Shown here: piece by piece, positions 1 through 64,000 of the stretch
How the letters are laid out: every line of letters starts with the position of its first letter
Position numbering within the stretch: the first letter of the stretch is position 1
Source of the DNA: Planctomycetales bacterium
GTDB taxonomy: Bacteria; Planctomycetota; JAKEIC01
Length of the DNA stretch: 64,000 nt
Assembly (NCBI GenBank): GCA_022614695.1
Contig: JAKEIC010000342.1
Span: 4,012-68,011 of the forward strand
Direction: 5' to 3'
Program-made: the position numbers and the translations under genes
The notes under the pieces: generated by a model
Told to the model about the DNA's origin: nothing
Seen by the model: the letters and a program-made list of their open reading frames with translations, nothing else
The model's database searches: none

Positions 1-1836
1 GCCCGCGGCCGGGGCCTGGACCTCGGCCACCCGCGGGAGCTCACCGCGGGCAAGGACTTCGTCCCGCTCTCGTTCTCGCCCAAGCGCGAGGTGACGGGCC
101 GGCTGGTCTTCGCGGGGTACGGCGCGCGTGACGAGGAGTCGGGGTGGGACGACTACGCGGGGCTCGACGTGAAGGGGGCGATCGTGGTGCTGCTCCGCGC
201 GGGGCCGAAGGCGCGGCCTCCCGGGGTGAAGCGGCCGCCCGGCGTCATGGCGATGGTCGGCCGGAACCCCGAGGTGCGCGGCCAGGTCCGGAACGCCTTC
301 CGCGAGGGCGCCGCGGGGGTCCTCCTCGTCGAGAGCCCGCGCGTCGAGGGGGACCGGCTCCCGCCGCTGGCCGGGCGGGCCGAGCCGGGCGAAATCCCGT
401 GCGCCGTGGTCCGGCGCGCGGTGCTCGCCCCGGTCCTCGAGGCGGCCGGGCTCGACCTCGCCGCGTGGCAGGACGCCTCCGACGGGAAGAAGTCGCCCGC
501 GTCCCACCCCGACCTCCACGCCGAGGCGACCCTCGCGACCGAGGTGCGGCGCGTCGAGGTGATCGGCCGGAACGTGGTCGGGATCCTCGAGGGGTCGGAC
601 CCCGCGAAGCGCCGGGAGTTCGTCGTGATCGGCGCCCACGCCGACCACGTGGGCCGGAACGAGGCGGGAGGCGCCGCCGACGGGAACGACGAGATCCACA
701 ACGGGGCCGACGACAACGGCTCGGGGACGGCGGGGCTCCTCGAGATCGCGGAGGCCTTCGCGACCTGCGCGGTCCGCCCCGCGCGCTCCGTCGCGTTCCT
801 CTCGTTCACGGGCGAGGAGCTGGGGCTCCTCGGGAGCTACCACTGGGTCCGGAACCCACTGATCCCGCTCGCCGACACGGTCGCGATGGTCAACCTCGAC
901 ATGATCGGCCGCTCGCGGGAGGGGAAGTGCTCGGTGGAAGGGAACGTGACCGCCGAGGCGTTCCCGGACCTCGTCCGGGGCCGGAACGCCGGGATCGGGC
1001 TCACGCTCTCGTTCCCGAAGTCGGTCCGCCCCGACTCGGACCACTGGCCCTTCATCGAGAAGGGGATCCCGACCATCATGTTCTTCACGGGCCTCCACCC
1101 CGACTACCACAAGGCGACGGACGACTGGGACAAGATCAACGGCGAGGACGCGGCGCGGGTCGCCCGGCTCGCGTTCCTCTGCGCGGCGGACCTCGCCTCG
1201 CGGCCCGAGCGCCTCGCCTACGTGAAGCCGAAGGGGGGGATGTTCGCCCCGCAGGCTCCGCGCGGGGGGGTGCGGCTCGGGATCTTCAGCGACCAGGACT
1301 TCGAGGGGCCGGGGATCCGGGTGACCCAGCTCGTGCCCGGCGGCCCGGCCGAGAAGGCGGGCCTCAAGCCGGGCGACGTCGTCGTGAAGCTGGCGGGCCG
1401 GGAACTCAAGGAGATCGCCGACCTCCACGAGGCGCTCGGAAAGCTCAAGTCCGGCGACACGAGCGAGGTCGAGGTCCGGCGGGGGGCCGAGACACTCGCT
1501 CTCAAGATCGAGTTCGCGGCCGCCGCGGGGGCCGCGCCGGCGCCCGCCGACGAGCAGCCGAGGCCGCGCCTCGGGTTCATGCCCGACTACGGGTTCGACG
1601 GGCCGGGCGTGAAGGCGACCGAGGTGACGCCCGACATGCCCGGGTCGCGGGCCGGCCTCCAGGCAGGCGACATAGTCCTCAAGCTCGGGAACCTGGAGGT
1701 GAAGGGCCTCGAGGACTTGATGATGGCGCTCGGGGCCCAGAAGCCGGGCTCCACCGTCGAGGTCGTCGTCCGGCGCGGGGAGAAGACGGAGACCCTGAAG
1801 GTCACCTTCGACGGGACGCCCCCGAAGGACAAGTAG
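1..1836 (+). CDS. M28-family metallopeptidase with PA-like domain and two C-terminal PDZ domains (5' end outside window)
   Basis: The frame is open from nt 1, so the ORF-track GTG at 91 is internal. M28 blocks are present: GAHADHVG, DDNGSGTAGLLE, FTGEELGLLGS, NLDMIG. Two PDZ-like segments follow: GIRVTQLVPGGPAEKAGLKPGDVV and GVKATEVTPDMPGSRAGLQAGDIV. Confidence 0.85.
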   Translation, partial: ARGRGLDLGHPRELTAGKDFVPLSFSPKREVTGRLVFAGYGARDEESGWDDYAGLDVKGAIVVLLRAGPKARPPGVKRPPGVMAMVGRNPEVRGQVRNAFREGAAGVLLVESPRVEGDRLPPLAGRAEPGEIPCAVVRRAVLAPVLEAAGLDLAAWQDASDGKKSPASHPDLHAEATLATEVRRVEVIGRNVVGILEGSDPAKRREFVVIGAHADHVGRNEAGGAADGNDEIHNGADDNGSGTAGLLEIAEAFATCAVRPARSVAFLSFTGEELGLLGSYHWVRNPLIPLADTVAMVNLDMIGRSREGKCSVEGNVTAEAFPDLVRGRNAGIGLTLSFPKSVRPDSDHWPFIEKGIPTIMFFTGLHPDYHKATDDWDKINGEDAARVARLAFLCAADLASRPERLAYVKPKGGMFAPQAPRGGVRLGIFSDQDFEGPGIRVTQLVPGGPAEKAGLKPGDVVVKLAGRELKEIADLHEALGKLKSGDTSEVEVRRGAETLALKIEFAAAAGAAPAPADEQPRPRLGFMPDYGFDGPGVKATEVTPDMPGSRAGLQAGDIVLKLGNLEVKGLEDLMMALGAQKPGSTVEVVVRRGEKTETLKVTFDGTPPKDK

Positions 1837-1841
1837 TCCGG

Positions 1842-2933
1842 GTGGAGAAGGTCCGGATAGACCCGGACATCCGGCGGGCGGCGACGCTCCCGGCGCGGGT
1901 CTACCGGGACCCCGAGGCGTTCGCCCTCCAGCGCGAGAGGCTCTTCCCGCGGGCGTGGCACCTGGTGGGGGACGCGGCGCTCCTGCGCGAGCCGGGGGAC
2001 CGGATGCCGGTGACGCTCCTCCCCGGGGCGCTCGACGAGCCGCTCCTCCTCGCACGCGGGAAGGACGGACGGGTGCGGCTCCTCTCGAACGTCTGCACGC
2101 ACCGCGGGAACGTACTCGTGACGGAGCCCGGCCGGGGCCAGGACATCCGGTGCCGCTACCACGGGCGGCGATTCGGCCTGGACGGGAAGTTCCTCTCGAT
2201 GCCCGAGTTCGCGGAGGCGGTCGGGTTCCCGAGCCGCTCCGACGACCTCCCCGAGGTCCCGCTCGGCGAGTGGGGCCGGTTCCTCCTCGGATCGCTCGCG
2301 CCGGAGGTGGCGGCCGAGAAGCTCCTCGAGCCGATCCGGGCGCGGGCGGGCTTCGTTCCGCTCGAGAAGCTCGCCTTCGACCCGAAGGGCGCGCGCGATT
2401 ACGAGGTGGCGGCGAACTGGGCGCTCTACCTCGACAACTACCTCGAGGGGTTCCACATCCCCTACGTCCACGCCTCGCTGAACGAGGCCCTCGACTACGC
2501 GGCCTACGCGACCGAGCTCTCCGAGTGGGGCGTCGTCCAGGTGGGCGTCGCGGCCGCGGGCGAGCCGGCCTTCGACCTTCCGGCGGGGCACCCCGACGTG
2601 GGGAAGCGGATCGGCGCCTACTATTTCTGGCTGTTCCCGACGACGATGTTCAACGTCTACCCGTGGGGCATCTCGGTGAACGTGGTCCAGCCGCTCGCCC
2701 ACGACAGGACCCGGGTCTCGTTCCTCCCCTACGTGCTCGACCCCCTGAAGCGCGGCGTCGGCGCGGGCTCGGGCCTCGACCGCGTCGAGCGCGAGGACGA
2801 GCAGGTGGTCGAGTCCGTCCAGCGCGGGGTGCGCTCGAGGCTCTACGACCGCGGCCGCTACTCGCCGACCCGGGAGACGGGCGTGCACCACTTCCACCGG
2901 CTGCTCGTGCGGGGGATGGGGATGGAAGGGTAG
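1842..2933 (+). CDS. Rieske [2Fe-2S] non-haem-iron oxygenase, alpha-subunit-like
   Basis: Rieske motif CTHRG...CRYHG plus a catalytic-domain-like C-terminal part (NYLEGFHIPYVH). The GTG at 1842 lies just after the upstream stop. The Arg/Pro-rich 5' part of ORF 144..2933 is an overlap artefact. Confidence 0.8.
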   Translation: MEKVRIDPDIRRAATLPARVYRDPEAFALQRERLFPRAWHLVGDAALLREPGDRMPVTLLPGALDEPLLLARGKDGRVRLLSNVCTHRGNVLVTEPGRGQDIRCRYHGRRFGLDGKFLSMPEFAEAVGFPSRSDDLPEVPLGEWGRFLLGSLAPEVAAEKLLEPIRARAGFVPLEKLAFDPKGARDYEVAANWALYLDNYLEGFHIPYVHASLNEALDYAAYATELSEWGVVQVGVAAAGEPAFDLPAGHPDVGKRIGAYYFWLFPTTMFNVYPWGISVNVVQPLAHDRTRVSFLPYVLDPLKRGVGAGSGLDRVEREDEQVVESVQRGVRSRLYDRGRYSPTRETGVHHFHRLLVRGMGMEG

Positions 2934-2935
2934 CC

Positions 2936-3904
2936 TCAGCGGACGCGGTTTTTCGGCTCCTCCCCCCTCAGAACCCGCACGAGGTCCTCGGCGGCCATCA
3001 CCGCCATCATCGAGCGCGTCTCCTCCGTGGCGCTTGCCACGTGGGGGAGGAGGACCACGTTCTCGAGCTTCGCGAGGCCCGGGGCGAGCTTCGGTTCCCG
3101 CTCGTAGACGTCGAGGGCGGCCGCGCGGAGCTGCCCGGCGCGAAGGGCCGCGACGAGCGCCTTCTCGTCCACCACCGGGCCGCGCGAGGTGTTCACGAGG
3201 ATCGCCGTGCGCTTCATGAGCGCGAGGCGGCGGGCGTCGAGGAGGTGGCGGGTCTCGTCCGAGAGGGGGACGTGCACGGTGACGAAGTCGGAAGCGCGGA
3301 GGAGGTCGTCCAAGTCGGCGCGCTGCGCGCCGACCTCCCGCTCGAACTCGGGCTTCGCGTTCCGCGACCAGTAGAGGACCTCCATCCCGAGCCCGTCCGC
3401 GCGCCGTCCCACGGCCTGGCCGATGCGGCCGGCGCCCACGATCCCCAGGGTCTTCCCCGCGACGGCGACTCCGAGCAGGAGCGTCGGCCCCCAGGCGCGG
3501 AACTTCCCCGCCCGCACCATCCGGTCCCCCTCGGGGATCCGGCGGGCGGCAGCCAGCAGGAGCGCGATCGCGCACTCGGCCGTCGCCTCGGTCAGCACCC
3601 CGGGCGTGTTCGTGACGGCGATCCCACGCCGCGCGCAGGCCTCGAGCGCGACGTGGTCGGTCCCGACCGACATCGTGGCAACGACGCGCAGCCGGTCCGC
3701 AGCGGCGATCACGCGCGCGTCCATCGGGTCGGTGAGCTGGCAGAGGACCCCCTCCCGCCCGGGGACGAGCCGGAGGAGTTCCGGGCGTCCGGGAGGGTCC
3801 TGCGACTTCCGGACCTCGAACGGGATCCCGGAGTCCCGCAGAACCCGCAGCCCCGCCTCCGGGATCGCCCGGGTGGAGAGGATCGGCGAGGCCGGCCGGC
3901 TCAT
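2936..3904 (-). CDS. D-isomer-specific 2-hydroxyacid dehydrogenase (glyoxylate/hydroxypyruvate reductase-like)
   Basis: NAD-binding GxGxxG (GIVGAGRIGQAV) and family-typical blocks (VTNTPGVLTEATAE, LVNTSRGPVVDE, LDVYEREP). The start overlaps the upstream stop (ATGA at 3901-3904). Confidence 0.9.
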   Translation of the reverse strand: MSRPASPILSTRAIPEAGLRVLRDSGIPFEVRKSQDPPGRPELLRLVPGREGVLCQLTDPMDARVIAAADRLRVVATMSVGTDHVALEACARRGIAVTNTPGVLTEATAECAIALLLAAARRIPEGDRMVRAGKFRAWGPTLLLGVAVAGKTLGIVGAGRIGQAVGRRADGLGMEVLYWSRNAKPEFEREVGAQRADLDDLLRASDFVTVHVPLSDETRHLLDARRLALMKRTAILVNTSRGPVVDEKALVAALRAGQLRAAALDVYEREPKLAPGLAKLENVVLLPHVASATEETRSMMAVMAAEDLVRVLRGEEPKNRVR

Positions 3905-5082
3905 GGCCGGAGCTTTTTCATCGCCCGCCCGATCGCCGCCATCCCGCCCGCGATCGTCTCGTCGGAGACGGCGAACGAGAGGCGGAAGTGGCCCGGGCAG
4001 CCGAAGCCCCTCCCCGGGACGACGAGGACCATCTCGTCAACCAGCCGCTCGATGAACTTCGTCTCGTCGGGGAGGGGAGACTTCGGGAAGACGTAGAAGC
4101 CGGCCTCCGGCGTGACGAACTCGATCCCCGCCTCGCGGAGCCCGCGCCCGACCGCCTCGGCCTTCGCCCGGTACTCGGCCCGGCCGACCGACTTCCCGAG
4201 GAGAGGGAGGAGCGCCCGCTGCATCGTGGCGGGGGCGTTCACGAACCCGAGCGTCCGCGTCGTGAACGTGATCGCGTCGGCGAGCCTCGGCTCGTCCACG
4301 CCCGGGTGGATCGCCACGACGCCGATCCGGTCCCCGGGGATCGAGAGGGCCTTGGACCAGGAGTAGACGAAGAAGGAGTTCTCGTAGTACGAGGCCGGCG
4401 ACGGCACGGGACGGTCCCCGAACGCGAGGTCGCGGTACGGCTCGTCGGAGAGGAGGTAGACGGCGCGTCCGAGCCCCTGCGAGGCCGCTCGCAGCAGCTC
4501 CCCGAGCGCCCGGCACTCCCTCTCGGTGTAGACCCGCCCGCAGGGGTTGTTCGGCGTGTTCACGAGGACGGCCGCGGTCCGGGGGCCGACCGCCTTCTCG
4601 ATCCCCTCGAGAGGGATCCCGAACCCCGGGACCGCCGGGACCGTCACCGAGACGCCGCCGTGGTTCGCGATGTAGAACGGGTACTCGACGAAGAACGGGG
4701 CGAGCATGAGGACCTCGTCCCCGGGGGCCAGGATCGCCTTGAGCGTCGCGTTGAGAGCCCCGCCCGCGCCGACGCTCATGACCACGTCGCGGGCCCGCGC
4801 CGCGAAGACCCCCGCCTTCTTCACCCAGGCCGCGACCGCCTCGCGGACGTCGGGGAACCCCGCGTTCGGCATGTAGCGGTGGTGGCCGGTGCCCCGCTCG
4901 CGCGCGAGGTCGCCGAGGGCCTGGAAGAACTCCTCGGGCGGGTCGAGGACCGGGTTCCCGAGCGAGAAGTCGTAGACCTTGTCGGCCCCGTGTTTTTGGC
5001 GCAGCTCCTGCCCCCGCTCGAACATCCGGCGGATCCAGGAGGCCCCCTCCATGGCCGCGGAGATCTGCGGGGAGAGGGGCAC
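3901..5082 (-). CDS. PLP-dependent class I/II aminotransferase
   Basis: Aminotransferase blocks are present: NPCGRVY, and YSWSKALSIPGDRIG with the Schiff-base Lys. The full-length ORF has normal composition. Confidence 0.9.
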   Translation of the reverse strand: MPLSPQISAAMEGASWIRRMFERGQELRQKHGADKVYDFSLGNPVLDPPEEFFQALGDLARERGTGHHRYMPNAGFPDVREAVAAWVKKAGVFAARARDVVMSVGAGGALNATLKAILAPGDEVLMLAPFFVEYPFYIANHGGVSVTVPAVPGFGIPLEGIEKAVGPRTAAVLVNTPNNPCGRVYTERECRALGELLRAASQGLGRAVYLLSDEPYRDLAFGDRPVPSPASYYENSFFVYSWSKALSIPGDRIGVVAIHPGVDEPRLADAITFTTRTLGFVNAPATMQRALLPLLGKSVGRAEYRAKAEAVGRGLREAGIEFVTPEAGFYVFPKSPLPDETKFIERLVDEMVLVVPGRGFGCPGHFRLSFAVSDETIAGGMAAIGRAMKKLRP

Positions 5083-5148
5083 GGGGCGGAGAAGTCTACC
5101 CGGCGGAGGCTCGACGCGGCGACGCGGCGGAAGGGCCGCCGTTGGTTG

Positions 5149-5499
5149 CTACTTCTTGTCTCCCTTACCCTTGGCCGGCGCCGCCGCGGCGCCCTTCCCG
5201 GCCGGAGCCGCGCCCTTCCCCGGAGCGGCGCCCTTGCCCGCCGGCGCCGCCGCGGCCGGGGCGGCCGCGCCCGGGGCCGCCACCGCGCCCTCGGCGCCCG
5301 GAACGGCCTCGACCTCCTTCGCCGCCTTCTTCTTCGCCTTCACCTTGAGCCGGGCCTTGACCTTGGGGAGCCCGAAGATGGATCGCCCGTCCTTCCAGAG
5401 CCCGTCCGTCATCAACTTGGCGATGCGCTCGGACCGGCTGAGGACGTTCCGCGACCGCTTGAGGGCGGTGGTGACCTGGAGGCTCTTGTGGATGGACAT
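5149..5499 (-). CDS. small basic protein with Ala/Lys/Gly-rich tail
   Basis: The N-terminus MSIHKSLQVTTALKRSRNVLSRSERIAKL resembles the 'small basic protein' family I recall from Planctomycetota/Verrucomicrobiota. The C-terminus is an AKG-rich, histone-H1-like low-complexity tail. TATAGT lies 12 nt upstream of the ATG. Confidence 0.55.
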   Translation of the reverse strand: MSIHKSLQVTTALKRSRNVLSRSERIAKLMTDGLWKDGRSIFGLPKVKARLKVKAKKKAAKEVEAVPGAEGAVAAPGAAAPAAAAPAGKGAAPGKGAAPAGKGAAAAPAKGKGDKK

Positions 5500-5566
5500 G
5501 GAGGGGGCGGAACTATAGGAGCCCCGTCCGCCGCCGTCAACGCCCCGCCAGGCGAGGGCGCGTCAT

Positions 5567-5593
5567 TCGCGCGCGCCTCTCTGTTGCGCGCGA
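5567..5593 (-). terminator. GC hairpin downstream of the 5611..6441 gene (8-bp stem tcgcgcgc/gcgcgcga, 11-nt loop)
   Basis: The inverted repeat was read directly from the sequence. There is no U-tract, so this is weak. Confidence 0.2.
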
Positions 5594-5610
5594 GCGATGC
5601 GGCCTTGCGA

Positions 5611-6441
5611 CTACTGCGTCCGCTTGAGGACGAACGAGTCGGAGAAGGTGTCGTAGTCGCAGCGGGCCTTCTTGATGTCCCCGAGGACGCCCTTGATGTC
5701 CTGGCCGTTGGCGGAGTCGTAGGCTCCGACCTCCACCACGTAGCTCTTGCCGGACGCGCGGGCGACCGCCGGCTTAAACCCGAGCCCCTCCACATGGGCG
5801 CGGATCTGCTGGGCGCGGGCCTTCCCGGCGGCGTCGCCGGGGAGCGAGATGATCCGGATGACGAACTTGCCGATCGGCGACCTCTCGGCCGCCTCCTCGA
5901 CCTTGGGCGCGGGGGGAGGGGTGGGCGGGAGCGGGCCCGGGCCCACGAGCGAGAGCGGGATCGGCTCGGTCGTGACCGGCGCGGCCGGTCCGGCGGGGGC
6001 GGCGGCCGCGGGCGGAACGGCCGCCTTCGCGATCTCCGCGGGCTTCCCCATCTGCTCGAGGTACACGGTGTCCGGCGCCGCGGCGCCGGGGGACGCGGCC
6101 ACGGCGGGCGTGGCCGGGGCGCCGGCGTTGCGGCCGGCCCGGGCTCCGAGCGTGAACGACACGAGATTGGTCACGAGCAGGCCCAGGAGTCCGGCCACGG
6201 CGAGGTCCATCCGGAACCGCCCCCTCGCCGCGTCGGCCTCTTCCCCCGCGAACAGCCGCGCGCGCTCGGGCTTGGCGACGGTCGTGGGGATCGGCTTCGT
6301 CGAGCCGAGCCCGACGAGCCCGGGGAAGTCGGGGACCGCCCCGGAGAGCCGGATCGGGGCCTGCGGGCTCCCGAGGAGGCCCTTGCCCCTCTTCGGATCG
6401 AGCAGGATGTCGAGGAACTCGCCGGCCTTCTTTCGGGACAT
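5611..6441 (-). CDS. membrane-anchored protein with C-terminal SPOR-like domain
   Basis: ATG at 6441 follows gaagggggg. It has one TM helix (MDLAVAGLLGLLVTNLVSFTLGA), a Pro/Ala linker and a C-terminal alpha/beta segment (KFVIRIISLPG...GKSYVVEVGAYDS) that resembles SPOR. The 5' 900 nt of ORF 5611..7347 is an artefact. Confidence 0.55.
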   Translation of the reverse strand: MSRKKAGEFLDILLDPKRGKGLLGSPQAPIRLSGAVPDFPGLVGLGSTKPIPTTVAKPERARLFAGEEADAARGRFRMDLAVAGLLGLLVTNLVSFTLGARAGRNAGAPATPAVAASPGAAAPDTVYLEQMGKPAEIAKAAVPPAAAAPAGPAAPVTTEPIPLSLVGPGPLPPTPPPAPKVEEAAERSPIGKFVIRIISLPGDAAGKARAQQIRAHVEGLGFKPAVARASGKSYVVEVGAYDSANGQDIKGVLGDIKKARCDYDTFSDSFVLKRTQ

Positions 6442-6523
6442 CGGCACCCCCCCTTCGGGTACGGACACAACGGGGCCATTCCGGTACGGACCCCGGGGGG
6501 TATCGGCTGCGGGGGACGTCTCC

Positions 6524-6877
6524 TTGAGTACACTCCTGCCCGTGCCCCTCCCCCGGTCCGACATCGTGGTCCAGTTCCTCCGCGGCTCCGGCCCCGGGGG
6601 GTCGAACCGGAACAAGGTCGTGACCGGGGTCCGGGTCCGCCACGTCCCGACGGGGCTCGTCGCGATGGCGACCGAGCGGCGCTCACAGGCGCGGAACCTC
6701 GCGATCGCGCTCGACCGGCTCGAGGAGCGGGTGGGGGAGCACGCGCGGCCCAAGGTCCCCCGGGTCGCGACGGCCCCCACGGCCGGCGCGCGCCGGCGAC
6801 GGATCGAGGCGAAGCGTCGGCGGGGGGCCCGGAAGGCGGCCCGGAGGCCGGCGGGCCCCTTGGATGCCGGGGAGTAG
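6524..6877 (+). CDS. RF-1-domain / ArfB-like peptidyl-tRNA hydrolase homologue carrying GGS instead of GGQ
   Basis: The sequence SGPGGSNRNKV(V)TGVRVRH aligns by eye to the GGQ loop (GAGGQHVNK) of ArfB/RF-1 domains. It has a basic C-terminal tail. TTG at 6524 lies 8 nt after ggggga (alternative GTG at 6542). Confidence 0.65.
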   Translation: MSTLLPVPLPRSDIVVQFLRGSGPGGSNRNKVVTGVRVRHVPTGLVAMATERRSQARNLAIALDRLEERVGEHARPKVPRVATAPTAGARRRRIEAKRRRGARKAARRPAGPLDAGE

Positions 6878-6880
6878 AAT
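6875..6880 (+). promoter_or_regulatory. TAGAAT -10-like hexamer built on the upstream TAG stop, 15 nt before the GDPD ATG
   Basis: Read directly: gagTAGAATcctcccgggtccttcATG. Confidence 0.35.
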
Positions 6881-6895
6881 CCTCCCGGGTCCTTC

Positions 6896-7651
6896 ATGTC
6901 CCCTCCCCTCATCCTCGGCCATCGCGGCGCGAGCCGGGACGCTCCCGAGAACACCCTCTCGGCGTTCCGGCTGGCGCTTTCGCAGGGGGCCCACGGGGTC
7001 GAGCTGGACGTCCGGCGCTCGGGGGACGGGGAGCTCCTCTGCCTCCACGACGCCGACCTCGGACGGACGGTGCCGGGGGAAGGCGAGGTCGAGTACACCC
7101 CGGCCGCGACGATCCGGGCCGCCGACGCGGGCGGGTGGTTCTCGCCGACCTTCCGGGGCGAGAGGGTGCCGACCCTCGTGGAGGCGTGCGATGCGCTCCG
7201 GACCGCCCGCCTCGTCATGGTCGAGGTGAAGGCCCCGAAGGACGACCGGGACCTCCTCCTGCCCGGCATCTCCGAGGCGATGGCGGCGTTCCTCCGGGCG
7301 CCGCGCCCCGGGCCCGCGCTCCTCGTCGCGTCGTTCACGGTCCCCATCCTCCGCGAGATCCACGAGGCGGTGCCCGAGGCTCCCCTCGCGGCGATCGTGG
7401 GGCGCGCGATGGGCCCGTCCGAGTGGCGCTGGCTCCTCGGGCTCCCCCTGCGCGCCGTCTCCCTCGGCGACGAGTGGGCGACTCCTGACCGGATCCGGCA
7501 GATCCGGGAGACGGGCCGGGACGTCTACGTCTGGACCGTGGACGACGTCGGGAAGGCCGGGGACCTTCTGGAACTCGGCGTCTCCGGGATCGTCACGAAC
7601 ACGCCGACCCGACTCGTCCGGGGGCTCGCGGGGCGAGATGGGACCGACTAG
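6896..7651 (+). CDS. glycerophosphodiester phosphodiesterase
   Basis: GDPD signature: LILGHRGASRDAPENTLSAF...GVELDVRRSGDGELLCLHD. Confidence 0.9.
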   Translation: MSPPLILGHRGASRDAPENTLSAFRLALSQGAHGVELDVRRSGDGELLCLHDADLGRTVPGEGEVEYTPAATIRAADAGGWFSPTFRGERVPTLVEACDALRTARLVMVEVKAPKDDRDLLLPGISEAMAAFLRAPRPGPALLVASFTVPILREIHEAVPEAPLAAIVGRAMGPSEWRWLLGLPLRAVSLGDEWATPDRIRQIRETGRDVYVWTVDDVGKAGDLLELGVSGIVTNTPTRLVRGLAGRDGTD

Positions 7652-9206
7652 CAGGCTCGGACTCGTCCTCCTCGCGGCTGGCTGCGGGCGGGCAGCCCCC
7701 CCTCCCCTTCCCCCGCCGTCGCCGCCGGCAACCGCGGCCGTCCCCGCCGACGACGGGCTCGTGCAGCCTCCGCCTCCCGGCCCCGTCCTCCCGATGGGGA
7801 TGGCCGGGGACTGGTACCCGGGCTCGGCCGCCGCGTGCGCCGCCGAGGTGGACCGGCTGCTCTCCGAGGCCCCCGACCCGCCGCCGCTCCCCGGACCGCT
7901 CATCGCGCTCGTCCTCCCGCACGCGGGCTGGCGCTTCAGCGGCCGGATCTGCGCGACGGGCGTCAAGGCCGCGCGCGGGCAGGGGATCGAGACCGTGGTG
8001 CTCCTCGGGGTCTGCCATGCCGGGGCGAAGATCGGCCTCCGGGGCGCCGCGATCCACGCCGAGGGCTCGATCGAGACCCCCCTCGGCTACGCCGAGGTGG
8101 ACCGGGAGCTCGCGGGCGAGATCGTCCGCTGGCTCCCGGGAGCCGGCCCCCGGCCCGAGGCCTTCGCGGGGGAGCACTCGGTGGAGGTGATCGTCCCGTT
8201 CCTGCAACGGGCGCTCGGCCCGTCGGTCCGGGTCGTCCCGATGCTCGTCCGGACGGAGTCCCAGGAGGAGACCCACGCCGTCGCCGCGGCGCTCGAGATG
8301 GCCGTGAACGGGTTCCCGCGCCGGGTCCTCCTCGTGGCGAGCACCGACCTCGCGCACGGGGCCCCGAAGGGGCCGAGCGAGGTCTCCGACGCCGAGACGG
8401 TGGCCTCGTGGGGGACGCTCGACCCGCGGGTGATCCACTGGAAGCAGTCCGAGATCCGCGCCCGGACCCCGGACCTCCTCTGCACGATGTGCGGGAACGA
8501 CCCGGTGCTCGCCACCCTCTGGGCCGCGCGGCTCCTCGGCGGGACCCGGGTGACCGTCCTCGAGCGCGGGACCTCGGCCGACGCCCCCGCGGGGAGCCCG
8601 GACCGTGTCGTGGGCTACGCTGCCGCGGCCGTCACCGGGGGCGGCCTCGACCCCGAGGCGCAGAGGGAGCTCCTGCACCTGGCCCGGGAGACGGTCCTGG
8701 CGTCCGTCCTCGGCGAGCCCCGTCCGGAGGCGGACCTCGCCTCGCTCCCGGCCGTCCTCTCCGGGAAGGGTCCCGGCGTCTTCGTGACGCTCCGGCAGGG
8801 GGACCGGGTCCGCGCCTGCGTCGGGGTGCTCGCCTCGGAGCGGCCCCTCGCGAGGCTGGTGGCCGCCCAGGCGGCCTCGGCCGCCACGAAGGACCACCGC
8901 ATCGTCGAGGAGCCCCTCGCGAAGGCCGACCTCAGGCCGGTCGGGGGCGTGAAGATCGAGATCTCGGTGCTCGGCCCGATCGAGCCCGTCCGCTCCCCCG
9001 ACGAGATCATCGCCGGGGTCCACGGGGTCTCGCTCGACCGGGGCGACTCCCACGCCGTGCTCCTCCCGCAGGTCGCGATGGAGTCGCGCTACTCGCGGGA
9101 GAAGTTCCTCGCCTCGCTCTGCCGGAAGGCGAAGATCCCGGACGAGGCGTGGAAGGACCCCGGCACGAGGCTCCGGAAGTTCACCGCGTTCGTGTTCTCG
9201 GAGTGA
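7638..9206 (+). CDS. Memo-like (AmmeMemoRadiSam protein B-like) fused to AMMECR1 domain, with lipoprotein-type signal peptide
   Basis: The N-terminus MGPTSRLGLVLLAAGC carries a lipobox. The Memo-like half contains LVLPHAGWRFSG and VVLLGVCH. The AMMECR1 half contains GVFVTLRQG..RACVGV and GVHGVSLD...AVLLPQVA. Confidence 0.85.
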   Translation: MGPTSRLGLVLLAAGCGRAAPPPLPPPSPPATAAVPADDGLVQPPPPGPVLPMGMAGDWYPGSAAACAAEVDRLLSEAPDPPPLPGPLIALVLPHAGWRFSGRICATGVKAARGQGIETVVLLGVCHAGAKIGLRGAAIHAEGSIETPLGYAEVDRELAGEIVRWLPGAGPRPEAFAGEHSVEVIVPFLQRALGPSVRVVPMLVRTESQEETHAVAAALEMAVNGFPRRVLLVASTDLAHGAPKGPSEVSDAETVASWGTLDPRVIHWKQSEIRARTPDLLCTMCGNDPVLATLWAARLLGGTRVTVLERGTSADAPAGSPDRVVGYAAAAVTGGGLDPEAQRELLHLARETVLASVLGEPRPEADLASLPAVLSGKGPGVFVTLRQGDRVRACVGVLASERPLARLVAAQAASAATKDHRIVEEPLAKADLRPVGGVKIEISVLGPIEPVRSPDEIIAGVHGVSLDRGDSHAVLLPQVAMESRYSREKFLASLCRKAKIPDEAWKDPGTRLRKFTAFVFSE

Positions 9207-9260
9207 CCGTCCGGCAAGGTGCCGTCGGAGCCGGACGATCACTCCGAGATAGTGGGGGCG

Positions 9261-10112
9261 TCAGCGGCCGCCGGGAAGCGAGACTCGGTCCTTCATCCGG
9301 GCCCACCAATCCTGCCAGACCCGGCGATGAGGCGGGAGGTTCATGCGGCCCAGCGGAGTCTCCTGCAACCAGGCTTCGATCAGTCCGGTAATCGCTACGG
9401 ACAGGTAGTCGTCGTCGGCCTCCGGGGGGTCAAGGAGCATCTCGATCAACTCAGGGAGGGCAGCCTTGCGCGGATGCCCGCGCAGGCCTTGGCAGATCGC
9501 GTCGACGAGCCGAACCCGAGCTTCCGCGGAACGGCGGGATGCGCTATTCACACCGGCAAGGGGTCGTCGCCCTTCCTTCCGGAGGCGTTCGAGCAGGGCG
9601 GGATAGATCGTCTCTTCGTTCCACACGGGGGGGGCACAGAGGACCCTCACGATCGTCCACCTCTCGTCGAGACCCTCCTGAGCGAGCAGGACCAGGCACG
9701 CATCGAGGTACTTGAGGTCCACACGCTCGCGAGACGGCAAGGCCGCGTTGGCTGGCGGTGGGACCCCGAGCTCTCGGAGTTTCTCGACGATCTCGCTCGG
9801 AAGCGTCGGGGGCGGCGACGCGGTGAGCGGGGTGTCCGTCCCGGCGACGACCTCGGACGAGCTCGCTCGTTGCATCGACGGCGCGCGCTCGATCCTCTCG
9901 ATCCTCCGCTCCAGCTCCGTGAGCTTCTCGGAGATCGTCTGAAGCGCGAGGAGCGCGCCCGAGTCGCGCGGGACGGCGGCTTCGAGGGCGGAGGAGCGCC
10001 GCGCCGGCGCCCAGGGAGCGAAGGCGAGCATCGCCGCGAGGACAACGCCCGCGCCGAGGAAGGCCGCGAGGGCGGGGAGCCAGAGGCGCCACGCCGGTCC
10101 CGGGGAGTCCAT
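9261..10112 (-). CDS. hypothetical N-terminally membrane-anchored protein
   Basis: The ATG at 10112 overlaps the upstream stop (TGATG). It has a TM helix (WLPALAAFLGAGVVLAAMLAF), a coiled-coil-like segment and normal composition. I recognised no family. The 3' part looks less GC-rich by eye. Confidence 0.5.
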   Translation of the reverse strand: MDSPGPAWRLWLPALAAFLGAGVVLAAMLAFAPWAPARRSSALEAAVPRDSGALLALQTISEKLTELERRIERIERAPSMQRASSSEVVAGTDTPLTASPPPTLPSEIVEKLRELGVPPPANAALPSRERVDLKYLDACLVLLAQEGLDERWTIVRVLCAPPVWNEETIYPALLERLRKEGRRPLAGVNSASRRSAEARVRLVDAICQGLRGHPRKAALPELIEMLLDPPEADDDYLSVAITGLIEAWLQETPLGRMNLPPHRRVWQDWWARMKDRVSLPGGR

Positions 10113-10639
10113 CAGCCGGGGATCGTAGCAGACCTCGCGAGCAGGAGGTCCGAGTACGACACCGGCACCAGGTCCGCTTCGGCCACTCCGAGCAATCCCC
10201 GCCAGCGCTCGGCCTCGGCCGCGAGCGGGGCAAGGTCGGCGCCCTCCGGCCCCTCGACTTCCACCTCGACGAAGCTCCCGAGCCCTTCCACCTCGTCCAC
10301 GTGGACCTTCACCGCGCCCGCCCGGAAGAGCTCGCGCCGCTTCCCGACGACGACGCGCACCCCGCAGGCGGCCCCGAGGAGGGGTCCCAGCTCCGCCGGC
10401 GGGTCGTGGACGAGGAGCACCCGGCTCTCCCGGGTCCGCGCCCCGTCCGCGCGCTCGTAGAAGACGATCTCCCGGCCGAGGTCCCCCTCGCGGAGCTTGA
10501 GCCGCCCCCGCGGGACGTCGTAGTAGGTGTCCACCTGCCGGCCGGCGTTCGCGAGGCGGGCCCCGGCGGCGACTGCCGCCCGCCGCGCCGCCTCCGGGTG
10601 CCGGCAGCGCGCCTTCCACTCGGCGTTCACGAGGCGCAC
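10112..10639 (-). CDS. CYTH-domain protein (class IV adenylate cyclase / triphosphate tunnel enzyme-like)
   Basis: CyaB/CYTH-like pattern: EWKAR...QVDTYYDVPRGRLKLRE...FYER...KRRELF..GAVKVHVDEVEGLGSFVEVEV. GTG at 10639 (alternative 10630). Confidence 0.7.
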   Translation of the reverse strand: MRLVNAEWKARCRHPEAARRAAVAAGARLANAGRQVDTYYDVPRGRLKLREGDLGREIVFYERADGARTRESRVLLVHDPPAELGPLLGAACGVRVVVGKRRELFRAGAVKVHVDEVEGLGSFVEVEVEGPEGADLAPLAAEAERWRGLLGVAEADLVPVSYSDLLLARSATIPG

Positions 10640-10656
10640 GGAAGCTGCGATGGGTC

Positions 10657-10664
10657 CATAATAG
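10657..10664. promoter_or_regulatory. shared divergent AT-rich -10 region (CATAATAG; TATTAT on the other strand)
   Basis: On the plus strand, TAATAG lies 8 nt before the kinase GTG at 10673. On the minus strand, TATTAT lies 18 nt before the CYTH GTG at 10639. Confidence 0.3.
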
Positions 10665-10672
10665 CCGCCGCC

Positions 10673-13045
10673 GTGAACATCGGGCCCTACGAGGTGATCG
10701 GAGAGCTCGGCCGCGGCGGGATGGGCACCGTCTACCGCGCCCGGGACCCGGAGCTCCGGCGCGAGATCGCGCTCAAGGTGCTCGAGCGCGGCGCCGCCTC
10801 GGACGAGCGCGCCCGGTTCCTCCGCGAGGGACGGACCGGCGCGCGTCTGCGCCACCCGAACATCGTGACGGTCCACGCGGCGGGGGAGGCCGACGGCGCC
10901 GCCTTCATCGCGCAGGAGCTGATCGAGGGCGAGAGCCTCGCCCACGCCCTCGCCCGCGAGCCCTTCCCGCCGGAGCGGGCGGCGCGGCTCGTCGCGACGG
11001 TGGCGCGCGCCCTCGGCCACGCCCACCGCGAGGGCGTGGTCCACCGCGACGTGAAGCCGGGGAACATCCTCCTCGACCGGGCGGGCGAGCCCCACCTCGC
11101 CGACTTCGGTCTCGCGCGGACCGTCGAGGCCTCGGCCGCGCTCTCGCGCTCGGGCCAGGCGATCGGGACCCCGCACTACATGTCGCCCGAGCAGGCGAGC
11201 GGCCGGGTGGGCGTCGTGGACGCCCGCACGGACGTCTGGGGCTGCGGGATGGTCCTCTACGAGTGCCTCGCGGCCGCCCGGCCCTTCGAGGCCGAGGGGC
11301 CCATGGCCGTGATGACGGCGATCGTGCACGAGGAGCCCGTGCCGCTCCGGCGCCGGGTCCCCTCCGTGCCCGCAGCGCTCGACGTGGTCGTCGCACGCTG
11401 CCTCGAGAAGGAGCCGGACCGGCGCTACAGCTCGGCCGACGCCCTGGCCGAGGACCTGGAGAGGTACCTCGGGGGGCGTCCGGTCCTGGCTCGGGCCCCG
11501 GGGCTCGCGGAGAGGTGTCGCCGGCGCGTCCGCCGGAACCCGGCTGCCTACGGTGTCGGCGCGGCGCTCGGCGCCGTGGCGCTCCTCCTCGCCGGGGCGC
11601 TGGCCGTGCGCACGCTCCGCGAACGGGCCGGCCGCGCCGAGGAGGCGCGGCGCGCGGAGGAGCGCGTGCGGGCCCAGGCGGAGGGGTTCCTCGCCGAGGC
11701 GCGGGCGGCGCGGGAGGAGATCCGGCGCCTCGACGAGGCGCTCGCGAAGGTCCCCCGCGTGGAGGATCCCGCCGCCGAGGGGGGGGAGGGCGAGTCCGAA
11801 CGCGCCCGGCTCTGGCAGGAGCGCGAGGAGCAGACCGTGCTCGTCCGGAGCCACTACCTCGCCGTGCGTAGGATCCTCCGGGAGGAGCCCGGGCGGCCCG
11901 AGGCCCGGGAGGCGTCCGAGTCGCTCGGGGCCATCGCCTGGGCGCGACTCGTCGAGGCCGAGGCGGAAGGGAACCGCGAGGCGGCCGCGCGGTTCGAGGC
12001 GCTGCTGCGAGAGGCTGCCCCCGAGCGCTACGCGCAGGAGCTTCGCGGGGACGGCACGCTCACGCTCCGGACCGATCCTCCGGGGGCGGAGGTCGAGGCG
12101 CTCCAGTACGGGGAGGAGGACGGGAAGCTCGTCGCGAGGCCCTGGCGCCCCCTCGGGACGACTCCCATCGAGAAGGCGCCCTTGCCCATGGGCTCGTACC
12201 TCCTCGTCCTCCGGAAGGAGGGCTGCCGCGACGTCCGCTACCCGGTCCTCGTCGAGCGCGGGGAGGACGACGTCTCCCGCGACCCGGTCCCCCTCCTCAC
12301 GGACCGTCAGATCGGCAAGGGCTACGTCTGGGTCCCGCCGGGCGAGGCGATCCTCGGCGGCGACCCGAAGGCGCCCTACGCCTGGTCGCGGCGTAAGCGC
12401 TGGGTCGCGGGGTTCTGCCTCGCGGAGCGTGAGGTCACGTTCCGGGAGTACCGGGAGTTCCTCGGGGCGCTCCTCGCGAGGGGCGCCCCGGCGGCCGAGG
12501 TCGAGGCGCGCTGCCCGCGCCGGAGCGGGGTGGGTGGGGGCTACTGGGGCGTGCGCGATGGCCAGGTCGTCGAGCGCGGGCGCATCCCGGAGGAGTTCCC
12601 CGTCTTCGGCATCTCCTGGGGCGACGCCGACGCCTACGCCCGATGGCGGGGCGAGGTCGAGGGGCGCGGGGCGCGGCTCCCGACCGAGGAGGAGTGGGAG
12701 CGGGCCGCCCGCGGGGCCGACGGCCGGCTCTTCCCGTGGGGGAACGTCTTCCGCTGGGAGCGCGTCGTGGGCGGCCGGAGCCCGGTCCACGGCGAGCGGC
12801 CGCGCCCGAGACCCCCGGGGACCGCGGCCGACGACGTCTCGCCGTTCGGGGTGCGCGACCTCGCCGGGAGCGTCTACGAGTGGTGCGACGACCTGATCTC
12901 CGGCCGCAACCGCGCCGCGCGCGGCGGCGCCTGGGGCCACCTGAACACGAGCTACTTCCGCGCCGCATACCGGAACGGATACGACGAGACGCTCCTCGGG
13001 GACATGCACGGATTCCGGGTGCGGGCGGAGCCGAAGGCCCGATGA
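10673..13045 (+). CDS. full-length Ser/Thr protein kinase - TM - PEGA-like - FGE-sulfatase (SUMF1-like) domain protein (K1)
   Basis: All Hanks motifs are present: GRGGMGTVY, IALKVL, HRDVKPGNILL, DFGLAR, SPEQ. A TM helix follows (AAYGVGAALGAVALLLAGALAV). A PEGA-like segment is LTLRTDPPGAEVE. The FGE-sulfatase-like C-terminus contains GISWGDADAYARW, PTEEEWERAARG and RGGAWG. Confidence 0.9.
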   Translation: MNIGPYEVIGELGRGGMGTVYRARDPELRREIALKVLERGAASDERARFLREGRTGARLRHPNIVTVHAAGEADGAAFIAQELIEGESLAHALAREPFPPERAARLVATVARALGHAHREGVVHRDVKPGNILLDRAGEPHLADFGLARTVEASAALSRSGQAIGTPHYMSPEQASGRVGVVDARTDVWGCGMVLYECLAAARPFEAEGPMAVMTAIVHEEPVPLRRRVPSVPAALDVVVARCLEKEPDRRYSSADALAEDLERYLGGRPVLARAPGLAERCRRRVRRNPAAYGVGAALGAVALLLAGALAVRTLRERAGRAEEARRAEERVRAQAEGFLAEARAAREEIRRLDEALAKVPRVEDPAAEGGEGESERARLWQEREEQTVLVRSHYLAVRRILREEPGRPEAREASESLGAIAWARLVEAEAEGNREAAARFEALLREAAPERYAQELRGDGTLTLRTDPPGAEVEALQYGEEDGKLVARPWRPLGTTPIEKAPLPMGSYLLVLRKEGCRDVRYPVLVERGEDDVSRDPVPLLTDRQIGKGYVWVPPGEAILGGDPKAPYAWSRRKRWVAGFCLAEREVTFREYREFLGALLARGAPAAEVEARCPRRSGVGGGYWGVRDGQVVERGRIPEEFPVFGISWGDADAYARWRGEVEGRGARLPTEEEWERAARGADGRLFPWGNVFRWERVVGGRSPVHGERPRPRPPGTAADDVSPFGVRDLAGSVYEWCDDLISGRNRAARGGAWGHLNTSYFRAAYRNGYDETLLGDMHGFRVRAEPKAR

Positions 13046-15000
13046 ATTCCGCTCCCGCTCCCGGCCCCCCCCGCGCGTACCTCACCGACTTCGGCCTCGC
13101 GAAGTCCGTCGCGACCGGCTCGAAGCTCACGCGCACCGGCCAGGCGCTCGGGACGCCGGCCTACATGAGCCCGGAGCAGGCCCGGGGCGAGGTCTCCTCC
13201 CTCACGCCGGCGACGGACGTCTGGGGCCTGGGCTGCGTGCTCTACGAGATGCTGGCGGGAAGGCAGCCCTTCGAGGCCGAGACAAGCGAGGGGGTGGTGG
13301 TGGGGCGGATCCTCCTGACCGAGCCGCCGCGGCTCCGGACCCGGCGTGGGGACGTCCCGGCAGGGCTCGAACGAGTGGTCCGGGTGACCCTCGCGAAACG
13401 GGGTCAGGACCGCTACCGGGGCTCGGACGCCCTGAGAGACGACCTGGGCCGCGTGCTCGTCGGGAGCCGGCCGCGCGCGCGGCTGCCCGGGTGGCGGCTC
13501 CGCACCGGGGCCGGGCTTGCCGTGGCTGTCGCGGCGGGGCTCGGTATCGCGGCCGCGTGGCCTCGGGAGTTGCCGCCCGCTCCCGCAGTCCGCGCGGGCC
13601 CTGCCTCATCGGAGGCCGATCTCCTCGCGGCTCGGGCCCGAGGGCTCCGGCAGGCGGATCCCCGGGAGGCGGCCAGGCTCCTGGGGCAGGCGCTGTCTGC
13701 AGCGCCCGAGCGGCACGACTGGAGGCTCGAGAGAGGGCTCCTCCTCTGGGCCGTGGGCCAGTGGAAAGCCGCGCGCGAGGAGTGGGGCTCGATCCCCGAG
13801 AGCGCGACCGTCGGGAGCCGCGCGAGGCTCTATCGGGGGCTCGAGGCGCTCTTCCGGCTGGAGGGCGGCGTCTTCCACGCGGAAGAGGGGCGACCCGACC
13901 TCGAAGCGGCGGCGGCGGGGAGGGGTGAGGTGGCCCAGATCGCTAGGGGAGCGCTGGCAACCCTGTCGCACGACTGGTCCGAGGCCCGCAGGAGGCTCCG
14001 GGACGCTCCGGGCTGGGAGGCGGCGCTCCTTCGTGGATACGTGGAAGCGGGAGCCGAGAAGGGGGACGAGGCCGCCGCCGTCCGCGAGTACGGTCGCGCC
14101 CTCGAGGAGGGGATCCCGTTCGCGTGGGTCCTGGCCAGTCGTGGGGCCGTGCGTCACGGCCTCGGAGACCTCCGCGGCGCGCTGGAGGATTACGACGCGT
14201 CGCTCAGGCTCCAGCCCGGCACCCAGGCGGCGCTCTGCAATCGGGGGCTCGCGAAGCGAGACCTCCGAGACCCCCGCGGGGCGCTCGCCGACTACGACGC
14301 CGCGCTCCGGATCTGGCCGGACGACCCGGTCGCCCTCAACGGCCGGGGCGCCGCCCGGGCGCTCCTCGGAGACCTCGTCGGGGCGATCGAGGACCACGGC
14401 GCCGCACTGAGGCTCCGGCCGGACTTCCACGACGCCCGTTCCTACCGCGGCGCCGCGCGGCAGACCCTCGGGGACTACCGCGGGGCCATCGAGGACTACG
14501 ACGCCGCCCTCGCCCTGCTCCCGGACTTCCCCGAGGTGCACCTGAATCGGGGGGGCGTCCGGTGGGTCCTCGGGGACGTCCCTGGGGCGCTCGCTGACTA
14601 CGACGCCGCGCTCAGGCTCCGGCCCGGCTACGACCAGGCCCTCGTGGCTCGGGCGAACGCCCGCCTCGATCTCGGGGAGGATGGCCCGGCACTCGAGGAC
14701 TTCACGGCCGCCGTCGCCGCCGCCCCCACGCCGCGTCTCCACGGGTCGAGGGCCCTGGCGCTCGCGCGGCTCGGCCGGCTCGACGAGGCGCTCGCCGCCG
14801 CGGCGACGGCGCTCTCGATGGACCCGAAGGGACCCCACTACGCGTACGCGGCGCGAGGGCTCGTGAGGCTGCGGCAGGGCCGGCGAGCCGAGGCGCTCGC
14901 CGAGTTCGAGACATTCGACTCGCTCGCGCCTCGGACGGACCCGCTCCGGACGCAGGTCGCCGGTTGGAGGGCGGAGGCGGCAGGCGACGTCCCGAAGTAG
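13042..15000 (+). CDS. N-lobe-less kinase C-lobe - TM - TPR protein, array copy P1
   Basis: The ATG overlaps the K1 stop (ATGA, 13042-13045). The protein starts MNSAPAPGPPRAYLTDFGLAK, that is at kinase subdomain VII. It then has GTPAYMSPEQ, DVWGLGCVLYEML and DRY, followed by a TM helix and 34-aa TPR units (..GALEDYDAALRL.P). Confidence 0.8.
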   Translation: MNSAPAPGPPRAYLTDFGLAKSVATGSKLTRTGQALGTPAYMSPEQARGEVSSLTPATDVWGLGCVLYEMLAGRQPFEAETSEGVVVGRILLTEPPRLRTRRGDVPAGLERVVRVTLAKRGQDRYRGSDALRDDLGRVLVGSRPRARLPGWRLRTGAGLAVAVAAGLGIAAAWPRELPPAPAVRAGPASSEADLLAARARGLRQADPREAARLLGQALSAAPERHDWRLERGLLLWAVGQWKAAREEWGSIPESATVGSRARLYRGLEALFRLEGGVFHAEEGRPDLEAAAAGRGEVAQIARGALATLSHDWSEARRRLRDAPGWEAALLRGYVEAGAEKGDEAAAVREYGRALEEGIPFAWVLASRGAVRHGLGDLRGALEDYDASLRLQPGTQAALCNRGLAKRDLRDPRGALADYDAALRIWPDDPVALNGRGAARALLGDLVGAIEDHGAALRLRPDFHDARSYRGAARQTLGDYRGAIEDYDAALALLPDFPEVHLNRGGVRWVLGDVPGALADYDAALRLRPGYDQALVARANARLDLGEDGPALEDFTAAVAAAPTPRLHGSRALALARLGRLDEALAAAATALSMDPKGPHYAYAARGLVRLRQGRRAEALAEFETFDSLAPRTDPLRTQVAGWRAEAAGDVPK

Positions 15001-15003
15001 GAT
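14998..15003 (+). promoter_or_regulatory. TAGGAT junction hexamer (P1 stop embedded)
   Basis: TAGGATCGCGCC is conserved with the four other junctions. Here it is followed by a copy-specific insert containing a cccgggag direct repeat, TTGACG and GAGAAT. Confidence 0.3.
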
Positions 15004-15016
15004 CGCGCCCCGGGAG

Positions 15017-17215
15017 TTGACGCCCGGGAGAATCCTCGTGGGAACCAAGCCCGACACGGCGATGTCGGCACCCCGCCTCGAGCCCCGCGCCTTCCTCACC
15101 GACTTCGGCCTCGCGAAGTCCGTCGCGACTGGCTCGAAGCTCACGCGCACCGGCCAGGCCCTCGGGACGCCGGCCTACATGAGCCCGGAACAGGCCCGGG
15201 GCGAGGTCTCGTCGCTCACCACGGCGACGGACGTCTGGAGCCTCGGCAGCGTCCTCTTCGAGCTGCTCGCGGGGCGGCCGGCCTTCGAGGGGGAGACCTC
15301 CGCCGCGATCGTCGGGAGGATCCTCCTGGCGGAGCCGACGCGCCTCCGGAGGGTCCGGCCCGACGCCCCGCGTGGGCTCGATCGGGTGGTGCGGGTCGCC
15401 CTCGCCAAGCGGGCGCGGGATCGCTACCGCGACGCCGGCGCCCTGCGGGACGACCTCGCCCGGGTGCTCCGCGGCGAGTCGCCGCGGGCGCGCCCCGCGG
15501 GGACCTGGCGCCGGGTCGCGGTCCCCGTCGCGATCGCCTCGGGGGTGGTCCTCGCCCTCGCGGCCTTCCGCGGGCCGCGCGTCGCCGCACCGGCCGAGCT
15601 GCCCTCCTCCGGGGACTCCGAGGCCGAGAAGCTCGTGGTGGCGAGCCGCGCCCTCCGGCACTCCGACCCGCGGGGGGCCGCCGGGCTCCTCGGGCAGGCC
15701 CTCGCGCTCGATCCGTCGCGACCGGGGCTGCGTCTCGAGCGGGGACTCCTCCTCTGGGCGGTGGGAGAGGGCCCGGCGGCGCGGGAGGAGTGGGGACGCA
15801 TCGCGGCCGGGGTCCCCGAGGCCGCGGCCGCGAGGCTCTACCTCGGCCTCGAGGCCCTCTTCCACGCCGGGGGCGCCGACCCGCGGTTGGCGGAGGCCGA
15901 GGACCACCTGCGGAGGACCGCGGCCGGGGACGGCCCGGAGGCGCTCCTCGCCCGCGCCGCGCTCGCGGCCCTCGATTCCGAGTGGGGCTCGGCCCGCGCG
16001 CTGCTCCGCGACGCGAGGGGATGGGTCGCGGACGCCCTCCGCGGGTACGTGGAGGGGGTGGACCCGGCCGGGGATCCGCAGGCCGCGGCGCGCGCCGACA
16101 CGGCGGCGCTCGAGCAAGGCATCCCGTTCGCGTGGATCTACTGCAACCGGTCCGCCGCGCGGACACTGCTGGGCGACCCGCGCGGGGGACTCGAGGACGC
16201 CGAGCGGAGCCTCGCGCTCAGCGCCGGCATCGTCGAGGCGTACGCGAATCGCGGGGAGGCCCGGTCGCGCCTGGGGGACCGCGCCGGGGCGGTCGAGGAC
16301 TTCGGGAAGGTCCTCGACCATCGGCCGCGATCCTGGGAGGCCTGGACGAGGCGAGGCACCCTCCGGTACGAACTGCGGGACCTCCGCGGCGCCCTCGAGG
16401 ACTTCTCGGCGGCCCTCCGCCTGCGGCCGGACGACCCGGAGCGCCTCAACGACCGCGCCGGCGTCCTGCACGATCTCGGGGAGTACGACCGGGCCCTGGC
16501 CGACTGCGAGGCCGCGCTTCGGCTCCGACCCGAGTACCCCGACGCCCTGGCCAACCGGGGCGCGGTCCGCCTGGGGCTCAGCGACCCCCGGGGCGCGGTC
16601 GCGGACTTCGCGGCCGCCCTGCGGCTGCGTCCGGACATCCCCGAGATCCTGGTCAACCGGGGCATTGCCCGGCATGCGATGAGCGACCTCCGCGGGGCGG
16701 CCGAGGACTTCGACTCGGCCCTCCGGCTCCGGCCGGAGTATGACCAGGCCCACGCGGCGCGTGGGATCGTCCGGCGAGACCTCGGCGACCCGTCGGGGTC
16801 CGTCGAGGACCTCACCGCCGCCCTCGCCGTCCGCGCCGACGACCCGGAGTTCCTCGGCGCCCGGGGCCTCGCGCGGCGGGACCTCGGGGATCTCCCCGGG
16901 GCCCTCTCGGACCTGGATCGCGCGGTCGCCCGGGACGAGCGGAACCCGACGTACCGGAGCAACCGCGCCCTCACGCTCGCGCAGCTCGGCCGGCACGACG
17001 AGGCGCTCGCCGAGGCCGCGCGGGCCCTCGCGGCGGATCCGCAGGGCCCCTACTATGCCCATGCCGCCCGGGGGCTGGTGTTCCTTCGCCAAGCCGAACT
17101 CGCGAAAGCCCTCGCCGAATTCGAGCGCTTCGAGGCGCTCGCGGCGCCAGGGGACATGCTGCGGAAGGAGGTCGCCGCCTGGAGAAGAGAAGCGGCCGGA
17201 GGCCCCCAGAAGTAG
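15017..17215 (+). CDS. N-lobe-less kinase C-lobe - TM - TPR protein, array copy P2
   Basis: Same architecture as P1. Possible starts are TTG 15017, GTG 15038 and ATG 15062. The ATG at 15062 aligns with the internal ATG of P3-P5. Confidence 0.8.
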   Translation: MTPGRILVGTKPDTAMSAPRLEPRAFLTDFGLAKSVATGSKLTRTGQALGTPAYMSPEQARGEVSSLTTATDVWSLGSVLFELLAGRPAFEGETSAAIVGRILLAEPTRLRRVRPDAPRGLDRVVRVALAKRARDRYRDAGALRDDLARVLRGESPRARPAGTWRRVAVPVAIASGVVLALAAFRGPRVAAPAELPSSGDSEAEKLVVASRALRHSDPRGAAGLLGQALALDPSRPGLRLERGLLLWAVGEGPAAREEWGRIAAGVPEAAAARLYLGLEALFHAGGADPRLAEAEDHLRRTAAGDGPEALLARAALAALDSEWGSARALLRDARGWVADALRGYVEGVDPAGDPQAAARADTAALEQGIPFAWIYCNRSAARTLLGDPRGGLEDAERSLALSAGIVEAYANRGEARSRLGDRAGAVEDFGKVLDHRPRSWEAWTRRGTLRYELRDLRGALEDFSAALRLRPDDPERLNDRAGVLHDLGEYDRALADCEAALRLRPEYPDALANRGAVRLGLSDPRGAVADFAAALRLRPDIPEILVNRGIARHAMSDLRGAAEDFDSALRLRPEYDQAHAARGIVRRDLGDPSGSVEDLTAALAVRADDPEFLGARGLARRDLGDLPGALSDLDRAVARDERNPTYRSNRALTLAQLGRHDEALAEAARALAADPQGPYYAHAARGLVFLRQAELAKALAEFERFEALAAPGDMLRKEVAAWRREAAGGPQK

Positions 17216-17218
17216 GAT
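17213..17218 (+). promoter_or_regulatory. TAGGAT -10-like hexamer on the P2 stop, 6 nt before GTG 17225 (leaderless geometry)
   Basis: Read directly: aagTAGGATcgcgccGTGcgg. Confidence 0.4.
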
Positions 17219-17224
17219 CGCGCC

Positions 17225-19204
17225 GTGCGGGGCGCCGCGGCACCGATGACGTCCGGCCGCCCCGTCGAGCCCCGCGCCTTCCTCACCGACTTCGGCCTCG
17301 CGAAGGCCGTCGCGACGGGCTCGAGATTCACGAGGTCCGGCGACGCCCTGGGGACCCCGGCCTACATGTCCCCCGAGCAGGCGCGCGGAGAGGCGTCGTC
17401 GCTCACGCCCGCGACGGACGTCTGGTCGCTCGGAGGGACGCTCTACGAGATGCTGGCCGCTCGGCCGCCGTTCCCGGGGGAATCGGCGGCCGCGATCGTG
17501 GGCGCGCTCCTCACGCGGGAACCCCGGCGGATCCAACGGGACCGGCCGGACGTCCCGCGCGCCCTGGATCGGGTCCTCCGGTGCTCGCTCGCGAAGGCGG
17601 CGCGCGCGCGGTACGCCGACGCCGGGGCTGTCCGCGACGACCTCGACCGGGTCCTCCGGGGCGAGCCGCCCCGGGCGAGGCTCCCGGGCTCGGGGCGCCT
17701 CCAGGCCGCCGCGGCCGTCCTCGCCGCCGGGCTCGCCGCCTGGGTCGCGCTCCTCGTCCTCCCACGCGGGGAGGGCGACTCCCCTTCGCCCGTCTCTCGG
17801 CCCGCCTCCTCGGCGGCCGAGGCTCTCGCGGCGCGGGCCTCCGGCCTCCGGGAGGGCGACCCGGCCGCCGCGGCGCGGCGCCTCGCGGAGGCCCTTGCCC
17901 TGGAGCCGGCGCGTCCGGCGTGGCGCCTCGAACTCGGGCTGCTCCTCTGGGCGCTCGGCGATGGCGAGGCGGCCCGGGCGGAGTGGGGCGGGGTCCCGCG
18001 AGAGGCGCCCGAGGGCCGGCGCGCGAGGCTCTACCGGGCTCTGGAGCCGCTCTTCCAGCTGCGGGAGCCCGGTTCCGCCTCGGGCGCGGACGCGGCCGCG
18101 CTCGGGGAGCTCGCCACCGGGGGCGACGCGGAGGCGCGCCTGGCCCGCGCGGCGCTCGCGTGCTCCTCGAGCCGCTGGCCCGAGACCCGGGCGGCTCTCG
18201 GGGCGCTGGAGGGCTGGGAGCCCGCCCTCCTGCGAGGCTACGTCGAGGCGATGGACCCTCGCGGCGACCCGACGGCGGCCGTCCGTGAGCTGTCCGCCGC
18301 GCTCACCGCCGGGATCCCGTTCGCTTGGGTCTACAGCCTCCGCGGGATGGCCCGCGAGGCCGCGGGCGATCTCCGTGGCGCGGAGGAGGACCAGACGGCG
18401 GCGCTCCGGCTGCTGCCGGCGTTCCCGGATGCGCTCACGAATCGGGGAACCGCCCGCTTGGGGCAGGGCCGGATCGCCGACGCGATCGCGGATCACACCG
18501 AGGCGCTGCGATACCGTCCCCGGGACGCCGCCGCGCTCAACAACCGCGCGAACGCCCGGCGGGCCGCGGGGGACTTGCGAGGGGCGGTCGCGGACTACTC
18601 CGCCGCGCTGGCGATCGAGCCCCACAACCCCGAGATGCTGAACAACCGGGGCCTCGCCCGGGCGATGCTGGGCGAATCGCGGGAGGCCTTCGCCGACGCC
18701 GACGCGGCCGTCCGTCTCCGGCCGGGGATGGCGGGAGCGTGGAACACGCGGGGCCTCGCGCGCTGGGGGCTCGGCGACTCCGCCGGGGCGATCGAGGACT
18801 ATTCGGCGGCCCTGCGCCTGGAGCCGCGGCGGCCGACGACCCTCCTGAGCCGCGCGCTGGCGAGGCGCGACCGCGGCGACCGCGAGAGCGCCCTCCGCGA
18901 CGTGGAGGAGGCGCTCGCCCTCGACCCCTCGCGGGCGACCGCCCACAGCAATCGGGCGCTCCTCCTGGCGGAGGTCGGCCGCGTGGGGGAAGCCCTCGCC
19001 AGCGCCGATCGGGCCCTCGCGATGGACCCGACGGGTGCGTACTACGCCCACGCCGCGCGCGGGCTGGTGCTGCTCCGCGAGGGAAGGAACGCCCAAGCCC
19101 TCGACGAGTTCGGGAAGTTCGATTCGCTCGCGGCGCCGGGGGACCCGCTCCGGAGGGACGTCGCCGTCTGGAAGGCGGAGGCGGCCGGGGGCGTCCCGAA
19201 GTAG
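17225..19204 (+). CDS. N-lobe-less kinase C-lobe - TM - TPR protein, array copy P3
   Basis: MRGAAAPMTSGRPVEPRAFLTDFGLAK..GTPAYMSPEQARGE..DVWSLG.., then a TM helix and TPRs. An alternative ATG lies at 17246. Confidence 0.8.
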   Translation: MRGAAAPMTSGRPVEPRAFLTDFGLAKAVATGSRFTRSGDALGTPAYMSPEQARGEASSLTPATDVWSLGGTLYEMLAARPPFPGESAAAIVGALLTREPRRIQRDRPDVPRALDRVLRCSLAKAARARYADAGAVRDDLDRVLRGEPPRARLPGSGRLQAAAAVLAAGLAAWVALLVLPRGEGDSPSPVSRPASSAAEALAARASGLREGDPAAAARRLAEALALEPARPAWRLELGLLLWALGDGEAARAEWGGVPREAPEGRRARLYRALEPLFQLREPGSASGADAAALGELATGGDAEARLARAALACSSSRWPETRAALGALEGWEPALLRGYVEAMDPRGDPTAAVRELSAALTAGIPFAWVYSLRGMAREAAGDLRGAEEDQTAALRLLPAFPDALTNRGTARLGQGRIADAIADHTEALRYRPRDAAALNNRANARRAAGDLRGAVADYSAALAIEPHNPEMLNNRGLARAMLGESREAFADADAAVRLRPGMAGAWNTRGLARWGLGDSAGAIEDYSAALRLEPRRPTTLLSRALARRDRGDRESALRDVEEALALDPSRATAHSNRALLLAEVGRVGEALASADRALAMDPTGAYYAHAARGLVLLREGRNAQALDEFGKFDSLAAPGDPLRRDVAVWKAEAAGGVPK

Positions 19205-19207
19205 GAT
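19202..19207 (+). promoter_or_regulatory. TAGGAT -10-like hexamer on the P3 stop, 6 nt before GTG 19214
   Basis: Read directly: aagTAGGATcgcgccGTGcgg. Confidence 0.4.
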
Positions 19208-19213
19208 CGCGCC

Positions 19214-21412
19214 GTGCGGGGCGACGCGGCGCCAATGACGTCTGGTCCCCCCCTCGAGCCTCGCGCCTTCCTCACCGACTTCGGCCTGGCGAAAGCCGTC
19301 GCGACCGGCTCGAAGCTGACTCGGACTGGCGAGGCGCTCGGCACGCCGGCCTACATGTCCCCCGAGCAGGCGCGTGGGGAGATCTCCTCGCTCAGCCCTG
19401 CGACGGACGTCTGGAGCCTCGGCTGCGTCCTGTACGAGCTGCTCGCCTCCCGGCCCCCGTGGCAGGGGGGAACGACGGCAGCCGTCATCGCGGGGGTGCT
19501 CGCTCGCGAGCCCGTCCCGATCCGCAGGGTCCGATCTGACGTTCCGCCGGGCGCGGAGTCGGTCCTGATTCAGACCTTGGCGAAGGCGCAGAGAGACCGC
19601 TATCGCGATGCGGGCCCGCTGCGCGACGACCTCGAGCGGTTGCTCCGCGACGAGCGGCCCCTGGCGCGTCGGCCCGGTCGTCGCCGGCGCCTCGTGCTGG
19701 GACTCGGCGCCGCGACCGGCGCGGCGGCGTGCGTCGTGGCCGCCGCCCTGCCCGGGCCGCCGGCGCTCCCGGCATCGTTGGCCCCTCCGCCGACGGCGGG
19801 GCGCGCGGAGAGCATCGTCCAGGCGGCCCTGCGGGTCCGTCCCGCGGACCCGGCGAAGGCCGCCGGACTCCTCGCGGAGGCGCTGGCACTCGAGCCCGCC
19901 TCAGCGGTCTGGCGGCGGGATCGAGCCGACTGTCTCCGCGAGTGCGGGGAGTGGAGGGAGGCGGTGGCCGAATACGACCGGGTCCTGGCGACCCTCCCCG
20001 GCGACCTCGCGGCCCGGTTCGGCCGAGGGCTCGCGAGGTGGCTCGGAGTCTCGACGGGGGACCGCACGCTCGGGAACCCCAAGCCCGACCTCGGGGACGT
20101 CGGCGCCCGCGACCCGGGCTGGCAAGGAGCCCTCTCCCGGGCCATCCTGGCGCACGACGCGGGACGCTGGGAGGACGCTGAGCGCGAGATCGCCTCCGCG
20201 CGCGATCGCACGGCGGCGCTGGGGATCAGCGCGCTGCTCCGCCACCACGGGGGGACCGGAGACCTGGAGGCACAGCGGCGCGCCATCCAGGAGTTCACCC
20301 AGGCGATCGAGCAGGGACCGCCCCAGCGGTGGCTCTACTACGAGCGAGGACACGCCAAGGAGATCGCGGCCGACCTGCGCGGGGCCCTCGAGGACTATAC
20401 GGCCTCGATCGAGCTGTCCGCGGAGTACAGCTCTGCCCGCATCCGACGCGCCCTCCTGCGGGCAAAGCTCGGGGACGCGCCCGGATCGGAGGAGGACTTC
20501 CAGGTCGCCTTCCGGAACACGACTCCCGATGCCGGACTCCACATCGAGAGGGCCTTCGCTCGCGTGACCTTGGGGCGCCTCGCCGAGGCGCTGGGGGACT
20601 ATGACGCCGCCCTCCGCCTGGATCCGGACAACGCCGAGGCCTATCACGGCCGCTCGAGCGTCCGCAAGGACCTGGGGGATCTCCGGGGCGCCGTCGAAGA
20701 TTGCTCCGCGGCGATCCGTCTCCGTCCCGCCTTTCCTGCAGCCTTGAGCAACCGCGGGGCGTGGAGGATGGCTCTCGACGAACCCCGCTCCGCGCTCGAG
20801 GACTTCGAGGCCTCGCTCCGCCTCCGGCCGAACGATCCGATCGCTCGGTTCAACCGGGGAAACGCGCGGTACGCCCTCGGGGAGCTGGCGGGTGCGGTCG
20901 ACGACTACACGGCCGTGATCCCCATGCGTCCGGACTCCCCGGAGCCGCTGAACAATCGTGGCAATGCCCGCCGCTGGCTCGGTGACCTGGCGGGCGCGAT
21001 CGAGGACTACGGCGCCGCGCTCCGCGTCCAGCCCGGGTTCATGCCGGCGCTCCGCAATCGGGCGGAGGCGCGGGAGAGGCTCGGAGACCTCTCCGGGGCA
21101 CTCGCCGACGCGGAGGCCGTGCTGGCGTCGCGTCCGGGATTCCCTCCGTGCCTCGCGACGCGGGCGCTCGTCCTCGCCCGCTCGGGGCGGCTGGACGAGG
21201 CGCTCACGGAGGCGGCCCGGGCCGTGGCGGCGGGCCCGGCGGCTGCGCCCCATGCCCACGCCGCCCGCGGCTTGGCCCTGCTCCGTCAGGGGAGGCTCGC
21301 GGACGCCGTGGCCGAGTTCGAGGAGTTCGAGTCGCACGCAGGCCGCTACGACCCTGTCCGCCCGGACGCCGCGACTTGGAAGGCGGAGGCCCTCCAGGGC
21401 GCCTCGAAGTAG
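19214..21412 (+). CDS. N-lobe-less kinase C-lobe - TM - TPR protein, array copy P4
   Basis: Same N-terminal block as the other copies. The ectodomain has diverged most from the others. An alternative ATG lies at 19235. Confidence 0.8.
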   Translation: MRGDAAPMTSGPPLEPRAFLTDFGLAKAVATGSKLTRTGEALGTPAYMSPEQARGEISSLSPATDVWSLGCVLYELLASRPPWQGGTTAAVIAGVLAREPVPIRRVRSDVPPGAESVLIQTLAKAQRDRYRDAGPLRDDLERLLRDERPLARRPGRRRRLVLGLGAATGAAACVVAAALPGPPALPASLAPPPTAGRAESIVQAALRVRPADPAKAAGLLAEALALEPASAVWRRDRADCLRECGEWREAVAEYDRVLATLPGDLAARFGRGLARWLGVSTGDRTLGNPKPDLGDVGARDPGWQGALSRAILAHDAGRWEDAEREIASARDRTAALGISALLRHHGGTGDLEAQRRAIQEFTQAIEQGPPQRWLYYERGHAKEIAADLRGALEDYTASIELSAEYSSARIRRALLRAKLGDAPGSEEDFQVAFRNTTPDAGLHIERAFARVTLGRLAEALGDYDAALRLDPDNAEAYHGRSSVRKDLGDLRGAVEDCSAAIRLRPAFPAALSNRGAWRMALDEPRSALEDFEASLRLRPNDPIARFNRGNARYALGELAGAVDDYTAVIPMRPDSPEPLNNRGNARRWLGDLAGAIEDYGAALRVQPGFMPALRNRAEARERLGDLSGALADAEAVLASRPGFPPCLATRALVLARSGRLDEALTEAARAVAAGPAAAPHAHAARGLALLRQGRLADAVAEFEEFESHAGRYDPVRPDAATWKAEALQGASK

Positions 21413-21415
21413 GAT
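21410..21415 (+). promoter_or_regulatory. TAGGAT -10-like hexamer on the P4 stop, 6 nt before GTG 21422
   Basis: Read directly: aagTAGGATcgcgtcGTGcgc. Confidence 0.4.
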
Positions 21416-21421
21416 CGCGTC

Positions 21422-23896
21422 GTGCGCGGCGACGCGGCACCGATGACATCCGGCCCCACAGTCGAGCCTCGCGCCTTCCTCGCCGACTTCGGCCTCGCGA
21501 AAGCCGTCGCGACCGGCTCGAAGCTGACCCGCACTGGCCAGGCCCTCGGCACCCCGGCGTACATGTCACCCGAGCAGGCGCGGGGGGAGGTCTCCGCGCT
21601 CACCCCCGCGACGGACCTGTGGAGTCTCGGGTGCGTCCTCTACGAGATGCTCGCCAGCCGCCCACCGTTCGAGGGCGACACGGACGCCGCTGTGGTGGGC
21701 AACGTCATATTCGCGGAATCGCCGAGGCTGCGGACCCTCCGGGCAGACGTCTCGCAGGGCCTCGAGTGCGTCGTGCGGGTATGCCTTGGGAAACGCGTCC
21801 AGGACCGGCACACGGAGGCGGGGGCGCTGAGGGACGACCTCGACCGCGTGCTCCGAGGCGAGAGGCCGACGGCGCGTCCCGACGGGTCATGGGTGCGGAA
21901 GGCCGCGGTGGCCGCCCTCTGCGTGGCCTCGGTCTCGTGGGCCGCTGCCTACACCTTGCGGGGGCGGGGGCCGGAGGGACTCCCCGCGACAGCCTCCTCC
22001 TCGCCTTCGGCCGCGGAGGCGCTCGCGACCAGGGCCCGGGCCCTGCGGCAGTCGGACCCCCGCCGGGCGGCCGAGGTCCTCCGGGCGGCGCTCGAACGGG
22101 AGCCCTCGCGGGACGACCTGCGGCTAGAGAGGGGCCTCCTCCTCTGGGCGGTCGGAGAGAACGCGGAGGCCCGCGAGGAGTGGGGCCGGATCGGGTACGG
22201 GTCCTCCGAAGGGACGCAGGCGAAGCTCTTCCTCGCCCTCGAAGTGTTCTTCCGGATGGCGGGAGCCGAATCGCGGCCGCACCTCGTGGCCCTGAGGGAG
22301 GCCCCGGGCCGGGTGGGAAGTCTCGCTCGCGGGGCCGTCCGGGTGCTCGACAGTGAGTGGTCGCGGGCCCGGGAGGACCTCAGGGGAGTCGAGGGCTGGG
22401 AGGCGCACCTGCTCCGGGGCTACATCGAGAGTTGGGACCCCGCGGGCGACCGCGCGGCGGCGGTGCGGGCGTACGGGTCCGCACTCGACTCCTGGATACC
22501 CTTCGCCTGGGCCTGGAACAACCGCGGCGTCGCGAGGCGGGCGATCGGGGAGGACGCGGGGGCGGTGGCGGACTACAGCCGTGCCCTCCAGCTGGACCCC
22601 CGCTACGCGGAGGCCTGGAACAACCGCGGCAACGCGAAGGGGCGCCTCGGGGACCACGCCGCGGCTGTGGCGGACCTGGACCGCGCCCTCGAGCTCAACC
22701 CGCGGTACGCGGATGCCTGGAACAACCGCGGCGCTGCGAAGCGGGCCCTCGGGGACTACGCGGGGGCTGTGGCCGATCTCGACCGCGCCCTCGAGCTCGA
22801 CCCGCGGTACGCGACGACTTGGCACAACCGCGCTGTCGCGAAGCAGGCCCTCGGCGACCTCGCGGGAGCGATCGCGGACTACGGACGAGGCATCGAGCTG
22901 GACCCGCGGCTCCCGGCGGCCTGGAGCAACCGCGCTGCCGCCAAGGCCGCCCTCGGCGACCTGGCGGGGGCGATGGCAGACTGGGACCAAACCCTCGGGA
23001 TCGACCCGCAGTTCGCGGAGGCGTGGAACAACCGCGGCGGAGCGAAGCGGCTCCTCGGCGACCCCGCCGGGGCCCTGGCGGACCTGGACCATGCCCTCGG
23101 GCTCGACCCGCGGTCCGCGTGGACTTGGCACCACCGTGGACTCGCGAAGCGCGACCTCGGGGACCTCGCGGGGGCGGTGGCGGACCTGGACCGCGCCCTC
23201 GAGCTCGACCCGCGGAACGCGGGGGTCTGGAACAACCGCGGCCTCGCGAAGCGGGACCTCGGGGACCTCGCAGGGGCGGTCGCGGACCTGGACCGCGCCC
23301 TCGAGCTCGACCCGCGGCTCGCGGTATCCTGGTCGAACCGCGGCGCGGCGAAGCGGCGACTCGCGGACCACGCGGGAGCCGTCGCGGATCTCGATCGCGC
23401 CCTCGAGCTCGATCCGCGGAACGCGGCAGGCTGGGCGGACCGCAGCCTCGCGAAGCGGGACCTCGGGGACCCCGCAGGGGCGGTCACGGATGGCAACCGC
23501 TCCCTCGAGCTCGACCCGCGGAACGCGGCGGCCTGGAACATTCGCGGAGTCGCGAAGAGGGACCTCGGAGACCTCGCGGGCGCCCTCGAGGACCTCTCGA
23601 CCGCGATCCGCCTGGCGCCGGAGGGCCCATTCGGCTACAGCAACCGCGGTCTCGTGTTCGCGGGTCTCGGCCGCCTCGACGAGGCCCTCGCCGACGCCGA
23701 GAAGGCCCTCTCGATGGACCCGAAGGGGCCCTACTACGCCTACGCGGCCCGGGGGCTCGTGTTCATCCGGCAGGGGAAGCACGCGGCGGCCCTTGCCGAT
23801 CTCGAGCGCTTCGAGTCGCTCGCGATACCGGCCGACCCGCTCCGGAAGGACGTCGCCGCCTGGAAGGCGGAGGCGGCGCGGGGAGCGCCGAAGTAG
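21422..23896 (+). CDS. N-lobe-less kinase C-lobe - TM - long TPR array protein, array copy P5
   Basis: Same N-terminal block, here with AFLADFG. The ectodomain contains about 12 consecutive 34-aa TPRs. An alternative ATG lies at 21443. Confidence 0.8.
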   Translation: MRGDAAPMTSGPTVEPRAFLADFGLAKAVATGSKLTRTGQALGTPAYMSPEQARGEVSALTPATDLWSLGCVLYEMLASRPPFEGDTDAAVVGNVIFAESPRLRTLRADVSQGLECVVRVCLGKRVQDRHTEAGALRDDLDRVLRGERPTARPDGSWVRKAAVAALCVASVSWAAAYTLRGRGPEGLPATASSSPSAAEALATRARALRQSDPRRAAEVLRAALEREPSRDDLRLERGLLLWAVGENAEAREEWGRIGYGSSEGTQAKLFLALEVFFRMAGAESRPHLVALREAPGRVGSLARGAVRVLDSEWSRAREDLRGVEGWEAHLLRGYIESWDPAGDRAAAVRAYGSALDSWIPFAWAWNNRGVARRAIGEDAGAVADYSRALQLDPRYAEAWNNRGNAKGRLGDHAAAVADLDRALELNPRYADAWNNRGAAKRALGDYAGAVADLDRALELDPRYATTWHNRAVAKQALGDLAGAIADYGRGIELDPRLPAAWSNRAAAKAALGDLAGAMADWDQTLGIDPQFAEAWNNRGGAKRLLGDPAGALADLDHALGLDPRSAWTWHHRGLAKRDLGDLAGAVADLDRALELDPRNAGVWNNRGLAKRDLGDLAGAVADLDRALELDPRLAVSWSNRGAAKRRLADHAGAVADLDRALELDPRNAAGWADRSLAKRDLGDPAGAVTDGNRSLELDPRNAAAWNIRGVAKRDLGDLAGALEDLSTAIRLAPEGPFGYSNRGLVFAGLGRLDEALADAEKALSMDPKGPYYAYAARGLVFIRQGKHAAALADLERFESLAIPADPLRKDVAAWKAEAARGAPK
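22511..23734 (+). repeat. in-frame 102-bp tandem repeat (about 12 units) encoding TPRs inside P5
   Basis: The unit start (g/a)c(c/t)tgg(a/c)acaaccgcgg recurs at 22511, 22613, 22715, 22817, 22919, 23021, 23123, 23225, 23327, 23429, 23531 and 23633. Several neighbouring units are near-identical (..GDLAGAVADLDRALELDPRNA..WNNRGLAKRDL). Confidence 0.8.
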
Positions 23897-23899
23897 GAT
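23894..23899 (+). promoter_or_regulatory. TAGGAT -10-like hexamer on the P5 stop, 6 nt before the ggt GTG 23906
   Basis: Read directly: aagTAGGATcgcgccGTGcgcggc. It matches the intra-array junctions for about 27 nt. Confidence 0.4.
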
Positions 23900-23905
23900 C
23901 GCGCC

Positions 23906-25648
23906 GTGCGCGGCCACGCCACGCTCGCGCTCCTCGCGGCCCTCGCCTGCTCGCGACCCGAGCCGGCAGCCGTCCCCGCGGCCGCGGCTGTCTCCGCGCC
24001 CGCCCCCCTCCGCACCGACGCCGCCGTCGCGACGGCCGAGCCGTTCGCCACGCACGCCGCCGCCGACGTGCTCGCCGACGGCGGGAACGCCGTGGATGCG
24101 GCCGTCTGCGCGGCGCTCACGCTCGCCGTCACCTACCCCTCTGCCGGGAACCTCGGGGGCGGGGGGTTCCTCGTCACGTGGGACCCCGGCACCCGCGAGG
24201 CGCACGCGCTCGACTTCCGCGAGACGGCGCCGGCGGCCGCGACTCGGGACATGTACCTCGGGCCGGACGGCAATCCCGACCCGGAGAAGAGCCTCGAAGG
24301 TCACCTCGCGGTCGGGGTCCCGGGCTCGGTCCGCGGGCTCTCCGCGGCGCACCGGAAGTTCGGTCGGCTCCCGTGGAAGAGCCTCGTCCTCCCCGCGATC
24401 CACCTCGCGGAGGAGGGGATCCCCGTCTCGGCCGGGCTCGCGGGCGAGTTCAAGCGCCACGCCGAGAAGCTCGCGAGGTATCCGGCGAGTGCGGCGGCGT
24501 TCCTCAAGGCCGACGGCTCGCCCCACGGGAAGGGCGACTCGTGGAAGCAGCCCGACCTCGCGAGGACCCTCCGCCGGATCGCCGAGGGCCCCTCGGACTT
24601 CTACACGGGCGAGACCGCCCGCCTCATCGTCGAGGAGATGAAGCGCGGGGGGGGGATCCTCGACGTCCACGACCTCTCGTGCTACTCGGCTGCCTGGCGC
24701 GACCCGATCCGGGTGCCGTACCGCGGGCGCGAGGTGGTCTCGATGCCGCCGCCGAGCAGCGGAGGCGTCTGCGTCGGGATGATCCTGCGGGTCCTCGAGG
24801 GCTGGACGCCCGCCGAGATCCGGCTCGACGACCCGGCCGGCGCGCACCGGTACGTCGAGGCGGCGCGGCGCGTCTACGCGGACCGGTCGCAGCACCTCGG
24901 GGACCCGGACCAGTGGCGGGTGCCGCTGGCGTGGCTCCTCTCGCCCGCGTACGCCGCCGAGCGGCGGGCGACGATCCGGATGGACGGGGCGACGGGGTCG
25001 CGTAACGTCGCGCCGGGCGCCGAGCCGAGGCGCGAGGGGGTCCACACCACCCACCTCTCTGTCCTCGACTTCGACGGCCGGGCCGCCTCGCTCACGACCA
25101 CGATCAACTCGGGCTACGGATCGCACGTGACCGTCGGCGGGGCCGGGTTCCTCCTCAACAACGAAATGGACGACTTCTCGGCGAAGCCCGGCGCCCCGAA
25201 CCTCTACGGGCTCGTGGGCGGCGAGGCGAACGCGGTCGCCCCGGGGAAGCGCATGCTCTCGTCCATGGCGCCGACCGTGGTCCTCGAGGACGGCCGCGCG
25301 CGGCTCGTCGTCGGGACCCCCGGCGGCTCGACGATCATCACGAGCGTCTTCCAGGTAGTGACTCGCGTCGTGGATCAGGGCGAGTCCCTGGAGGCGGCCG
25401 TCGCAGCCCCCCGGCTCCACCACCAGTGGCTCCCGGACAAGCTCTTCCACGAGAAGGGCCGGGCGCCCCCCCCGGCCCTCCTCGAGGCGCTCGCGAAGCT
25501 CGGCCACACGCTCGAGCCCCGCCCCGAGATCGGGGACGTCTGCGCGATCGCGGTGGACGGGGCCGGCCGCGCCACCGCCGTCGCCGACCCGCGGGGACGG
25601 GGGCTCGCGAGGACGCTCCCGGCCTGGTCTCGCCCCGAGACCAAGTGA
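23906..25648 (+). CDS. ggt: gamma-glutamyltransferase
   Basis: It has a signal peptide. GGT blocks are present: GNLGGGGF, the autoprocessing-site region TTHLSVLD, NNEMDDFS and SSMAPT. Confidence 0.9.
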   Translation: MRGHATLALLAALACSRPEPAAVPAAAAVSAPAPLRTDAAVATAEPFATHAAADVLADGGNAVDAAVCAALTLAVTYPSAGNLGGGGFLVTWDPGTREAHALDFRETAPAAATRDMYLGPDGNPDPEKSLEGHLAVGVPGSVRGLSAAHRKFGRLPWKSLVLPAIHLAEEGIPVSAGLAGEFKRHAEKLARYPASAAAFLKADGSPHGKGDSWKQPDLARTLRRIAEGPSDFYTGETARLIVEEMKRGGGILDVHDLSCYSAAWRDPIRVPYRGREVVSMPPPSSGGVCVGMILRVLEGWTPAEIRLDDPAGAHRYVEAARRVYADRSQHLGDPDQWRVPLAWLLSPAYAAERRATIRMDGATGSRNVAPGAEPRREGVHTTHLSVLDFDGRAASLTTTINSGYGSHVTVGGAGFLLNNEMDDFSAKPGAPNLYGLVGGEANAVAPGKRMLSSMAPTVVLEDGRARLVVGTPGGSTIITSVFQVVTRVVDQGESLEAAVAAPRLHHQWLPDKLFHEKGRAPPPALLEALAKLGHTLEPRPEIGDVCAIAVDGAGRATAVADPRGRGLARTLPAWSRPETK

Positions 25649-26883
25649 GCCCGTCCGAGCCCCCGCGCTCGCCGCTCGCGCGCCTCGCCGCCTCCCTCGC
25701 CCTCACGCGCGAGACGGTCGCCGTGCTCGTGGCCGTCTTCTGCCTCGAGCTCGGGGAGGAGCTCTGGAAGGAGTTCTTCCCCGACTACCTCCGGAATTCG
25801 CTCGGCGCGTCGGTCCTCGGAGTCGCGGTCTACTCCGCCGCGCGGAACCTGATGGAGGGGCTGCTCTTCCTGGGCGGCGCCTCGTTCACGCAGAGGCTCG
25901 GCGTCCGTGGGAGCATGGCCGTCGCGACTCTCGTCCCGCTCGCGGGCTACTTCCTGCTGCTCGGGTACGGGGTCCCGGGCCTCGCCGTCGCCGGGGCGCT
26001 CGCCGTCTCCTCGTTCGAGGCGCTCTCGGTCCCCTCGACGTTCGTGGTCGTGGGAGCGAGCGTCCCGAAGGGGAAGCGGACCCTCGCGTTCGCGATCCAG
26101 AGCATCCAGAAGCGGCTGCCGAAGATCGTCGGCCCCGCGCTCGCCGGCCTCGTCGTCGCCGCCTCGGTCCGCCTCGGGGGCGAGAGGGCGGGGCTCCGGC
26201 GCGGGATGCTCGGGCTGGTCGGGGCCGGGATGGCGCTCGCGTGCGTCTCGCTCGCTGTCCAGTGGTGGCTCCTCGCCCGGGCGACCCCGCCCCGCCCGCC
26301 CGCCCCGTGGCGGGCGGCCTGGCGCGCGATGGACCCCTTCCTCCGGAGGCTCCTCCTCTCCGAGTGCCTCGTCCGCTGGTGCGACTGGATGGTGCGGGAC
26401 TTCGCCGTCCTCTACGTCGTCTCGGAGCTCGCCCGGGACCGGGCGGAGTACGGGGGCCTCGTCGCGCTCCAGATGACGGTCGCGCTCGCGACCTACATCC
26501 CGGTCGCGTTCCTCGCGGACCGCGGGCGGGAGCGGCCGCTCATCGGCACGACGTTCGTCTTCTTCGCGCTCTTCCCGCTCGTCCTCTGGGGAGGCTGGAT
26601 CGTCGCCGGTCCGGCCGGTCTCGTCCTCGCCTACGTCGTGAACGGCCTCCGCGAGATCGGGGAGCCGGCCCGGAAGGCGATCATCACGACGCGCTTCCCC
26701 GAGGAGGTGCGGGCGGCGGGCGTGGGACTCTACTGGGGGATCCGCGCGTTCGTCCTCTGCCCCGCCCCGCTCGTCGCCGCCGCGATCTGGACGGCGGCCT
26801 CGCCCGGGGCGGTCCTCGTCGCGGCGTTCGGGTTCGGGGTGGCGGGGACGGCGATCTACGCGGTGACGGCGAGGAGATCCTAA
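25645..26883 (+). CDS. MFS-type transporter
   Basis: The GTG overlaps the ggt stop (GTGA). It has roughly 12 hydrophobic helices with an MFS-like loop arrangement. Confidence 0.75.
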   Translation: MSPSEPPRSPLARLAASLALTRETVAVLVAVFCLELGEELWKEFFPDYLRNSLGASVLGVAVYSAARNLMEGLLFLGGASFTQRLGVRGSMAVATLVPLAGYFLLLGYGVPGLAVAGALAVSSFEALSVPSTFVVVGASVPKGKRTLAFAIQSIQKRLPKIVGPALAGLVVAASVRLGGERAGLRRGMLGLVGAGMALACVSLAVQWWLLARATPPRPPAPWRAAWRAMDPFLRRLLLSECLVRWCDWMVRDFAVLYVVSELARDRAEYGGLVALQMTVALATYIPVAFLADRGRERPLIGTTFVFFALFPLVLWGGWIVAGPAGLVLAYVVNGLREIGEPARKAIITTRFPEEVRAAGVGLYWGIRAFVLCPAPLVAAAIWTAASPGAVLVAAFGFGVAGTAIYAVTARRS

Positions 26884-27206
26884 CCGGCGACCGGCTGCTC
26901 CGACACGAGCACGTCCTCCCCCTCGACACGCACCTCGTGGCGCGAGACCTTGCCGCCGGGCCGCGTGAGGCAGTCGCCGGTCGTCGCGTCGTAGGTCCAG
27001 CCGTGCCAGGGGCAGGTGACGACCTTGCCCTCGAGCATCCCCTCCCCGAGGGGCCCCCCGCGGTGGAGGCAGGTGTTGTCGAGCGCGTGGAACGTCCCGT
27101 CCACGTTGAAGAGGGCGAGCGGGCGCCCGGCGACCGTGACGGTCCGGGCGTCTCCCGGTAGGAGGTCCTTCGTCGTGGCGACCTTCACGAAGCCGGGGAT
27201 CTCCAC
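26880..27206 (-). CDS. small Rieske [2Fe-2S] ferredoxin-like protein
   Basis: Motif CLHRGGPL...CPWHGW. AGGAGG lies 5 nt before the GTG at 27206. The rest of ORF 26880..29204 is an artefact. Confidence 0.85.
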   Translation of the reverse strand: MEIPGFVKVATTKDLLPGDARTVTVAGRPLALFNVDGTFHALDNTCLHRGGPLGEGMLEGKVVTCPWHGWTYDATTGDCLTRPGGKVSRHEVRVEGEDVLVSEQPVAG

Positions 27207-27208
27207 AG

Positions 27209-29059
27209 TCACCTCCTTGCGCGGACCGACTCCAGGAGCTGCGCCACGAGCGCGTAGTTCCCGAACGGCGTGGGGACGTAGATCCCGGGGAACCTCCGCA
27301 GAACCTCCGCCGCGACGTCGGAGGCGATCGCGAGGCCTTCGTCGGCCGCGTGGTCGGGGTCCGCGGCCGCCATCCGCTTCCGGACCGCCTCCGGGACGTG
27401 GATGCCGGGGACCTCGTTGTGGAGGAACTCGGCGTGGCGGGCGGAGACGAGCGGGAGGACCCCCGGGAGGACCGGGACCCCGAGCGAGGCCGTCGCCGCC
27501 GCGAAGGGCGCGACCCGCTCGGGCTCGAAGATCGGCTGGGTGAGGACGAACTTCGCGCCCGCGGCGATCTTCCGCCCGAGACGCCGGAGCGTCCCGTCGA
27601 GGGGCTCGGCGAGCGGGTCGAGCCCCACCCCGACGACGAACCGGCCCCTCGCCCCGAGCGGCACGCTCGCCGGGGAGAGGCCGCGGTTCATCGCGCCGGC
27701 CATCTCGACGATCCCGGCCGCCGTCAGGTCGTAGACGAGCGTCGCCGGCGCCATCGCCCCCGCGCCGGGAGGGTCGCCGGTCGTCACGAAGAGGTATCGG
27801 ACCGCGAGCGCATGGAGGCCGAGCAGCTCCGACTCGATCGCGAGGTGGTTCCGGTCGCGGCCCGTCACGTGGACGAGGGGCTCGGGACCGCTCTCGCGCC
27901 GGAGGATCGCGGCGATCGCCAGCGGGGAGACGCGCGGCGCGCCGAGCGGGTTGTCGGGGATCCTCGCGAGCTGGACGCCGGCCGACGAGAGGAGCCTCGC
28001 CCCCTCGAGGACCCGCGCGGTGTCGAGCCCCCGAGGCGGCACGAGGTCGGCGACCACCACGGGGCCGCGCCCGTCGAACACCGTCGGCTCGGGCCTCTCG
28101 CGGACGGGAGCGACGTTCGTCACGTCCTCCGTCCGGGCGACCGCCGCCGCGCGGCGCGTCCCGGGCGCGAGCCCCCGCACGGCCTCCGCGATGGCCCGGA
28201 CGTCGCGGGGCGTCGTCCCGCAGCAGCCGCCGACGAGGCTCGCCCCCGCCCGGACGAGTTCCACGGCCGACGCGGCGAGGTACTCCGGCGTCGTGTCGTA
28301 GACGTAGCGCCCTCCGACGAGCCGCGGGAGGCCCGCGTTCGGATAGGCGCTGAGCGGACCGGGGAGCGCGGCCCCCAGCTCGCGGAGGACGAGCAGAGTC
28401 TCGCGGGGTCCCTTCCCGCAGTTGGCCCCGACCACCGAGGCGCCCGCGCGGGAGAGGGTCTCGAGCGCATGGACAGCCTCCGCGCCCCGGAGGGTGCGCC
28501 CGCCCTCGAAGAACGCCATCTGCGCGACGACCGGGAGCCCCGTCCCGCGGGCCGTCCGGAGCGCCAGCAGGGCCTCGTCCAGGTCGGAGAATGTCTCGAG
28601 GATGAGGAGGTCCGCGCCCCCTTCGGCGAGGGCCTGCGCCTGCTCGCGGAAGATCTCCTCGCGCTGCGCATCGGGGAGGGGCGACTCTCCGGGCCGCGGG
28701 GGGGTGAGGGGTCCCATCGCGCCGGCCACGAAGACGCCCGTGCCGGCCGCCTCCCGGGCGAGCCGGGCCGCCGCGAGGTTCACGTCCCGCGGGGCCGCCG
28801 AGGAGCCCCGCCGGGCGAGGCGGTCCCGGTTCGCGCCGAAGGAGTTCGTCTCGATCACGTGGGCGCCGGCCGCCACGTAGTCCAGGTGCACGGCCCGCAC
28901 CGCCTCCGGGTGGGCGAGGCTGAGCTCCTCGAAGCAGACCGTGAACGGGAATCCCCGCTCGTGAAGGAGGGTCCCCATGGCGCCGTCCCCGACGAGGATC
29001 CCCCGCCTCAACCGCTCGAGGAATTCCGCGCCGCGCGCCATCGGGCCGGAGTGTATCAC
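27209..29059 (-). CDS. bifunctional homocysteine S-methyltransferase / methylenetetrahydrofolate reductase
   Basis: The N-terminal half is an Hcy-binding domain (GDGAMGT, ETNSFGAN, GGCCGTTP). The C-terminal half is MetF-like (GRDRN...LFVTTGDPP, LTQPIF). Confidence 0.85.
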   Translation of the reverse strand: MIHSGPMARGAEFLERLRRGILVGDGAMGTLLHERGFPFTVCFEELSLAHPEAVRAVHLDYVAAGAHVIETNSFGANRDRLARRGSSAAPRDVNLAAARLAREAAGTGVFVAGAMGPLTPPRPGESPLPDAQREEIFREQAQALAEGGADLLILETFSDLDEALLALRTARGTGLPVVAQMAFFEGGRTLRGAEAVHALETLSRAGASVVGANCGKGPRETLLVLRELGAALPGPLSAYPNAGLPRLVGGRYVYDTTPEYLAASAVELVRAGASLVGGCCGTTPRDVRAIAEAVRGLAPGTRRAAAVARTEDVTNVAPVRERPEPTVFDGRGPVVVADLVPPRGLDTARVLEGARLLSSAGVQLARIPDNPLGAPRVSPLAIAAILRRESGPEPLVHVTGRDRNHLAIESELLGLHALAVRYLFVTTGDPPGAGAMAPATLVYDLTAAGIVEMAGAMNRGLSPASVPLGARGRFVVGVGLDPLAEPLDGTLRRLGRKIAAGAKFVLTQPIFEPERVAPFAAATASLGVPVLPGVLPLVSARHAEFLHNEVPGIHVPEAVRKRMAAADPDHAADEGLAIASDVAAEVLRRFPGIYVPTPFGNYALVAQLLESVRARR

Positions 29060-29117
29060 GCCTCCCCTCCCACCCCGGGGCGGGTTCCCGGCCCTGGCGC
29101 GACGGCGCGAGCGCGGT

Positions 29118-29123
29118 TAGGAT
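29118..29123 (+). promoter_or_regulatory. TAGGAT -10-like hexamer upstream of the rhodanese gene
   Basis: Read directly: gcggtTAGGATtccgaaa. It is followed by a hairpin and a GGAGGAGG Shine-Dalgarno sequence before the ATG at 29167. Confidence 0.35.
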
Positions 29124-29130
29124 TCCGAAA

Positions 29131-29149
29131 CCGGACCGGGTCGGTCCGG
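29131..29149 (+). promoter_or_regulatory. perfect 8-bp hairpin (CCGGACCG ggt CGGTCCGG) in the presumed 5' UTR
   Basis: Read directly. It lies between the -10-like hexamer and the SD sequence of the 29167 gene. Confidence 0.3.
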
Positions 29150-29166
29150 GATCCGGAGGAGGCCCC

Positions 29167-29709
29167 ATGACCACGCGAACACGGGAGATCACGCCGAAGT
29201 CCACGATGGGCGAGGTGCTGGAGACCTATCCGAGCGCCAAGCGCGCGCTCTTCCAGGCCTACCACATCGGAGGCTGCCATAGCTGCGGCTACGAGCTCGG
29301 CGAGGCGCTCGAGAACGTCTGCGCGAGCCACGGGCTCGAGGACGTCTCCGAGGTGATCGAGTTCATCAAGAAGAGCCAGGAGCAGGACGACAAGGTCCAG
29401 GTCTCGGCGCGCGAGGTGGCCGAGATGGTGCGGAGCCGGGTGCCGTTCAAGTTCCTGGACGTGCGGAGCGAGGAGGAATGGCAGGTCGCCAAGATCTCGG
29501 GCGCGCAACTCGTCACCGAGCAGCTCGTGCAGGAGATCATGACGAGCTGGCCCAAGGACACGACGATCGTCGTCCACTGCCACCACGGGATGAGGAGCCT
29601 CGACGCAGCGAGCTACCTGATCGGGCACGGCTTCCAGAACGTCCGGAGCCTCGCGGGGGGGATTGATGCCTGGTCCCGCGAGGTGGATCCCACCGTCCCC
29701 ACTTATTAG
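29167..29709 (+). CDS. DUF1858-like redox-disulfide domain fused to rhodanese sulfurtransferase domain
   Basis: The N-terminus has GGCHSCG. The rhodanese half has FLDVRSEEEW and an active-site loop CHHGMRS. Confidence 0.85.
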   Translation: MTTRTREITPKSTMGEVLETYPSAKRALFQAYHIGGCHSCGYELGEALENVCASHGLEDVSEVIEFIKKSQEQDDKVQVSAREVAEMVRSRVPFKFLDVRSEEEWQVAKISGAQLVTEQLVQEIMTSWPKDTTIVVHCHHGMRSLDAASYLIGHGFQNVRSLAGGIDAWSREVDPTVPTY

Positions 29710-29821
29710 GTCCTGTAACGTTTCGTGACGCCGGTAGGCCGGGCCCGAGCCGCGGGTGCATATTCCCGTTGCGCGCCCCTTGCCACTTGCCTGGGGAGCT
29801 CTCCGGCCCGGGGCGTGCTAC

Positions 29822-29850
29822 TTGGCAGGAAGAACACGTGGTCCTAGAAT
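29822..29850 (+). promoter_or_regulatory. sigma70-like promoter TTGGCA-N17-TAGAAT
   Basis: Read directly: cTTGGCAggaagaacacgtggtccTAGAAT. It lies about 41 nt upstream of the ATG at 29892, which has a GGAGGA SD sequence. Confidence 0.5.
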
Positions 29851-29891
29851 GGCCACTCCCCCGGATGCGCCGGGGGCCCAGGAGGAATGCC

Positions 29892-31403
29892 ATGAGGAAT
29901 TCTCGAAGCGAGCGCGGGGCGATCCTGATCATCGTCATGATCATGATCATGGTCGTCGCGGGCATGTCCGCCGCTCTCCTGCACGTGGCGATGGCGCAGG
30001 CGAAGACCGCCGAGAGCGCCTGGTACCAGGCCAAGTCGCTCGAGCTGGCGGAGACGGGGATTGACCGCGCCCGCTCCCTCCTCCAGGGCACCCCGCCCTC
30101 CGGGGTCACCTCGGCGAACGGGACGGCGTGGTCGTCGCTCCTCTCGACGACGGGCGGGACCGGCGCCTGGAACCCGACGAACGACGACGTGGGGCTCGAC
30201 GGGCAGTCCGCCACCAACGACTACGGCGAGAATGACGGCTACCCGACCCCGCCCTACCCGGCGCGCGGGACCGCGGCCCCGGGCGAGCCGAACATCACGC
30301 CGGTCCCGCTCGGCACCGTGAACTCGGTCGGCGCCGCGGACGACCACAACTGGACCCTCCACGCCCGGTGGTGGGGCGGCGACGGCGTGGACAACAACAA
30401 CGATGGCCAGGTGGACACCGACATCAACGAGACTCGTACCTACACGATCCGGGCGGCGGGGCTCTTCCAGGGCCAGTACGCCGAGCTCGAGTCGGTCGTG
30501 ACGCGCGACCCGCCCCAGCCCCCGATCAACCCCAGCAGCCCGCCGGCCGGGATGCTCTCGGCGATCTCGATCCAGGTCGCGGCGGGCGGCTACACGGGGG
30601 GGGCCAACAACGTGAACATCTTCAACCCCTCGGCCGCCAACAGCGTCTCGGGGTTCGACAACCCGACGAGCATCACGGGCGCGCAGGCTCCGAGCGCCAC
30701 GAACAACACGACCGGGGTCCAGCTCGCCGCGAACGGCGCCTCCCTCTCCCTCACGTCCAACAACACCTCGGGCGTGACCGGGACCGGCGGGACCCCCTCG
30801 TTCAACAACAGCGGCACGTACATCGGGAACATCGTGGACACGATCGCCGACGGCGTGAAGCTCGCGGCCCGCGACACGAGCGGGAACCCGAGCAGCGACG
30901 CCAACAACCAGAGCCTCGGCTCCCCGAGCAACCTGCGCCTCGTCTACCACGACGCGGACGCGAACGGCTCGCTGACGATCGGCGGCGCCTCCGGCCCGGG
31001 CTACGGGATCCTGGTCGTGGACGTGACCAACGCGAGCAGCCCTCCTCTCCAGTTCTCCGGCAGCAACAGCACCTGGGAGGGGGTCGTGATCGTGCGGATC
31101 AAGGGGACCGCCACCACGAACACGAACGGCTTCGTGAAGGCGGTCGGGGCGGGCTCGACTCCGGGGCAGATCGGGTCGGTCATCGTCTACGCGAAGGGGG
31201 CCGTGAACTACGGTGGCGGGTCGGACGACTTCTACAAGAACAACGGCAACCGGACGACGCAGTTCTCGATGGGCGCCGTGAGGGCGGCCCTGACGGCCTT
31301 CAACAACCAGGTGCCGCCCCCGCCCGCCCAGGCTCTCGTCACCCCGCTCACGTGGCGGCCGATCCGGGTGCCCGGCGCGCGGTGGGTGCAGGCGGGAGAG
31401 TAG
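29892..31403 (+). CDS. PilX-N-like (pseudopilin-type N-terminus) Asn/Thr/Ser/Gly-rich secreted protein
   Basis: GGAGGA lies 5 nt before the ATG. The N-terminus RSERGAILIIVMIMIMVVAGMSAALL resembles PilX_N or minor-pseudopilin anchors. The remainder is N/T/S/G-rich. Confidence 0.55.
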   Translation: MRNSRSERGAILIIVMIMIMVVAGMSAALLHVAMAQAKTAESAWYQAKSLELAETGIDRARSLLQGTPPSGVTSANGTAWSSLLSTTGGTGAWNPTNDDVGLDGQSATNDYGENDGYPTPPYPARGTAAPGEPNITPVPLGTVNSVGAADDHNWTLHARWWGGDGVDNNNDGQVDTDINETRTYTIRAAGLFQGQYAELESVVTRDPPQPPINPSSPPAGMLSAISIQVAAGGYTGGANNVNIFNPSAANSVSGFDNPTSITGAQAPSATNNTTGVQLAANGASLSLTSNNTSGVTGTGGTPSFNNSGTYIGNIVDTIADGVKLAARDTSGNPSSDANNQSLGSPSNLRLVYHDADANGSLTIGGASGPGYGILVVDVTNASSPPLQFSGSNSTWEGVVIVRIKGTATTNTNGFVKAVGAGSTPGQIGSVIVYAKGAVNYGGGSDDFYKNNGNRTTQFSMGAVRAALTAFNNQVPPPPAQALVTPLTWRPIRVPGARWVQAGE

Positions 31404-31744
31404 GGACGACGCTCGCGGACCAGGACTGCGTCCCCTGCAAGGGCGGGGTGCCGCCGCTCACGCCCGAGCAGATCGCGCCGCTCCTCGCGGAGCTCCCGGG
31501 CTGGAAGGTGGTCGAGAGCCGACACCTCCTCCGCGCCTTCCCCCTCAAGAACTTCGCGCAAGCCCTCGACCTCACGGTGAAGATCGGCGCCGTGGCCGAG
31601 CAGCAGAAGCACCACCCGGAACTCCGTCTCGGCTGGGGGATGGTCGAGGTGAAGATCTGGACTCACAAGATAAACGGCCTCACCGAGAGCGACTTCGTCC
31701 TCGCCGCCAAGTGCGACCGGGCCAGGGCGGCCCTCCCCTTCTAG
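31382..31744 (+). CDS. phhB: pterin-4-alpha-carbinolamine dehydratase
   Basis: PCD/DCoH pattern: CVPC..G..PLT..E...LL..LPGW........L.R.F.FKNF..AL....KIG..AE...HHPEL...WG.V.V...TH. The only in-frame start is the GTG at 31382, which overlaps the upstream gene by 22 nt. Confidence 0.75.
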   Translation: MGAGGRVGTTLADQDCVPCKGGVPPLTPEQIAPLLAELPGWKVVESRHLLRAFPLKNFAQALDLTVKIGAVAEQQKHHPELRLGWGMVEVKIWTHKINGLTESDFVLAAKCDRARAALPF

Positions 31745-32014
31745 GGGGACAGCGCCGGGCGCTCTCCCGGGGGACACAGCCGGGCACTGTCCCCAAAGCG
31801 GACGGACGCCCACGCGGTATCCGGTGCTGGCTACTTGATATGCCCCAAGGCCCCTCCCCCGGCGCACGGCTCACCTCGATACGTCCCAAGACGCTATCCG
31901 CCTTGAGGTTGGAGGGGTCACGGCCCGGGCTCTGAACGCCGGTCCTGGTACGGGGGTTGCGGAGCCACTCCATCAGAGATAGTGTCCCCTGACCCGGGGC
32001 AACGGGAGGTATCC

Positions 32015-33166
32015 GTGAATCGCGCCAAGTCCCGATGTGCCACTCTCCTGGCGAGCGCCCTCGTGCTCGGTCCGCTCGCCACGGGCGCGGCTGCCGACGA
32101 GACCCTCGTCCTGCGCAGCGGGAAGACCTTCACCGGCGAGGTCGCCGAAGTCGGCGGGGCGGTGGTGAAGTTCCGGACCGAGGGGGCGCTCCTCACGGTC
32201 GAGTTCGCCCAGGTCGAGCCGGGGAGCCTCTACAAGCTCCTCGCGCCGCGGACCGACGCGAAGAACGCCGAGGCTCGGTTCCAGCTCGGCGAGACCTGCG
32301 CCCGCTACGGCGCCTACGAGGAGGCCCGCGGCGAGTTCGAGGCCGCGCGCTCCCTCGACGCCTCGTTCCGGGACCGGGTCGAGGCGCGGCTCCGCGAGGT
32401 CTACCACCTGCAGGCCCAGGGGGTCTACAACCAGGGCCTCGAGGCGATGCTCGCGGCGGACTGGACCAAGGCGGTGGACGCCTTCCGCTTCGTCGCCGAC
32501 AAGTTCGCCGAGAGCGAGTGGGCCGAGAAGGCGAAGGAGCTGCAGGCCCGGGCGCTCGCCGAGCTGGAGAAGGCCGAGGCCCAGAAGAAGGCGGCGCCGG
32601 CGGCCCCCGCGCCCGCGGCGGGGAGCGGGCCGACGGCCCCCGCGACGGCGTCCGGGGCGCCGGAAGTGAAGAGGCGCCTCACGCGGGAGGAGGCCCAGAA
32701 GCTCCGGATCGAGACCCTCGTCAAGACGCTGCGCAAGAAGGCCGAGGACTGGTCGGCCGACGCCGACAAGAAGAACCGCGAGGGGCTCGAGTGGGACGCC
32801 AAGGGGAACGTCACCCGCGCCTCCCGCGGCTACGAGGAGGCCGTGGACCTCTCGCTCCGCGCCAAGAACGCGCTCGGCAAGACCGCCGGCGTCCAGTACT
32901 ACGCGACCGACCTCGCCGTCCTCGAGGAGGCCCAGAAGAAGACCGAGGCCATCAACGCCTACCTCGTCCTCGTCTACCTGAACCTCGCGAACCTGCACAC
33001 GGTCCAGCGCAACTTCGAGCGCGGCTGGGAGTACGTGAACCTCGCTCTCCAGCTCGACCCCACCAACAAGCGGGCGCTCGACCTGAAGCAGAAGATCACC
33101 GAGCAGAGGATCGTGCGGAAGGCTTCGGACATGACGAACGCCAGGCCGAAGGTGTCCGGCGGGTAG
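32015..33166 (+). CDS. secreted hypothetical protein with TPR-like/coiled-coil regions
   Basis: GGGAGG lies 6 nt before the GTG at 32015. It has a signal peptide (CATLLASALVLGPLATGAAAD). TAGTGT lies at 31980-31985 upstream. Confidence 0.55.
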   Translation: MNRAKSRCATLLASALVLGPLATGAAADETLVLRSGKTFTGEVAEVGGAVVKFRTEGALLTVEFAQVEPGSLYKLLAPRTDAKNAEARFQLGETCARYGAYEEARGEFEAARSLDASFRDRVEARLREVYHLQAQGVYNQGLEAMLAADWTKAVDAFRFVADKFAESEWAEKAKELQARALAELEKAEAQKKAAPAAPAPAAGSGPTAPATASGAPEVKRRLTREEAQKLRIETLVKTLRKKAEDWSADADKKNREGLEWDAKGNVTRASRGYEEAVDLSLRAKNALGKTAGVQYYATDLAVLEEAQKKTEAINAYLVLVYLNLANLHTVQRNFERGWEYVNLALQLDPTNKRALDLKQKITEQRIVRKASDMTNARPKVSGG

Positions 33167-33299
33167 CCCTTCCGTCGCGGCGGGCGTCTGCCTCGTTGCG
33201 GCCGGTTGCGCCGCGGCCGCTCCGGCCGGCGAGGACCGCCCCCGCGCCCTCCTCGAGCGGGGACTCGCGGCGCAAGGGGGACGCGAGGCGCTCGGCGCC

Positions 33300-33866
33300 G
33301 TGAGGACCCTCGTCGAGGAAGCCCGCGTCACGTGGCGGGGCCGGGACCTCTCCGTGACCACCTACCTCCGGTTCCCGGACTCCCTCCGCCAGGAGGTCCG
33401 CGGCGAGGGCTACGAGGGGACCTCGGTCCTGGTGGGCGACCGGGCGGTCTTCCGCCAAGGCCCTCTCGCGGGACCGCTCGCGCCCGAGGACGCCGCGCTC
33501 CTGCGCGAGCTGCGAAAGAACTGGGTCCCGCTCCTCGGGGCGGAGGGGGACGCCCTGGAAGCCCTCCCGCGCGAGACCCGGGGGGGACGCTCTTGCGACG
33601 CGATCCTTGCGCGCGATGCCCGCGGCCGCGCGCGGCGCTTCCTCCTCGACGCGGAGACCGGCCTCCTCGCCGCGGTCGTCGCACGGCCCGAGGCGCCCGG
33701 GACGCCCGAGGTCGAGTACTCCTACGGCGACTGGAGGCGGGTCGGGAGCCTCCTCTGGCCCCACGAGGTCCGGATCTCGACCGGAGGCGTCGTCACGAAG
33801 GAGATCCGGACCGTGAAGGTCGTTGCGAACGAGGACCTCCCCGGGGCGCTCTTCGAGATGCCGTAG
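33300..33866 (+). CDS. hypothetical protein (LolA-like / lipoprotein-sorting-fold guess); true start probably upstream
   Basis: The first canonical start is the GTG at 33300. However, the same frame is open from 33135 and encodes a lipoprotein-like signal (see findings). Confidence 0.45.
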   Translation: MRTLVEEARVTWRGRDLSVTTYLRFPDSLRQEVRGEGYEGTSVLVGDRAVFRQGPLAGPLAPEDAALLRELRKNWVPLLGAEGDALEALPRETRGGRSCDAILARDARGRARRFLLDAETGLLAAVVARPEAPGTPEVEYSYGDWRRVGSLLWPHEVRISTGGVVTKEIRTVKVVANEDLPGALFEMP

Positions 33867-33878
33867 CGGCCGGTCAAC

Positions 33879-33907
33879 TTGTCGAGCCCTCCCCAGTCCG
33901 CTACCCT
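33879..33907 (+). promoter_or_regulatory. TTGTCG-N17-TACCCT promoter-like element, 8 nt before GTG 33916
   Basis: Read directly. The geometry would give a leaderless or near-leaderless K2 transcript. Confidence 0.3.
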
Positions 33908-33915
33908 CGACTCCG

Positions 33916-36612
33916 GTGCCCTCCGCCGAAGACCTCGTCCTCGGACGGCTCGCGGTCGAGAAGGGGCTCGTCCCTGCGGAGACCGTCGAGAGGTGCCTCG
34001 CGGCGCGCGAGGAGGGGGCCGCTGAACCGCCCTTCTCCGAGGCGCTCGCCGCCGAGGCGAGACTCGACGGGGAGCAGCGAGCCGAGCTCGACGCCCTCGC
34101 CGTCCAGGCGAAGAAGGTCGCCACCCGGCGGATCCTGCGCGAGGACCAGAAGTTCGGGGAGCTGGCCGTGGCGCGCGGCCTGCTCAAGCGCGAGGCGCTC
34201 GAGGAGGCGCTCGCCTCCCAGCGGTCGCTCCTCGAGCGGGGCCTGAAGAAGCGCCTCGGGGCGCTCCTCGTCGGCCGCGGCGACTTGACGCCGGCGCAGG
34301 TGCGCGACGTGCTCGCGGCCAAGGAGGAGGCGATCCTCGCCTGTCCCGAGTGCCACGCCCGGTGGAACGTCTTCGGATTCGCCCCGGGCCGCAAGGTGGA
34401 CTGCCCCCGCTGCCACCGTACGCTCGCGACGACCGACGCCGGGGCCCCGGTGGACGTCGAGGACACCCTCATGCTCCCCTCGATCGAGGCGCTGGAGGAG
34501 GCCCGGCCGAAGGGTCGGCCGCCGCCCGGGCGGACGAGGCTCGAGGAGAAACGGGCGTTCGGCGACTACGAGATCGTGCGGGAGCTGGCCCGGGGGGGGA
34601 TGGGGATCATCTACGTGGCGCGCCAGAGGCGGCTCGGGCGGACGGTGGCGCTGAAGGTGCTCCTCGCGGGCGAGGGGGCGACCGAGGAGATGGTCGCGCG
34701 CCTGCACCACGAGGCGCAGGCGGCCGCCAAGCTCCGCCACCCCCGCATCGTCGCCGTCCACGACGTCGGGGTCCACGAGGGGTCGCACTACATCTCGATG
34801 GACCTGATCGAGGGGGAGACCCTCGAGAAGGTCCTGAAGGAGCAGGGCCACGTGTCGCCGAGGCGCGCCGCCGAGCTCGCCCGCGACCTCGCCGAGGCCC
34901 TCTCCTACGCGCACGGCGAGGGGATCGTGCACCGGGACTTGAAGCCGGCGAACGTCCTCCTCGACAAGGACGGCAACCCGTTCCTCACCGACTTCGGTCT
35001 CGCGAAGGACCTCACCTCCGAGAAGGGCCTCACGGGAGCCGGCGCGATCCTCGGGACGCCGGACTACATGTCCCCGGAGCAGGCCCGCGGGCAGGCCCGC
35101 AAGGTGGACGCGCGCAGCGACGTCTTCTCGCTCGGCGCGGTCCTCTACCACGCGCTCGCCGGGCGGCCGCCGTTCTTGGCGAAGACCTCCATGAAGACCA
35201 TGGCGAACGTCGTCTCGCGGGACCCGGAGCCCCCGAGCCGCGTGAACCCGGCGGTCCCCCGGGATCTGGACGCGATCGCGCGCCGGGCGCTCGAGAAGCG
35301 TCCGGGGGACCGCTACGCGACCGCGGGCGAGATGGCGGAGGACCTGGAGCGGTACCTCGCCGGCGAGCCGGTGGAGGCCGCGGCGCCGAGCCCGCTCCGG
35401 GACCTCCTGCGGAGGCTCCGGCGGGACCGGACGCTCCAGGTGACGCTCGGCGTCGGCGTGGCGGCGTGCGCGGCGGGCTCGATCGCCACCGGGCTCCTCC
35501 TCGGCGGCGGCGGGGGCGGGGCCGGCCCCGGCGGGAAGGCGGGGAGGCCGGCCTCGGCGGGGGGCTCCTCCGCGGCGGAGAGGGTCCCCGAGGCCCCGGC
35601 CCTGGACCTGGCCGGCGTCTTCCGGACCCGCCACGCCGCGGCGGAGGCCGCCACGGCCCGGGCCCTCGCGGCGCCCGCGGCCGACTTCGAGGCGCGCGAG
35701 AGCGCGCTCAAGGCCGCGTACCTCCAGTACGCCGACCTGCTCGAGCTCGCGAGGCGCGACCCCGACACGCGCAAGAGGATCGCGTCCGACGAGGGGCTCC
35801 GGAAGCTCGCCGACGTCGAGGGGAAGCTCTCCGACGTGCGCCGGCGCCTCTCCGACGTGCACGTGGACCGAGCCGCGTCGCGCGGGGCCGAGGCCGAATG
35901 GGCGGAGGCCGAGTACAGCGCCGCGCTCGCCGACCTCGCCCGCGCCGTCGAGGTGGACTCTCGGAACGGGAGGGCCTTCGCGCTTCGCGGCAAGCTCCGC
36001 GCGCTCCGGGGCTGGTCGGTGAAGTCGCGCCCGTGGCCGGGGGCCGACGAGACCCTCTGGGACCTCCGCAAGGCGATCGAGCACGAGCCGCGCGACGGGG
36101 CCTCCCACGCCTGGTACGCCGTCGCCCTCGCCGACGTCGGGAAGATCGCCGAGGCCCTCGCCGCCTGCGACGAGGCGGCACGCCTCGCCCCCCCGGGGGA
36201 GCCGGCGGTGCCGTACGCGCGGGGATGGGCGCAATTCCTCGTGGGCTCCGAAGGAGGCGAGGGCGCCGGGAAGTGCCTCGAGAGGGCGGAGGCCGAATTC
36301 CGGGCCGCCTGGGAACTCGCGCGGAAGTCGGTGGACCGCCTGCAGGCTGCCCGCGCGGCGGTGAACCTCGCGATGGTGCTCGACCAGAGGAAGCGCGCCG
36401 TCGAGGGGATCGCGGTCCTCGACGAGTTCCTCCGGGGGGTCGCCGACGACGACCGGGGGCGGTGGGCCGTCGAGGGGAGGGTCGTCCGGGGCTGGCTCCA
36501 CGAGAGCTCCGGGGCGCCGGCGAAGGCGCTCGCCGACTACGAGCGCGTGGTCGCCCTCGTCCCGAACCACCGGTTCGCGACGGAGAGGCTCCAGGCGCTC
36601 CGGGGGAAGTAG
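33916..36612 (+). CDS. Ser/Thr protein kinase with MshEN-like N-terminal repeats, Zn-ribbon, TM and TPR ectodomain (K2)
   Basis: MshEN-like 24-aa motifs at 34150-34323: KFGELAVARGLLKREALEEALASQ, a 10-aa spacer, then RLGALLVGRGDLTPAQVRDVLAAK. Zn-ribbon CPEC..CPRC. The kinase motifs are complete: GRGGMGIIY, VALKVL, HRDLKPANVLL, DFGLAK, SPEQ. A TM helix and TPR-like C-terminus follow. Confidence 0.9.
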   Translation: MPSAEDLVLGRLAVEKGLVPAETVERCLAAREEGAAEPPFSEALAAEARLDGEQRAELDALAVQAKKVATRRILREDQKFGELAVARGLLKREALEEALASQRSLLERGLKKRLGALLVGRGDLTPAQVRDVLAAKEEAILACPECHARWNVFGFAPGRKVDCPRCHRTLATTDAGAPVDVEDTLMLPSIEALEEARPKGRPPPGRTRLEEKRAFGDYEIVRELARGGMGIIYVARQRRLGRTVALKVLLAGEGATEEMVARLHHEAQAAAKLRHPRIVAVHDVGVHEGSHYISMDLIEGETLEKVLKEQGHVSPRRAAELARDLAEALSYAHGEGIVHRDLKPANVLLDKDGNPFLTDFGLAKDLTSEKGLTGAGAILGTPDYMSPEQARGQARKVDARSDVFSLGAVLYHALAGRPPFLAKTSMKTMANVVSRDPEPPSRVNPAVPRDLDAIARRALEKRPGDRYATAGEMAEDLERYLAGEPVEAAAPSPLRDLLRRLRRDRTLQVTLGVGVAACAAGSIATGLLLGGGGGGAGPGGKAGRPASAGGSSAAERVPEAPALDLAGVFRTRHAAAEAATARALAAPAADFEARESALKAAYLQYADLLELARRDPDTRKRIASDEGLRKLADVEGKLSDVRRRLSDVHVDRAASRGAEAEWAEAEYSAALADLARAVEVDSRNGRAFALRGKLRALRGWSVKSRPWPGADETLWDLRKAIEHEPRDGASHAWYAVALADVGKIAEALAACDEAARLAPPGEPAVPYARGWAQFLVGSEGGEGAGKCLERAEAEFRAAWELARKSVDRLQAARAAVNLAMVLDQRKRAVEGIAVLDEFLRGVADDDRGRWAVEGRVVRGWLHESSGAPAKALADYERVVALVPNHRFATERLQALRGK

Positions 36613-36617
36613 GCCCC

Positions 36618-38141
36618 TTGGGCCGACGCGGCGACCGCGTGGCCGGGCCGGCGCTCGCCCTCCTGCTCGTGGGCTCGGCCTCGCGCGCGGAGGATCCGGG
36701 CGGCGTCCCCGCCCGCATCGTCCTCGCGGGCGGCGAGACCCTCGCCGTCCGGTTCCACGGGGCCACGGGGGACGGGGGGCTCCGGTACTCAAGGCCGGAC
36801 GATCGGGGCGGCGGGGGGGAGACCTTCTGGGAGGAGGTGGCCTGGCTGCGGCTGGGGGACTCGCCGCCGGTCGCCGACCCTCTCGTCGCCGTGGCCGCCC
36901 TCCGCGTCCTCCTGCGGGACGGGACGGTCCTCGCGGCGCTCCGGGTCGAGGGCGAGGGGGAGGGCGGGGCGCTGCGCCTCGATGAGCCGGACCTCGGGCC
37001 GATCCGGCTCCCCGCCGAGTCCGTCGTGTGGATCCGGCTCGGGGAGGGGCCTCTGCCCCCTCGGCCGAAGGGCTTGGGACGGGTCGCCGCGCCGATCCTG
37101 CCCGCGAGCGGAGTGAAGCTCGCCGTGGGCGCCGCGATCTTCTACCCCCCCTCCCCCCCCGTCCCTCGGGCCCGCGCGACCGCCTTCTGGGCGAAGCTTC
37201 GGGGAGGCTCGGCGCTCCGGACCGCCGCGCCGCGGGACGCGAGGCCGGGCGTCGCGGAGATGCGTACGCCGCTCCTCGGTCTGCGTCAGGTCCCCTGGTC
37301 CCGGGTGAGCGAGGTCCGGGCCGTCCCGCCGCGGGCGACCGACCGGGTGCTCGCGGTGGAGTTCGGCCGCGGGCTCGCGAGGGAATTCGGCCCGACGCGT
37401 GAGCCCGAGTGGAGCGCGGGCGTGCAGGGCCTCCTCCTCGACGCCGAGGTCCTGCCCGAGGGAGGGCTTCTTCTCACCGACCGCGCGGGGGGCCGGGTGA
37501 TCGAGGTCTCGGCGTTGGGCGACGAGGTCTGGGCGATCGAGGCGGAGGACCCCGTCTCCGCGACGAGGTTCCCCGGGGGAAACACTGCGGTCACCCGGTT
37601 CCGCCTCGGGGGGGAGCAGAACCCGGTCCCGCTCAGCGGGGCCGTGACCGAGGTCACGCCGGCCGGGGAGTCGGTCTGGTCGCTCGAACGGCTGGATTGC
37701 CCCACCGAGGCCGACCTCCTTCCCGGCGGGGAGATGCTGGTCTGCGAGACGGCCTGGGACTCGGGAGATCCGGCGCGGAAGCGGGTCACGATCCGGGCCC
37801 GGGACGGCTCGATCCTCTCCCGGTGGGGAGGGTTCCGGTATCCCGCCGACGCCGAGGCGCTGCCCGATGGCGGGGTGGTCGTCGCGGACAGGGACGACCC
37901 GCGGGTCGTGTTCCTCGACCGCGACGGGACCGTCCGCCGCACGATCGGGGGGCCCGGTGCGAGGGTCCCGCTCTCGCTTCCCTTCGACGTGGACCTCCTC
38001 GCCGACGGCTCCGTCCTGATCGCGGACTCGGCCCGCGGGCCCGGAGGCGGGACCGGGCGGGTGCTGCGGGTGAGTCCGGACGACCGGGTGCTCTGGTCCC
38101 TATCCGGCCTTGCCGACCCTATCGAGGTGGAGGCGCGATAG
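36618..38141 (+). CDS. secreted beta-propeller-like (NHL/PQQ-like repeat) protein
   Basis: TTG at 36618 (alternative GTG at 36639). The signal peptide is GRRGDRVAGPALALLLVGSASRAED. The C-terminal half has repeated ..DG.VLV.D......V..... strand patterns. Confidence 0.55.
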   Translation: MGRRGDRVAGPALALLLVGSASRAEDPGGVPARIVLAGGETLAVRFHGATGDGGLRYSRPDDRGGGGETFWEEVAWLRLGDSPPVADPLVAVAALRVLLRDGTVLAALRVEGEGEGGALRLDEPDLGPIRLPAESVVWIRLGEGPLPPRPKGLGRVAAPILPASGVKLAVGAAIFYPPSPPVPRARATAFWAKLRGGSALRTAAPRDARPGVAEMRTPLLGLRQVPWSRVSEVRAVPPRATDRVLAVEFGRGLAREFGPTREPEWSAGVQGLLLDAEVLPEGGLLLTDRAGGRVIEVSALGDEVWAIEAEDPVSATRFPGGNTAVTRFRLGGEQNPVPLSGAVTEVTPAGESVWSLERLDCPTEADLLPGGEMLVCETAWDSGDPARKRVTIRARDGSILSRWGGFRYPADAEALPDGGVVVADRDDPRVVFLDRDGTVRRTIGGPGARVPLSLPFDVDLLADGSVLIADSARGPGGGTGRVLRVSPDDRVLWSLSGLADPIEVEAR

Positions 38142-38159
38142 GAAATCACATGTGCGCAA

Positions 38160-38187
38160 TTGACCCTCCCGGCGCCGCTACGATAAT
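38160..38187 (+). promoter_or_regulatory. sigma70-like promoter TTGACC-N16-GATAAT
   Basis: Read directly: aTTGACCctcccggcgccgctacGATAAT. GGGAGG lies in the short leader before the ATG at 38214. Confidence 0.5.
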
Positions 38188-38213
38188 AGCCTCGGGAGGT
38201 TAGCGCCCGAACC

Positions 38214-41200
38214 ATGCCGCTCCGCGGCGATCTCGCCAGCTTCAGCCTCGCCGAGATATTCCAGTCCCTATCCATGAACCAGTCCTCCGGCACCCTCATG
38301 GTGAGCGACGGGGAGAACCGGCGGCTGCTGGTCTTCCGCAACGGCGTCCTCTCCCTCGTCGGCCACGGGCGCGCCTACGTCCCGAAGCTCGGGGAGTTCC
38401 TCCTGCGCAAGAACGTGATCGGGGAGGAGGCCCTCGCGAAGGCCCTCGCCCTCCAGAAGGAGAGCGGGGGGCTCCTCGGCGAGGTGCTGGTCCGCGAGAA
38501 GATCGTCACCGAGAAGCAGATCCGCGAGGCGGTCCGCGAGAAGCTCGAGGAGGAGATCTACGACCTCTTCCTCTGGAAGAACGCCTTCTTCGAGTTCAAG
38601 AAGGACCAGTTCCCGGAGGGCACGGAGGCGGCGGGGGCGGCCCCGGCGGCCGGGGCGGCCGCGCCCGAACGGTCGGAGACCGGCACCGCGCTCACGTTCA
38701 ACACGAGCACGATCCTCATGGAGGCGGTCCGCCGCGTGGACGAGTGGGGGCGGATCACCGAGAGCGTGCCGACCCTCCGGATGATCTTCGTCCCGCGGGC
38801 CGAGGCCGCGCCGGAGCGCCCCGTCGGGGAGTGCCCGATCCCGCCCGCCCGCCTCTGGCCTCTGCTCAAGCGCGAGAACGCCGTCCGGGACCTGATCGAG
38901 GCCTGCGCGGTCTCGAAGTTCGACGTCTGCAAGAGCCTCGACGCCCTGGTCCGCGTGGAGGAGGTCTCGCCGCTCCCCGCGGGGGACCTGGACCTCGCGT
39001 TCCAGGACGCGCTCCGCGGCTCCCGCTACGACCTCGGGGCGCGCTACATCGAGTACGCGATGGACCTGGGGGGCCAGGCGAGGGACGTCCGCGAACGGAT
39101 GGTGAAGGCATACCTCGGCGAGCGGGGCGTCGGGGCCGCGCCCGACCCGTGCCGGCTGACCGGGACGGTCGAGCGCTTCGACCTCCCGGGCTTCCTCCAC
39201 GCCGTGCTCCTGAGACGCCTCACGGGGACGCTCCGGGTGCGCGACATCGAGAGCGAGAGGATCCTCTACGTCTCCCCGGAGGAGGTCATGCTCCTCTCCC
39301 GAGGCCCGCGCGAGACCCCCAAGCTCGGGCAGGTGCTCCTGCGCGCGGAGAAGCTCACGCCCACCGACCTGGACCGGGCGCTGACGGTGCAGCGCGAGGA
39401 CCCCCGTCGGCTCGGCGAGATCCTCGTGGACCGCGGGGTCCTCCGGACCGAGGAGGTCGAGGAGGCCGTCCTCACGAAGGCGGTCCAGGAGCTCTTCGAC
39501 CTGTTCCTCTGGCGGAACGCCTACTTCGAGTTCACCACCCGGACCCGGGCCGAGGAGCTCACGGCGCCCGGGGCGAGGCCCGTCCGGCTCGCCCTCTCGG
39601 GGGGGACGCTCAAGGAGCTGGTCGCCCGGATCGTGAGGGCGGGGGACATCCTCGCCAAGGTCTCCTCCTCGCGGGCGATCCTGACGCCCGTCCGCAAGGA
39701 GGGCCGCCACTCCCGGGGCCGCACGACCGAGGAGGACGTGCTCGCGCTCGTGAACGGCGTCCGGACCGTCGGCGACATCTTCCGGCTCACGCCCCGCTCC
39801 TCGGCCGAGGTCTGCGAGGTGCTCTACGCCCTCATGAACCAAGGGGCGGTCCGGCCGCTCACGCTCGCGGAGGCCCGTGAGGCGGCCGAGGCGGCGCTCG
39901 CCGAGGGCCAGGTGGAGATCGGCCTCAAGATGTGCGCCCACGGGCAGGAGCTCGCGCCCGACGACCCGGGGCTCAAGACGATCTTCGAGGAGGCGCAGGC
40001 CCGCCGCCCCGACGCGGGGGAGGCCACGCGCGAGTACCGGCTCGAGGGGGACCTTGAGAGCTTCAGCCTGGCCGAGCTCGTGCAGTCCCTCTACCTGAAC
40101 AAGCACTCGGGCACGTTGCGCGTGAAGGACGGCCGGCGCGAGAAGATCGTCTACTTCGCGCAGGGCACGATCTCGCTCCTCACGCGCGGCCACCAGGAAG
40201 TCTCGCGCCTCGGCGAGATCCTGGTGGACGCCGGGAAGGTCTCCGAGTACGACGTCGAGCGCGCCCTCGAGGAGCAGCAGGGGACGGGCAAGCGCCTCGG
40301 CGAGCTGCTGGTGGAGCGCGGGCTCGCGACCGAGGAGGACATCCAGGAGGCGGTCGAGGAGAAGGTCCGGGACGAGCTGTTCGACGTGTTCCTCTGGCGA
40401 AACGCCACGTTCGAGTTCCTGAAGAACTACTTCCCGGACGAGTTCACGAACCCAGACGCCCCGGTGACGCGCCTCGCGCTCGACACGACGCGCACCCTCA
40501 TGGCGGCCATCTCGCGCATTGAGAAGTGGGAGGAGCTCACGCGGGAGCTCTCGAGCGTGAAGGCGGTCTACCGCCGCACGGGCGTCGCGCCGGGACCCGA
40601 GCTCTCCCGCCGGGCGCGGGTCCTCCTCGAGCCTGTGGACGGGCGGCGGACCGTCGAGGAGCTGCTCGAGGAGTCGCCGGCGGGCCGCTTCGCCGCCGCC
40701 CAGGCTCTCGCGGAGCTCAAGCGCGCGAACCTCGTCCGGCCGCTCGTCCTCGACGAGGTGAACGCCGAGGCCGAGCGGGCGTTCGAGGAGCGCGACTTCG
40801 AACGGTGCGTGAAGTACTACGAGTACGCGCTGCAGCTCGACGAGGGGAACGAGTTCCTCAAGCGCTACATCGCCGAGGCCAAGGGCAACCTCTCGCAGTT
40901 CGACGCGATGCGGGTGCGGATGAAGCCCTTCGACCTCGTGAACCTCTTCCGGACGATCGTCCGGGGGAGCGCCACGGGGACACTCTCGGTGCGGGACGGG
41001 GCGAGCAGCCGGCTCGTCTACCTCGGGCAGGGCGAGGTGGCGTGGCTCGACGAGGGACCGCGGGAGGGGCCGTCGCTCGCCGACGTGCTCCGGCAGGGCG
41101 GGCGCGTGCCGGAGAAGGCGCTGACCCGGGCGGTCGAGTTCCAGAAGCGGACCGGCCGCGACCTCCTCGAGGTGCTCGAGAAGCAGGGGGCGCTCACCCC

Positions 41201-42704
41201 GGAGGCGGGCCAGGAGGCGCGGTCCGAGGCCGCCCGCGCCATGCTCTGGGACCTCTTCTCCTGGCGCGAGGCCTCGATCGAGTTCGAGCGCTCGAGCTAC
41301 CCGCTCCGGCTCGACGAGGCCTCGCTCCCGGTCTCGCGGGCGGCCCTCCCCGTGGCCGACCTCCTCTCCGGGCTCGCCGAGCGGCGCGAGGAGTGGGACC
41401 GCTACCGGAATGCCCTCCCCTCCGAGAGGCTCATCCTCGTCGCCGCCGAGCGCGAGAGGGGGGCGCCGCTGCTCCGCCGCCACAAGGAGAACCCGACGCT
41501 GCCCCTCGTGGACGGCCGGCGGACGGTCGCGCAAGTGGTCCGCGAGTCGGGCCTCTCCGAGTTCGACGCCTTCCGCTCCCTCCACGACCTGGTGACGGGC
41601 CGGGTCGTCCGGGCCCTCACGGCGGAAGAGTCGGTGAAGGCCGCCGAGAACGCCTGGGTCTTCAAGGACCTCCCCGCCTGCGAGGCCTTCTACGAGCACG
41701 CCCTCGAGGTGGACCGCGGCAACGCCGAGGTGCTGCGGAGGCTCGAGCTGCTGCGGCGCGGCCAGGAGACGCAGGTGCGGCGGCGCCTCACCGAGGAGTT
41801 CGGCCGCAACAAGGACCTCTCGGCGATCCTCGAGGCGGTCCGGCGCGACGCGCGATGGGGGACGCTCGAGGCGACCGTGCAGGACTCGGTGCGCTGGGTC
41901 CACTTCGCGGAGGACCGGGTGACTCTACTCTCGCGCGGGAGCCGGCCCGGTCGCCGCCTCGGCGAGATTCTCGTCGAGGCCCTGCGGGCCACCCCCGCCC
42001 AGATCGAGAAGGCGCTGGCCGCGCAGCCCCGGCTCAAGAAGCGCCTCGGGGAGATCCTCGTGCTCCAGGGGGTCCTCGGCGAGCGCGACCTGGTGGCGAT
42101 GGTCCGCGAGAAGATCCTGGAGGACCTCCACGAGCTCTATTCCTGGGAGGACGCCGTCGTGCGCTTCGCCGCGGGGGACCCGCCCGCGGAGATGACGGCG
42201 GCCGGGGCGCCGGTCGCGGCCTGGGAGGGGGACGCGGCGGCCCTGATCGCCGAGGCCCTCGAGCGGGAGAGGACCTGGCCCGACATCGCGACGACCATCC
42301 CCTCGGGGAACGCGATCTTCGGGCGCAAGGACCGGCCGGCGGGCGGCGGGGAGGCGCGCCGAGGGGAGGCCGGAGGGACGGGCGGGGCGAAGAACCCCGT
42401 CCTCGCGCACATCACCGGGCGCCGGTCGGTCGCCGAGGTCTGCGCCCGGGCGGGGGTCCCCCGCTACGAGGCCCTCGCGGCGTTCCTCCGGCTGATCCGG
42501 AACGACGTGATCCGCCCGCTCGAGCCGGAGGAGTGCCGCCGGCGGGGCGAGGAGGCCTACCTCGCGAACGACCTCCCGGCCGCGGCGACGTTCCTCAGGT
42601 TCGCGGTGGAGCTGGACGGTGCCGACGAGCGGGCCCGCAAGCGCCTCGAGCGGATCGAGGCCACCCTCGGCCGGGCGAGGGTCGGTGGGGGAGGGCGGGA
42701 ATGA
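38214..42704 (+). CDS. 1496-aa protein of five tandem PATAN/DUF4388 modules, each with an inserted MshEN-type (T2SSE_N-like) motif pair
   Basis: Modules start at about 38214, 39150, 40036, 40911 and 41811. The DUF4388-like openings are GDL.SFSLAE..QSL.....SGTL.V. The 24+5+24 motif pairs lie at 38385-38543, 39321-39479, 40206-40364, 41073-41231 (degenerate) and 41955-42113. Each is followed by DLFLWRNA.FEF. Confidence 0.85.
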   Translation: MPLRGDLASFSLAEIFQSLSMNQSSGTLMVSDGENRRLLVFRNGVLSLVGHGRAYVPKLGEFLLRKNVIGEEALAKALALQKESGGLLGEVLVREKIVTEKQIREAVREKLEEEIYDLFLWKNAFFEFKKDQFPEGTEAAGAAPAAGAAAPERSETGTALTFNTSTILMEAVRRVDEWGRITESVPTLRMIFVPRAEAAPERPVGECPIPPARLWPLLKRENAVRDLIEACAVSKFDVCKSLDALVRVEEVSPLPAGDLDLAFQDALRGSRYDLGARYIEYAMDLGGQARDVRERMVKAYLGERGVGAAPDPCRLTGTVERFDLPGFLHAVLLRRLTGTLRVRDIESERILYVSPEEVMLLSRGPRETPKLGQVLLRAEKLTPTDLDRALTVQREDPRRLGEILVDRGVLRTEEVEEAVLTKAVQELFDLFLWRNAYFEFTTRTRAEELTAPGARPVRLALSGGTLKELVARIVRAGDILAKVSSSRAILTPVRKEGRHSRGRTTEEDVLALVNGVRTVGDIFRLTPRSSAEVCEVLYALMNQGAVRPLTLAEAREAAEAALAEGQVEIGLKMCAHGQELAPDDPGLKTIFEEAQARRPDAGEATREYRLEGDLESFSLAELVQSLYLNKHSGTLRVKDGRREKIVYFAQGTISLLTRGHQEVSRLGEILVDAGKVSEYDVERALEEQQGTGKRLGELLVERGLATEEDIQEAVEEKVRDELFDVFLWRNATFEFLKNYFPDEFTNPDAPVTRLALDTTRTLMAAISRIEKWEELTRELSSVKAVYRRTGVAPGPELSRRARVLLEPVDGRRTVEELLEESPAGRFAAAQALAELKRANLVRPLVLDEVNAEAERAFEERDFERCVKYYEYALQLDEGNEFLKRYIAEAKGNLSQFDAMRVRMKPFDLVNLFRTIVRGSATGTLSVRDGASSRLVYLGQGEVAWLDEGPREGPSLADVLRQGGRVPEKALTRAVEFQKRTGRDLLEVLEKQGALTPEAGQEARSEAARAMLWDLFSWREASIEFERSSYPLRLDEASLPVSRAALPVADLLSGLAERREEWDRYRNALPSERLILVAAERERGAPLLRRHKENPTLPLVDGRRTVAQVVRESGLSEFDAFRSLHDLVTGRVVRALTAEESVKAAENAWVFKDLPACEAFYEHALEVDRGNAEVLRRLELLRRGQETQVRRRLTEEFGRNKDLSAILEAVRRDARWGTLEATVQDSVRWVHFAEDRVTLLSRGSRPGRRLGEILVEALRATPAQIEKALAAQPRLKKRLGEILVLQGVLGERDLVAMVREKILEDLHELYSWEDAVVRFAAGDPPAEMTAAGAPVAAWEGDAAALIAEALERERTWPDIATTIPSGNAIFGRKDRPAGGGEARRGEAGGTGGAKNPVLAHITGRRSVAEVCARAGVPRYEALAAFLRLIRNDVIRPLEPEECRRRGEEAYLANDLPAAATFLRFAVELDGADERARKRLERIEATLGRARVGGGGRE

Positions 42705-42913
42705 GGGTGCGCGTGCCGAGCGTGTGGAGAGCCCCCGGGTCCGGTGGTAGACTCCCGCCCCCCCGCGGGGCGAGTGCGGGGAGGTGACGCATCGCCGATC
42801 GCGAGACATTCTCCCGGCGCGCGACGGACCGGCTGCGGGCGCTCGCCCGCTCCATCCAGCAGAAGGAGGAGGTCGAGCACTCCTTCGCGGCCACCCGGCG
42901 CAAGCAGTTCAAG

Positions 42914-43609
42914 ATGCTCCCGGACCCGCCGCAGGTCCCGGGCTACGACTTCGCCTGCTACTATAACCCGGCCGCGACGCTCTCCGGCGACTTCTTCGAT
43001 TTCATCCCGGTCTCCGAGCACGAGCTCGGGATCGTCGTGGGGGACGTGACGGGTCACGGGCTCGAAGCGGCGTTCATCATGGCGGCCGCGAAGAAGGCCA
43101 TCAGCATCCTCGGCCAGGGGAAGTCCTCCCCGCGCGAGGTGCTGGCCGCGGCGAACGAGAACCTCCACGCGGACTTGGATGAGATGACGTTCGTCTCGGT
43201 CTTCTACGGGATCCTCGACCGGAGGACGAAGGTCCTCTCGCACGTCCGCGCGGGCCACAACCCGACGATCCTCCTCAACCCGGACCGGCCGAAGCCGGTG
43301 GAGGAGCTGCGGCCCCGCGGGATCGTGGTCGGGATGCAAAGGGGGGAGTCGTTCCTGAAGTGCACCGAGGAGGTGAAGACGCCTCTACAGGTGGGCGACA
43401 CCGTCGTCCTGTACACCGACGGGATCATCGAGGCCAAGAACGCCGCCGGCGTCGAGTACGGCAAGGAGCGGATGATCCGCCTCCTGCAGGAGCACGGCCG
43501 CAAGAGGATGGCCGAGACCTTCGGCGCCTCGATCGAGGACTTCGCCTCCTTCCTCGACGGGGCCGAGCAGGAGGACGACATCACGCTGGTCGGGTTCCGG
43601 GTCCTGTGA
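42914..43609 (+). CDS. PP2C/SpoIIE-family protein serine/threonine phosphatase (conservative start; probably begins at 42791)
   Basis: SpoIIE-type blocks are present: SGDFFDF, VVGDVTGHGLEAA, FVSVFYGILD, RAGHNP, LYTDGIIEA and DDITLVGFRV. Confidence 0.85.
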   Translation: MLPDPPQVPGYDFACYYNPAATLSGDFFDFIPVSEHELGIVVGDVTGHGLEAAFIMAAAKKAISILGQGKSSPREVLAAANENLHADLDEMTFVSVFYGILDRRTKVLSHVRAGHNPTILLNPDRPKPVEELRPRGIVVGMQRGESFLKCTEEVKTPLQVGDTVVLYTDGIIEAKNAAGVEYGKERMIRLLQEHGRKRMAETFGASIEDFASFLDGAEQEDDITLVGFRVL

Positions 43610-44313
43610 TCCCGCCTGCCGCGGCCTCTCCTCCGATGGACCGGGGCCCCGAGCCTGCGCCGCGCCCCCGCTCGCCGACCGGCGCCGCCCGCGAGGGAGT
43701 GATCGGGGAGCTGGGACACCACCTCCCCTACTCGGTCTTCGGCGTCCTCCTCGCGCTCGTACTCGTCGGGGCGCTCGACGGGCTGGGGCTGCTCACGGCG
43801 GCCCGCAACGAGGCGCTCTTCCACCTCCTGCACCCCGCCCACCTCCTGCTCTCGGCCACGGCCACCACGGCCATGGTCGGACTCTACGGGGGCCGGCCCG
43901 CGTGGGCGGTGCTCTGGGGACTCCTCGGGAGCGCCCCGGTCTGCACCATGAGCGACATCCTGATCCCCTACGTCGGGGGGCTCGCCATCGGCCAGGACAT
44001 GCACATCCACGTCTGCCTCCTCGAGGAGCCGGTGCTCATCACTCCCTTCGTCGCCCTCGGCGTCGCGACGGGCCTCGTGGCCCCGAGGTTCGTGGACCGG
44101 ACGACCCGCTACTCGCACGGGGCCCACGTCTTCGTCTCGGCGCTCGCGAGCCTCCTCTACCTCGTCTCGTTCGGCTTCACGCTCTCGGCCCTGACCGTGG
44201 GACCGGTGCTCCTGCTCCTCGTGGTCGCGGTGATGGGCCCGTGTTGCGTCTCCGACATCGTGATCCCCGTGGCCGTGGTCCACGCCCCGGCCGAAGAACG
44301 CCACCGGCACTGA
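43606..44313 (+). CDS. integral membrane protein, His/Cys-rich (family not recognised)
   Basis: The GTG overlaps the PP2C stop (GTGA); an alternative ATG lies at 43636. It has about 6 TM helices. It has conserved-looking His/Cys positions (HHLPY, HLLHPAH, SHGAHVF, CCVSD, HAPAEERHRH). Confidence 0.55.
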   Translation: MIPPAAASPPMDRGPEPAPRPRSPTGAAREGVIGELGHHLPYSVFGVLLALVLVGALDGLGLLTAARNEALFHLLHPAHLLLSATATTAMVGLYGGRPAWAVLWGLLGSAPVCTMSDILIPYVGGLAIGQDMHIHVCLLEEPVLITPFVALGVATGLVAPRFVDRTTRYSHGAHVFVSALASLLYLVSFGFTLSALTVGPVLLLLVVAVMGPCCVSDIVIPVAVVHAPAEERHRH

Positions 44314-44323
44314 GTCGGCGAGG

Positions 44324-44329
44324 TAGAAT
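44324..44329 (+). promoter_or_regulatory. TAGAAT -10-like hexamer, 10 nt before ATG 44340
   Basis: Read directly: aggTAGAATcgcgccgtccATG. It shares the CGCGCCGT discriminator with the array junctions. Confidence 0.4.
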
Positions 44330-44339
44330 CGCGCCGTCC

Positions 44340-45551
44340 ATGACCCGATCCCGTTGGGCGGCGGCGCTCTCTCTCGTCCTCGCGGCGACGTGGGCTCCCG
44401 CGCAGGACCCGAACCCCTCCGCGGACTCCGGGGGCGGCGAGACGCCGGAGGCCTACGTCGCCCGGCGGGAGAAGGAGCTCAAGGCCGACGATCTCTGGGG
44501 CCACCTCGAGCTCGCCGACCTGGCGCGCTCGACGGGGCAGGCCGAGGCGGGCGCCCGGCACGCGAAGGTCGTCCTCGAGCTCTCCGGGGGCAAGAACGCG
44601 CTCGCGCACGAGATCCTCGGCGAGGTGTTCCACCAGGGGAAGTGGATCACCCCGGAGGGGGCCAAGGCCGCCGGGCTCGTCGAGTACCACGGCGAGTGGC
44701 TCACGAAGGAGGACTACGCCGAGCACGTCCGTCGCAGCGACTGGGGCAAGGCCTGGAGGATCGAGCGGGCGGGGGTGGACCTCGACACCAACACCTCGCG
44801 CTCGAAGTCCGAGAAGTACTTCAAGGTCTTCATGGACTTCAAGCGCGAGATGGAGGCGACGTTTCACGTGGAGCTCACCTCCAAGTACCACGTGAACGTC
44901 TACGCGACGAAGTCCGAGTACCACACGATCTCGGGCGGCCCCCCGGGGACGGGCGGCTTCTACAGCCCCGGGGGACGAGACTTCCACTTCTTCGACGACC
45001 CCGACTTCTTCCAGGCCCGCCGGATCTTCTTCCACGAGGGGACGCATATGTTCGTGAACCTCACGAACAACAACAAGGCGTTCCACTACCCGAACTGGCT
45101 GAACGAGGGGATGGCCGAGTACTTCGGAGGGAGCAAGCTCGACTACAAGACCGGCCGCTACAGCTTCGGCCACGTGCTGAACGACCGGCTCGAGAAGATC
45201 CAGAAGATGGTGACCGCGGGCTCGCACTCGCCGCTCCCGAAGTTCCTGGCGCAGGAGGGGCTCGCGGGCGCCTACGACCAGGGCTGGTCCATCGTCCTCT
45301 TCCTCCAGAAGCGCGACGGGGGGAAGTGGGGCCTCCAGTTCGGGGCGTTCCTCAAGGCGCTCCGCGACTCGCGCCAGGCCATGAACCCGCTCAAGCGGGG
45401 CCCGGAGACGGTCGCCACGTTCAAGAAATTCTTCCTGCGCCCCGGGCAAGACCTCGCCGACTTCGAGAAGGAGTGGATCGAGTTCGTGAAGGGGCTCAAG
45501 CCGGAGCCGGGGGCGCCGGACTTCCGCAAGATGAAGTCCATGCACGGGTGA
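44340..45551 (+). CDS. secreted DUF1570-like putative zinc metallopeptidase (HExxH)
   Basis: The signal peptide is MTRSRWAAALSLVLAATWAPAQD. An FHEGTHM (HExxH) motif is followed by NEGMAEYF, which I recall as the DUF1570 pattern. Confidence 0.7.
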   Translation: MTRSRWAAALSLVLAATWAPAQDPNPSADSGGGETPEAYVARREKELKADDLWGHLELADLARSTGQAEAGARHAKVVLELSGGKNALAHEILGEVFHQGKWITPEGAKAAGLVEYHGEWLTKEDYAEHVRRSDWGKAWRIERAGVDLDTNTSRSKSEKYFKVFMDFKREMEATFHVELTSKYHVNVYATKSEYHTISGGPPGTGGFYSPGGRDFHFFDDPDFFQARRIFFHEGTHMFVNLTNNNKAFHYPNWLNEGMAEYFGGSKLDYKTGRYSFGHVLNDRLEKIQKMVTAGSHSPLPKFLAQEGLAGAYDQGWSIVLFLQKRDGGKWGLQFGAFLKALRDSRQAMNPLKRGPETVATFKKFFLRPGQDLADFEKEWIEFVKGLKPEPGAPDFRKMKSMHG

Positions 45552-45808
45552 GGATCCACCTCTCCTCGCACCTCCGGGACTACACCGGCGGCAAGGCGAC
45601 GGTCGAGGCCGGCGGGAAGACCCTCTCGGACGTCGTGGACGCGCTCGAGGCGCGGTTCCCCGGGCTCCGGTTCCGGATCGTGGACGAGCAGGGCGGGATC
45701 CGGCCGCACATCCGCTTCTTCGTCGGGGAGGAGGCCGCGCCCGACCTCTCGGTCCCCGTCCCGCCTGGGGCGGAGGTCCACATCCTGGGGGCGTTGTCGG
45801 GGGGGTGA
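45548..45808 (+). CDS. MoaD/ThiS-family ubiquitin-like small protein ending in Gly-Gly
   Basis: The GTG overlaps the upstream stop (GTGA). It is 86 aa, has a beta-grasp-like pattern and ends ...HILGALSGG. Confidence 0.75.
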   Translation: MRIHLSSHLRDYTGGKATVEAGGKTLSDVVDALEARFPGLRFRIVDEQGGIRPHIRFFVGEEAAPDLSVPVPPGAEVHILGALSGG

Positions 45809-45840
45809 CCCCGGAAGGCCCTCGGCGGGGAGGGGGTCCG

Positions 45841-45859
45841 GGGGAGGCGAAGCCTCCCC
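45841..45859. terminator. GC hairpin (GGGGAGGC gaa GCCTCCCC) between convergent genes
   Basis: A perfect 8-bp stem with a triloop, read directly. Confidence 0.4.
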
Positions 45860-45860
45860 T

Positions 45861-45876
45861 GGCGTTCGGGAACGCC
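45861..45876. terminator. second hairpin (GGCGTT cggg AACGCC) followed by ttgt
   Basis: Read directly. It is adjacent to the first hairpin in the 72-nt convergent gap. Confidence 0.35.
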
Positions 45877-45880
45877 TTGT

Positions 45881-46180
45881 CTACCCCTGCGGCGGCGGGC
45901 CCCCCACGACGTCGTAGTGCTCCCGGAACCAGGACTCGGCGGTCCGGAACGCCTCGTCCTCGGAGGGGCCGATCCAGAACATCTCGGTCCGGGCGGGGGA
46001 GCCGAGCCCCGGCCAGCGCGCCGCGTCCTTCACGTCCGGGGGGAACCGGACCGAGACGACCCAGCGGGTCGTCCGCTCGTGCGCGGAGAGGATGACCGTC
46101 GTCTCGAGCGCGGGCTTCACCCCGCGGACCCGGATCGTGACGCGCCTTTCGCCCACGACGGCAGTGTACCTCGAGGTCAC
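45881..46180 (-). CDS. hypothetical 99-aa protein translationally coupled to P6
   Basis: The GTG at 46180 overlaps the P6 stop (GTGA). It has non-repetitive composition (..TVILSAHERTTRWVVSVRFPPDVKD..MFWIGPSEDEAFRTAESWFREHYD). I recognised no family. Confidence 0.4.
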   Translation of the reverse strand: MTSRYTAVVGERRVTIRVRGVKPALETTVILSAHERTTRWVVSVRFPPDVKDAARWPGLGSPARTEMFWIGPSEDEAFRTAESWFREHYDVVGGPPPQG

Positions 46181-47916
46181 CGCCGCGGGGCGGCCGATTC
46201 TCCCTCGCACTCCGCGAGGAGGGCGCGGATCTCGTCGGACCGTGGGTGCTCCGGGGCGAGGCGCAGGAAGGACCGGAGGAGCCCGCTCGCGCGTTCCCGG
46301 TCGCCCGGGCCGCCCCGCTCGGCCAGGGCGCGCCCCAGGTTCGCGAGCACCGGCGGCGCCTCGGGAAGCGCGCGCAGCGCCCCCTCCCAGTCGGCGATCG
46401 CGCCCTCGGGATCCCCGGCGTTCGCTCGGGCGATGCCCCGGTGAGTCAGGGCGACCCCGTGGCCCGGGGCCATCCGGAGGGAAGCCTCGATGTCGGCGAG
46501 GCCCGCCTCCGGGTCGCCCAGTTCCCCTCGCGTGATCCCCCGGTTCACCAGGGCCTCGACGAGCCGGGGGTCGCGCCGCACCGCCGCGTCGAAGTCCTCG
46601 AGCGCGCCCGGAAGGTCGCCCCGGGCCTTCCGCACGTTCCCCCGGACGTAGCGGGCGAACGGGAAGCCTGAGATCCGCGCGAGGGCGGCCTCCGCGTCCG
46701 CCAGGGCGCCCTCCATGTCGCCCGCCCGGAACCGGAGCGCGCCGCGGTTCGCGAGGGCGTCGGCCCAGTCGGGCGACCGCCGGATGGCGGCGTCCATGTC
46801 GGCGAGAGCTCCGGCCCGGTCGCCGAGGGCCTCGAGAGCGATCGCGCGCGCGAGCAGCGCCTCGGGAGCCCCGGGGGCGAGCCGAAGGGCGGCGTCCGCC
46901 TCGCGCAGGCCCCCCGCCGGGTCCCCGAGGCTGTTCCGCGCCTCCGCACAAGCGACGTAGGCCCAGGAGAAGGGAATCCCGATCGCCAGGGCCCGCTCGA
47001 ACTCCCGCAACTCGCCCGTGCGGTCCTCCCGGTCCTGCAGCCGCAGGAGCCACCCCCGGAGCGCCGCCGCTTCCCAGCCCTCCTCCGCCGCGAGGAGGCG
47101 AAGGCCCTCGTCCGATCGTCCGGAGTCGCCCAGGACGAGGGCGCGAGCGAGCCGTCCCCAACGTCCCTCGCCCTTCGCCGCCGCCGCGAGGTCGGGGTCC
47201 TCGATCCCGCCCGCCCACCGCGTGAAGCGCTCGAACGCGCGCCAGAAGCGCGCCTCGGTAGCCTCCGGGGCGTCGTCCGAGACCCGGCCCCACGCGTCCT
47301 GGGCCTCCGCCGACCGTCCCGCGGCCCAGAGGAGGCGGCCCCGCTCGACGAGCCAAGCGTTCCGCCCGGCGTGGGCGGGCTCGAGGGTGAGGGCGCGGCC
47401 CAGGCACTCGGCGCCGGCCGACGGGTCGCTCGCCCGGAGGGCCCCGGCGCGCTCGACAAGGGCCTCGGCCTCGGTAGGACGCCGATCGGGGCCCCGGTCC
47501 GCCGGAGGAGCGACCGGCGTCGGTCGAAGGGCGGCCGCGGCCGACACCGCGACCGTGAGAAGCACCGCCGCCCCGAGGATCCGGCGGCCCGCCCCCGGCG
47601 GCCGCGCGCGCGGGCGCTCTCCGCGGAGCAAGCGTTCGAGGTCGTCGCGGAGGGCTCCCGCGTCTGGGAACCGCGAACGAACGCCCCTCGCAAGGGCCAC
47701 GCGCAGCAGCCGGTCGAGGGCGGCGGGGACGTCCGGGCGGGTCCTCCGGATCGGGGCCGGCTCCCTCGTCAGGATCCCGCCGATCACGGCCGCCGTCGTC
47801 TCCCCGCCCCACGGCGGCCGACCGGCGAGCGACTCGTAGAGGACGACCCCGAGACTCCAGACGTCCGTCCCGGGGCCGAGGCTCGAGACATCGCCGCGAG
47901 CCTGCTCGGGAGACAT
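46177..47916 (-). CDS. N-lobe-less kinase C-lobe - TM - TPR protein, dispersed copy P6 (canonical-start version)
   Basis: The first canonical start gives MSPEQARGDVSSL. The conserved AFLTDFGLAKSVATGSRFTRSGQALGTPSY block continues in frame upstream (47917-48006) with no ATG, GTG or TTG back to the stop at 48157-48159. Confidence 0.65.
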   Translation of the reverse strand: MSPEQARGDVSSLGPGTDVWSLGVVLYESLAGRPPWGGETTAAVIGGILTREPAPIRRTRPDVPAALDRLLRVALARGVRSRFPDAGALRDDLERLLRGERPRARPPGAGRRILGAAVLLTVAVSAAAALRPTPVAPPADRGPDRRPTEAEALVERAGALRASDPSAGAECLGRALTLEPAHAGRNAWLVERGRLLWAAGRSAEAQDAWGRVSDDAPEATEARFWRAFERFTRWAGGIEDPDLAAAAKGEGRWGRLARALVLGDSGRSDEGLRLLAAEEGWEAAALRGWLLRLQDREDRTGELREFERALAIGIPFSWAYVACAEARNSLGDPAGGLREADAALRLAPGAPEALLARAIALEALGDRAGALADMDAAIRRSPDWADALANRGALRFRAGDMEGALADAEAALARISGFPFARYVRGNVRKARGDLPGALEDFDAAVRRDPRLVEALVNRGITRGELGDPEAGLADIEASLRMAPGHGVALTHRGIARANAGDPEGAIADWEGALRALPEAPPVLANLGRALAERGGPGDRERASGLLRSFLRLAPEHPRSDEIRALLAECEGESAAPRR

Positions 47917-48100
47917 GTAGCTCGGGGTCCCGAGCGCCTGGCCGCTCCGGGTGAATCTCGAGCCGGTCGCGACGGACTTCGCGAGGCCGAAGTCGGTGAG
48001 GAAGGCGCAAGGCTCGATGCGAGGAGCCCCTTCGAGGGGCTCAGGGCAAGCCGGCGACGCGGCCAGGGCGTTGGCGACGTCGCGCGCGCGCTCGATGGCG

Positions 48101-48391
48101 CTACTCCGCGAGCTGCTCTCCGGCCTTCTCGACGTCCCCGCGGCGGCCGATGAGTGTCACGCGATCGCCCTCCGCCAGGACGGTCGCCCCGTCCGGGATG
48201 AGCAGGTCCCGCCCGCGTCGGATCGAGATGATCAGGGCGTCCTTCGGAAGCCGCATCTCCCGGAGGTGCTTCCCGACGAGGCCCGACTCGGCCGACACGT
48301 CCACGTGGCGCAGCTCCGAGTCGTGTTCCACGAGGTCGCGGAGAAGCTCCTCGAGATCCGTGCGGATGGTGGCGAGATCACGCTTGGGCAC
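48101..48391 (-). CDS. TrkA-C (RCK C-terminal) domain protein
   Basis: TrkA_C pattern: ..V...S.L.GK.L.E..LP....II.I.R......P.G.T.L..GD...LIG. Confidence 0.75.
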   Translation of the reverse strand: MPKRDLATIRTDLEELLRDLVEHDSELRHVDVSAESGLVGKHLREMRLPKDALIISIRRGRDLLIPDGATVLAEGDRVTLIGRRGDVEKAGEQLAE

Positions 48392-48408
48392 GGGCGCCTC
48401 CTTCGGGT

Positions 48409-48501
48409 TGGCGGAGAGGCGGGGATTCGAACCCCGGAGGCAGGTATAACCCGCCTAACGGCTTAGCAAGCCGCCGCATTCGACCACTCTGCCACCTCTC
48501 C
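48409..48501 (-). tRNA. tRNA-Ser (anticodon GCU)
   Basis: Cloverleaf read by hand. The acceptor is GGAGAGG/CCTCTCC plus an encoded GCCA end. The anticodon stem-loop is GCGGC-TTGCTAA-GCCGT. It has a long variable arm (class II) and a T-arm GGGG-TTCGAAT-CCCC. Confidence 0.9.
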
Positions 48502-48533
48502 GGGCAGTGAGGACGGGGGAGTATACCAGGGGA

Positions 48534-49103
48534 TCAGAGGGCCGGTTGGCCCAGGACGTAGCCCACCTTCCGCGCCCACTGGGACTCGGGCCAGCGGTCC
48601 ATGATCCGACGCCACGGCTCTTTCGCCGCGTCCAGCTCCTTCTTCTGCCGCACGCGGCTGATCCCCCACCAGTAGCAGGCCTCGGGGGCCCGCTCGGCGC
48701 CGGGGGCGTCGGCCACCTGCCGGAACAGCTCGTGCGCCTCGTCGTAGCGCTTCTCGCCCATCGCGAGGATCGCGCGGCCGAACGTGAGCTCCGGCAGGAG
48801 GTCGCGCGGGGGGAGGTACCCGACCACGAGGTGCGCCGGCCTCTCGTCGGCATCCGTCACGACGAGCCCGGGGAGCCAGCGCACGTTCAGCTTCTTGGAC
48901 AGCTCGATGTGCTTCCCGCTCTCGAGCCTCGCGGGGACGAACCTCTCCGAGATCTCCTTCTCGACGGCCGGGTCTGGATACGTCACGGCATCCATCGTCT
49001 TGCAGCCGAGTCACGTCGGGCTGTGCAGGAAGAGGAAGATCGGCTTCCCGGTCTCCTTCGCCCTCTTGCGGGCCTGGTCCCAGCTCTCGGTCCAGGGGAT
49101 CAT
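48534..49103 (-). CDS. thioredoxin-fold protein with in-frame TGA at the first redox Cys (predicted selenoprotein, UxxC)
   Basis: GAAGGAGG lies 5 nt before the ATG at 49103. There are 30 sense codons, then TGA (49011-49013), then LGCKTMDAV... in the same frame to the stop at 48534. The joined protein reads ..GKPIFLFLHSPT-U-LGC-KTMDAVTYPDPAVEKEISERFVP.., matching the W-C-x-x-C position of thioredoxin-like proteins. Confidence 0.7.
48976..48993 (-). promoter_or_regulatory. SECIS-like hairpin (GGAUGC CGUGAC GUAUCC) starting 17 nt after the UGA
   Basis: A 6-bp stem (one G.U pair) with a GU-containing apical loop 24-29 nt downstream of the UGA, read directly. Confidence 0.4.
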
Positions 49104-49120
49104 CTCGGCCTCCTTCGCTG

Positions 49121-49152
49121 CCGGCGCACCGGGGTCCAGTATAGTGCGCCGG
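49121..49152. promoter_or_regulatory. 9-bp perfect inverted repeat (CCGGCGCAC N14 GTGCGCCGG) spanning overlapping divergent -10 hexamers
   Basis: It encloses TATAGT (49140-49145, plus strand) and TATACT (49138-49143, minus strand). It lies in the 54-bp gap between the selenoprotein gene and the M16-like gene. Confidence 0.35.
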
Positions 49153-49157
49153 TTTCC

Positions 49158-51851
49158 ATGCGCACGGCCCGCCCGCTCGCGTTCCTCGCGGCCGCCTTCG
49201 GGGCCGCCCCGGGCTCCGCCGCGCCCCCGCAAGCGGCCGGAAGGCTCCTCCGCGAGGTCCTCCCGAACGGGGCGACCGTCCTCGTCCAGGAGGTCCGCGG
49301 GGGCGGCGCCGTCGCCGTGATCGCGCTCCTCCGGGGCGGGGTCGCCGCCGAGGACCCGACGAGGCCGGGGGCGGCGCGCCTGATGGTCCACTCGATGATC
49401 CGGGGGTCCGAGAGGTATCCCGGGGGCGGGGCGGCCGCGGCCCTCGTCCGCGTCGGTGGCGAGCTCCAGGCCGGGGCCGAGGCGGACGCCTGCTGGATCT
49501 CCGCGACCGCGCGGGCCGCGCACGCACGGATCGCCCTCGACGTCGTGGGGGACGCCCTCCGCCGGCCCGCCTTCGCCGAGGCCGAGGTGGCCGCCGCGCG
49601 CGGGCTCCTCTCGGCGGAGGCGGCGCGCCGGGCCGCCGATCCCTCGGAGCGGGCCGCCGGCGACCTCCGTGCCCTCGCGTTCGCGGACCACCCCTACGCC
49701 CGCCCGCTCGCCGGGTCTCCCGAGGGGCTCCGTGCGACCGACCGCGCGTCGCTCGTCTCGGCGGCCGCCCGCGCGACGGCGGGCGGGGCCGTCGTGCTGG
49801 TGGTCTCGGGGGACATCCCCGCCGCCGAGGCGCTCGCGGCGGCGAAGGCGGCCGTCGGCCCGCTCGCGGCCGCGCCGGCGCCCGCGCCCCCCCCGCTCCC
49901 CCGCGGGTTCCCCGGCGCCCGCGCGAAGGCTCTCGTGGGGCCCGCGCCCGCGCTCCGGTTCGGCCTCCTCGTCCCGGGCCGTCGTCACCCCGACGCGCCG
50001 GCGTGCGAGATCCTGGCGCGCCTCTGGAACGCCCGGGTCTACAGCTACGGCGTCGCTCGCGACCGGCTCGCGTCGAGCGCCTGGGCCGGGTACGAGCCCC
50101 ACGCGGACCTCGGGCTCCTCTCCGCGGCGGCCGTGCCGCCCTTGCCGCCCGTGCCCGGGGGCCTCACCCGACTCGAGATCCTCCTGACCGAGGCTCTCGG
50201 CGAGGTCCGACGGTGCGAGATCAAGCCGGAGGAGTTCGAGCGCGTGCGGCTCCGCCTCGAGCGGGAGGATCTTCACGGATCGGAGTCCGCGCTCGGTCGC
50301 GCCTACCGCCTCGCCCGCGCCGAACTCTGCGGGGGGCTCCGCCATGCCGTCACCTGGCGGCAGAGGGTCCGCCAGACGACTCTCGCCGAGGTCCGCAAGG
50401 CGGCGGAGCGCTACCTCCAGCTCCCGAACCTCGCCGTCGTGCGCGTGGTCCCTCCGGGCGAAGGCGAGCCGGATCCGGACCTGCGCATCCGGCTCGTGAA
50501 CGCCCGGGGGCGCCTCGGGGAGGAGGCGACCCCGGCCGGGCTCGATCTCGGGCGGGCGACGTTCTCCCCCACCGCCGCCGGCGAGGCGCCGCCGGTCCCT
50601 GCGGGCGAAGGACCGACCGAGTCGGCGACGCCTGCCCCAGCGACCCTCGCGAACGGCCTCCGGGTGGTCGTCCGGACGGACCGCTCCCTCCCGGTCGTGG
50701 CGTGCGGGCTCTTCTTCCCGGGAGGGACCGAGGCGGAGCCCCCGCAGGCTTCCGGGACGGCCGCCCTCGTCCTCCGGACCCTCTTCCGGGGCTCACGGGA
50801 GCTCTCCCGGGCGGCGATCGAGGCGGCGGTGGAGAGGTTCGGGGCGCCGCTCGAGGTCCGCGTCCTCCCCGACTACGCCTCGGCGATCGCCGCCGCGCCC
50901 GCGGAGGAGCTGGAGGGCCTCCTCGGGCTCCTCGCCTCGTGCGTCACCGATCCGGTCCTCTACGACGCCGAGTGGGAGACGGCGCGGGCGGGTCTCCTCG
51001 CGGAGGCGCGGGAGGCGCCGCCGCGGGAGGCGGCGTGCCACCTCGCCCGGGCCCGCGTGTACGGCGGCCACGCCTGCGGCCTCCCGGCGAACGGGACTCC
51101 CGGGGGACTGGCCACCTCGACGCGCTTCGGGGACGGCGTCCCCTTCCTCTGGCGCGCGCTGCGGCCCGACCGGTCGGTGCTGGCGGTCGTCGGGGACGTG
51201 TCGCCTGCCGAGGCGCTCGCGGCGGCCGCGCGGGCCTTCGGCTCGTGGCGGGCTCCCCCCGGGCTCCCCGAGGCGCGCCCGCCCGCGCCGGGAGCCGCCC
51301 TCCCCGGCGAGGTCGCGGGGGTGAGCGACCGGCCGGAGGGCGCCGTGGCGCTCGCCCTCCCGTGGCCGCGCTTCGGGTCCCCGGAGTACGCGGCGGGCTC
51401 GCTCCTCGCCTCCGCGCTCGCGTGGAGGCTCCGCCGCGACCTCGTCGAGGGAGCGGGGACGGCGGCGGAGGCCTCGGTCGAGCGCGAGGGGCTCCCCGAC
51501 GGCGGCGCGATGTTCGTGCTGCTCCGCGCCGGGCCGGGGCGGCTGGCGGAGGTCCGGGCCGCGGCCGAGCGCCACCTCGCGCGGCTCCGGGAGGCCGGGC
51601 TGCCCCTCCCGGAGATCGAGGAGACCCGGTCTTGGATGGCCGGCGCGAGCGTGCTGGGGCTCGAACTGCGCGCCGCGCGCGTCGCCGCCCTCGGCCGCTC
51701 GGTGATGCGGGCGGGGCGGCCCGACGCGGACGAGGCCTACTTCTATCGCCTCGAGAGGGTGACGCCCGAGTCGGCCGCCGCACTCGCGAAGACGCTCCTC
51801 GACCCGTCGCGCCTGGTCGTGGCGACGGTGGCCCCTCGGGGCACGAAGTGA
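49158..51851 (+). CDS. two-module M16 (pitrilysin)-family-like protein lacking the HxxEH zinc motif
   Basis: It has a signal peptide. Two M16-like halves are present (LPNGATVLVQE.. and LANGLRVVVRTD..). At the expected HxxEH position the halves read HSMIR and LRTLF. Confidence 0.7.
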   Translation: MRTARPLAFLAAAFGAAPGSAAPPQAAGRLLREVLPNGATVLVQEVRGGGAVAVIALLRGGVAAEDPTRPGAARLMVHSMIRGSERYPGGGAAAALVRVGGELQAGAEADACWISATARAAHARIALDVVGDALRRPAFAEAEVAAARGLLSAEAARRAADPSERAAGDLRALAFADHPYARPLAGSPEGLRATDRASLVSAAARATAGGAVVLVVSGDIPAAEALAAAKAAVGPLAAAPAPAPPPLPRGFPGARAKALVGPAPALRFGLLVPGRRHPDAPACEILARLWNARVYSYGVARDRLASSAWAGYEPHADLGLLSAAAVPPLPPVPGGLTRLEILLTEALGEVRRCEIKPEEFERVRLRLEREDLHGSESALGRAYRLARAELCGGLRHAVTWRQRVRQTTLAEVRKAAERYLQLPNLAVVRVVPPGEGEPDPDLRIRLVNARGRLGEEATPAGLDLGRATFSPTAAGEAPPVPAGEGPTESATPAPATLANGLRVVVRTDRSLPVVACGLFFPGGTEAEPPQASGTAALVLRTLFRGSRELSRAAIEAAVERFGAPLEVRVLPDYASAIAAAPAEELEGLLGLLASCVTDPVLYDAEWETARAGLLAEAREAPPREAACHLARARVYGGHACGLPANGTPGGLATSTRFGDGVPFLWRALRPDRSVLAVVGDVSPAEALAAAARAFGSWRAPPGLPEARPPAPGAALPGEVAGVSDRPEGAVALALPWPRFGSPEYAAGSLLASALAWRLRRDLVEGAGTAAEASVEREGLPDGGAMFVLLRAGPGRLAEVRAAAERHLARLREAGLPLPEIEETRSWMAGASVLGLELRAARVAALGRSVMRAGRPDADEAYFYRLERVTPESAAALAKTLLDPSRLVVATVAPRGTK

Positions 51852-54232
51852 GCCACGGGCGTCGGGCCCTCCTCGGGGTGGCGGCCGCGGGGGTCCTTCC
51901 CGTCGTGGTCCTCTTCTGGGGGACCCTCGGGGAGGACACGATGGTGCACGGCCACGACGTGGCCCTGCAGCTCCACCCGCTCGGCCGGCTCGGGCGCGAG
52001 TGCTGGTCGCGCGGCGAGCCGCCCTTCTGGAATCCCTCGGTCTGGTGCGGGACCCCCTACCTCGCCCCGGCGAACCTCGGGGCGCTGGCTCCGCTCTCGC
52101 TCCTCACGGTGCCGCTCCCGCTCGAGACCGCCATCACGCTCCAGGTCGTCCTGGCCCTCTGGCTCGCCTTCTCGGGCGCGGCGCTCCTCGCCTGGTGGCG
52201 GACACGGGACCCCGTGGCCGCGGCGGTGGCCGGCTCGGTCTTCGCCTTCGGGGGCTCCGTCGTCACGCGGGTCCTTGCCGGCCACGTGACGGTCCTCGGG
52301 ACCCTCGCGGCCCTCCCGTTCCTGCTCCTCGGGGCGGAGATGCTCCTTTCAGGGGGCGGGGCCGGCGCGGCGGCGCTCGTCGCCCTCTCGACCGCCCTCC
52401 TGGTCGTAGGTGGCACTCCCCAGCTCGCGTACCTCGGGGCGCTCGTCCTCGGGGCGCGGCTCCTCGCCGGCGCCCTCGCCGCCCGCCGGCAGGGCGCCCC
52501 GTGGCCCGCGAGCGCGCGGCCGGTCGCCTGGGCCGTGCTCGGCGGCGTGCTCGGGGTCCTCCTCTCCTCCCCGCAGCTCCTCCCCGGGTTCGAGTACGCC
52601 CGCGAGTCGGTGCGCCATGAGGGTCTCGACGTCGCGAACGCCCTCTACGGCTCGGTGGGTCCGGCGCACCTCGCCTACTACCTGTTCCCGTTCGCGTCCG
52701 GGGATCCGAGCGGACTCCACGGGAATCCCATGGTCCGCGGGGCGCCGGGAGACGCGGTGAACGAGGGCCTCGTGCCCTACTGGGAGCTCTCCGGATTCGT
52801 CGGGGTGACCGCGCTCGCCCTCGCGGGGGTCGCGGTCGCGTCGCGTCGCGGGAGGTTCTGGGCGGCCCTCGCCGCGGCCGCGGTCGTGGGGAGCCTCGCC
52901 TACACGCTCCCGTTCTACCGCTGGGCCTACGAGCTCCTCCCGGGGTTCCGGCTCTTCCGGGTCCCGGGCCGGCTCCTGATCCTCGCGGGGTTCGCGCTCG
53001 CGATGGCCGCGGCGGAGGGGCTGGCGGCGCTCCGGGCCGAAGGGACGGCCGGGGACCTGGCGCGGCGACGGGCGTGGCCCGTCGCGATCGGTCTCGGAAT
53101 CGTGCTCCTCGTCGTCACCGCCCTGCTCCCCGGCGTGACCCGGGCGACGATTGGCTCGCCGCCCATCGAGGGCGAGGGGCAAGAAGACTCGCTCGCCATG
53201 GCGTGGGTCCCCGCGCTCCTCTTCGCCGCGCTGGCGCTCGGGCTCCGCAAGGCCCCCGCCGGTGCGCGCGCGGCGGTGCCGGCCCTCGCGGGGCTCCTCG
53301 TCCTCGAGCTCTTCTTCTTCGCACGACCGTTCGTCGGCCCCATCGCCCCCTCCGACACTCTCTGGGCGCCCGGCGCGCGGCAGTTCCTCGAGCGCGAGAC
53401 GGGCGGCTGGCGCGTGGACGTGGCGATGGGCCCGGCCGACTACCGCGTGCGCCCGAACGAGCCGGTCCGGAACGGCTTCCGCTCCTGCGGGGGCTACGAC
53501 CCGGCCGTGCTCCGCCGAACGATGGAGGTCTACAACCTGGCGAACGGCGAGCCGGCCGAGCGGCCGCGGTTCGTCTCCGTGATCGAGAGGATCACGCACC
53601 TGACGCCGCTCCTCTCGTGCCGGTACGTCTTCGCCCGGGCGCCGCTCTCGTCGGCGTGGCGGGAAGTCTGCTCGGCCGAGGGGCTCCGGGTGTACGAGAT
53701 GCCGGTGGCGCCGCTCCCGCGGGCGTATCTCGTCCGGCGGGCCCGGGTCGCCGAGGGGCGCGACGCGGTGCTCGCGCGGCTCTCCGACTCGTCGTTCCGG
53801 CCGGGTCTCGAGGCGGTCGTCGAGGAGGCCGGGGCCGCGCTCGACGGGCTGCCGGCCGCCGCCCCGGGGCCCGCCCGGATCGTGGAGGACCTGCCGCACC
53901 GGGTCGTGGTGGAGGCGGAGGCGGCCGTCCCGTCGCTCCTCGTCCTGCTCGATTCCTGGTACCCGGGCTGGGAGGCGACCGTGGACGGCGAGCCGGCGCC
54001 GATCCACCGCGCCGACCACGCCTTCCGGGGAGTCCGGCTCTCACCGGGGACTCACCGCGTCGAGTTCGTCTACCGATGCGCTCCGTTCCGGAGGGGGCTC
54101 GGGCTGGCGGGGCTTGGCGGCGCGGGAGTCCTCGCCCTTCTGGCGATCGCCTGGCGCGGCCGGCGGCGCTCCGGGCCACCGGGGGTCGCGGGCGCGCCCG
54201 CCCTCACGCCCGCCGCGCCACCACCTCGATGA
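51848..54232 (+). CDS. YfhO-like polytopic membrane protein
   Basis: The GTG overlaps the upstream stop (GTGA). It has many TM helices, a large C-terminal extracytoplasmic domain and a terminal TM, as in YfhO-type proteins. Confidence 0.6.
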   Translation: MSHGRRALLGVAAAGVLPVVVLFWGTLGEDTMVHGHDVALQLHPLGRLGRECWSRGEPPFWNPSVWCGTPYLAPANLGALAPLSLLTVPLPLETAITLQVVLALWLAFSGAALLAWWRTRDPVAAAVAGSVFAFGGSVVTRVLAGHVTVLGTLAALPFLLLGAEMLLSGGGAGAAALVALSTALLVVGGTPQLAYLGALVLGARLLAGALAARRQGAPWPASARPVAWAVLGGVLGVLLSSPQLLPGFEYARESVRHEGLDVANALYGSVGPAHLAYYLFPFASGDPSGLHGNPMVRGAPGDAVNEGLVPYWELSGFVGVTALALAGVAVASRRGRFWAALAAAAVVGSLAYTLPFYRWAYELLPGFRLFRVPGRLLILAGFALAMAAAEGLAALRAEGTAGDLARRRAWPVAIGLGIVLLVVTALLPGVTRATIGSPPIEGEGQEDSLAMAWVPALLFAALALGLRKAPAGARAAVPALAGLLVLELFFFARPFVGPIAPSDTLWAPGARQFLERETGGWRVDVAMGPADYRVRPNEPVRNGFRSCGGYDPAVLRRTMEVYNLANGEPAERPRFVSVIERITHLTPLLSCRYVFARAPLSSAWREVCSAEGLRVYEMPVAPLPRAYLVRRARVAEGRDAVLARLSDSSFRPGLEAVVEEAGAALDGLPAAAPGPARIVEDLPHRVVVEAEAAVPSLLVLLDSWYPGWEATVDGEPAPIHRADHAFRGVRLSPGTHRVEFVYRCAPFRRGLGLAGLGGAGVLALLAIAWRGRRRSGPPGVAGAPALTPAAPPPR

Positions 54233-55085
54233 TGTCGTAGGGGTTCACGTAGACCCGCCCGGGGAGCCCGAGGAGCCGGCCCGCCGACGCGAACGCCCGG
54301 GCGAGGCCGGGCAGGTAGAGCCGGATCCGGCGCACGAAGAGGTCGCCCGTCACGAACTTCCCGACGTAGCGCTCGCGGATCGGCCGGAGCCCGGAGCGGC
54401 GCAGCAGCCCGCGGAGGGTCCGGCGCGAGAAGTAGCTCAAGTGTTCGCCGGGGCTCTTCCACCCCATCCAGGAGGCGCCGGTCGCCCGGGCCGTGGGGGC
54501 CTCGACGTCCGGGGTCGTGAGGACGCACAGCCCCCCAGGCCGGAGCGCCGAGGCGACGCGCACGAGGGCGGCCGCCGGGTCGGCGAAGTGCTCCACCACG
54601 TCGTAGAGGACCGCCCAGTCGAACGAGGCCGGCGGGAGGGAGGCGTCCTCCAGCGGCCCCGTCCGGACGTCGAGCCCGAGCCCCTCCCGCGCGTGGCGGG
54701 CGGCGGTGTCGGAGAGCTCGATCCCCGTCCCGACGAACCCGAGTCGCCGCGCCTCGTCGAGGAAGAAGCCGTGGGCCTCGCCGACGGAGAGCACCCGGCC
54801 GGGCGGGGCGAGCCGCACGAGGTCCCGGAGACGCCTCCGGAACGTCGCGCGGATGTTCCCCTCGTCGGCGAGGTAGTCGGTGTAGCCCACCTCGCGGGAG
54901 TCGGCGCTTCGGAAGTACGCCTCGCCGTAGAAGGCGAGGAGCCCGTCGCGCGTCGGCGCCTCGGGGACGTAGAGCAGCCCGCACGCGGCGCAGCGGACGA
55001 GGGCGAGGGTCGGAAGCCGGGGGCCGGGGAGGCTCGCGGCTCCCCCGCAGGCGGGGCAGGGGCGGGCGGGGGGGGCGGCGGCCAC
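54204..55085 (-). CDS. class I SAM-dependent methyltransferase with N-terminal Cys4 ribbon
   Basis: Cys4 ribbon CPACG..CAACG. SAM motif I-like VLSVGEAHGFF. Post-I and II-like blocks are also present (DWAVLYDVVEHFADP, LRPGG). Confidence 0.8.
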   Translation of the reverse strand: MAAAPPARPCPACGGAASLPGPRLPTLALVRCAACGLLYVPEAPTRDGLLAFYGEAYFRSADSREVGYTDYLADEGNIRATFRRRLRDLVRLAPPGRVLSVGEAHGFFLDEARRLGFVGTGIELSDTAARHAREGLGLDVRTGPLEDASLPPASFDWAVLYDVVEHFADPAAALVRVASALRPGGLCVLTTPDVEAPTARATGASWMGWKSPGEHLSYFSRRTLRGLLRRSGLRPIRERYVGKFVTGDLFVRRIRLYLPGLARAFASAGRLLGLPGRVYVNPYDIIEVVARRA

Positions 55086-55095
55086 GCGGAGATTC

Positions 55096-55101
55096 TAGGA
55101 T
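55096..55101 (+). promoter_or_regulatory. TAGGAT -10-like hexamer, 6 nt before GTG 55108 (14-codon mini-ORF preceding NUDIX)
   Basis: Read directly: ttcTAGGATcgtccgGTGttg. Confidence 0.35.
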
Positions 55102-55148
55102 CGTCCGGTGTTGAACCGACCGCGAGGACGTGCGACAAGGCCCGGCCG

Positions 55149-55622
55149 GTGAGCGGGTTCCGCCTCACGACGCTCGGCTACGTCCTGCGCGGGGACTCCG
55201 TCCTGCTCATGCGCCGGACGAAGCAACCGAACCTCGGCCTCTGGACCGCGCCCGGGGGGAAGATCGCCCCGGGCGAGTCGCCCGAGGAGTGCGTGGCGCG
55301 AGAGATCGCCGAGGAGGCGGGGCTGACCGTGCGGGCGCCCCGGCTCCGGGCGGTGATCACGCAGACCGCCGACGACCCCGAGGAGCGCTGGATGCTCTTC
55401 GGCTTCCTCGCCCGCGAGTTCTCGGGGGAGCCGCCCGCGCGCTGCCGGGAGGGCGAGTTCCGCTGGGTGCCGGTCGCGGAGCTGCTCTCGGGAGCCCTCC
55501 CGATCCCGGACGCCGATCGGGTCTTCACCCCCTGGCTCTTCGAGCCGGGCGACGGCGTCGTCTCGGCGAAGTTCTGGCACCGGGCCGACCTCTCGGTCGA
55601 GAGGTGGGAGAGGTACGCGTAG
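55149..55622 (+). CDS. NUDIX hydrolase
   Basis: Nudix box: GGKIAPGESPEECVAREIAEEAGL. Confidence 0.85.
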   Translation: MSGFRLTTLGYVLRGDSVLLMRRTKQPNLGLWTAPGGKIAPGESPEECVAREIAEEAGLTVRAPRLRAVITQTADDPEERWMLFGFLAREFSGEPPARCREGEFRWVPVAELLSGALPIPDADRVFTPWLFEPGDGVVSAKFWHRADLSVERWERYA

Positions 55623-55693
55623 CCCTGGCGGCGGCCGGAGATCGCCGTGAACCATCGGGTCCCTCCACCCGTTGATCCGAATAGGGAGGAGGG

Positions 55694-57454
55694 ATGCACC
55701 GGCGGGGATTGATCGTGGTTGTGGTCGCCACCCTCGGCGCGCCGCCGATCGCCGCGGCGCCGCAAGAGACGAGTCCGAATGCGCGCGCGACACTGCGGCT
55801 CGGCGAACGGCGTTTCCTGATCGGGCAGAGCATCCCGGTCCAATACGTCCTCGAGAACACGGGCCGCCAACCATTCCAGGTCACCTTCAGCAGCGATCGG
55901 GCGTTCCGCGGGCTCCAGTTCAGCGTGAGGGCGCGCGACAGAGACGAGGTCGCGGTCCCGGACCCCGTCCGGAGTCCCGAGAGGGGCTGCACTGGTGGAC
56001 TGGAGATCACAGAGACGCTCGAACCCGGTGACCTCAGGAGCCAGTGGTTCGAGTTGAACGAATACTGCCGATTCGTGCGGGCCGGGAGGTACTCGATCAC
56101 CGTGTCGCACAACCTCGGATGGCCGCCGGGTGGCTCCTCGATCCCTCCGGCCGCCACGACGAGCGTGGAGATCGCGGTGCCGACGCCGGAGGAGGCACAG
56201 GGCATCGTCGCCGCCTGCGCGGAGTGGGACCGGGCCAATCCGGGCAGGGCAGCCGATGACTGGGAATTGTCCAGCCCGTTCTGGCGCTTGCGACACCCGG
56301 TCTACGTACCGGCTCTCGTAGGACTGTTGCGAGACCAGTTCAAGTCCGCCACCCTGGGCCTCTCAGAGATCGCGACGCCGCAAGTGACGGAGAGGCTCAC
56401 CGCCCTGCTCGAGGGCCGCGCGGGCATACCCGAGGGCACTCTCGCGGGCCGAGCGCTCGTCTTGCGACTGCCGCCCCCCCCCGAAGATCGGCGGCGGTGG
56501 CGCGCCATCCTGTCGACCTACGGACGAAACGAAGACTACCTCCGGGAGCAGGCGTGGGAGCCGCGCCTGGCGCCTGCGGTGCGCCGGCAAGCTCGCGCCT
56601 ACGTGGCGTCTGATCATCCGCTCTCTGTGGAGCTTGGCGCGTACATGTTGAGCTGTGTCGGCACGGCCGACGACCTTTGCGTAGTCCTCCGCGCGCTCGA
56701 CGCGGCCATGGCCAGACCCATGAAGCGGCGCTGCGTACCCGGATTCCTGCCCGAAACGCCGGAGGAGATTCTCGAGTTGGAGGCCGCGGCTCACGCCTTG
56801 CTTTACCGCGGAGCCCCCGTGCCCGCGGGGACGGAGACTGGCGCCGGGCTCGTCGTCCTGCTGGATCGCTGGGGACGCGACTCGGCCCGCTCAGCGGACT
56901 CGGTCACCCGGTGGTGCGCCGCCCTCCGCCACCCCCAGGCACATGTCCGGGAGCGGGCGCTGGACGCGATCCACTTCCCCGCGCCTGAGCCGCTGCTCTC
57001 GCGGGTCGCGGAGAGCGTCGGTGATCCCGACTTGCGCGTGCAGGTCGCCGCCTGCGGGGCCGTCGCCCGCCTTCGTTGGCCGGGGGCCCGCAAGGAGCTT
57101 CTCACGGCCATGCGTGCAACTTCGAACGATGCCGTCGTCAACGCGGCCGCTGGGGCGCTGGCGAACATCGACGCAGACTACGAGCCGGTGGTCGTGTGGG
57201 CGGAGCGCATCGGGGCGGCCGAGTCCAGTCACCAGGGACTCTCGCAGGTCATCAGCTTCGTCCACGGGGGTTGGCCGCGGGGCCAAGCGGTCTGGTTCGT
57301 TGTTCCCCCCGAGTTGCGCTCCACGCTCAGCCAGGGCTGGCTGCAATTCCTCACCGCCAAGGAACTCGTGCTCCGTGGTGGACGGAAGCTCCCGCTCTCA
57401 CAGATCCCCGCCGATCTGCTCCCGGGCCCCTTCGCCGCACCGTCGGCGAAGTAA
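55694..57454 (+). CDS. secreted protein with HEAT/ARM-like repeats
   Basis: GGGAGGAGGG precedes the ATG. It has a signal peptide (LIVVVVATLGAPPIAAA). The C-terminal half has HEAT-like repeats (HPQAHVRERALDAI.., DPDLRVQVAACGAVARL.., NDAVVNAAAGALANI). Confidence 0.6.
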   Translation: MHRRGLIVVVVATLGAPPIAAAPQETSPNARATLRLGERRFLIGQSIPVQYVLENTGRQPFQVTFSSDRAFRGLQFSVRARDRDEVAVPDPVRSPERGCTGGLEITETLEPGDLRSQWFELNEYCRFVRAGRYSITVSHNLGWPPGGSSIPPAATTSVEIAVPTPEEAQGIVAACAEWDRANPGRAADDWELSSPFWRLRHPVYVPALVGLLRDQFKSATLGLSEIATPQVTERLTALLEGRAGIPEGTLAGRALVLRLPPPPEDRRRWRAILSTYGRNEDYLREQAWEPRLAPAVRRQARAYVASDHPLSVELGAYMLSCVGTADDLCVVLRALDAAMARPMKRRCVPGFLPETPEEILELEAAAHALLYRGAPVPAGTETGAGLVVLLDRWGRDSARSADSVTRWCAALRHPQAHVRERALDAIHFPAPEPLLSRVAESVGDPDLRVQVAACGAVARLRWPGARKELLTAMRATSNDAVVNAAAGALANIDADYEPVVVWAERIGAAESSHQGLSQVISFVHGGWPRGQAVWFVVPPELRSTLSQGWLQFLTAKELVLRGGRKLPLSQIPADLLPGPFAAPSAK

Positions 57455-57471
57455 CCCCTCCTCGCGGCGGC

Positions 57472-57477
57472 TATCAT
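57472..57477 (+). promoter_or_regulatory. TATCAT -10-like hexamer, 7 nt before GTG 57485
   Basis: Read directly: ggcTATCATcgagcccGTG. Confidence 0.3.
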
Positions 57478-57484
57478 CGAGCCC

Positions 57485-58084
57485 GTGAGAGTCCTTGCGG
57501 CCGCGCTCGCAACGATCGTCTCCTCCCCCGGCTGCATCGCGTGGCGGTCGCACGTGGACCCTGGGGTCGCCGAGTGGCCCGAGTCGGCGCGGGCGGCCGG
57601 GAGGTCCCCCGCCCGGGCGCGGGTCTCGCTCGTGCTCCGGCGCCAGGCCCGCGGCGAGGAGGTCCCCGCGCTCGACCCCGAGCGCACGACGGCCGCAACG
57701 GAGACTCTCTCGCGGCTCCTCCTCGAGGCGAACCTCGTCTCCGAGGCGGGTCCAGGGGTCGGGTTCGCTGACCTGGTGCTGCGCGTGGTCGTGACGGAGC
57801 GCGAGAAGGGGTCCCGGACGATGGCCACCATCACCTTCGCGAGCCTCGGGCTCGTGCCCTTCTTCGGCGGCGTCGAGGTCGAGGCGGAGTGCGAGGCGAT
57901 CGGCCCGGACGGGAAGACGCTCGCCACCTACCAGGGCCGGGCCGAGGTGACGCAGGTCGCTCACCTCCTCCTGCTCGCGGCCTGGAACGCGGGCGCGCTC
58001 GCCTCCTGCTCGACGGACGCTCTCAAGAGCGTCGTCGTGCAGGTCTCCCGGGACCGGGAGAGGCTCCTCGGTCCCCCCCGCTAG
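57485..58084 (+). CDS. putative lipoprotein, hypothetical
   Basis: The N-terminus MRVLAAALATIVSSPGC is a signal peptide with a Cys. I recognised no family. Confidence 0.5.
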   Translation: MRVLAAALATIVSSPGCIAWRSHVDPGVAEWPESARAAGRSPARARVSLVLRRQARGEEVPALDPERTTAATETLSRLLLEANLVSEAGPGVGFADLVLRVVVTEREKGSRTMATITFASLGLVPFFGGVEVEAECEAIGPDGKTLATYQGRAEVTQVAHLLLLAAWNAGALASCSTDALKSVVVQVSRDRERLLGPPR

Positions 58085-61041
58085 TTCCCGCCCGCCGCCG
58101 GCTCCTCGACGAGCTTCCGGAACTTCTCCTCGCCCCGCAGCGCTTGGAGGTCTTCGTCATTCCGCATGTGGTCGCGGTCCTTGTAGCCGAGCCCCACCGC
58201 CTTCTCGAGGTTCTCCAGAGCCTCGGATCGCAGCGCCGCCGCCCGGTCGGCCGCGCAGTCCTTCTCGCAGCACTGCTTCGAGAGCGCGCAGGCGAGGTTG
58301 TAGCGCGCCCTCTGGAGCGCCTCGGTGCGGAACTCCTTCGCCCAGGGGGCGGAGGCCTTCTTCAGGTTGTCGAGGAGCCGGCCCTTTTCCCCCAGCTTGC
58401 GGAGGACTTCGCGGGCCTGGGCGGGGCCCTTCCCGCGGTCCGGCGCGGCGGCTCCCGGCTCCGCCACGACCTGCTCGATCACGATCCCGCCAGCCGGCTC
58501 GCCGGACTCGAGGTCCGCGAGGGCCTGCCGGTAGAGGGCCTCGCAATGGCCCAGGTCCCCGTCCTGGTCCAGCATCCGGTCGGCTTCTGTCAGTTGGCTC
58601 CACCCGCGCCAGAAGCGCAGCGTCCCCGGGGCCAGCGCCTCGGCCTTCGCGGCCGCGGCGCCGACCTCCATCCCCGAGAGCCACGCCTGCGCCTTCCGGC
58701 GGAAGCCCGAGTCCTCGGGGATCTCCTTCAGGAACGCGCGCAGGTCGTCGGCCACCCCCGTGAAGTTCGCCTCGTGCTGGTTCACGAGGGCCCGGTAGAA
58801 GTGCGCGACCGGCTGGTCCTTGGCGTTCTGCACCAGCCAGTCGAGCTGCTCGCGCGCGGCGGCGAGGTCCTCCGGCGTCGGCGCGCTCGGTCCCCGCGCG
58901 CCCGGGATCACGTCCGTCATGTGGACCGCGGCCGCGCCGAGCCGGATCTCGGGGGAGTCGCCCCCGAGCCGGCGCGCCTCCTCGAGGTCGCGGCGGGCCG
59001 ACTCGCGGTTCCCCCGGGCCTGGTGGACCCGCGCGCGGTGCAGAAGCCGCGCCGGGTCGCCCGGATCGAGCGCGACGAGCCGCTCCGCGTCCGCGAGCGC
59101 CTCGCGGCCGTGCCCGAGCAGCAGGTTCGCCTCGGACCGCCCCGCGAGGATCGAGTCGGGATCGGCGCCGTACTCCACCGCCCGGCCGTAGTCGGCGAGC
59201 GCCTCTTTGAAGCGCGAGCGTCCTCCGCGGACGTTCCCCTCGCCGGACTCCATGTGCCCGCGGCCGATGCGCGCGGCGGCGCGGAGCGCGTAGGCGTCGG
59301 CGAAGTAGCGGTCGGCGGCGAGGGCGCGGTCCAGCGCCTCGAGCGCGCCGTCGAAGTCCCACGCGAGGAGGAGCAGCATCGCCCGCGCGGCGAGCGCGCG
59401 CTCCTCGCGGGTGCCGAGCGCGGAGAGCCGCTCGAGGTCGGCGTGGATCGCGGCGACCTCCGGCCCCCCCTGGATCCCGCTCCCGGTCTGGCGCGTGAAC
59501 GCCCGGTCGAACCGGAGCCGCGCCCGCTCGTAGTAGGCGTCGGCGAGGTCCCGATCCTCGCGGACCGCCGCGTCGTAGTCCGAGAGCGCCCCGGTCGGGT
59601 CCCCTACCAGCGCGCGGGCCCGGGCGCGCGTCAGGAGGCACTCCGGGTACCCCGGGGCCTTCCCGAGAGCCTCGTCGGCGGCGGCGATCGCCTCGGCGAG
59701 CGCCGCGCGGGCCGCGGCGGCGTCCCCCGAGCGGCGCGCCTTCTCGGCGAAGGAGAGCCGGGCGCAGGCCCGCTCGTAGGCCGGTCGCGCCTCGCGGCGC
59801 GCTTCGGCCGAGCGCCCGGCCGCCGCGGCGTGCGCGACCTCCTCGGCGCTGGCGCTCCGGACGCGCGCCATCTCCTTCTTCGCCTTCCCCGCGGTCGTGA
59901 GCCCGGCGGCGAGCGCCAGGGAGCCGAGGAGGAGCGCGACGCCTCCTGCCACGGCGACCGGGTGACGGCGCGCGCCGCGCCACGCCCGGCCGAGGGTCCC
60001 GAGGGGCCGCGCCGAGATCGGGGCTCCCTCCAGGACCCGGTCGAGGTCGCCCGCGAGATCCTCGGCCGAGGGGTAGCGCTCGCGGAAGTCCTTCCGGAGC
60101 GCCTTCTCCACCACGGTCCCGAGGTCCGCCGGCACGTCGTTCCGGTAGTGGCGGACGGACGGCGGCTCGTCCACCTGCACCGACTTGAGGATCTCGAGCA
60201 CGGTCTCCCCCACGGCGGGGGGGCGCCCCGTGAGGCACTCGTAGAGCACGGCGCCGAGCGCGTAGACGTCGGTTGCCGGGCCGACCGCGCGGTGGTCCCC
60301 GGCCGCCTGCTCGGGGGCCATGTACTGGGGCGTCCCGATCGCGGTCCCCTCGCGGGTGAGCCCGGAGGCGCCCTCGAGGCGCGCGAGCCCGAAGTCCGTG
60401 ACCCGCGGCCGGAGCCCGGCCCCCTCGGGCTGCAGCAGGATGTTCGCCGGCTTCAGGTCCCGGTGGATGATCCCCTGGCCGTGCGCGTAGTGGATCGCCC
60501 GCGCGACGTCGCGGACGATCGCCGTCGCCCGGCGCCAGTCGAGAGTCTCCTCCCGGATCGCCTGGTCGAGCCCCCGTCCGGGGACGAACTCCATGGCGAA
60601 GTACCTGAGCCCCCCCGACTCGCCCACCTCGTGCACGGGCACGATGTTCGGGTGCGAGAGCTTCGCAGCCGCCCGCGCCTCGCGGAGGAACCTCTCCACC
60701 CGGTCGCGCGCCGGCGCGCCCCCCTCGGGTCCCTCGTGGAGCACCTTGAGCGCCACGTCGCGTTCCAGCCCGGCCTGGCGGGCCCGGTAGACGACCGCCA
60801 TCCCGCCCCGGCCGATCTCCCCCACGACCGTGTAGGCGCCTACGCGGGTCCCCACGATCAGCCCGCCGCGCGCGTGGGTCGGCCGCGGCTCGGCGGCGGC
60901 GGGGACGGGCGTCGCGGGCGTCTCCACCGTCGGCGCCTCGGCGAACGAGCAGCGGGGGCAGAGGCCCGTCCCGGAGGCGGGCGCCCCGGCTCCCCCGTCG
61001 GGGAGCGCGGCTCCGCACCGGCTGCACGTGGACGCGGCCAC
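58081..61041 (-). CDS. Ser/Thr protein kinase with N-terminal Zn-ribbon, TM and long TPR ectodomain (K3)
   Basis: GGAGGAG lies 6 nt before the GTG at 61041. Zn-ribbon CSRCG..CPRC. The kinase motifs are complete: GRGGMAVVY, VALKVL, HRDLKPANILL, DFGLAR, APEQ. A TM helix and TPRs follow. TAGACT lies at 61071-61076 on the minus strand. Confidence 0.9.
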   Translation of the reverse strand: MAASTCSRCGAALPDGGAGAPASGTGLCPRCSFAEAPTVETPATPVPAAAEPRPTHARGGLIVGTRVGAYTVVGEIGRGGMAVVYRARQAGLERDVALKVLHEGPEGGAPARDRVERFLREARAAAKLSHPNIVPVHEVGESGGLRYFAMEFVPGRGLDQAIREETLDWRRATAIVRDVARAIHYAHGQGIIHRDLKPANILLQPEGAGLRPRVTDFGLARLEGASGLTREGTAIGTPQYMAPEQAAGDHRAVGPATDVYALGAVLYECLTGRPPAVGETVLEILKSVQVDEPPSVRHYRNDVPADLGTVVEKALRKDFRERYPSAEDLAGDLDRVLEGAPISARPLGTLGRAWRGARRHPVAVAGGVALLLGSLALAAGLTTAGKAKKEMARVRSASAEEVAHAAAAGRSAEARREARPAYERACARLSFAEKARRSGDAAAARAALAEAIAAADEALGKAPGYPECLLTRARARALVGDPTGALSDYDAAVREDRDLADAYYERARLRFDRAFTRQTGSGIQGGPEVAAIHADLERLSALGTREERALAARAMLLLLAWDFDGALEALDRALAADRYFADAYALRAAARIGRGHMESGEGNVRGGRSRFKEALADYGRAVEYGADPDSILAGRSEANLLLGHGREALADAERLVALDPGDPARLLHRARVHQARGNRESARRDLEEARRLGGDSPEIRLGAAAVHMTDVIPGARGPSAPTPEDLAAAREQLDWLVQNAKDQPVAHFYRALVNQHEANFTGVADDLRAFLKEIPEDSGFRRKAQAWLSGMEVGAAAAKAEALAPGTLRFWRGWSQLTEADRMLDQDGDLGHCEALYRQALADLESGEPAGGIVIEQVVAEPGAAAPDRGKGPAQAREVLRKLGEKGRLLDNLKKASAPWAKEFRTEALQRARYNLACALSKQCCEKDCAADRAAALRSEALENLEKAVGLGYKDRDHMRNDEDLQALRGEEKFRKLVEEPAAGGN

Positions 61042-61201
61042 CCCTCACTCCTCCTCTGAATTCGCGGGGAAGTCTACCCGGGCCCAGGGTTACTGACGAC
61101 CGGACCGGGCCCTCACTCCCTGGGACGGGGCTCCTTCCGCTCCGGTTCCCCTGCCTCTTCTCGTTCCGCGGGAATGGTTTGCGTGGGGATCCGGGATTCG
61201 G

Positions 61202-61207
61202 TAGCGT
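61202..61207 (+). promoter_or_regulatory. TAGCGT -10-like hexamer, 7 nt before GTG 61215
   Basis: Read directly: cggTAGCGTccggcccGTGgcc. Confidence 0.3.
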
Positions 61208-61214
61208 CCGGCCC

Positions 61215-62240
61215 GTGGCCCGACTCCTTCGCGTCGCCGCGATCCAGGCCGAGCCGGAGGTCCTCCGCCTTGCGGCCTCGGTCGAGAAGGCCGTGGGCCT
61301 CCTCGACGAGGCGGCGGCCCGCGGGGCGCGACTCGCGGTCTTCCCGGAGACGTTCCTCTGCGCCTATCCGGCGTGGGCCCACGCGAGCCCCTTCGACGAC
61401 CCGGCCGCGAAGCGGGCGCATCGGAGGCTCCTCGAGGAGTCGCCCCGCGTCCCGGGACCCGAGACGGAGCGGCTCGGCGCGGCCGCGCGGGAGCGGGGTC
61501 TGGCGGTCGCGATCGGCGTGAACGAGCGGGCGGGTCACGGGACGGTCCTCTACAACAGCCTCGTCTACATCGGGAACGACGGGAGACTCGCCGGGTTGCA
61601 CCGGAAGCTTGTCCCGACCCACCACGAGAGGACCGTCTGGAGCCCCGGCGACGGGAGCACTCTCGCGCCGGTGACGCTCGCGGGCGCCCGCGTCGGCGGG
61701 CTTCTCTGCTTCGAGAACTACATGCCTCTCGCCCGGTTCTCCCTCTACGCCCAGGGAGTGGAGGTCTACCTCGCCCCGACCGCCGACGACCGCGAGGCGT
61801 GGCAGCACTCCCTCAGCCACCTCGCGCAGGAGGCGCGGGCCTACGTGATCTCGCCCTGCATCCTGCAAAGGAAGTCCTCGTTCCCCGCGGACTTCCCCCT
61901 CCGGAACGACCCCGCCTGGGCGCGCGAGCCCGAGGCGCAGGTGCGCGGCGGGACCGCGATCGTGGCGCCGGACGGGACGGTCCTGGCAGGTCCGGTCTAC
62001 GACCGGGAGGAGGTCCTCGTCGCGGACCTGGACCTCGACCGGATCCCCGAGGAGCGCCAGATCCTCGACGTGGCCGGCCACTACGCGCGCCCGGACGTCT
62101 TCTCGCTCCGAGTGGACCGGACGGCCCGCGACGCCGTCCGCTTCGTCGGCGGCGACGGCCGCGAGCCGGGCCCGCGAGCGCGGAGGCGCGCCGGGAGCCC
62201 CGAGCGCCGGACGCCTCGGCGCCGGCGGGGCGAGTCCTAG
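61215..62240 (+). CDS. nitrilase / carbon-nitrogen hydrolase family protein
   Basis: The Glu-Lys-Cys triad contexts are present: VFPETF, HRKLVPT, LLCFENYMP. Starting at 61215 gives the family-typical M..LRVAAIQ N-terminus. The ORF-track start at 61179 is also possible. Confidence 0.8.
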   Translation: MARLLRVAAIQAEPEVLRLAASVEKAVGLLDEAAARGARLAVFPETFLCAYPAWAHASPFDDPAAKRAHRRLLEESPRVPGPETERLGAAARERGLAVAIGVNERAGHGTVLYNSLVYIGNDGRLAGLHRKLVPTHHERTVWSPGDGSTLAPVTLAGARVGGLLCFENYMPLARFSLYAQGVEVYLAPTADDREAWQHSLSHLAQEARAYVISPCILQRKSSFPADFPLRNDPAWAREPEAQVRGGTAIVAPDGTVLAGPVYDREEVLVADLDLDRIPEERQILDVAGHYARPDVFSLRVDRTARDAVRFVGGDGREPGPRARRRAGSPERRTPRRRRGES

Positions 62241-62247
62241 GACCCGA

Positions 62248-63528
62248 TCACTCCACCACCGGCAGCCGGATCTTCTCCCTCTTCCCGCCGCGCAGCACCT
62301 CGATCTCGCAGGTCTTGCCCGCCTGCTGCGTCAGCCGGAACCAGGCCTGGAAATGCAGTTCGCTCTCGAAGTCGGCCTTCGCGGCGGCCGAGAGGACCAG
62401 GTCGCCCTTCTTGATGCCGGCTTTCGCGGCGTTCCGGCCCGTGTGGGCCTCGTCCCCCCAGTCCACGATGTACTGGACCCGGAACGCGAACGCGCCGGCG
62501 GGGAGGCCGGCCTTGGCGACGTCCTCGGGGGAGAGTCTCGGTCCCCCGAACCCGGGCTTCGGGGAGAGCCCCCACATCGAGGCCCGCCAGGAGAGGTCGA
62601 GGGGGGACCCGACTCGCCAGCCGGGGCGCAGCGCGACCTTCCCCTCCTTCGCCTCGCCGCCGCGCTCCCAGGCGAGGGGGAGCGTCCCCCCCGCGAACGG
62701 GGTCTCCTCCAGGACCCACTGCACGTCGGCGATCGTCCGCACGCGTCGCCCCCCAACGCGCGCGAGACGGTCCCCGGCGCGGAGCCCGGCGGCCGCAGCC
62801 GGCGACCGGGCGGCAATCTCCTTCACGAGAGTCTGGTCGGCGGGGTCCAGCGCGAGCCCCACGCGGGCGGGATCGGGCCAGAGCCAGATCGAGTCGCGGG
62901 ACCAGCGCTTCGCGTCCTGCGCCGTCCGCCGCTCCGACTCGTTCACCATGTGGCAGTGGAAGCACTTGGGAGCCTTCCCGGCCTTGATCTGCCTCGCCAT
63001 CGCGGGGATCTGTTCGATGGCGCGGACGGGGGCGGGCTTCGGAGGCCGCGGGCTCTTCCCGTACTCCTCGTGGTCGGCGAGCGTCTCCTTCATCGCGCGC
63101 ACGAGCGACGCGATCGAGAGCCGCGCCTCGGCGGGACCCCCGTCGCGGCCGCCGTACTGGCGGTAGATGGTCCCGTCGCCGTTCATGAGGAGCGCGGCGA
63201 ACGTGAGGTCGTAGTCGAAGCGGAAGACGCCGAGGTCCACCCCGGCCATGTCGAGGACGCGGACGCAGACGTAGTCCTTTGCCGCCTCGACGAACTCCGC
63301 GGGGGGACGGACCAACCGCCCGTCCCAGGACTGGCAGTCCTTTCAGGGCTCTCAGCGGAAGACGGCAAGGAGAGGCTTCCCGGACTGGGCGGCCTCGGCG
63401 CGCGCGAGAGTCAGGTCGGCGCGCCAGGAGAATGCCCCTGGCGCGCCCCCGTCCTGGGCGAGGGCTGGGAGAAGAGCCCCGGCCGCGAGGGCGGCGGGGA
63501 GGAACGCGAGGCGAGAGACGAGCGACAT
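62248..63528 (-). CDS. exported thioredoxin-like / CxxCH / double-PDZ protein with two in-frame TGA codons forming a U-E-P-U-K-D-C motif (predicted double-selenocysteine protein)
   Basis: GGAGGAGG lies 5 nt before the ATG at 63528. The signal peptide is MSLVSRLAFLPAALAAGALLPALA-QD. The protein then reads ..SGKPLLAVFR-TGA-GAG-CCC-TGA-AAG-GAC-TGC.. I checked codon by codon that this is contiguous in frame with ORF 62248..63315. PDZ-like segments include AAGLRAGDRLARVGG and AAKAGIKKGDLVL. Confidence 0.7.
63304..63326 (-). promoter_or_regulatory. SECIS-like hairpin 2 (GGGACGG gcgguuggu CCGUCCC)
   Basis: A 7-bp perfect stem. Its GU-rich 9-nt loop lies 25-33 nt after the second UGA (63343-63345). 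Confidence 0.4.
63327..63341 (-). promoter_or_regulatory. SECIS-like hairpin 1 (AGGACU gcc AGUCCU)
   Basis: A 6-bp perfect stem. Its apical loop lies 17-19 nt after the first UGA (63352-63354). Confidence 0.35.
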
Positions 63529-63544
63529 GGAGACCTCCTCCAGG

Positions 63545-63550
63545 ATCCTA
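63545..63550 (-). promoter_or_regulatory. TAGGAT -10-like hexamer built on the LpxL-like gene's TAG stop, 16 nt before ATG 63528
   Basis: Minus strand reads gtTAGGATcctggaggaggtctccATG. Confidence 0.35.
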
Positions 63551-64000
63551 ACCCGGCGCCTGCGCCCTCGGTTGGACGTCTCCCGGTCTCGTCCGCCACC
63601 GCCGGTGCATCCACATCCACTGCTCGGGCCGCTCCCGGACGTCGGCCTCGAGGACGCGCGTCCAGGCGAGCGTCGCGGCGCGGAGCCCCTCCTCGCCCGC
63701 CTCGCGCGGGGGGACCGGGATCCTCTCGTGGATCAGGGCCCGGTACCGGCTCCCCTCGCGGACGAGGAAGATCGGCCGGAGCGCCGCCCCCGCCGCCCGC
63801 GCGACGGAAAGCGGGGCGACCGGAGTCCAGGCCTCCGTCCCGAAGTAGGGGACGAAGACCCCCGGCAGGTCCCGCACGTCCTGGTCGGGGAGGATCCCGA
63901 CGAACTGGCGTTCCCTGAGGACGCGGAGGAGTTCCCGCGGGGAGTCGTCCTGGTACACGACGCGGAACCCGAGCCGCGCGCGCAGGCTCTCGGCGATGGC
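63548..64000 (-). CDS. lipid A biosynthesis (LpxL/HtrB-like) lysophospholipid acyltransferase, 3' part (5' end outside window)
   Basis: The C-terminal pattern is ..GILPDQD......VF.PFFG....T......LA...GA.......R......Y...........PEQWMW.HRRW. The frame is open to the window edge. Confidence 0.7.
   Translation of the reverse strand, partial: AIAESLRARLGFRVVYQDDSPRELLRVLRERQFVGILPDQDVRDLPGVFVPYFGTEAWTPVAPLSVARAAGAALRPIFLVREGSRYRALIHERIPVPPREAGEEGLRAATLAWTRVLEADVRERPEQWMWMHRRWRTRPGDVQPRAQAPG

What the first reader, a model, noticed from the sequence alone, without database searches (positions are those of the whole stretch)
48534..49103. Second selenoprotein candidate: thioredoxin-fold protein with T-U-L-G-C (UxxC)
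Seen in sequence: ORF 48534..48995 starts artificially at an internal Met. The same frame continues upstream through a single TGA (49011-49013) to an ATG at 49103 that has a GAAGGAGG RBS. The joined product is MIPWTESWDQARKRAKETGKPIFLFLHSPT-U-LGC-KTMDAVTYPDPAVEKEISERFVP... This matches the (KP..l....WCxxC..m......d..V......fv) layout of thioredoxin-like proteins, with the TGA at the first Cys. A hairpin with a GU-containing loop lies 17 nt downstream. Two independent TGA-at-redox-Cys genes in 64 kb argue for a selenoprotein-rich organism rather than for pseudogenes.
Basis: partly seen in the sequence, partly recalled or inferred. Interest (0 to 1): 0.65.

Follow-up and report, generated by a model that had tools for sequence, protein, structure and literature searches.

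The report
Unannotated thioredoxin-like selenoprotein gene with SECIS
This is a real gene for a small thioredoxin-like redox protein whose active-site residue is selenocysteine, encoded by an in-frame TGA that a conserved RNA hairpin just downstream marks for recoding; databases cut the whole family short at that codon, but it belongs to the commonest known class of bacterial selenoproteins.

Summary
On the minus strand, one reading frame runs from ATG 49103 (RBS GAAGGAGG) through a single TGA (49011-49013) to the stop at 48534-48536. It encodes 189 residues: a thioredoxin-fold domain of the DsbD-gamma/Thioredoxin_7 type with motif U-L-G-C, then a short TPR-like helical domain.

All 25 homologous genes I read at DNA level (30-95% identity; MAGs labelled Planctomycetota, Myxococcales and Chloroflexia) have TGA in the same column. 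None has TAA or TAG. The N-terminal 30 residues are conserved upstream of it. Full-length homologues have Cys there (27 of 32).

A 6-9 bp hairpin lies 16-18 nt after the TGA (window 48975-48994). It pairs in 24 of 24 aligned genes, shows compensatory changes and meets the published bSECIS consensus. In the window it depends on rare codons (GAT, TAT, CCA). It is absent from two Cys-form genes that encode the same peptide.

A second gene in the window (62248-63528) belongs to the curated selenoprotein family NF041199. No sel genes or tRNA-Sec lie in the window, and the rest of the genome could not be searched.

Every database entry found is truncated at the TGA. No NCBIfam model covers the family, and the 2026 list of 119 families has no such architecture.

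The parts
49109..49116 (-). Shine-Dalgarno sequence GAAGGAGG, 5 nt upstream of the start codon
   Evidence: Read directly from the sequence.
48534..49103 (-). Complete selenoprotein coding sequence: 189 residues plus the terminal TGA. It runs from ATG 49101-49103, through Sec-TGA 49011-49013, to stop TGA 48534-48536.
   Evidence: Translation. Pfam Thioredoxin_2, Thioredoxin_7 and DsbH above threshold. The start is fixed by the conserved M-I-x-W N-terminus, with in-frame stops just upstream in several homologues.
49014..49103 (-). N-terminal 30 codons, which all gene callers miss (strand beta-1 and the loop leading to the active site)
   Evidence: Conserved at protein level in all homologues. 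Third-position variation is highest (0.28/0.31/0.40 per site) and there are 239 synonymous codon differences, similar to the 30 codons after the TGA. Gene callers report this stretch as a separate 30-39 aa ORF.
49011..49013 (-). Sec codon (TGA), residue 31
   Evidence: TGA in 25 of 25 homologous genes, never TAA or TAG. It aligns to Cys in 27 of 32 full-length homologues and to the first Cys of the C-V-A-C motif of the DsbD C-terminal domain.
49002..49013 (-). Redox motif U-L-G-C (UxxC)
   Evidence: Family-wide U-x-(G/A/S)-C. In the AlphaFold model of Cys homologue P0078, the equivalent Cys38 sits immediately before helix 39-48, the classical thioredoxin nucleophile position.
48975..48994 (-). 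bSECIS hairpin: 7-bp stem UGGAUGC/GUAUCCA with 6-nt loop CGUGAC. It overlaps codons M37-D-A-V-T-Y-P43.
   Evidence: MFE -8.4 kcal/mol, z -2.6. The six core pairs form in 24 of 24 sequences. Three pairs show double compensatory changes (11 cells), and 0 of 500 shuffles reach the covariation score. RNAalifold predicts the same helix. All four bSECIS consensus criteria are met. The stem uses rare codons, and the hairpin is absent in Cys forms.
48789..49103 (-). Thioredoxin-fold domain (residues 1 to about 105), DsbD-gamma/Thioredoxin_7 type, with invariant W76 and P78 (the W-L-P-G loop, presumed cis-Pro)
   Evidence: Pfam. PDB sequence hits to the DsbD C-terminal domain, E 8e-8. Foldseek to DsbH and DsbD-gamma, TM 0.7-0.77. 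Invariant columns.
48537..48788 (-). C-terminal helical TPR-like domain (residues about 106-189), YbgF/CpoB-like
   Evidence: Weak hits to TPR_2, TPR_6 and TPR_16 and to TIGR02795 YbgF. PDB 2xev YbgF, E 0.014. The model shows helices at 106-195 in P0078 numbering. Full-length Foldseek matches only to YbbN/CnoX.
48534..48536 (-). True stop codon, also TGA, with no hairpin behind it
   Evidence: Read directly from the sequence.

Best explanation
The region 48534-49103 (-) is one gene encoding a 189-residue selenoprotein.

Shown:
- The mRNA carries an in-frame UGA at codon 31.
- That codon occupies the first (nucleophilic) position of the UxxC redox motif of a thioredoxin-fold domain of the DsbD-gamma/Thioredoxin_7 type.
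- A conserved stem-loop lies inside the coding sequence 16-18 nt downstream of the UGA.

Inferred from the established bacterial Sec pathway: SelB-GTP carrying Sec-tRNA(Sec) binds this bSECIS hairpin while the ribosome sits on the UGA, and delivers selenocysteine instead of allowing release-factor termination. The gene's second TGA (48534-48536) has no such hairpin and terminates.

Inferred function:
- There is no signal peptide or membrane segment, so the protein is probably cytoplasmic.
- It likely acts as a thiol-disulfide (selenenylsulfide) oxidoreductase. Sec31 would attack substrate disulfides or oxidised thiols, and Cys34 would resolve the intermediate.
- The C-terminal TPR-like domain probably recruits client or partner proteins, in the manner of the Trx+TPR chaperedoxin YbbN/CnoX.

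The gene is one member of a multi-phylum family in which Sec forms are frequent. It has Cys-form relatives that lack the hairpin.
For: 1. The TGA is conserved in 25 of 25 homologous genes at 30-95% identity. They come from independent assemblies and different gene neighbourhoods.
2. Coding constraint is equal on both sides of the TGA.
3. Cys aligns to the TGA in 27 of 32 full-length homologues and in the DsbD-gamma active site.
4. The hairpin pairs fully in its six core pairs in 24 of 24 genes. Compensatory changes include GAU/AUC to GGU/ACC and to GA(G/A)/CUUC. No shuffle out of 500 reaches the covariation score, and slid controls collapse. RNAalifold finds the hairpin independently.
5. The hairpin fits the consensus bSECIS model quoted in PMC13188914: loop 4-6 nt, stem 6-9 bp, an invariant G in the first two loop positions followed by U in 21 of 24, spacing 23-24 nt, and MFE -7.2 to -14.4 kcal/mol.
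6. Rare synonymous codons build the stem in a genome with GC3 of 95%.
7. Two Cys-form genes encode the same peptide, MDA(V/I)(S/T)YP, but use GAC. They have no hairpin (-2.8 and -2.4 kcal/mol).
8. A second gene in the same window belongs to the curated selenoprotein family NF041199 (410 bits vs cutoff 300). It has two in-frame TGAs followed by a 9-bp hairpin.
9. Fold evidence comes from an AlphaFold model of a Cys homologue, with pLDDT 97 and pTM 0.91. It shows a Trx fold plus a helical domain, with the active-site Cys at the N-cap of helix 1. The only PDB entries that align across both domains are YbbN/CnoX, 3qdn and 3qou.
Against: - No selA, selB, selD or tRNA-Sec was found in the 64 kb or in the flanks of 24 related loci. 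The rest of the genome could not be searched.
- There is no experimental evidence of Se incorporation.
- The hairpin overlaps a conserved peptide motif (M-D-A-V-T-Y-P), so part of its sequence conservation is protein-level. The argument rests on synonymous-site choice, amino-acid covariation and only two Cys-form controls.
- The functional assignment (cytoplasmic oxidoreductase, TPR-mediated client binding) is inference from fold and architecture. The YbbN/CnoX match has low TM (0.43/0.31) and rmsd of 11 A. There is no conserved gene neighbourhood to suggest a pathway.
Confidence: 0.88

Rival explanations
1. Pseudogene or assembly/sequencing error. A TGC/TGT Cys codon was mutated or misread to TGA, and only the 153-aa remnant, or nothing, is made.
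For: Gene callers and GenBank treat it this way. MCI0343460.1 is a 150-aa 'hypothetical protein'.
Against: TGA sits at the identical column in 25 of 25 homologues from independent samples, at 30-95% identity. Purifying selection acts on both sides. Truncated entries dominate the family: 90 of the top 150 cluster representatives start right after this column.
Confidence: 0.01
2. Two separate products. Translation stops at the UGA, giving a 30-aa peptide, and the 153-aa protein is made from Met37 by re-initiation. The conserved hairpin would serve translational coupling or mRNA stability rather than Sec insertion.
For: Met37 (or Leu in some members) lies 5 codons after the TGA and is fairly conserved. 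The Sec machinery was not seen in the window.
Against: - The split would cut a thioredoxin fold between strand beta-1 with the active-site residue and helix alpha-1.
- Cys-form homologues are continuous.
- Position 37 is Leu (CTG) in 7 of the 24 aligned members: L014, L016, L018, L020, L021, L022 and L024. No RBS precedes it.
- The hairpin geometry and its invariant loop G match the bSECIS model.
- The hairpin would occlude the Met37 start codon.
Confidence: 0.04
3. UGA is read through or reassigned to a standard amino acid (Trp, Cys, Gly or Arg by near-cognate or suppressor tRNA, or an alternative genetic code) without selenium.
For: Full-length translation would explain the conservation on both sides equally well. 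One full-length homologue has Trp at the column.
Against: - TGA also serves as the ordinary stop of this same gene (48534-48536), so it is not globally reassigned.
- The column is Cys in 27 of 32 full-length forms and lies in a redox motif, the signature of Sec/Cys pairs.
- The dedicated hairpin is present only in TGA forms.
- A curated selenoprotein family member lies 13 kb away.
Confidence: 0.04

Closest known systems
'Thiol:disulfide interchange protein' selenoprotein family (PF13098, UxxC; Kryukov & Gladyshev 2004; representative WP_011366075.1, listed in Table 1 of PMC13188914)
   Same: It has a Thioredoxin_2 (PF13098) domain above the Pfam threshold, one Sec in a UxxC motif at the nucleophile position, and a bSECIS inside the coding region.
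   Different: The window protein has an added C-terminal TPR-like domain and no signal peptide. Direct comparison with the representative sequence was not possible, so it is unknown whether they are the same family. The list gives only a generic Pfam domain for that family.
Trx7/PDZ domain-containing (seleno)protein, NCBIfam NF041199 (a member lies in this same window at 62248-63528)
   Same: It has the same type of N-terminal Thioredoxin_7-like domain, with Sec in the redox motif. NF041199 is the best NCBIfam hit of the target.
   Different: The target scores 34.6 bits against a cutoff of 300. It has no PDZ domains and no signal peptide, and carries a TPR-like tail instead. Its motif is UxxC, whereas that family has CxxU (UxxU in the window's copy).
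C-terminal domain of DsbD (DsbD-gamma; PDB 1vrs, 2fwe, 4ip6) and DsbH (2ju5)
   Same: These are the closest solved structures by sequence (E 8e-8) and fold (TM about 0.7-0.77). Their CxxC aligns to U31-x-x-C34.
   Different: DsbD-gamma is the periplasmic end of a membrane electron-transfer protein. The target is a stand-alone soluble protein without the DsbD membrane domain (NF001419: 30.5 bits vs cutoff 330).
YbbN/CnoX chaperedoxin (PDB 3qou, 3qdn)
   Same: It is the only solved architecture that aligns over both domains, a thioredoxin domain followed by a TPR domain (Foldseek E 4e-7, 191-205 columns). One homologue is auto-named 'thioredoxin-like negative regulator of GroEL'.
   Different: There is no detectable sequence similarity: it is absent from the PDB sequence hits at E<=1. 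The match has low TM (0.43/0.31) and rmsd of 11 A. The Trx domain is of a different subtype, the TPR part is shorter, and no chaperone function has been tested.

Membership tests
Bacterial selenoprotein gene (Sec-UGA plus bSECIS) | In-frame UGA conserved at the same position in orthologues, with coding conservation on both sides | tested here: met
   25 of 25 genes have TGA. Codon-position and synonymous patterns are equal upstream and downstream.
Bacterial selenoprotein gene (Sec-UGA plus bSECIS) | Cys-containing homologues with Cys aligned to the UGA | tested here: met
   C in 27 of 32 full-length homologues at that column.
Bacterial selenoprotein gene (Sec-UGA plus bSECIS) | bSECIS stem-loop meeting the consensus model: loop 3-9 nt, stem 4-16 bp, G in the first two loop positions, 16-37 nt from UGA to loop, MFE <= -7.5 kcal/mol (PMC13188914, Fig. 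2) | tested here: met
   Window: 7 bp, loop CGUGAC, spacing 23 nt, -8.4 kcal/mol. Of the 24 aligned genes, 23 meet every criterion and one reaches only -7.2 kcal/mol; a 25th gene read later (L044) has the same hairpin at -6.8 kcal/mol. Covariation supports it.
Bacterial selenoprotein gene (Sec-UGA plus bSECIS) | selA, selB, selC (tRNA-Sec) and selD present in the genome | not testable with these tools
   None found in the 64-kb window or in related loci. Indirect support comes from an NF041199 selenoprotein gene in the same window.
Bacterial selenoprotein gene (Sec-UGA plus bSECIS) | Selenium incorporated into the protein | not testable with these tools
   Needs an experiment (75Se labelling or mass spectrometry).
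Thioredoxin-fold thiol-disulfide oxidoreductase (Pfam Thioredoxin_2 PF13098 / Thioredoxin_7 PF13899) | Domain score above the Pfam gathering threshold | tested here: met
   48.5 and 44 bits against a threshold of 27.
Thioredoxin-fold thiol-disulfide oxidoreductase (Pfam Thioredoxin_2 PF13098 / Thioredoxin_7 PF13899) | C/UxxC at the N-terminus of helix alpha-1, and a conserved cis-Pro loop | tested here: met
   Model of Cys homologue P0078: Cys38 immediately precedes helix 39-48. P78 is invariant and W76 nearly so across the family. The cis conformation itself was not examined.
NF041199 Trx7/PDZ (seleno)protein | HMM score at or above 300 bits, with PDZ domains | tested here: not met
   34.6 bits, matching only residues 3-69. 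No PDZ domains.
VPGUxxT thioredoxin-like (seleno)proteins NF041382 / NF041383 | HMM cutoff of 350 / 275 bits and the VPGUxxT motif | tested here: not met
   20.7 and 27.2 bits. The motif here is SPT-U-LGC.
DsbD (NF001419) / TsoB (NF045694) | HMM cutoff of 330 / 805 bits, with a membrane or rhodanese part | tested here: not met
   30.5 and 25.8 bits, over the Trx domain only.
'Thiol:disulfide interchange protein' selenoprotein (PF13098, UxxC) | PF13098 domain with a single Sec in UxxC | tested here: met
   This is the only definition given in the published table.
'Thiol:disulfide interchange protein' selenoprotein (PF13098, UxxC) | Sequence-level orthology to the representative WP_011366075.1 | not tested
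   That sequence could not be retrieved with the available tools.
YbbN/CnoX chaperedoxin | Trx domain plus TPR domain, with detectable homology to YbbN | tested here: inconclusive
   Foldseek E 4e-7 across both domains, but TM 0.43/0.31 and rmsd 11 A. No sequence hit at E<=1.
YbgF/CpoB (TIGR02795) | HMM cutoff of 90.1 bits | tested here: not met
   34.5 bits over residues 108-179. The automatic JGI name 'TolA-binding protein' reflects only this weak TPR similarity.

The most novel reading that the evidence does not exclude
This would be a previously uncatalogued selenoprotein family: a cytoplasmic 'seleno-chaperedoxin' made of a Trx7-type UxxC domain fused to a TPR client-binding domain.

- It is present in Planctomycetota, Myxococcota and Chloroflexota.
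- Sec forms appear to outnumber Cys forms.
- The bSECIS is almost invariant across phyla.
- That bSECIS was created purely by synonymous changes (GAC>GAU, UAC>UAU) inside an already conserved peptide motif, M-D-A-V-T-Y-P. This gives a concrete minimal path by which a redox Cys can be converted to Sec.
Probability: 0.4. Interest if true: 0.5.

Novelty: new member of a known kind. Interest (0 to 1): 0.42.

Why it matters
- Annotation. Every database entry found for this family (at least 90 cluster representatives at 50% identity, plus GenBank records such as MCI0343460.1) is truncated at the Sec codon. The entries are named 'hypothetical protein' or 'TolA-binding protein' and lack the active site. 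Recognising the family corrects these records and adds a Trx+TPR architecture to the prokaryotic selenoproteome. The 2026 inventory of 119 families and NCBIfam release 20 do not contain such an architecture.
- Sec usage. It marks this Planctomycetales lineage, and Myxococcales and Chloroflexia MAGs, as Sec users.
- SECIS evolution. The Sec/Cys pair with an identical peptide but different synonymous codons is a clean natural experiment on how a SECIS arises inside a coding sequence.
- Limits. It is still one more thioredoxin-fold UxxC selenoprotein, the most common class, so the advance is incremental.

Tried and rejected
I used the 158 residues after the TGA instead.
I modelled Cys homologue P0078 instead (35% identity).
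- The afdb50 fold library was unavailable.
- Rfam gave nothing relevant: only the tRNA at gathering thresholds and chance-level hits at E up to 10.
- The larger 77-nt fold, with an outer stem, is not more stable than shuffles, and its outer pairs are not conserved. I dropped it and kept only the apical hairpin.
- The promoter and terminator scan found nothing around the gene.
- I looked for a conserved gene neighbourhood and found none. Contexts differ: M16 peptidase/YfhO, amidohydrolase, oligopeptide ABC transporter, rhodanese, acyltransferases.
- I looked for tRNA-Sec in 24 related loci and found none.
- The genome-collection scan found only two true loci among species representatives, so the taxonomy rests on a few MAG labels.
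- A scan of the window for further coding-like TGA interruptions found only this gene, plus one site at 36789-36791 without a redox motif.

Full report
**1. What is in the sequence**

On the minus strand a single reading frame runs from ATG 49101-49103 to TGA 48534-48536, interrupted only by TGA 49011-49013. GAAGGAGG lies 5 nt upstream of the ATG. The ORF that tools list (48534..48995, 153 aa) starts at Met37 of this frame.

With the TGA read as Cys, the 189-residue product scores above Pfam gathering thresholds for Thioredoxin_2 (48.5 bits), Thioredoxin_7 (44) and Thioredox_DsbH (28.5). It also has weak TPR matches in residues 106-180. The window is 74% G+C with GC3 of about 95% in genes.

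**2. The TGA is conserved, not an accident**

A search with the joined protein returned 63 close relatives. All are about 150-160 aa and cover only about 80% of the query, meaning all are cut at the same place. Some start 'MGC...', which means the gene caller used the Leu codon right after the TGA as a start.

I fetched DNA for 25 distinct members at 30-95% identity:
- by exact-protein look-up;
- from the genome collection;
- from the metagenome collection.

Every one has TGA, never TAA or TAG, in the same column. The motif is U-x-(G/A/S)-C, and a conserved N-terminus (M-I-x-W...W..A...A....P-I-F-L-F-L-x-S-P-x) lies upstream. The gene neighbourhoods differ, so these are independent occurrences.

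Among ten members without indels, per-site divergence at codon positions 1/2/3 is:
- 0.28/0.31/0.40 upstream of the TGA;
- 0.33/0.22/0.42 downstream of it.

There are 239 and 258 synonymous codon differences respectively. Both sides are therefore translated in this frame. This rules out sequencing error and pseudogene.

**3. Cys homologues**

I ran an exhaustive HMMER search with the 158 residues after the TGA against 1.84 billion cluster representatives. It gave 943 hits at E<=1e-3 and 238 at E<=1e-10. Some of these are TPR-only proteins.

Of the best 150:
- 90 begin 0-11 residues after the Sec column, the truncation signature. All 6 that I checked at DNA level have TGA.
- 32 are full length, about 186-210 aa.
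- In those 32 the Sec column holds C (27), S (3), W (1) or N (1). The +3 column holds C in 30.

The ratio of Sec to Cys forms is biased, because the query is itself a Sec form.

**4. The SECIS element**

I aligned 66 nt around the TGA from 24 genes, without gaps (A3). The alignment shows a hairpin whose six core pairs (columns 27-32 with 39-44) form in 24 of 24 sequences. Three pairs show changes on both sides (11 cells): A-U to G-C, U-A to A-U or G-U, and A-U/G-U/G-C.

Controls:
- No shuffle out of 500 reaches the observed covariation score or number of double changes.
- Sliding the 3' partners drops pairing from 86% to 16-54%.

RNAalifold predicts the same helix.

The covariation crosses amino-acid changes. 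Asp/Tyr (GAU...UAUC), Gly/Tyr (GGU...UACC) and Glu/Leu (GAR...CUUC) each preserve pairing.

The consensus bSECIS model quoted in the 2026 review requires a 3-9 nt loop, a 4-16 bp stem, G in the first two loop positions, 16-37 nt between UGA and loop, and MFE <= -7.5 kcal/mol (PMC13188914). The family has 4-6 nt loops, 6-9 bp stems, an invariant loop G (followed by U in 21 of 24), spacing of 23-24 nt and MFE of -7.2 to -14.4 kcal/mol.

In the window the hairpin is 48975-48994: UGGAUGC-CGUGAC-GUAUCCA, -8.4 kcal/mol, z = -2.6.

Two further arguments separate RNA-level from protein-level constraint:
- The window's stem uses GAT, TAT and CCA. These account for only 6.8%, 3.2% and 1.8% of Asp, Tyr and Pro codons in the window's genes.
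- Two Cys-form genes (L038, L041) encode the same peptide, M-D-A-(V/I)-(S/T)-Y-P, but use GAC. They have no hairpin at these columns (-2.8 and -2.4 kcal/mol).

So the hairpin is specific to the TGA forms and is made by synonymous choices. The Cys-form control has only two sequences.

**5. Does the organism decode Sec?**

The window contains only a tRNA-Ser(GCT) (48409-48501). Pfam scans of 30 coding-like ORFs found no SelA, SelB or SelD domains. Related loci have no tRNA-Sec. The rest of the genome is out of reach, so this criterion is untested.

Indirect support is strong. The companion candidate at 62248-63528 (-) scores 410 bits against NCBIfam NF041199 'Trx7/PDZ domain-containing (seleno)protein', whose cutoff is 300. 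It has two in-frame TGAs (F-R-U-E-P-U-K-D-C; 63352-63354 and 63343-63345) followed by a 9-bp hairpin.

The window's protein is identical to GenBank MCI0343460.1 from a 'Planctomycetales bacterium' MAG. Complete Sec-insertion gene sets have been reported in several Planctomycetes (PMC4807772).

**6. What the protein is**

By sequence, the closest solved structures are DsbD C-terminal domains (E 8e-8). Their C-V-A-C aligns to U31-L-G-C34.

I modelled a Cys homologue (P0078, 35% identical) with a 56-sequence alignment. The model has pLDDT 97 and pTM 0.91. It shows a thioredoxin fold followed by five to six helices, and the active-site Cys directly precedes helix 1.

Foldseek against the PDB gave two kinds of match:
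- Across both domains, only YbbN/CnoX (3qdn, 3qou; E about 4e-7, but TM 0.43/0.31 and rmsd 11 A).
- For the Trx domain alone, DsbH and DsbD-gamma (TM 0.7-0.77).

P78 in the W-L-P-G loop is invariant and is presumably the cis-Pro. The N-terminus begins directly with the fold. Several homologues have in-frame stops just upstream, so there is no signal peptide.

My inference is a cytoplasmic seleno-thiol oxidoreductase whose TPR-like tail binds partners. It would be analogous to CnoX but is not demonstrably a member of that family. No conserved neighbourhood points to a pathway.

**7. Comparison with what is known**

NCBIfam release 20 has no model for this family. The best hits are all far below cutoff:

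| Model | Score (bits) | Cutoff (bits) |
|---|---|---|
| NF041199 | 34.6 | 300 |
| YbgF TIGR02795 | 34.5 | 90 |
| DsbD NF001419 | 30.5 | 330 |
| VPGUxxT type 2 (NF041383) | 27.2 | 275 |
| VPGUxxT type 1 (NF041382) | 20.7 | 350 |

The 2026 inventory of 119 prokaryotic selenoprotein families lists no Trx+TPR architecture (PMC13188914). [quoted passage not shown] The target satisfies its stated definition, but I could not compare it with the representative sequence.

A profile search found no full-length Sec-annotated entry. Names given by sources are 'hypothetical protein', 'TolA-binding protein' and 'thioredoxin family protein'.

**8. Verdict**

This is a genuine selenoprotein gene with its bSECIS, in the best-known class (thioredoxin-fold, UxxC). 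It belongs to a family that current annotation systematically truncates and that appears uncatalogued. I rate it a new member of a known kind, of moderate interest.

Noticed in passing
window 62248-63528 (-); TGA codons at 63352-63354 and 63343-63345: The companion candidate is a member of the curated family NF041199, Trx7/PDZ (seleno)protein (410 bits vs cutoff 300). Here it has two in-frame TGAs, F-R-U-E-P-U-K-D-C, i.e. UxxU. The 2026 review table lists this family as CxxU with one Sec. A 9-bp hairpin, GGGACGGGC-GGUUG-GUCCGUCCC, follows.
   Followed up: partly
window 48534-48536 (-): The target gene's own terminator is also TGA. The same codon therefore means Sec at codon 31 (hairpin behind it) and stop at codon 190 (no hairpin) in one mRNA.
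   Followed up: yes
L038 (gene at 1394-1966) and L041 (gene at 698-1309), compared with window 48975-48994: Cys-form relatives keep the peptide M-D-A-(V/I)-(S/T)-Y-P but use GAC and other codons that break the hairpin. The bSECIS of the Sec forms is created almost entirely by synonymous substitutions inside a pre-existing conserved motif. Only two Cys-form genes were examined.
   Followed up: partly
window 14867-17215, 17216-19204, 19205-21412, 21413-23896 (+), and 46180-48156 (-): There are four tandem paralogues, all in the same reading frame and all ending in TAG, plus a fifth copy next to the target gene. Each matches only the C-terminal part of the protein-kinase model (positions from about 139 onward, of 263) and is followed by many TPR repeats. 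The kinase N-lobe appears to be missing.
   Followed up: no
window 48409-48501 (-): A tRNA-Ser(GCT) lies 32 nt downstream of the selenoprotein stop codon. The arrangement is conserved in the 95%-identical locus L001 (M16 peptidase/YfhO divergent upstream; tRNA-Ser and a TrkA_C protein downstream).
   Followed up: partly
L044 5983-6468 (contig labelled Chloroflexia by NCBI for the same protein cluster): A 32%-identical member has U-T-S-C and the identical hairpin GGAUAC-CGUGAC-GUAUCC in a 57% G+C genome. The SECIS sequence is nearly invariant across phyla with very different base composition.
   Followed up: partly
window 7230-9203 (+), 9923-13042 (+), 27212-29116 (-), 38190-42701 (+) with 42788-43606 (+): Several ORFs have unusual domain combinations: Memo + AMMECR1 in one ORF; Ser/Thr kinase + FGE-sulfatase domain; homocysteine S-methyltransferase + MTHFR; and a 1504-aa protein with five DUF4388/PatA_N repeats followed by a SpoIIE phosphatase gene.
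   Followed up: no
window 36789-36791 (-): This is the only other in-frame TGA in the window flanked on both sides by coding-like composition (P-I-V-R-P-*-V-P-E-P-P). It has no redox motif and is probably a shadow frame of the kinase gene on the + strand.
   Followed up: no

What the first reader, a model, noticed from the sequence alone, without database searches (positions are those of the whole stretch)
62248..63528. Exported thioredoxin-like/PDZ protein with a U-x-x-U (two-selenocysteine) redox motif
Seen in sequence: a strong RBS, an ATG at 63528 and a textbook signal peptide open a reading frame. That frame runs into ORF 62248..63315 without any frame change. It is interrupted only by two TGA codons three codons apart (63352-63354 and 63343-63345). 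They sit in ...KPLLAVFR-U-E-P-U-K-D-C-QSW..., which is where thioredoxin-fold proteins carry their CxxC. Each TGA is one substitution away from TGC. No other stops or frameshifts occur across about 1.3 kb. Two perfect hairpins follow at bacterial-SECIS-compatible distances (63327-63341 and 63304-63326). TGA is clearly a normal stop elsewhere in the window. Established knowledge: bacterial Sec is usually found at redox Cys positions of Trx-fold proteins and needs a local SECIS hairpin. UxxU diselenide motifs are known to me only from eukaryotic SelL. Inference: this is a bacterial periplasmic protein with a diselenide-forming UxxU centre.
Basis: partly seen in the sequence, partly recalled or inferred. 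Interest (0 to 1): 0.85.

Follow-up and report, generated by a model that had tools for sequence, protein, structure and literature searches.

The report
Two-selenocysteine thioredoxin-PDZ protein gene
This gene for an exported thioredoxin-like/PDZ protein has two in-frame UGA codons that comparative evidence says are read as selenocysteine; the family is already a catalogued selenoprotein, but the two-selenocysteine form, and the extra RNA hairpin that accompanies the extra UGA, do not appear in the catalogues I could search.

Summary
The minus-strand frame 63528..62248 has 426 codons and is broken only by TGA at 63354-63352 and 63345-63343 (…VFR-U-E-P-U-K-D-C…).

Comparative data show these are conserved Sec codons, not decay:
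- All 79 species-level genomes in which the region could be read have TGA at the second position.
- The first position is TGA in 47 of them (including this window) and TGY (Cys) in 32. TAA or TAG never occurs.
- More distant full-length relatives have CxxC at the same place.

A covarying hairpin 18 nt after UGA2 is present in all UGA2 genes and absent from the CxxC relatives. A second hairpin directly after UGA2 occurs almost only when UGA1 is present. The pattern is therefore 0, 1 or 2 hairpins for 0, 1 or 2 UGAs.

The protein scores 410 bits (cutoff 300) against NCBIfam NF041199, "Trx7/PDZ domain-containing (seleno)protein". This family was first predicted in 2008 and is catalogued as CxxU with one Sec. 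UxxU is also known in other bacterial families, so the claim that it is known only from SelL is wrong.

Verdict: a real two-Sec variant of a known selenoprotein family, mis-annotated as two genes in the public record. The Sec machinery of this genome could not be checked, and diselenide formation is untested.

The parts
62248..63528 (-). Complete gene: 426 codons plus a TGA stop. It encodes the precursor of a Trx7/PDZ selenoprotein with U59 and U62.
   Evidence: frame. (NF041199, 410 bits against a cutoff of 300, aa 34-423). (frame conserved across the TGAs in 77 loci).
63534..63541 (-). Shine-Dalgarno-like GGAGGAGG, 5 nt upstream of the ATG at 63528-63526.
   Evidence: Read directly. The upstream gene (lipid A acyltransferase) stops at TAG 63550-63548.
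63457..63528 (-). Predicted signal peptide, aa 1-24, with an ALA|QD cleavage site.
   Evidence: Judged by eye. Homologues have an equivalent Met + hydrophobic stretch + small-x-small segment upstream of the motif. No signal-peptide predictor was available.
63190..63426 (-). Thioredoxin_7 domain (aa 35-113) that contains the redox motif.
   Evidence: PF13899, E=2.9e-9.
63352..63354 (-). UGA1, codon 59, predicted Sec. It corresponds to the first Cys of CxxC.
   Evidence: TGA in 47/79 loci and TGC/TGT in 32/79. Cys in the CxxC relatives.
63343..63345 (-). UGA2, codon 62, predicted Sec. It corresponds to the second Cys of CxxC.
   Evidence: TGA in 79/79 loci, never TAA or TAG. Cys in the CxxC relatives.
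63334..63336 (-). Cys65, giving U-x-x-U-x-x-C spacing. Mostly conserved; a possible resolving or ligand Cys.
   Evidence: present in most loci, replaced by S or A in L007, L020, L028 and L030.
63327..63341 (-). Hairpin 1 (AGGACU-GCC-AGUCCU). It starts 10 nt after UGA1, and its loop lies 16 nt after UGA1. It is specific to the UxxU form.
   Evidence: energy <= -3 kcal/mol in 44/47 UxxU against 9/30 CxxU, p=1e-9; 28/30 nearest cross-type pairs; 77% against 41% of cells paired; not different between CxxU and CxxC.
63304..63326 (-). Hairpin 2, the SECIS for UGA2. The family core is GACGRRC-AGGUU/AGUUG-GYYCGUC at 63324-63306. Its loop lies 25 nt after UGA2 and 34 nt after UGA1.
   Evidence: 91% of cells paired, 7/7 pairs with compensatory changes, 0/500 shuffles reach the observed value; at least 6/7 pairs in 68/82 UGA2 genes against 0/68 CxxC genes.
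62950..62964 (-). Invariant C189-F-H-C192-H193, a CxxCH motif between the Trx and PDZ parts.
   Evidence: Invariant in A1 and A3 and in the Cys-form alignment A4. Its function was not tested.
62632..62832 (-). PDZ domain 1 (aa 233-299).
   Evidence: PDZ_2, 9.5e-15. (DegP/DegQ/RseP PDZ matches).
62266..62439 (-). PDZ-like domain 2 (about aa 364-421).
   Evidence: weak DegQ/RseP PDZ matches. (high-confidence beta-rich module)..
62248..62250 (-). TGA used as the true stop of the same gene, with no hairpin following it.
   Evidence: Homologues end at the same C-terminus, …LPVVE.

Best explanation
Window 63528..62248 (-) is one gene. It encodes an exported member of the Trx7/PDZ selenoprotein family (NCBIfam NF041199) in which both cysteines of the thioredoxin-type CxxC are selenocysteine (U59-E-P-U62).

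Translation through the two UGAs, which are 9 nt apart, depends on two adjacent in-frame RNA hairpins.
- Hairpin 2 is the family's SECIS for UGA2. It has a 7-bp stem, a loop of AGGUU or AGUUG, and the loop lies 25 nt after UGA2.
- Hairpin 1 fills the 17 nt between UGA2 and hairpin 2. It is an add-on that arose, in several different sequence registers, wherever the first Cys codon became UGA.
- Most likely hairpin 1 acts as a second, minimal SECIS placed 10 nt after UGA1. That resembles the 11-nt spacing of the E. coli fdhF mini-SECIS, which I recall from memory. Under this reading each UGA has its own pre-loaded SelB·Sec-tRNA.

The mature periplasmic protein is inferred to be a selenol/diselenide oxidoreductase. 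Its two PDZ domains would hold substrate polypeptides. An invariant CxxCH between the Trx and PDZ parts may be an additional (heme or metal) redox site.

Status of each step:
- Shown: conservation of the UGAs, the Cys/Sec correspondence, covariation of the hairpins, and the link between hairpins and UGAs.
- Inferred: SelB binding to each hairpin, a diselenide, periplasmic location, and substrate binding by PDZ.
For: - Frame and TGAs.
- Domains: Pfam Thioredoxin_7 + PDZ; NF041199 at 410 bits against a cutoff of 300.
- Truncated gene calls: all 120 best protein hits are N-terminally truncated calls of 326-374 aa that begin after the TGA.
- Codon conservation: in 79/79 species-level genomes with the region present, the second position is TGA. 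The first is TGA in 47 and TGY in 32. There is no TAA or TAG, and the upstream frame is open back to a Met plus signal peptide.
- Cys forms: full-length relatives at 31-36% identity carry C-x-x-C at exactly these positions.
- Hairpin 2: 91% of cells paired, 7/7 pairs with double-sided changes, 0/500 shuffles reach the observed value, and slid registers give 27-46%. It has at least 6/7 pairs in 68/82 UGA2 genes against 0/68 CxxC genes, with an MFE difference at p=7e-25. The loop is AGGUU, AGUUG or AGGUC, with G at position 2 as the bSECIS model requires.
- Hairpin 1: median -6.1 kcal/mol in UxxU, -1.6 in CxxU and -2.35 in CxxC. UxxU against CxxU gives p=2.5e-8, and CxxU against CxxC is not significant. 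It is 77% paired in UxxU against 41% in CxxU. It is more stable in the UxxU member of 28/30 nearest cross-type pairs, while the two forms are interleaved on the tree. It occurs in three different registers and sequences (GGACU/AGUCC, GCCU/AGGC, CGUCUU/AAGACG), which points to independent origins.
- Same-mRNA control: TGA is the real stop of this gene.
- Second Sec gene: a UxxC gene with its own covarying hairpin lies in the same window. This implies the organism decodes Sec.
Against: - Sec machinery: no tRNA-Sec, selA, selB or selD was found in the window or in 1.3 Mb of related loci. This is uninformative about the rest of the genome, but the machinery remains unverified.
- No Rfam SECIS match.
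- Hairpin 1 alone is weaker (-6 to -7 kcal/mol) than the -7.5 threshold of the bSECIS model. Its loop has no conserved GU, because the G comes from the Cys65 codon. Its 16-nt UGA-to-loop distance is at the lower limit. So direct SelB binding to hairpin 1 is uncertain.
- Exceptions: 3/47 UxxU genes lack a good hairpin 1 (L003, L006, L054), and about a quarter of CxxU genes have some hairpin there.
- The synonymous-codon shuffle test was weak: p<0.05 in only 15/47 sequences for hairpin 1 and 17/47 for hairpin 2.
- No experimental data exist for any member. Diselenide chemistry, export and a heme at CxxCH are all inferences.
Confidence: 0.85

Rival explanations
1. Hairpin 1 is not a SelB-binding SECIS. 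Hairpin 2 is the only SECIS and serves both UGAs. Hairpin 1 is a compaction or spacer element (or a pause signal). While UGA1 is in the A site, it folds the 17 nt between UGA2 and hairpin 2. This brings hairpin 2 from 27 nt to an effective distance of about 10-11 nt. Hairpin 1 then melts as the ribosome advances to UGA2.
For: - Hairpin 1 has no conserved SelB-type loop (GU) and is below the bSECIS stability threshold.
- The hairpin 2 loop is 34 nt from UGA1, which is near the 37-nt upper limit of the bSECIS model. Some help might therefore be needed.
- Only the fold of hairpin 1, not its sequence, is conserved across three registers.
Against: - After the first insertion, a new SelB·GTP·Sec-tRNA would have to reload on hairpin 2 within three codons.
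- The 10-nt spacing and roughly 17-nt size of hairpin 1 mimic a minimal SECIS.
- No data here discriminate between the two models.
Confidence: 0.3
2. The gene is a pseudogene, or the TGAs are sequencing or assembly errors of TGC.
For: Each TGA is one substitution from TGC. The window comes from a metagenome-assembled genome (names).
Against: - The same TGA..TGA is present in 46 other species-level genomes, and TGY..TGA in 32 more.
- No other stops or frameshifts occur across 1.3 kb.
- The hairpins are linked to the UGAs.
Confidence: 0.01
3. Two separate genes, as in the public annotation: a 58-aa peptide ending at UGA1, and a 355-aa PDZ protein that starts internally.
For: NCBI lists P0126 (58 aa, 'hypothetical protein L0216_20385') and P0001 (355 aa, 'PDZ domain-containing protein') separately.
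Against: - Start codons chosen by gene callers differ from genome to genome.
- The split would cut a Trx fold between beta1 and alpha1.
- Full-length CxxC homologues are single proteins.
- The NF041199 model spans aa 34-423.
Confidence: 0.02
4. The U-x-x-U-x-x-C triad, possibly together with CxxCH, is primarily a metal, heme or cluster-binding centre (for example Fe-S/Se, Cu or Hg) and not a diselenide/dithiol-type redox couple.
For: - CxxCxxC-type spacing is conserved in most Sec and Cys forms.
- CxxCH is invariant.
- Another bacterial UxxU family is a metal-binding, MerA-like protein.
Against: - The motif sits at the canonical Trx CxxC position of a Thioredoxin_7 domain.
- The third Cys is dispensable in several members.
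- Some Cys-form relatives have lost the motif entirely, as is often seen for redox-inactive Trx-like paralogues.
Confidence: 0.15

Closest known systems
Trx7/PDZ domain-containing (seleno)protein, NCBIfam NF041199. Earlier names: 'putative secreted serine protease MucD' (GOS 2008) and 'PDZ domain-containing protein, pfam13899'.
   Same: Full-length match above the equivalog cutoff (410 against 300 bits). Same Trx7 + PDZ architecture, Sec at the second position of the motif, and a SECIS hairpin downstream.
   Different: The catalogues list the family as CxxU with one Sec. Here, and in 46 of the 78 other genomes examined, the first Cys is also Sec (UxxU) and an additional hairpin is present.
Eukaryotic SelL (UxxU, diselenide-forming; Shchedrina et al. 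2007, cited)
   Same: UxxU at the CxxC position of a thioredoxin-fold domain. A diselenide is the expected oxidised state.
   Different: Not homologous: SelL is Prx-like, this protein is Thioredoxin_7. SelL uses a 3'-UTR SECIS that can serve both UGAs. Here the SECIS elements are in-frame and local.
Bacterial UxxU selenoproteins: Prx-like thiol:disulfide oxidoreductase (PF00578, UxxC/UxxU), metal-binding/putative mercuric reductase (NF041115), FmdB family (TIGR02605)
   Same: Bacterial proteins predicted to carry two Sec three residues apart.
   Different: Different folds or families. No analysis of how two nearby UGAs are served by SECIS elements was found in the papers searched.
Bacterial SECIS (bSECIS model; E. 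coli fdhF minimal hairpin)
   Same: Hairpin 2 meets all model constraints. Hairpin 1 resembles the minimal 17-nt hairpin placed about 11 nt after UGA (fdhF details from my own knowledge).
   Different: Two hairpins lie back-to-back, 1-2 nt apart, and serve two UGAs 9 nt apart. Hairpin 1 is sub-threshold in stability and has no conserved loop sequence.
Periplasmic Trx-like reductases (DsbD-gamma/DsbE/TlpA class) and PDZ proteins (DegP/DegQ, RseP, MamP)
   Different: No protease domain and no membrane domain. MamP-like magnetochrome domains were not detected beyond the bare CxxCH motif.

Membership tests
NCBIfam NF041199 Trx7/PDZ (seleno)protein | Whole-protein HMM score above the curated equivalog cutoff (300 bits). 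| tested here: met
   410.2 bits, E=7.7e-123, aa 34-423 against model positions 2-389 of 390.
NCBIfam NF041199 Trx7/PDZ (seleno)protein | N-terminal Thioredoxin_7 domain followed by PDZ domain(s). | tested here: met
   (PF13899 at aa 35-113; PDZ_2 at aa 233-299). (second PDZ-like module).
NCBIfam NF041199 Trx7/PDZ (seleno)protein | Sec (TGA) at the second position of the C-x-x-U motif, as catalogued. | tested here: met
   TGA at codon 62. Also TGA at codon 59, which is beyond the catalogued description.
Bacterial SECIS (bSECIS model, PMC13188914), hairpin 2 for UGA2 | Loop of 3-9 nt, stem of 4-16 bp, G in the first two loop positions, 16-37 nt from UGA to loop, MFE <= -7.5 kcal/mol. | tested here: met
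   Loop of 5 nt (GGUUG here; AGGUU or AGUUG in the family). Stem of 7-9 bp. 25 nt from UGA2. -18.4 kcal/mol in the window. Covariation.
Bacterial SECIS (bSECIS model), hairpin 1 for UGA1 | Same constraints as above. | tested here: inconclusive
   Loop of 3 nt (GCC), stem of 6 bp, G first, and 16 nt from UGA1, which is the lower limit. MFE is -6.8, above the -7.5 threshold. Its presence is tightly linked to UGA1.
Sec-decoding organism | selA, selB, selD and tRNA-Sec(UCA) in the genome. | not testable with these tools
   None in the 64-kb window or in 80 related loci. Indirect support: a second conserved UGA-containing Trx gene with a SECIS lies in the window.
Selenoprotein (Sec/Cys-pair criterion of Kryukov & Gladyshev) | Homologues align Cys with the in-frame TGA, and conservation extends on both sides of the TGA. 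| tested here: met
   Position 1 is Cys in 32/79 loci. Both positions are Cys in 61-68 CxxC relatives. The upstream frame is conserved.
SelL-type diselenide oxidoreductase | Homology to SelL or the Prx-like fold. | tested here: not met
   Pfam and NCBIfam give Thioredoxin_7 / NF041199, with no AhpC-TSA or Redoxin hit.
SelL-type diselenide oxidoreductase | Reversible intramolecular diselenide between the two Sec residues. | not testable with these tools
   Needs protein chemistry.
c-type cytochrome / magnetochrome-like heme site | CxxCH in an exported protein. | tested here: met
   C189-x-x-C192-H193 is invariant in Sec and Cys forms. The signal peptide was judged by eye.
c-type cytochrome / magnetochrome-like heme site | Recognisable cytochrome c or magnetochrome domain, or demonstrated covalent heme. 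| tested here: not met
   No cytochrome Pfam or NCBIfam hit. The MamP/MamE hits cover only PDZ. Heme attachment is not testable here.

The most novel reading that the evidence does not exclude
This family is a natural three-state series: CxxC, CxxU and UxxU carry 0, 1 and 2 in-frame hairpins. It shows how bacteria solve the insertion of two selenocysteines only three codons apart. Each UGA acquires its own minimal SECIS. The second one (hairpin 1) evolved repeatedly and independently in the 17-nt gap between UGA2 and the original SECIS. The product is a periplasmic diselenide centre, possibly wired to a c-type heme (invariant CxxCH).
Probability: 0.4. Interest if true: 0.65.

Novelty: new variant of a known kind. 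Interest (0 to 1): 0.5.

Why it matters
1. Annotation. The gene is split into two meaningless ORFs in the public record. All 120 best-scoring homologues listed in the protein database (of 238 hits) are N-terminally truncated. The family's true active site (UxxU or CxxU) is therefore invisible to ordinary pipelines.
2. Catalogue correction. In the genomes sampled, the two-Sec form is the majority form (47 of 79), although the family is catalogued as CxxU with one Sec.
3. Mechanism. Bacterial SECIS elements must sit next to their UGA. How two UGAs 9 nt apart are both recoded is therefore a real question. The strict 0/1/2 correspondence between UGAs and hairpins, with hairpin 1 arising in different registers, gives ready-made wild-type, loss and compensatory variants for reporter and SelB-binding experiments.
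4. Application. It may also give a design template for expressing diselenide-containing proteins in bacteria.

Tried and rejected
- Single-sequence folding of the 76-nt region against dinucleotide shuffles is not significant (z=-0.9). I rejected it as evidence because 74% GC sequence folds anyway.
- Rfam found no SECIS family hit at gathering or permissive thresholds.
- Synonymous-codon shuffling of the 18-27-nt hairpin segments gave only weak per-sequence significance. I replaced it with comparative contrasts.
Nothing was found, and the positive control worked. This is uninformative for the whole genome.
- A search with the N-terminal 102 aa for full-length Cys forms returned only fragments. 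The Cys forms were found instead through the exhaustive representative search.
Only the 364-aa part after UGA2 could be folded (pLDDT 95.6). Its coordinates are not exposed, so I could not measure the distance between CxxCH and the active site.
- Conserved gene neighbourhood: none beyond the gene itself.
- The first attempt to translate the second candidate gene used the wrong frame and was redone.
Full report
OBSERVATION

On the minus strand, an ATG at 63528-63526 is preceded by GGAGGAGG with a 5-nt spacer. It opens a frame of 426 codons that ends at TGA 62250-62248. The only internal stops are two TGA codons: 63354-63352 (codon 59) and 63345-63343 (codon 62). The context is …GKPLLAVFR-U-E-P-U-K-D-C-QSW…. 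The N-terminus (MSLVSRLAFLPAALAAGALLPALA|QD) looks like a signal peptide, judged by eye. With U replaced by C, Pfam finds Thioredoxin_7 at aa 35-113 and a PDZ domain at aa 233-299. Folding of the single sequence is not statistically unusual in this 74% GC DNA (z=-0.9), so the case has to rest on comparison with other sequences.

ARE THE TGAs CONSERVED?

A protein search returned 238 relatives. All of the best 120 are 326-374 aa and cover only 78-85% of the query. Every gene caller started after the TGA site, and several calls begin 'MDC(Q/K/R)SFDGQ' immediately after it.

I fetched 80 loci from one-genome-per-species assemblies. They are mostly Planctomycetota, with some Verrucomicrobiota, Armatimonadota and one Poribacteria, at 33-55% identity. 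I translated the frame upstream of the conserved FDYDLT anchor. Two loci are cut by contig ends. Counting this window, the region could be read in 79 sequences, and the results are:
- The second motif position is TGA in 79 of 79.
- The first position is TGA in 47 (including this window) and TGC or TGT in 32.
- TAA or TAG never occurs.
- The upstream frame stays open back to a Met followed by a hydrophobic signal-like segment.

An exhaustive profile-free search of 1.84 billion representatives then found full-length relatives (400-454 aa, 31-36% identity) that carry C-x-x-C at exactly this place, for example FRCVPCDACKIFD and FRCIPCEACAQLDEQVV. So Cys aligns with both TGA positions. This is the classical Sec/Cys-pair criterion. 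The pseudogene, sequencing-error and two-gene readings are effectively excluded. The gene's own terminator is also TGA, so the same mRNA uses TGA both as Sec and as stop. The difference is the local RNA context.

THE RNA ELEMENTS

A gapless 66-column alignment of 77 loci starts at the first motif codon (A2).

Hairpin 2 occupies columns 31-37 paired with 43-49. Its consensus is GACGRRC-AGGUU/AGUUG-GYYCGUC, and it encodes D-G-Q-V-V-R.
- It is 91% paired.
- All seven pairs show double-sided changes. At columns 35/45 the counts are GC 45, AU 16 and CG 6.
- 0 of 500 shuffles reach the observed scores.
- Slid registers fall to 27-46% paired.
- Amino-acid replacements come in compensating pairs (DEQLAR, DSQVVS, DAQLGR, WRTVVR), and every one preserves the stem.
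- Its geometry is a 5-nt loop with G at position 1 or 2, a 7-bp stem (9 bp here), a loop 25 nt after UGA2, and -18.4 kcal/mol in the window. This meets every constraint of the published bSECIS model (PMC13188914).

As a negative control, I fetched DNA for the CxxC relatives from metagenomes. Of 68 CxxC genes, none has 6 or more of the 7 pairs in that register (median local MFE -4.35). By comparison, 68 of 82 UGA2-containing genes do (median about -10 to -11.6; p=7e-25). Hairpin 2 is therefore tied to UGA2 and not to protein coding.

Hairpin 1 lies directly after UGA2. In the window it is AGGACU-GCC-AGUCCU at 63341-63327. It tracks UGA1.
- Its local MFE is <= -3 kcal/mol in 44/47 UxxU genes against 9/30 CxxU genes (p=1e-9).
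- Medians are -6.1 (UxxU), -1.6 (CxxU) and -2.35 (CxxC). CxxU and CxxC are indistinguishable.
- The tool count gives 77% of cells paired in UxxU against 41% in CxxU, and 41% is the background level.
- UxxU and CxxU forms are interleaved on a tree built from the C-terminal protein part. In 28 of 30 nearest cross-type pairs, the UxxU member has the more stable hairpin 1 (Wilcoxon p=4e-6). Examples are the Armatimonadota pair L060/L065 and L080/L064.
- Hairpin 1 exists in at least three different sequences and registers: GGACU/AGUCC, GCCU/AGGC and CGUCUU/AAGACG. This argues for repeated independent origin.

The overall pattern is: CxxC has no hairpin, CxxU has hairpin 2, and UxxU has hairpins 1 and 2.

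MECHANISM

Hairpin 2 is the SECIS for UGA2. This is shown by conservation, covariation, the link to the UGA, and the fit to the model.

For UGA1 there are two models.

(i) Tandem SECIS (preferred). Hairpin 1 starts 10 nt after UGA1, is about 17 nt long, and has its loop 16 nt from the UGA. This resembles the minimal E. coli fdhF element (my own knowledge). Two pre-loaded SelB complexes would avoid having to reload one SECIS within three codons.

(ii) Spacer or compaction. The hairpin 2 loop is 34 nt from UGA1, which is near the 37-nt limit. Folding of hairpin 1 would shorten that distance while UGA1 is in the A site. In favour of this model, hairpin 1 is below the -7.5 kcal/mol model threshold and has no conserved GU in its loop.

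The data here show that hairpin 1 is needed when UGA1 is present. They do not show which model is right.

THE PROTEIN

The motif has U-x-x-U-x-x-C spacing, and the third Cys is mostly but not always conserved. A C-x-x-C-H motif (C189, C192, H193) is invariant in both Sec and Cys forms. In an exported protein this could be a c-type heme site. No cytochrome domain is detected, however, so I record it as an untested lead.

There is no conserved gene neighbourhood. Here the gene follows a lipid A acyltransferase gene by 19 nt.

My functional inference is a periplasmic selenol/diselenide oxidoreductase that uses PDZ domains to engage substrate polypeptides. That rests on domain logic only.

COMPARISON WITH WHAT IS KNOWN

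The protein scores 410 bits (cutoff 300) against NCBIfam NF041199, 'Trx7/PDZ domain-containing (seleno)protein'. The family's history in the literature is:
- 2008: predicted from two GOS reads as 'putative secreted serine protease MucD', motif CxxU (PMC2398784).
- 2022: listed as 'PDZ domain-containing protein, pfam13899, CxxU' (PMC9312934).

Bacterial UxxU motifs are catalogued in other families: Prx-like, a MerA-like metal-binding protein, and FmdB.

Three things appear to be new relative to the papers I could search:
- the two-Sec form of this family;
- its predominance (47 of 79 genomes);
- the one-hairpin-per-UGA pattern.

The public record for this very genome splits the gene into a 58-aa 'hypothetical protein L0216_20385' and a 355-aa 'PDZ domain-containing protein'.

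SEC MACHINERY

No tRNA-Sec, selA, selB or selD is present in the window or in the 1.3 Mb of related loci.

There is indirect support. The window contains a second gene (49103..48534, minus strand) with an in-frame TGA (49013-49011) in a Thioredoxin_2/7-type context, …FLFLHSPT-U-LGC-KTMD…. All 64 of its homologues are truncated after the TGA. Three checked contigs conserve the upstream 44 codons, the TGA, and a covarying hairpin (GGRKRC-CGUGAC-GYMYCC) 17 nt downstream.

VERDICT

The novelty is reduced to a new variant (UxxU with a tandem-hairpin recoding signal) of an already catalogued selenoprotein family. Interest is moderate (0.5). The finding corrects annotation and the catalogue entry. 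It also offers a clean natural system for asking how bacteria recode two UGAs three codons apart.

Noticed in passing
window 48534-49103 (-); in-frame TGA 49011-49013; hairpin 48975-48994: A second likely selenoprotein gene of 189 codons: MIPWTESW…GKPIFLFLHSPT-U-LGC-KTMD…. It has a Thioredoxin_2/Thioredoxin_7 domain plus TPR, and an AAGGAGG RBS. All 64 homologues are gene calls truncated after the TGA. Three homologous contigs (L081-L083) conserve the upstream frame, the TGA and a covarying hairpin with loop CGUGAC 17 nt downstream. It probably belongs to the known 'thiol:disulfide interchange protein (Thioredoxin_2, UxxC)' class, but that membership was not tested.
   Followed up: yes
window 62950-62964 (-), aa 189-193: An invariant C-x-x-C-H motif lies between the Trx7 and PDZ parts. 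It is conserved in UxxU, CxxU and CxxC forms alike (alignments A1, A3, A4). It could be a c-type heme attachment site in an exported protein, or a metal site. No cytochrome domain was detected. A nearly invariant His (H153 of the precursor, in 'LADHEEY') could be a distal ligand.
   Followed up: partly
window 63352-63528 and 62248-63315 (-): The public annotation of this MAG splits the gene. A 58-aa 'hypothetical protein L0216_20385' (P0126) ends at UGA1. A 355-aa 'PDZ domain-containing protein' (P0001) starts at an internal TTG. All 120 best-scoring family members listed in the 5.8-billion-protein database are similarly truncated.
   Followed up: yes
window 63334-63336 (-), Cys65: The motif is really U-x-x-U-x-x-C, which is ferredoxin-like CxxCxxC spacing. 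The third Cys is conserved in most Sec and Cys forms but is replaced by Ser or Ala in L007, L020, L028 and L030.
   Followed up: partly
window 63548-64000 (-): The upstream neighbour is a lipid A biosynthesis acyltransferase (PF03279, E=3e-25). Its TAG stop is only 19 nt before the selenoprotein ATG, so co-transcription is possible. This linkage is not conserved in other genomes.
   Followed up: partly
L108 (metagenome contig Ga0065712_10068602), about 13 codons after the CxxC motif: One CxxC-form relative has an in-frame stop in '…CVPCPPGKTLDE*VMQPD…', where relatives have K, A or Q. It could be a sequencing error, a pseudogene or another recoding site. The stop codon's identity was not checked.
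   Followed up: no
window 48409-48501 (-): The only tRNA in the window is tRNA-Ser(GCT), 93 nt. It lies about 30 nt downstream of the second selenoprotein gene. It is not tRNA-Sec, since its anticodon is GCT and not UCA.
   Followed up: partly
L079, L146, L161 (CxxU forms, '…CIP*TACAGFDGQVVR…'): A small CxxU clade has a stable hairpin (ACGGCUUGUGCCGG, -7.2 kcal/mol) in the hairpin 1 position without having UGA1. This is an exception to the rule that hairpin 1 goes with UGA1. It may be a recent U-to-C reversion, or a pre-adaptation.
   Followed up: no
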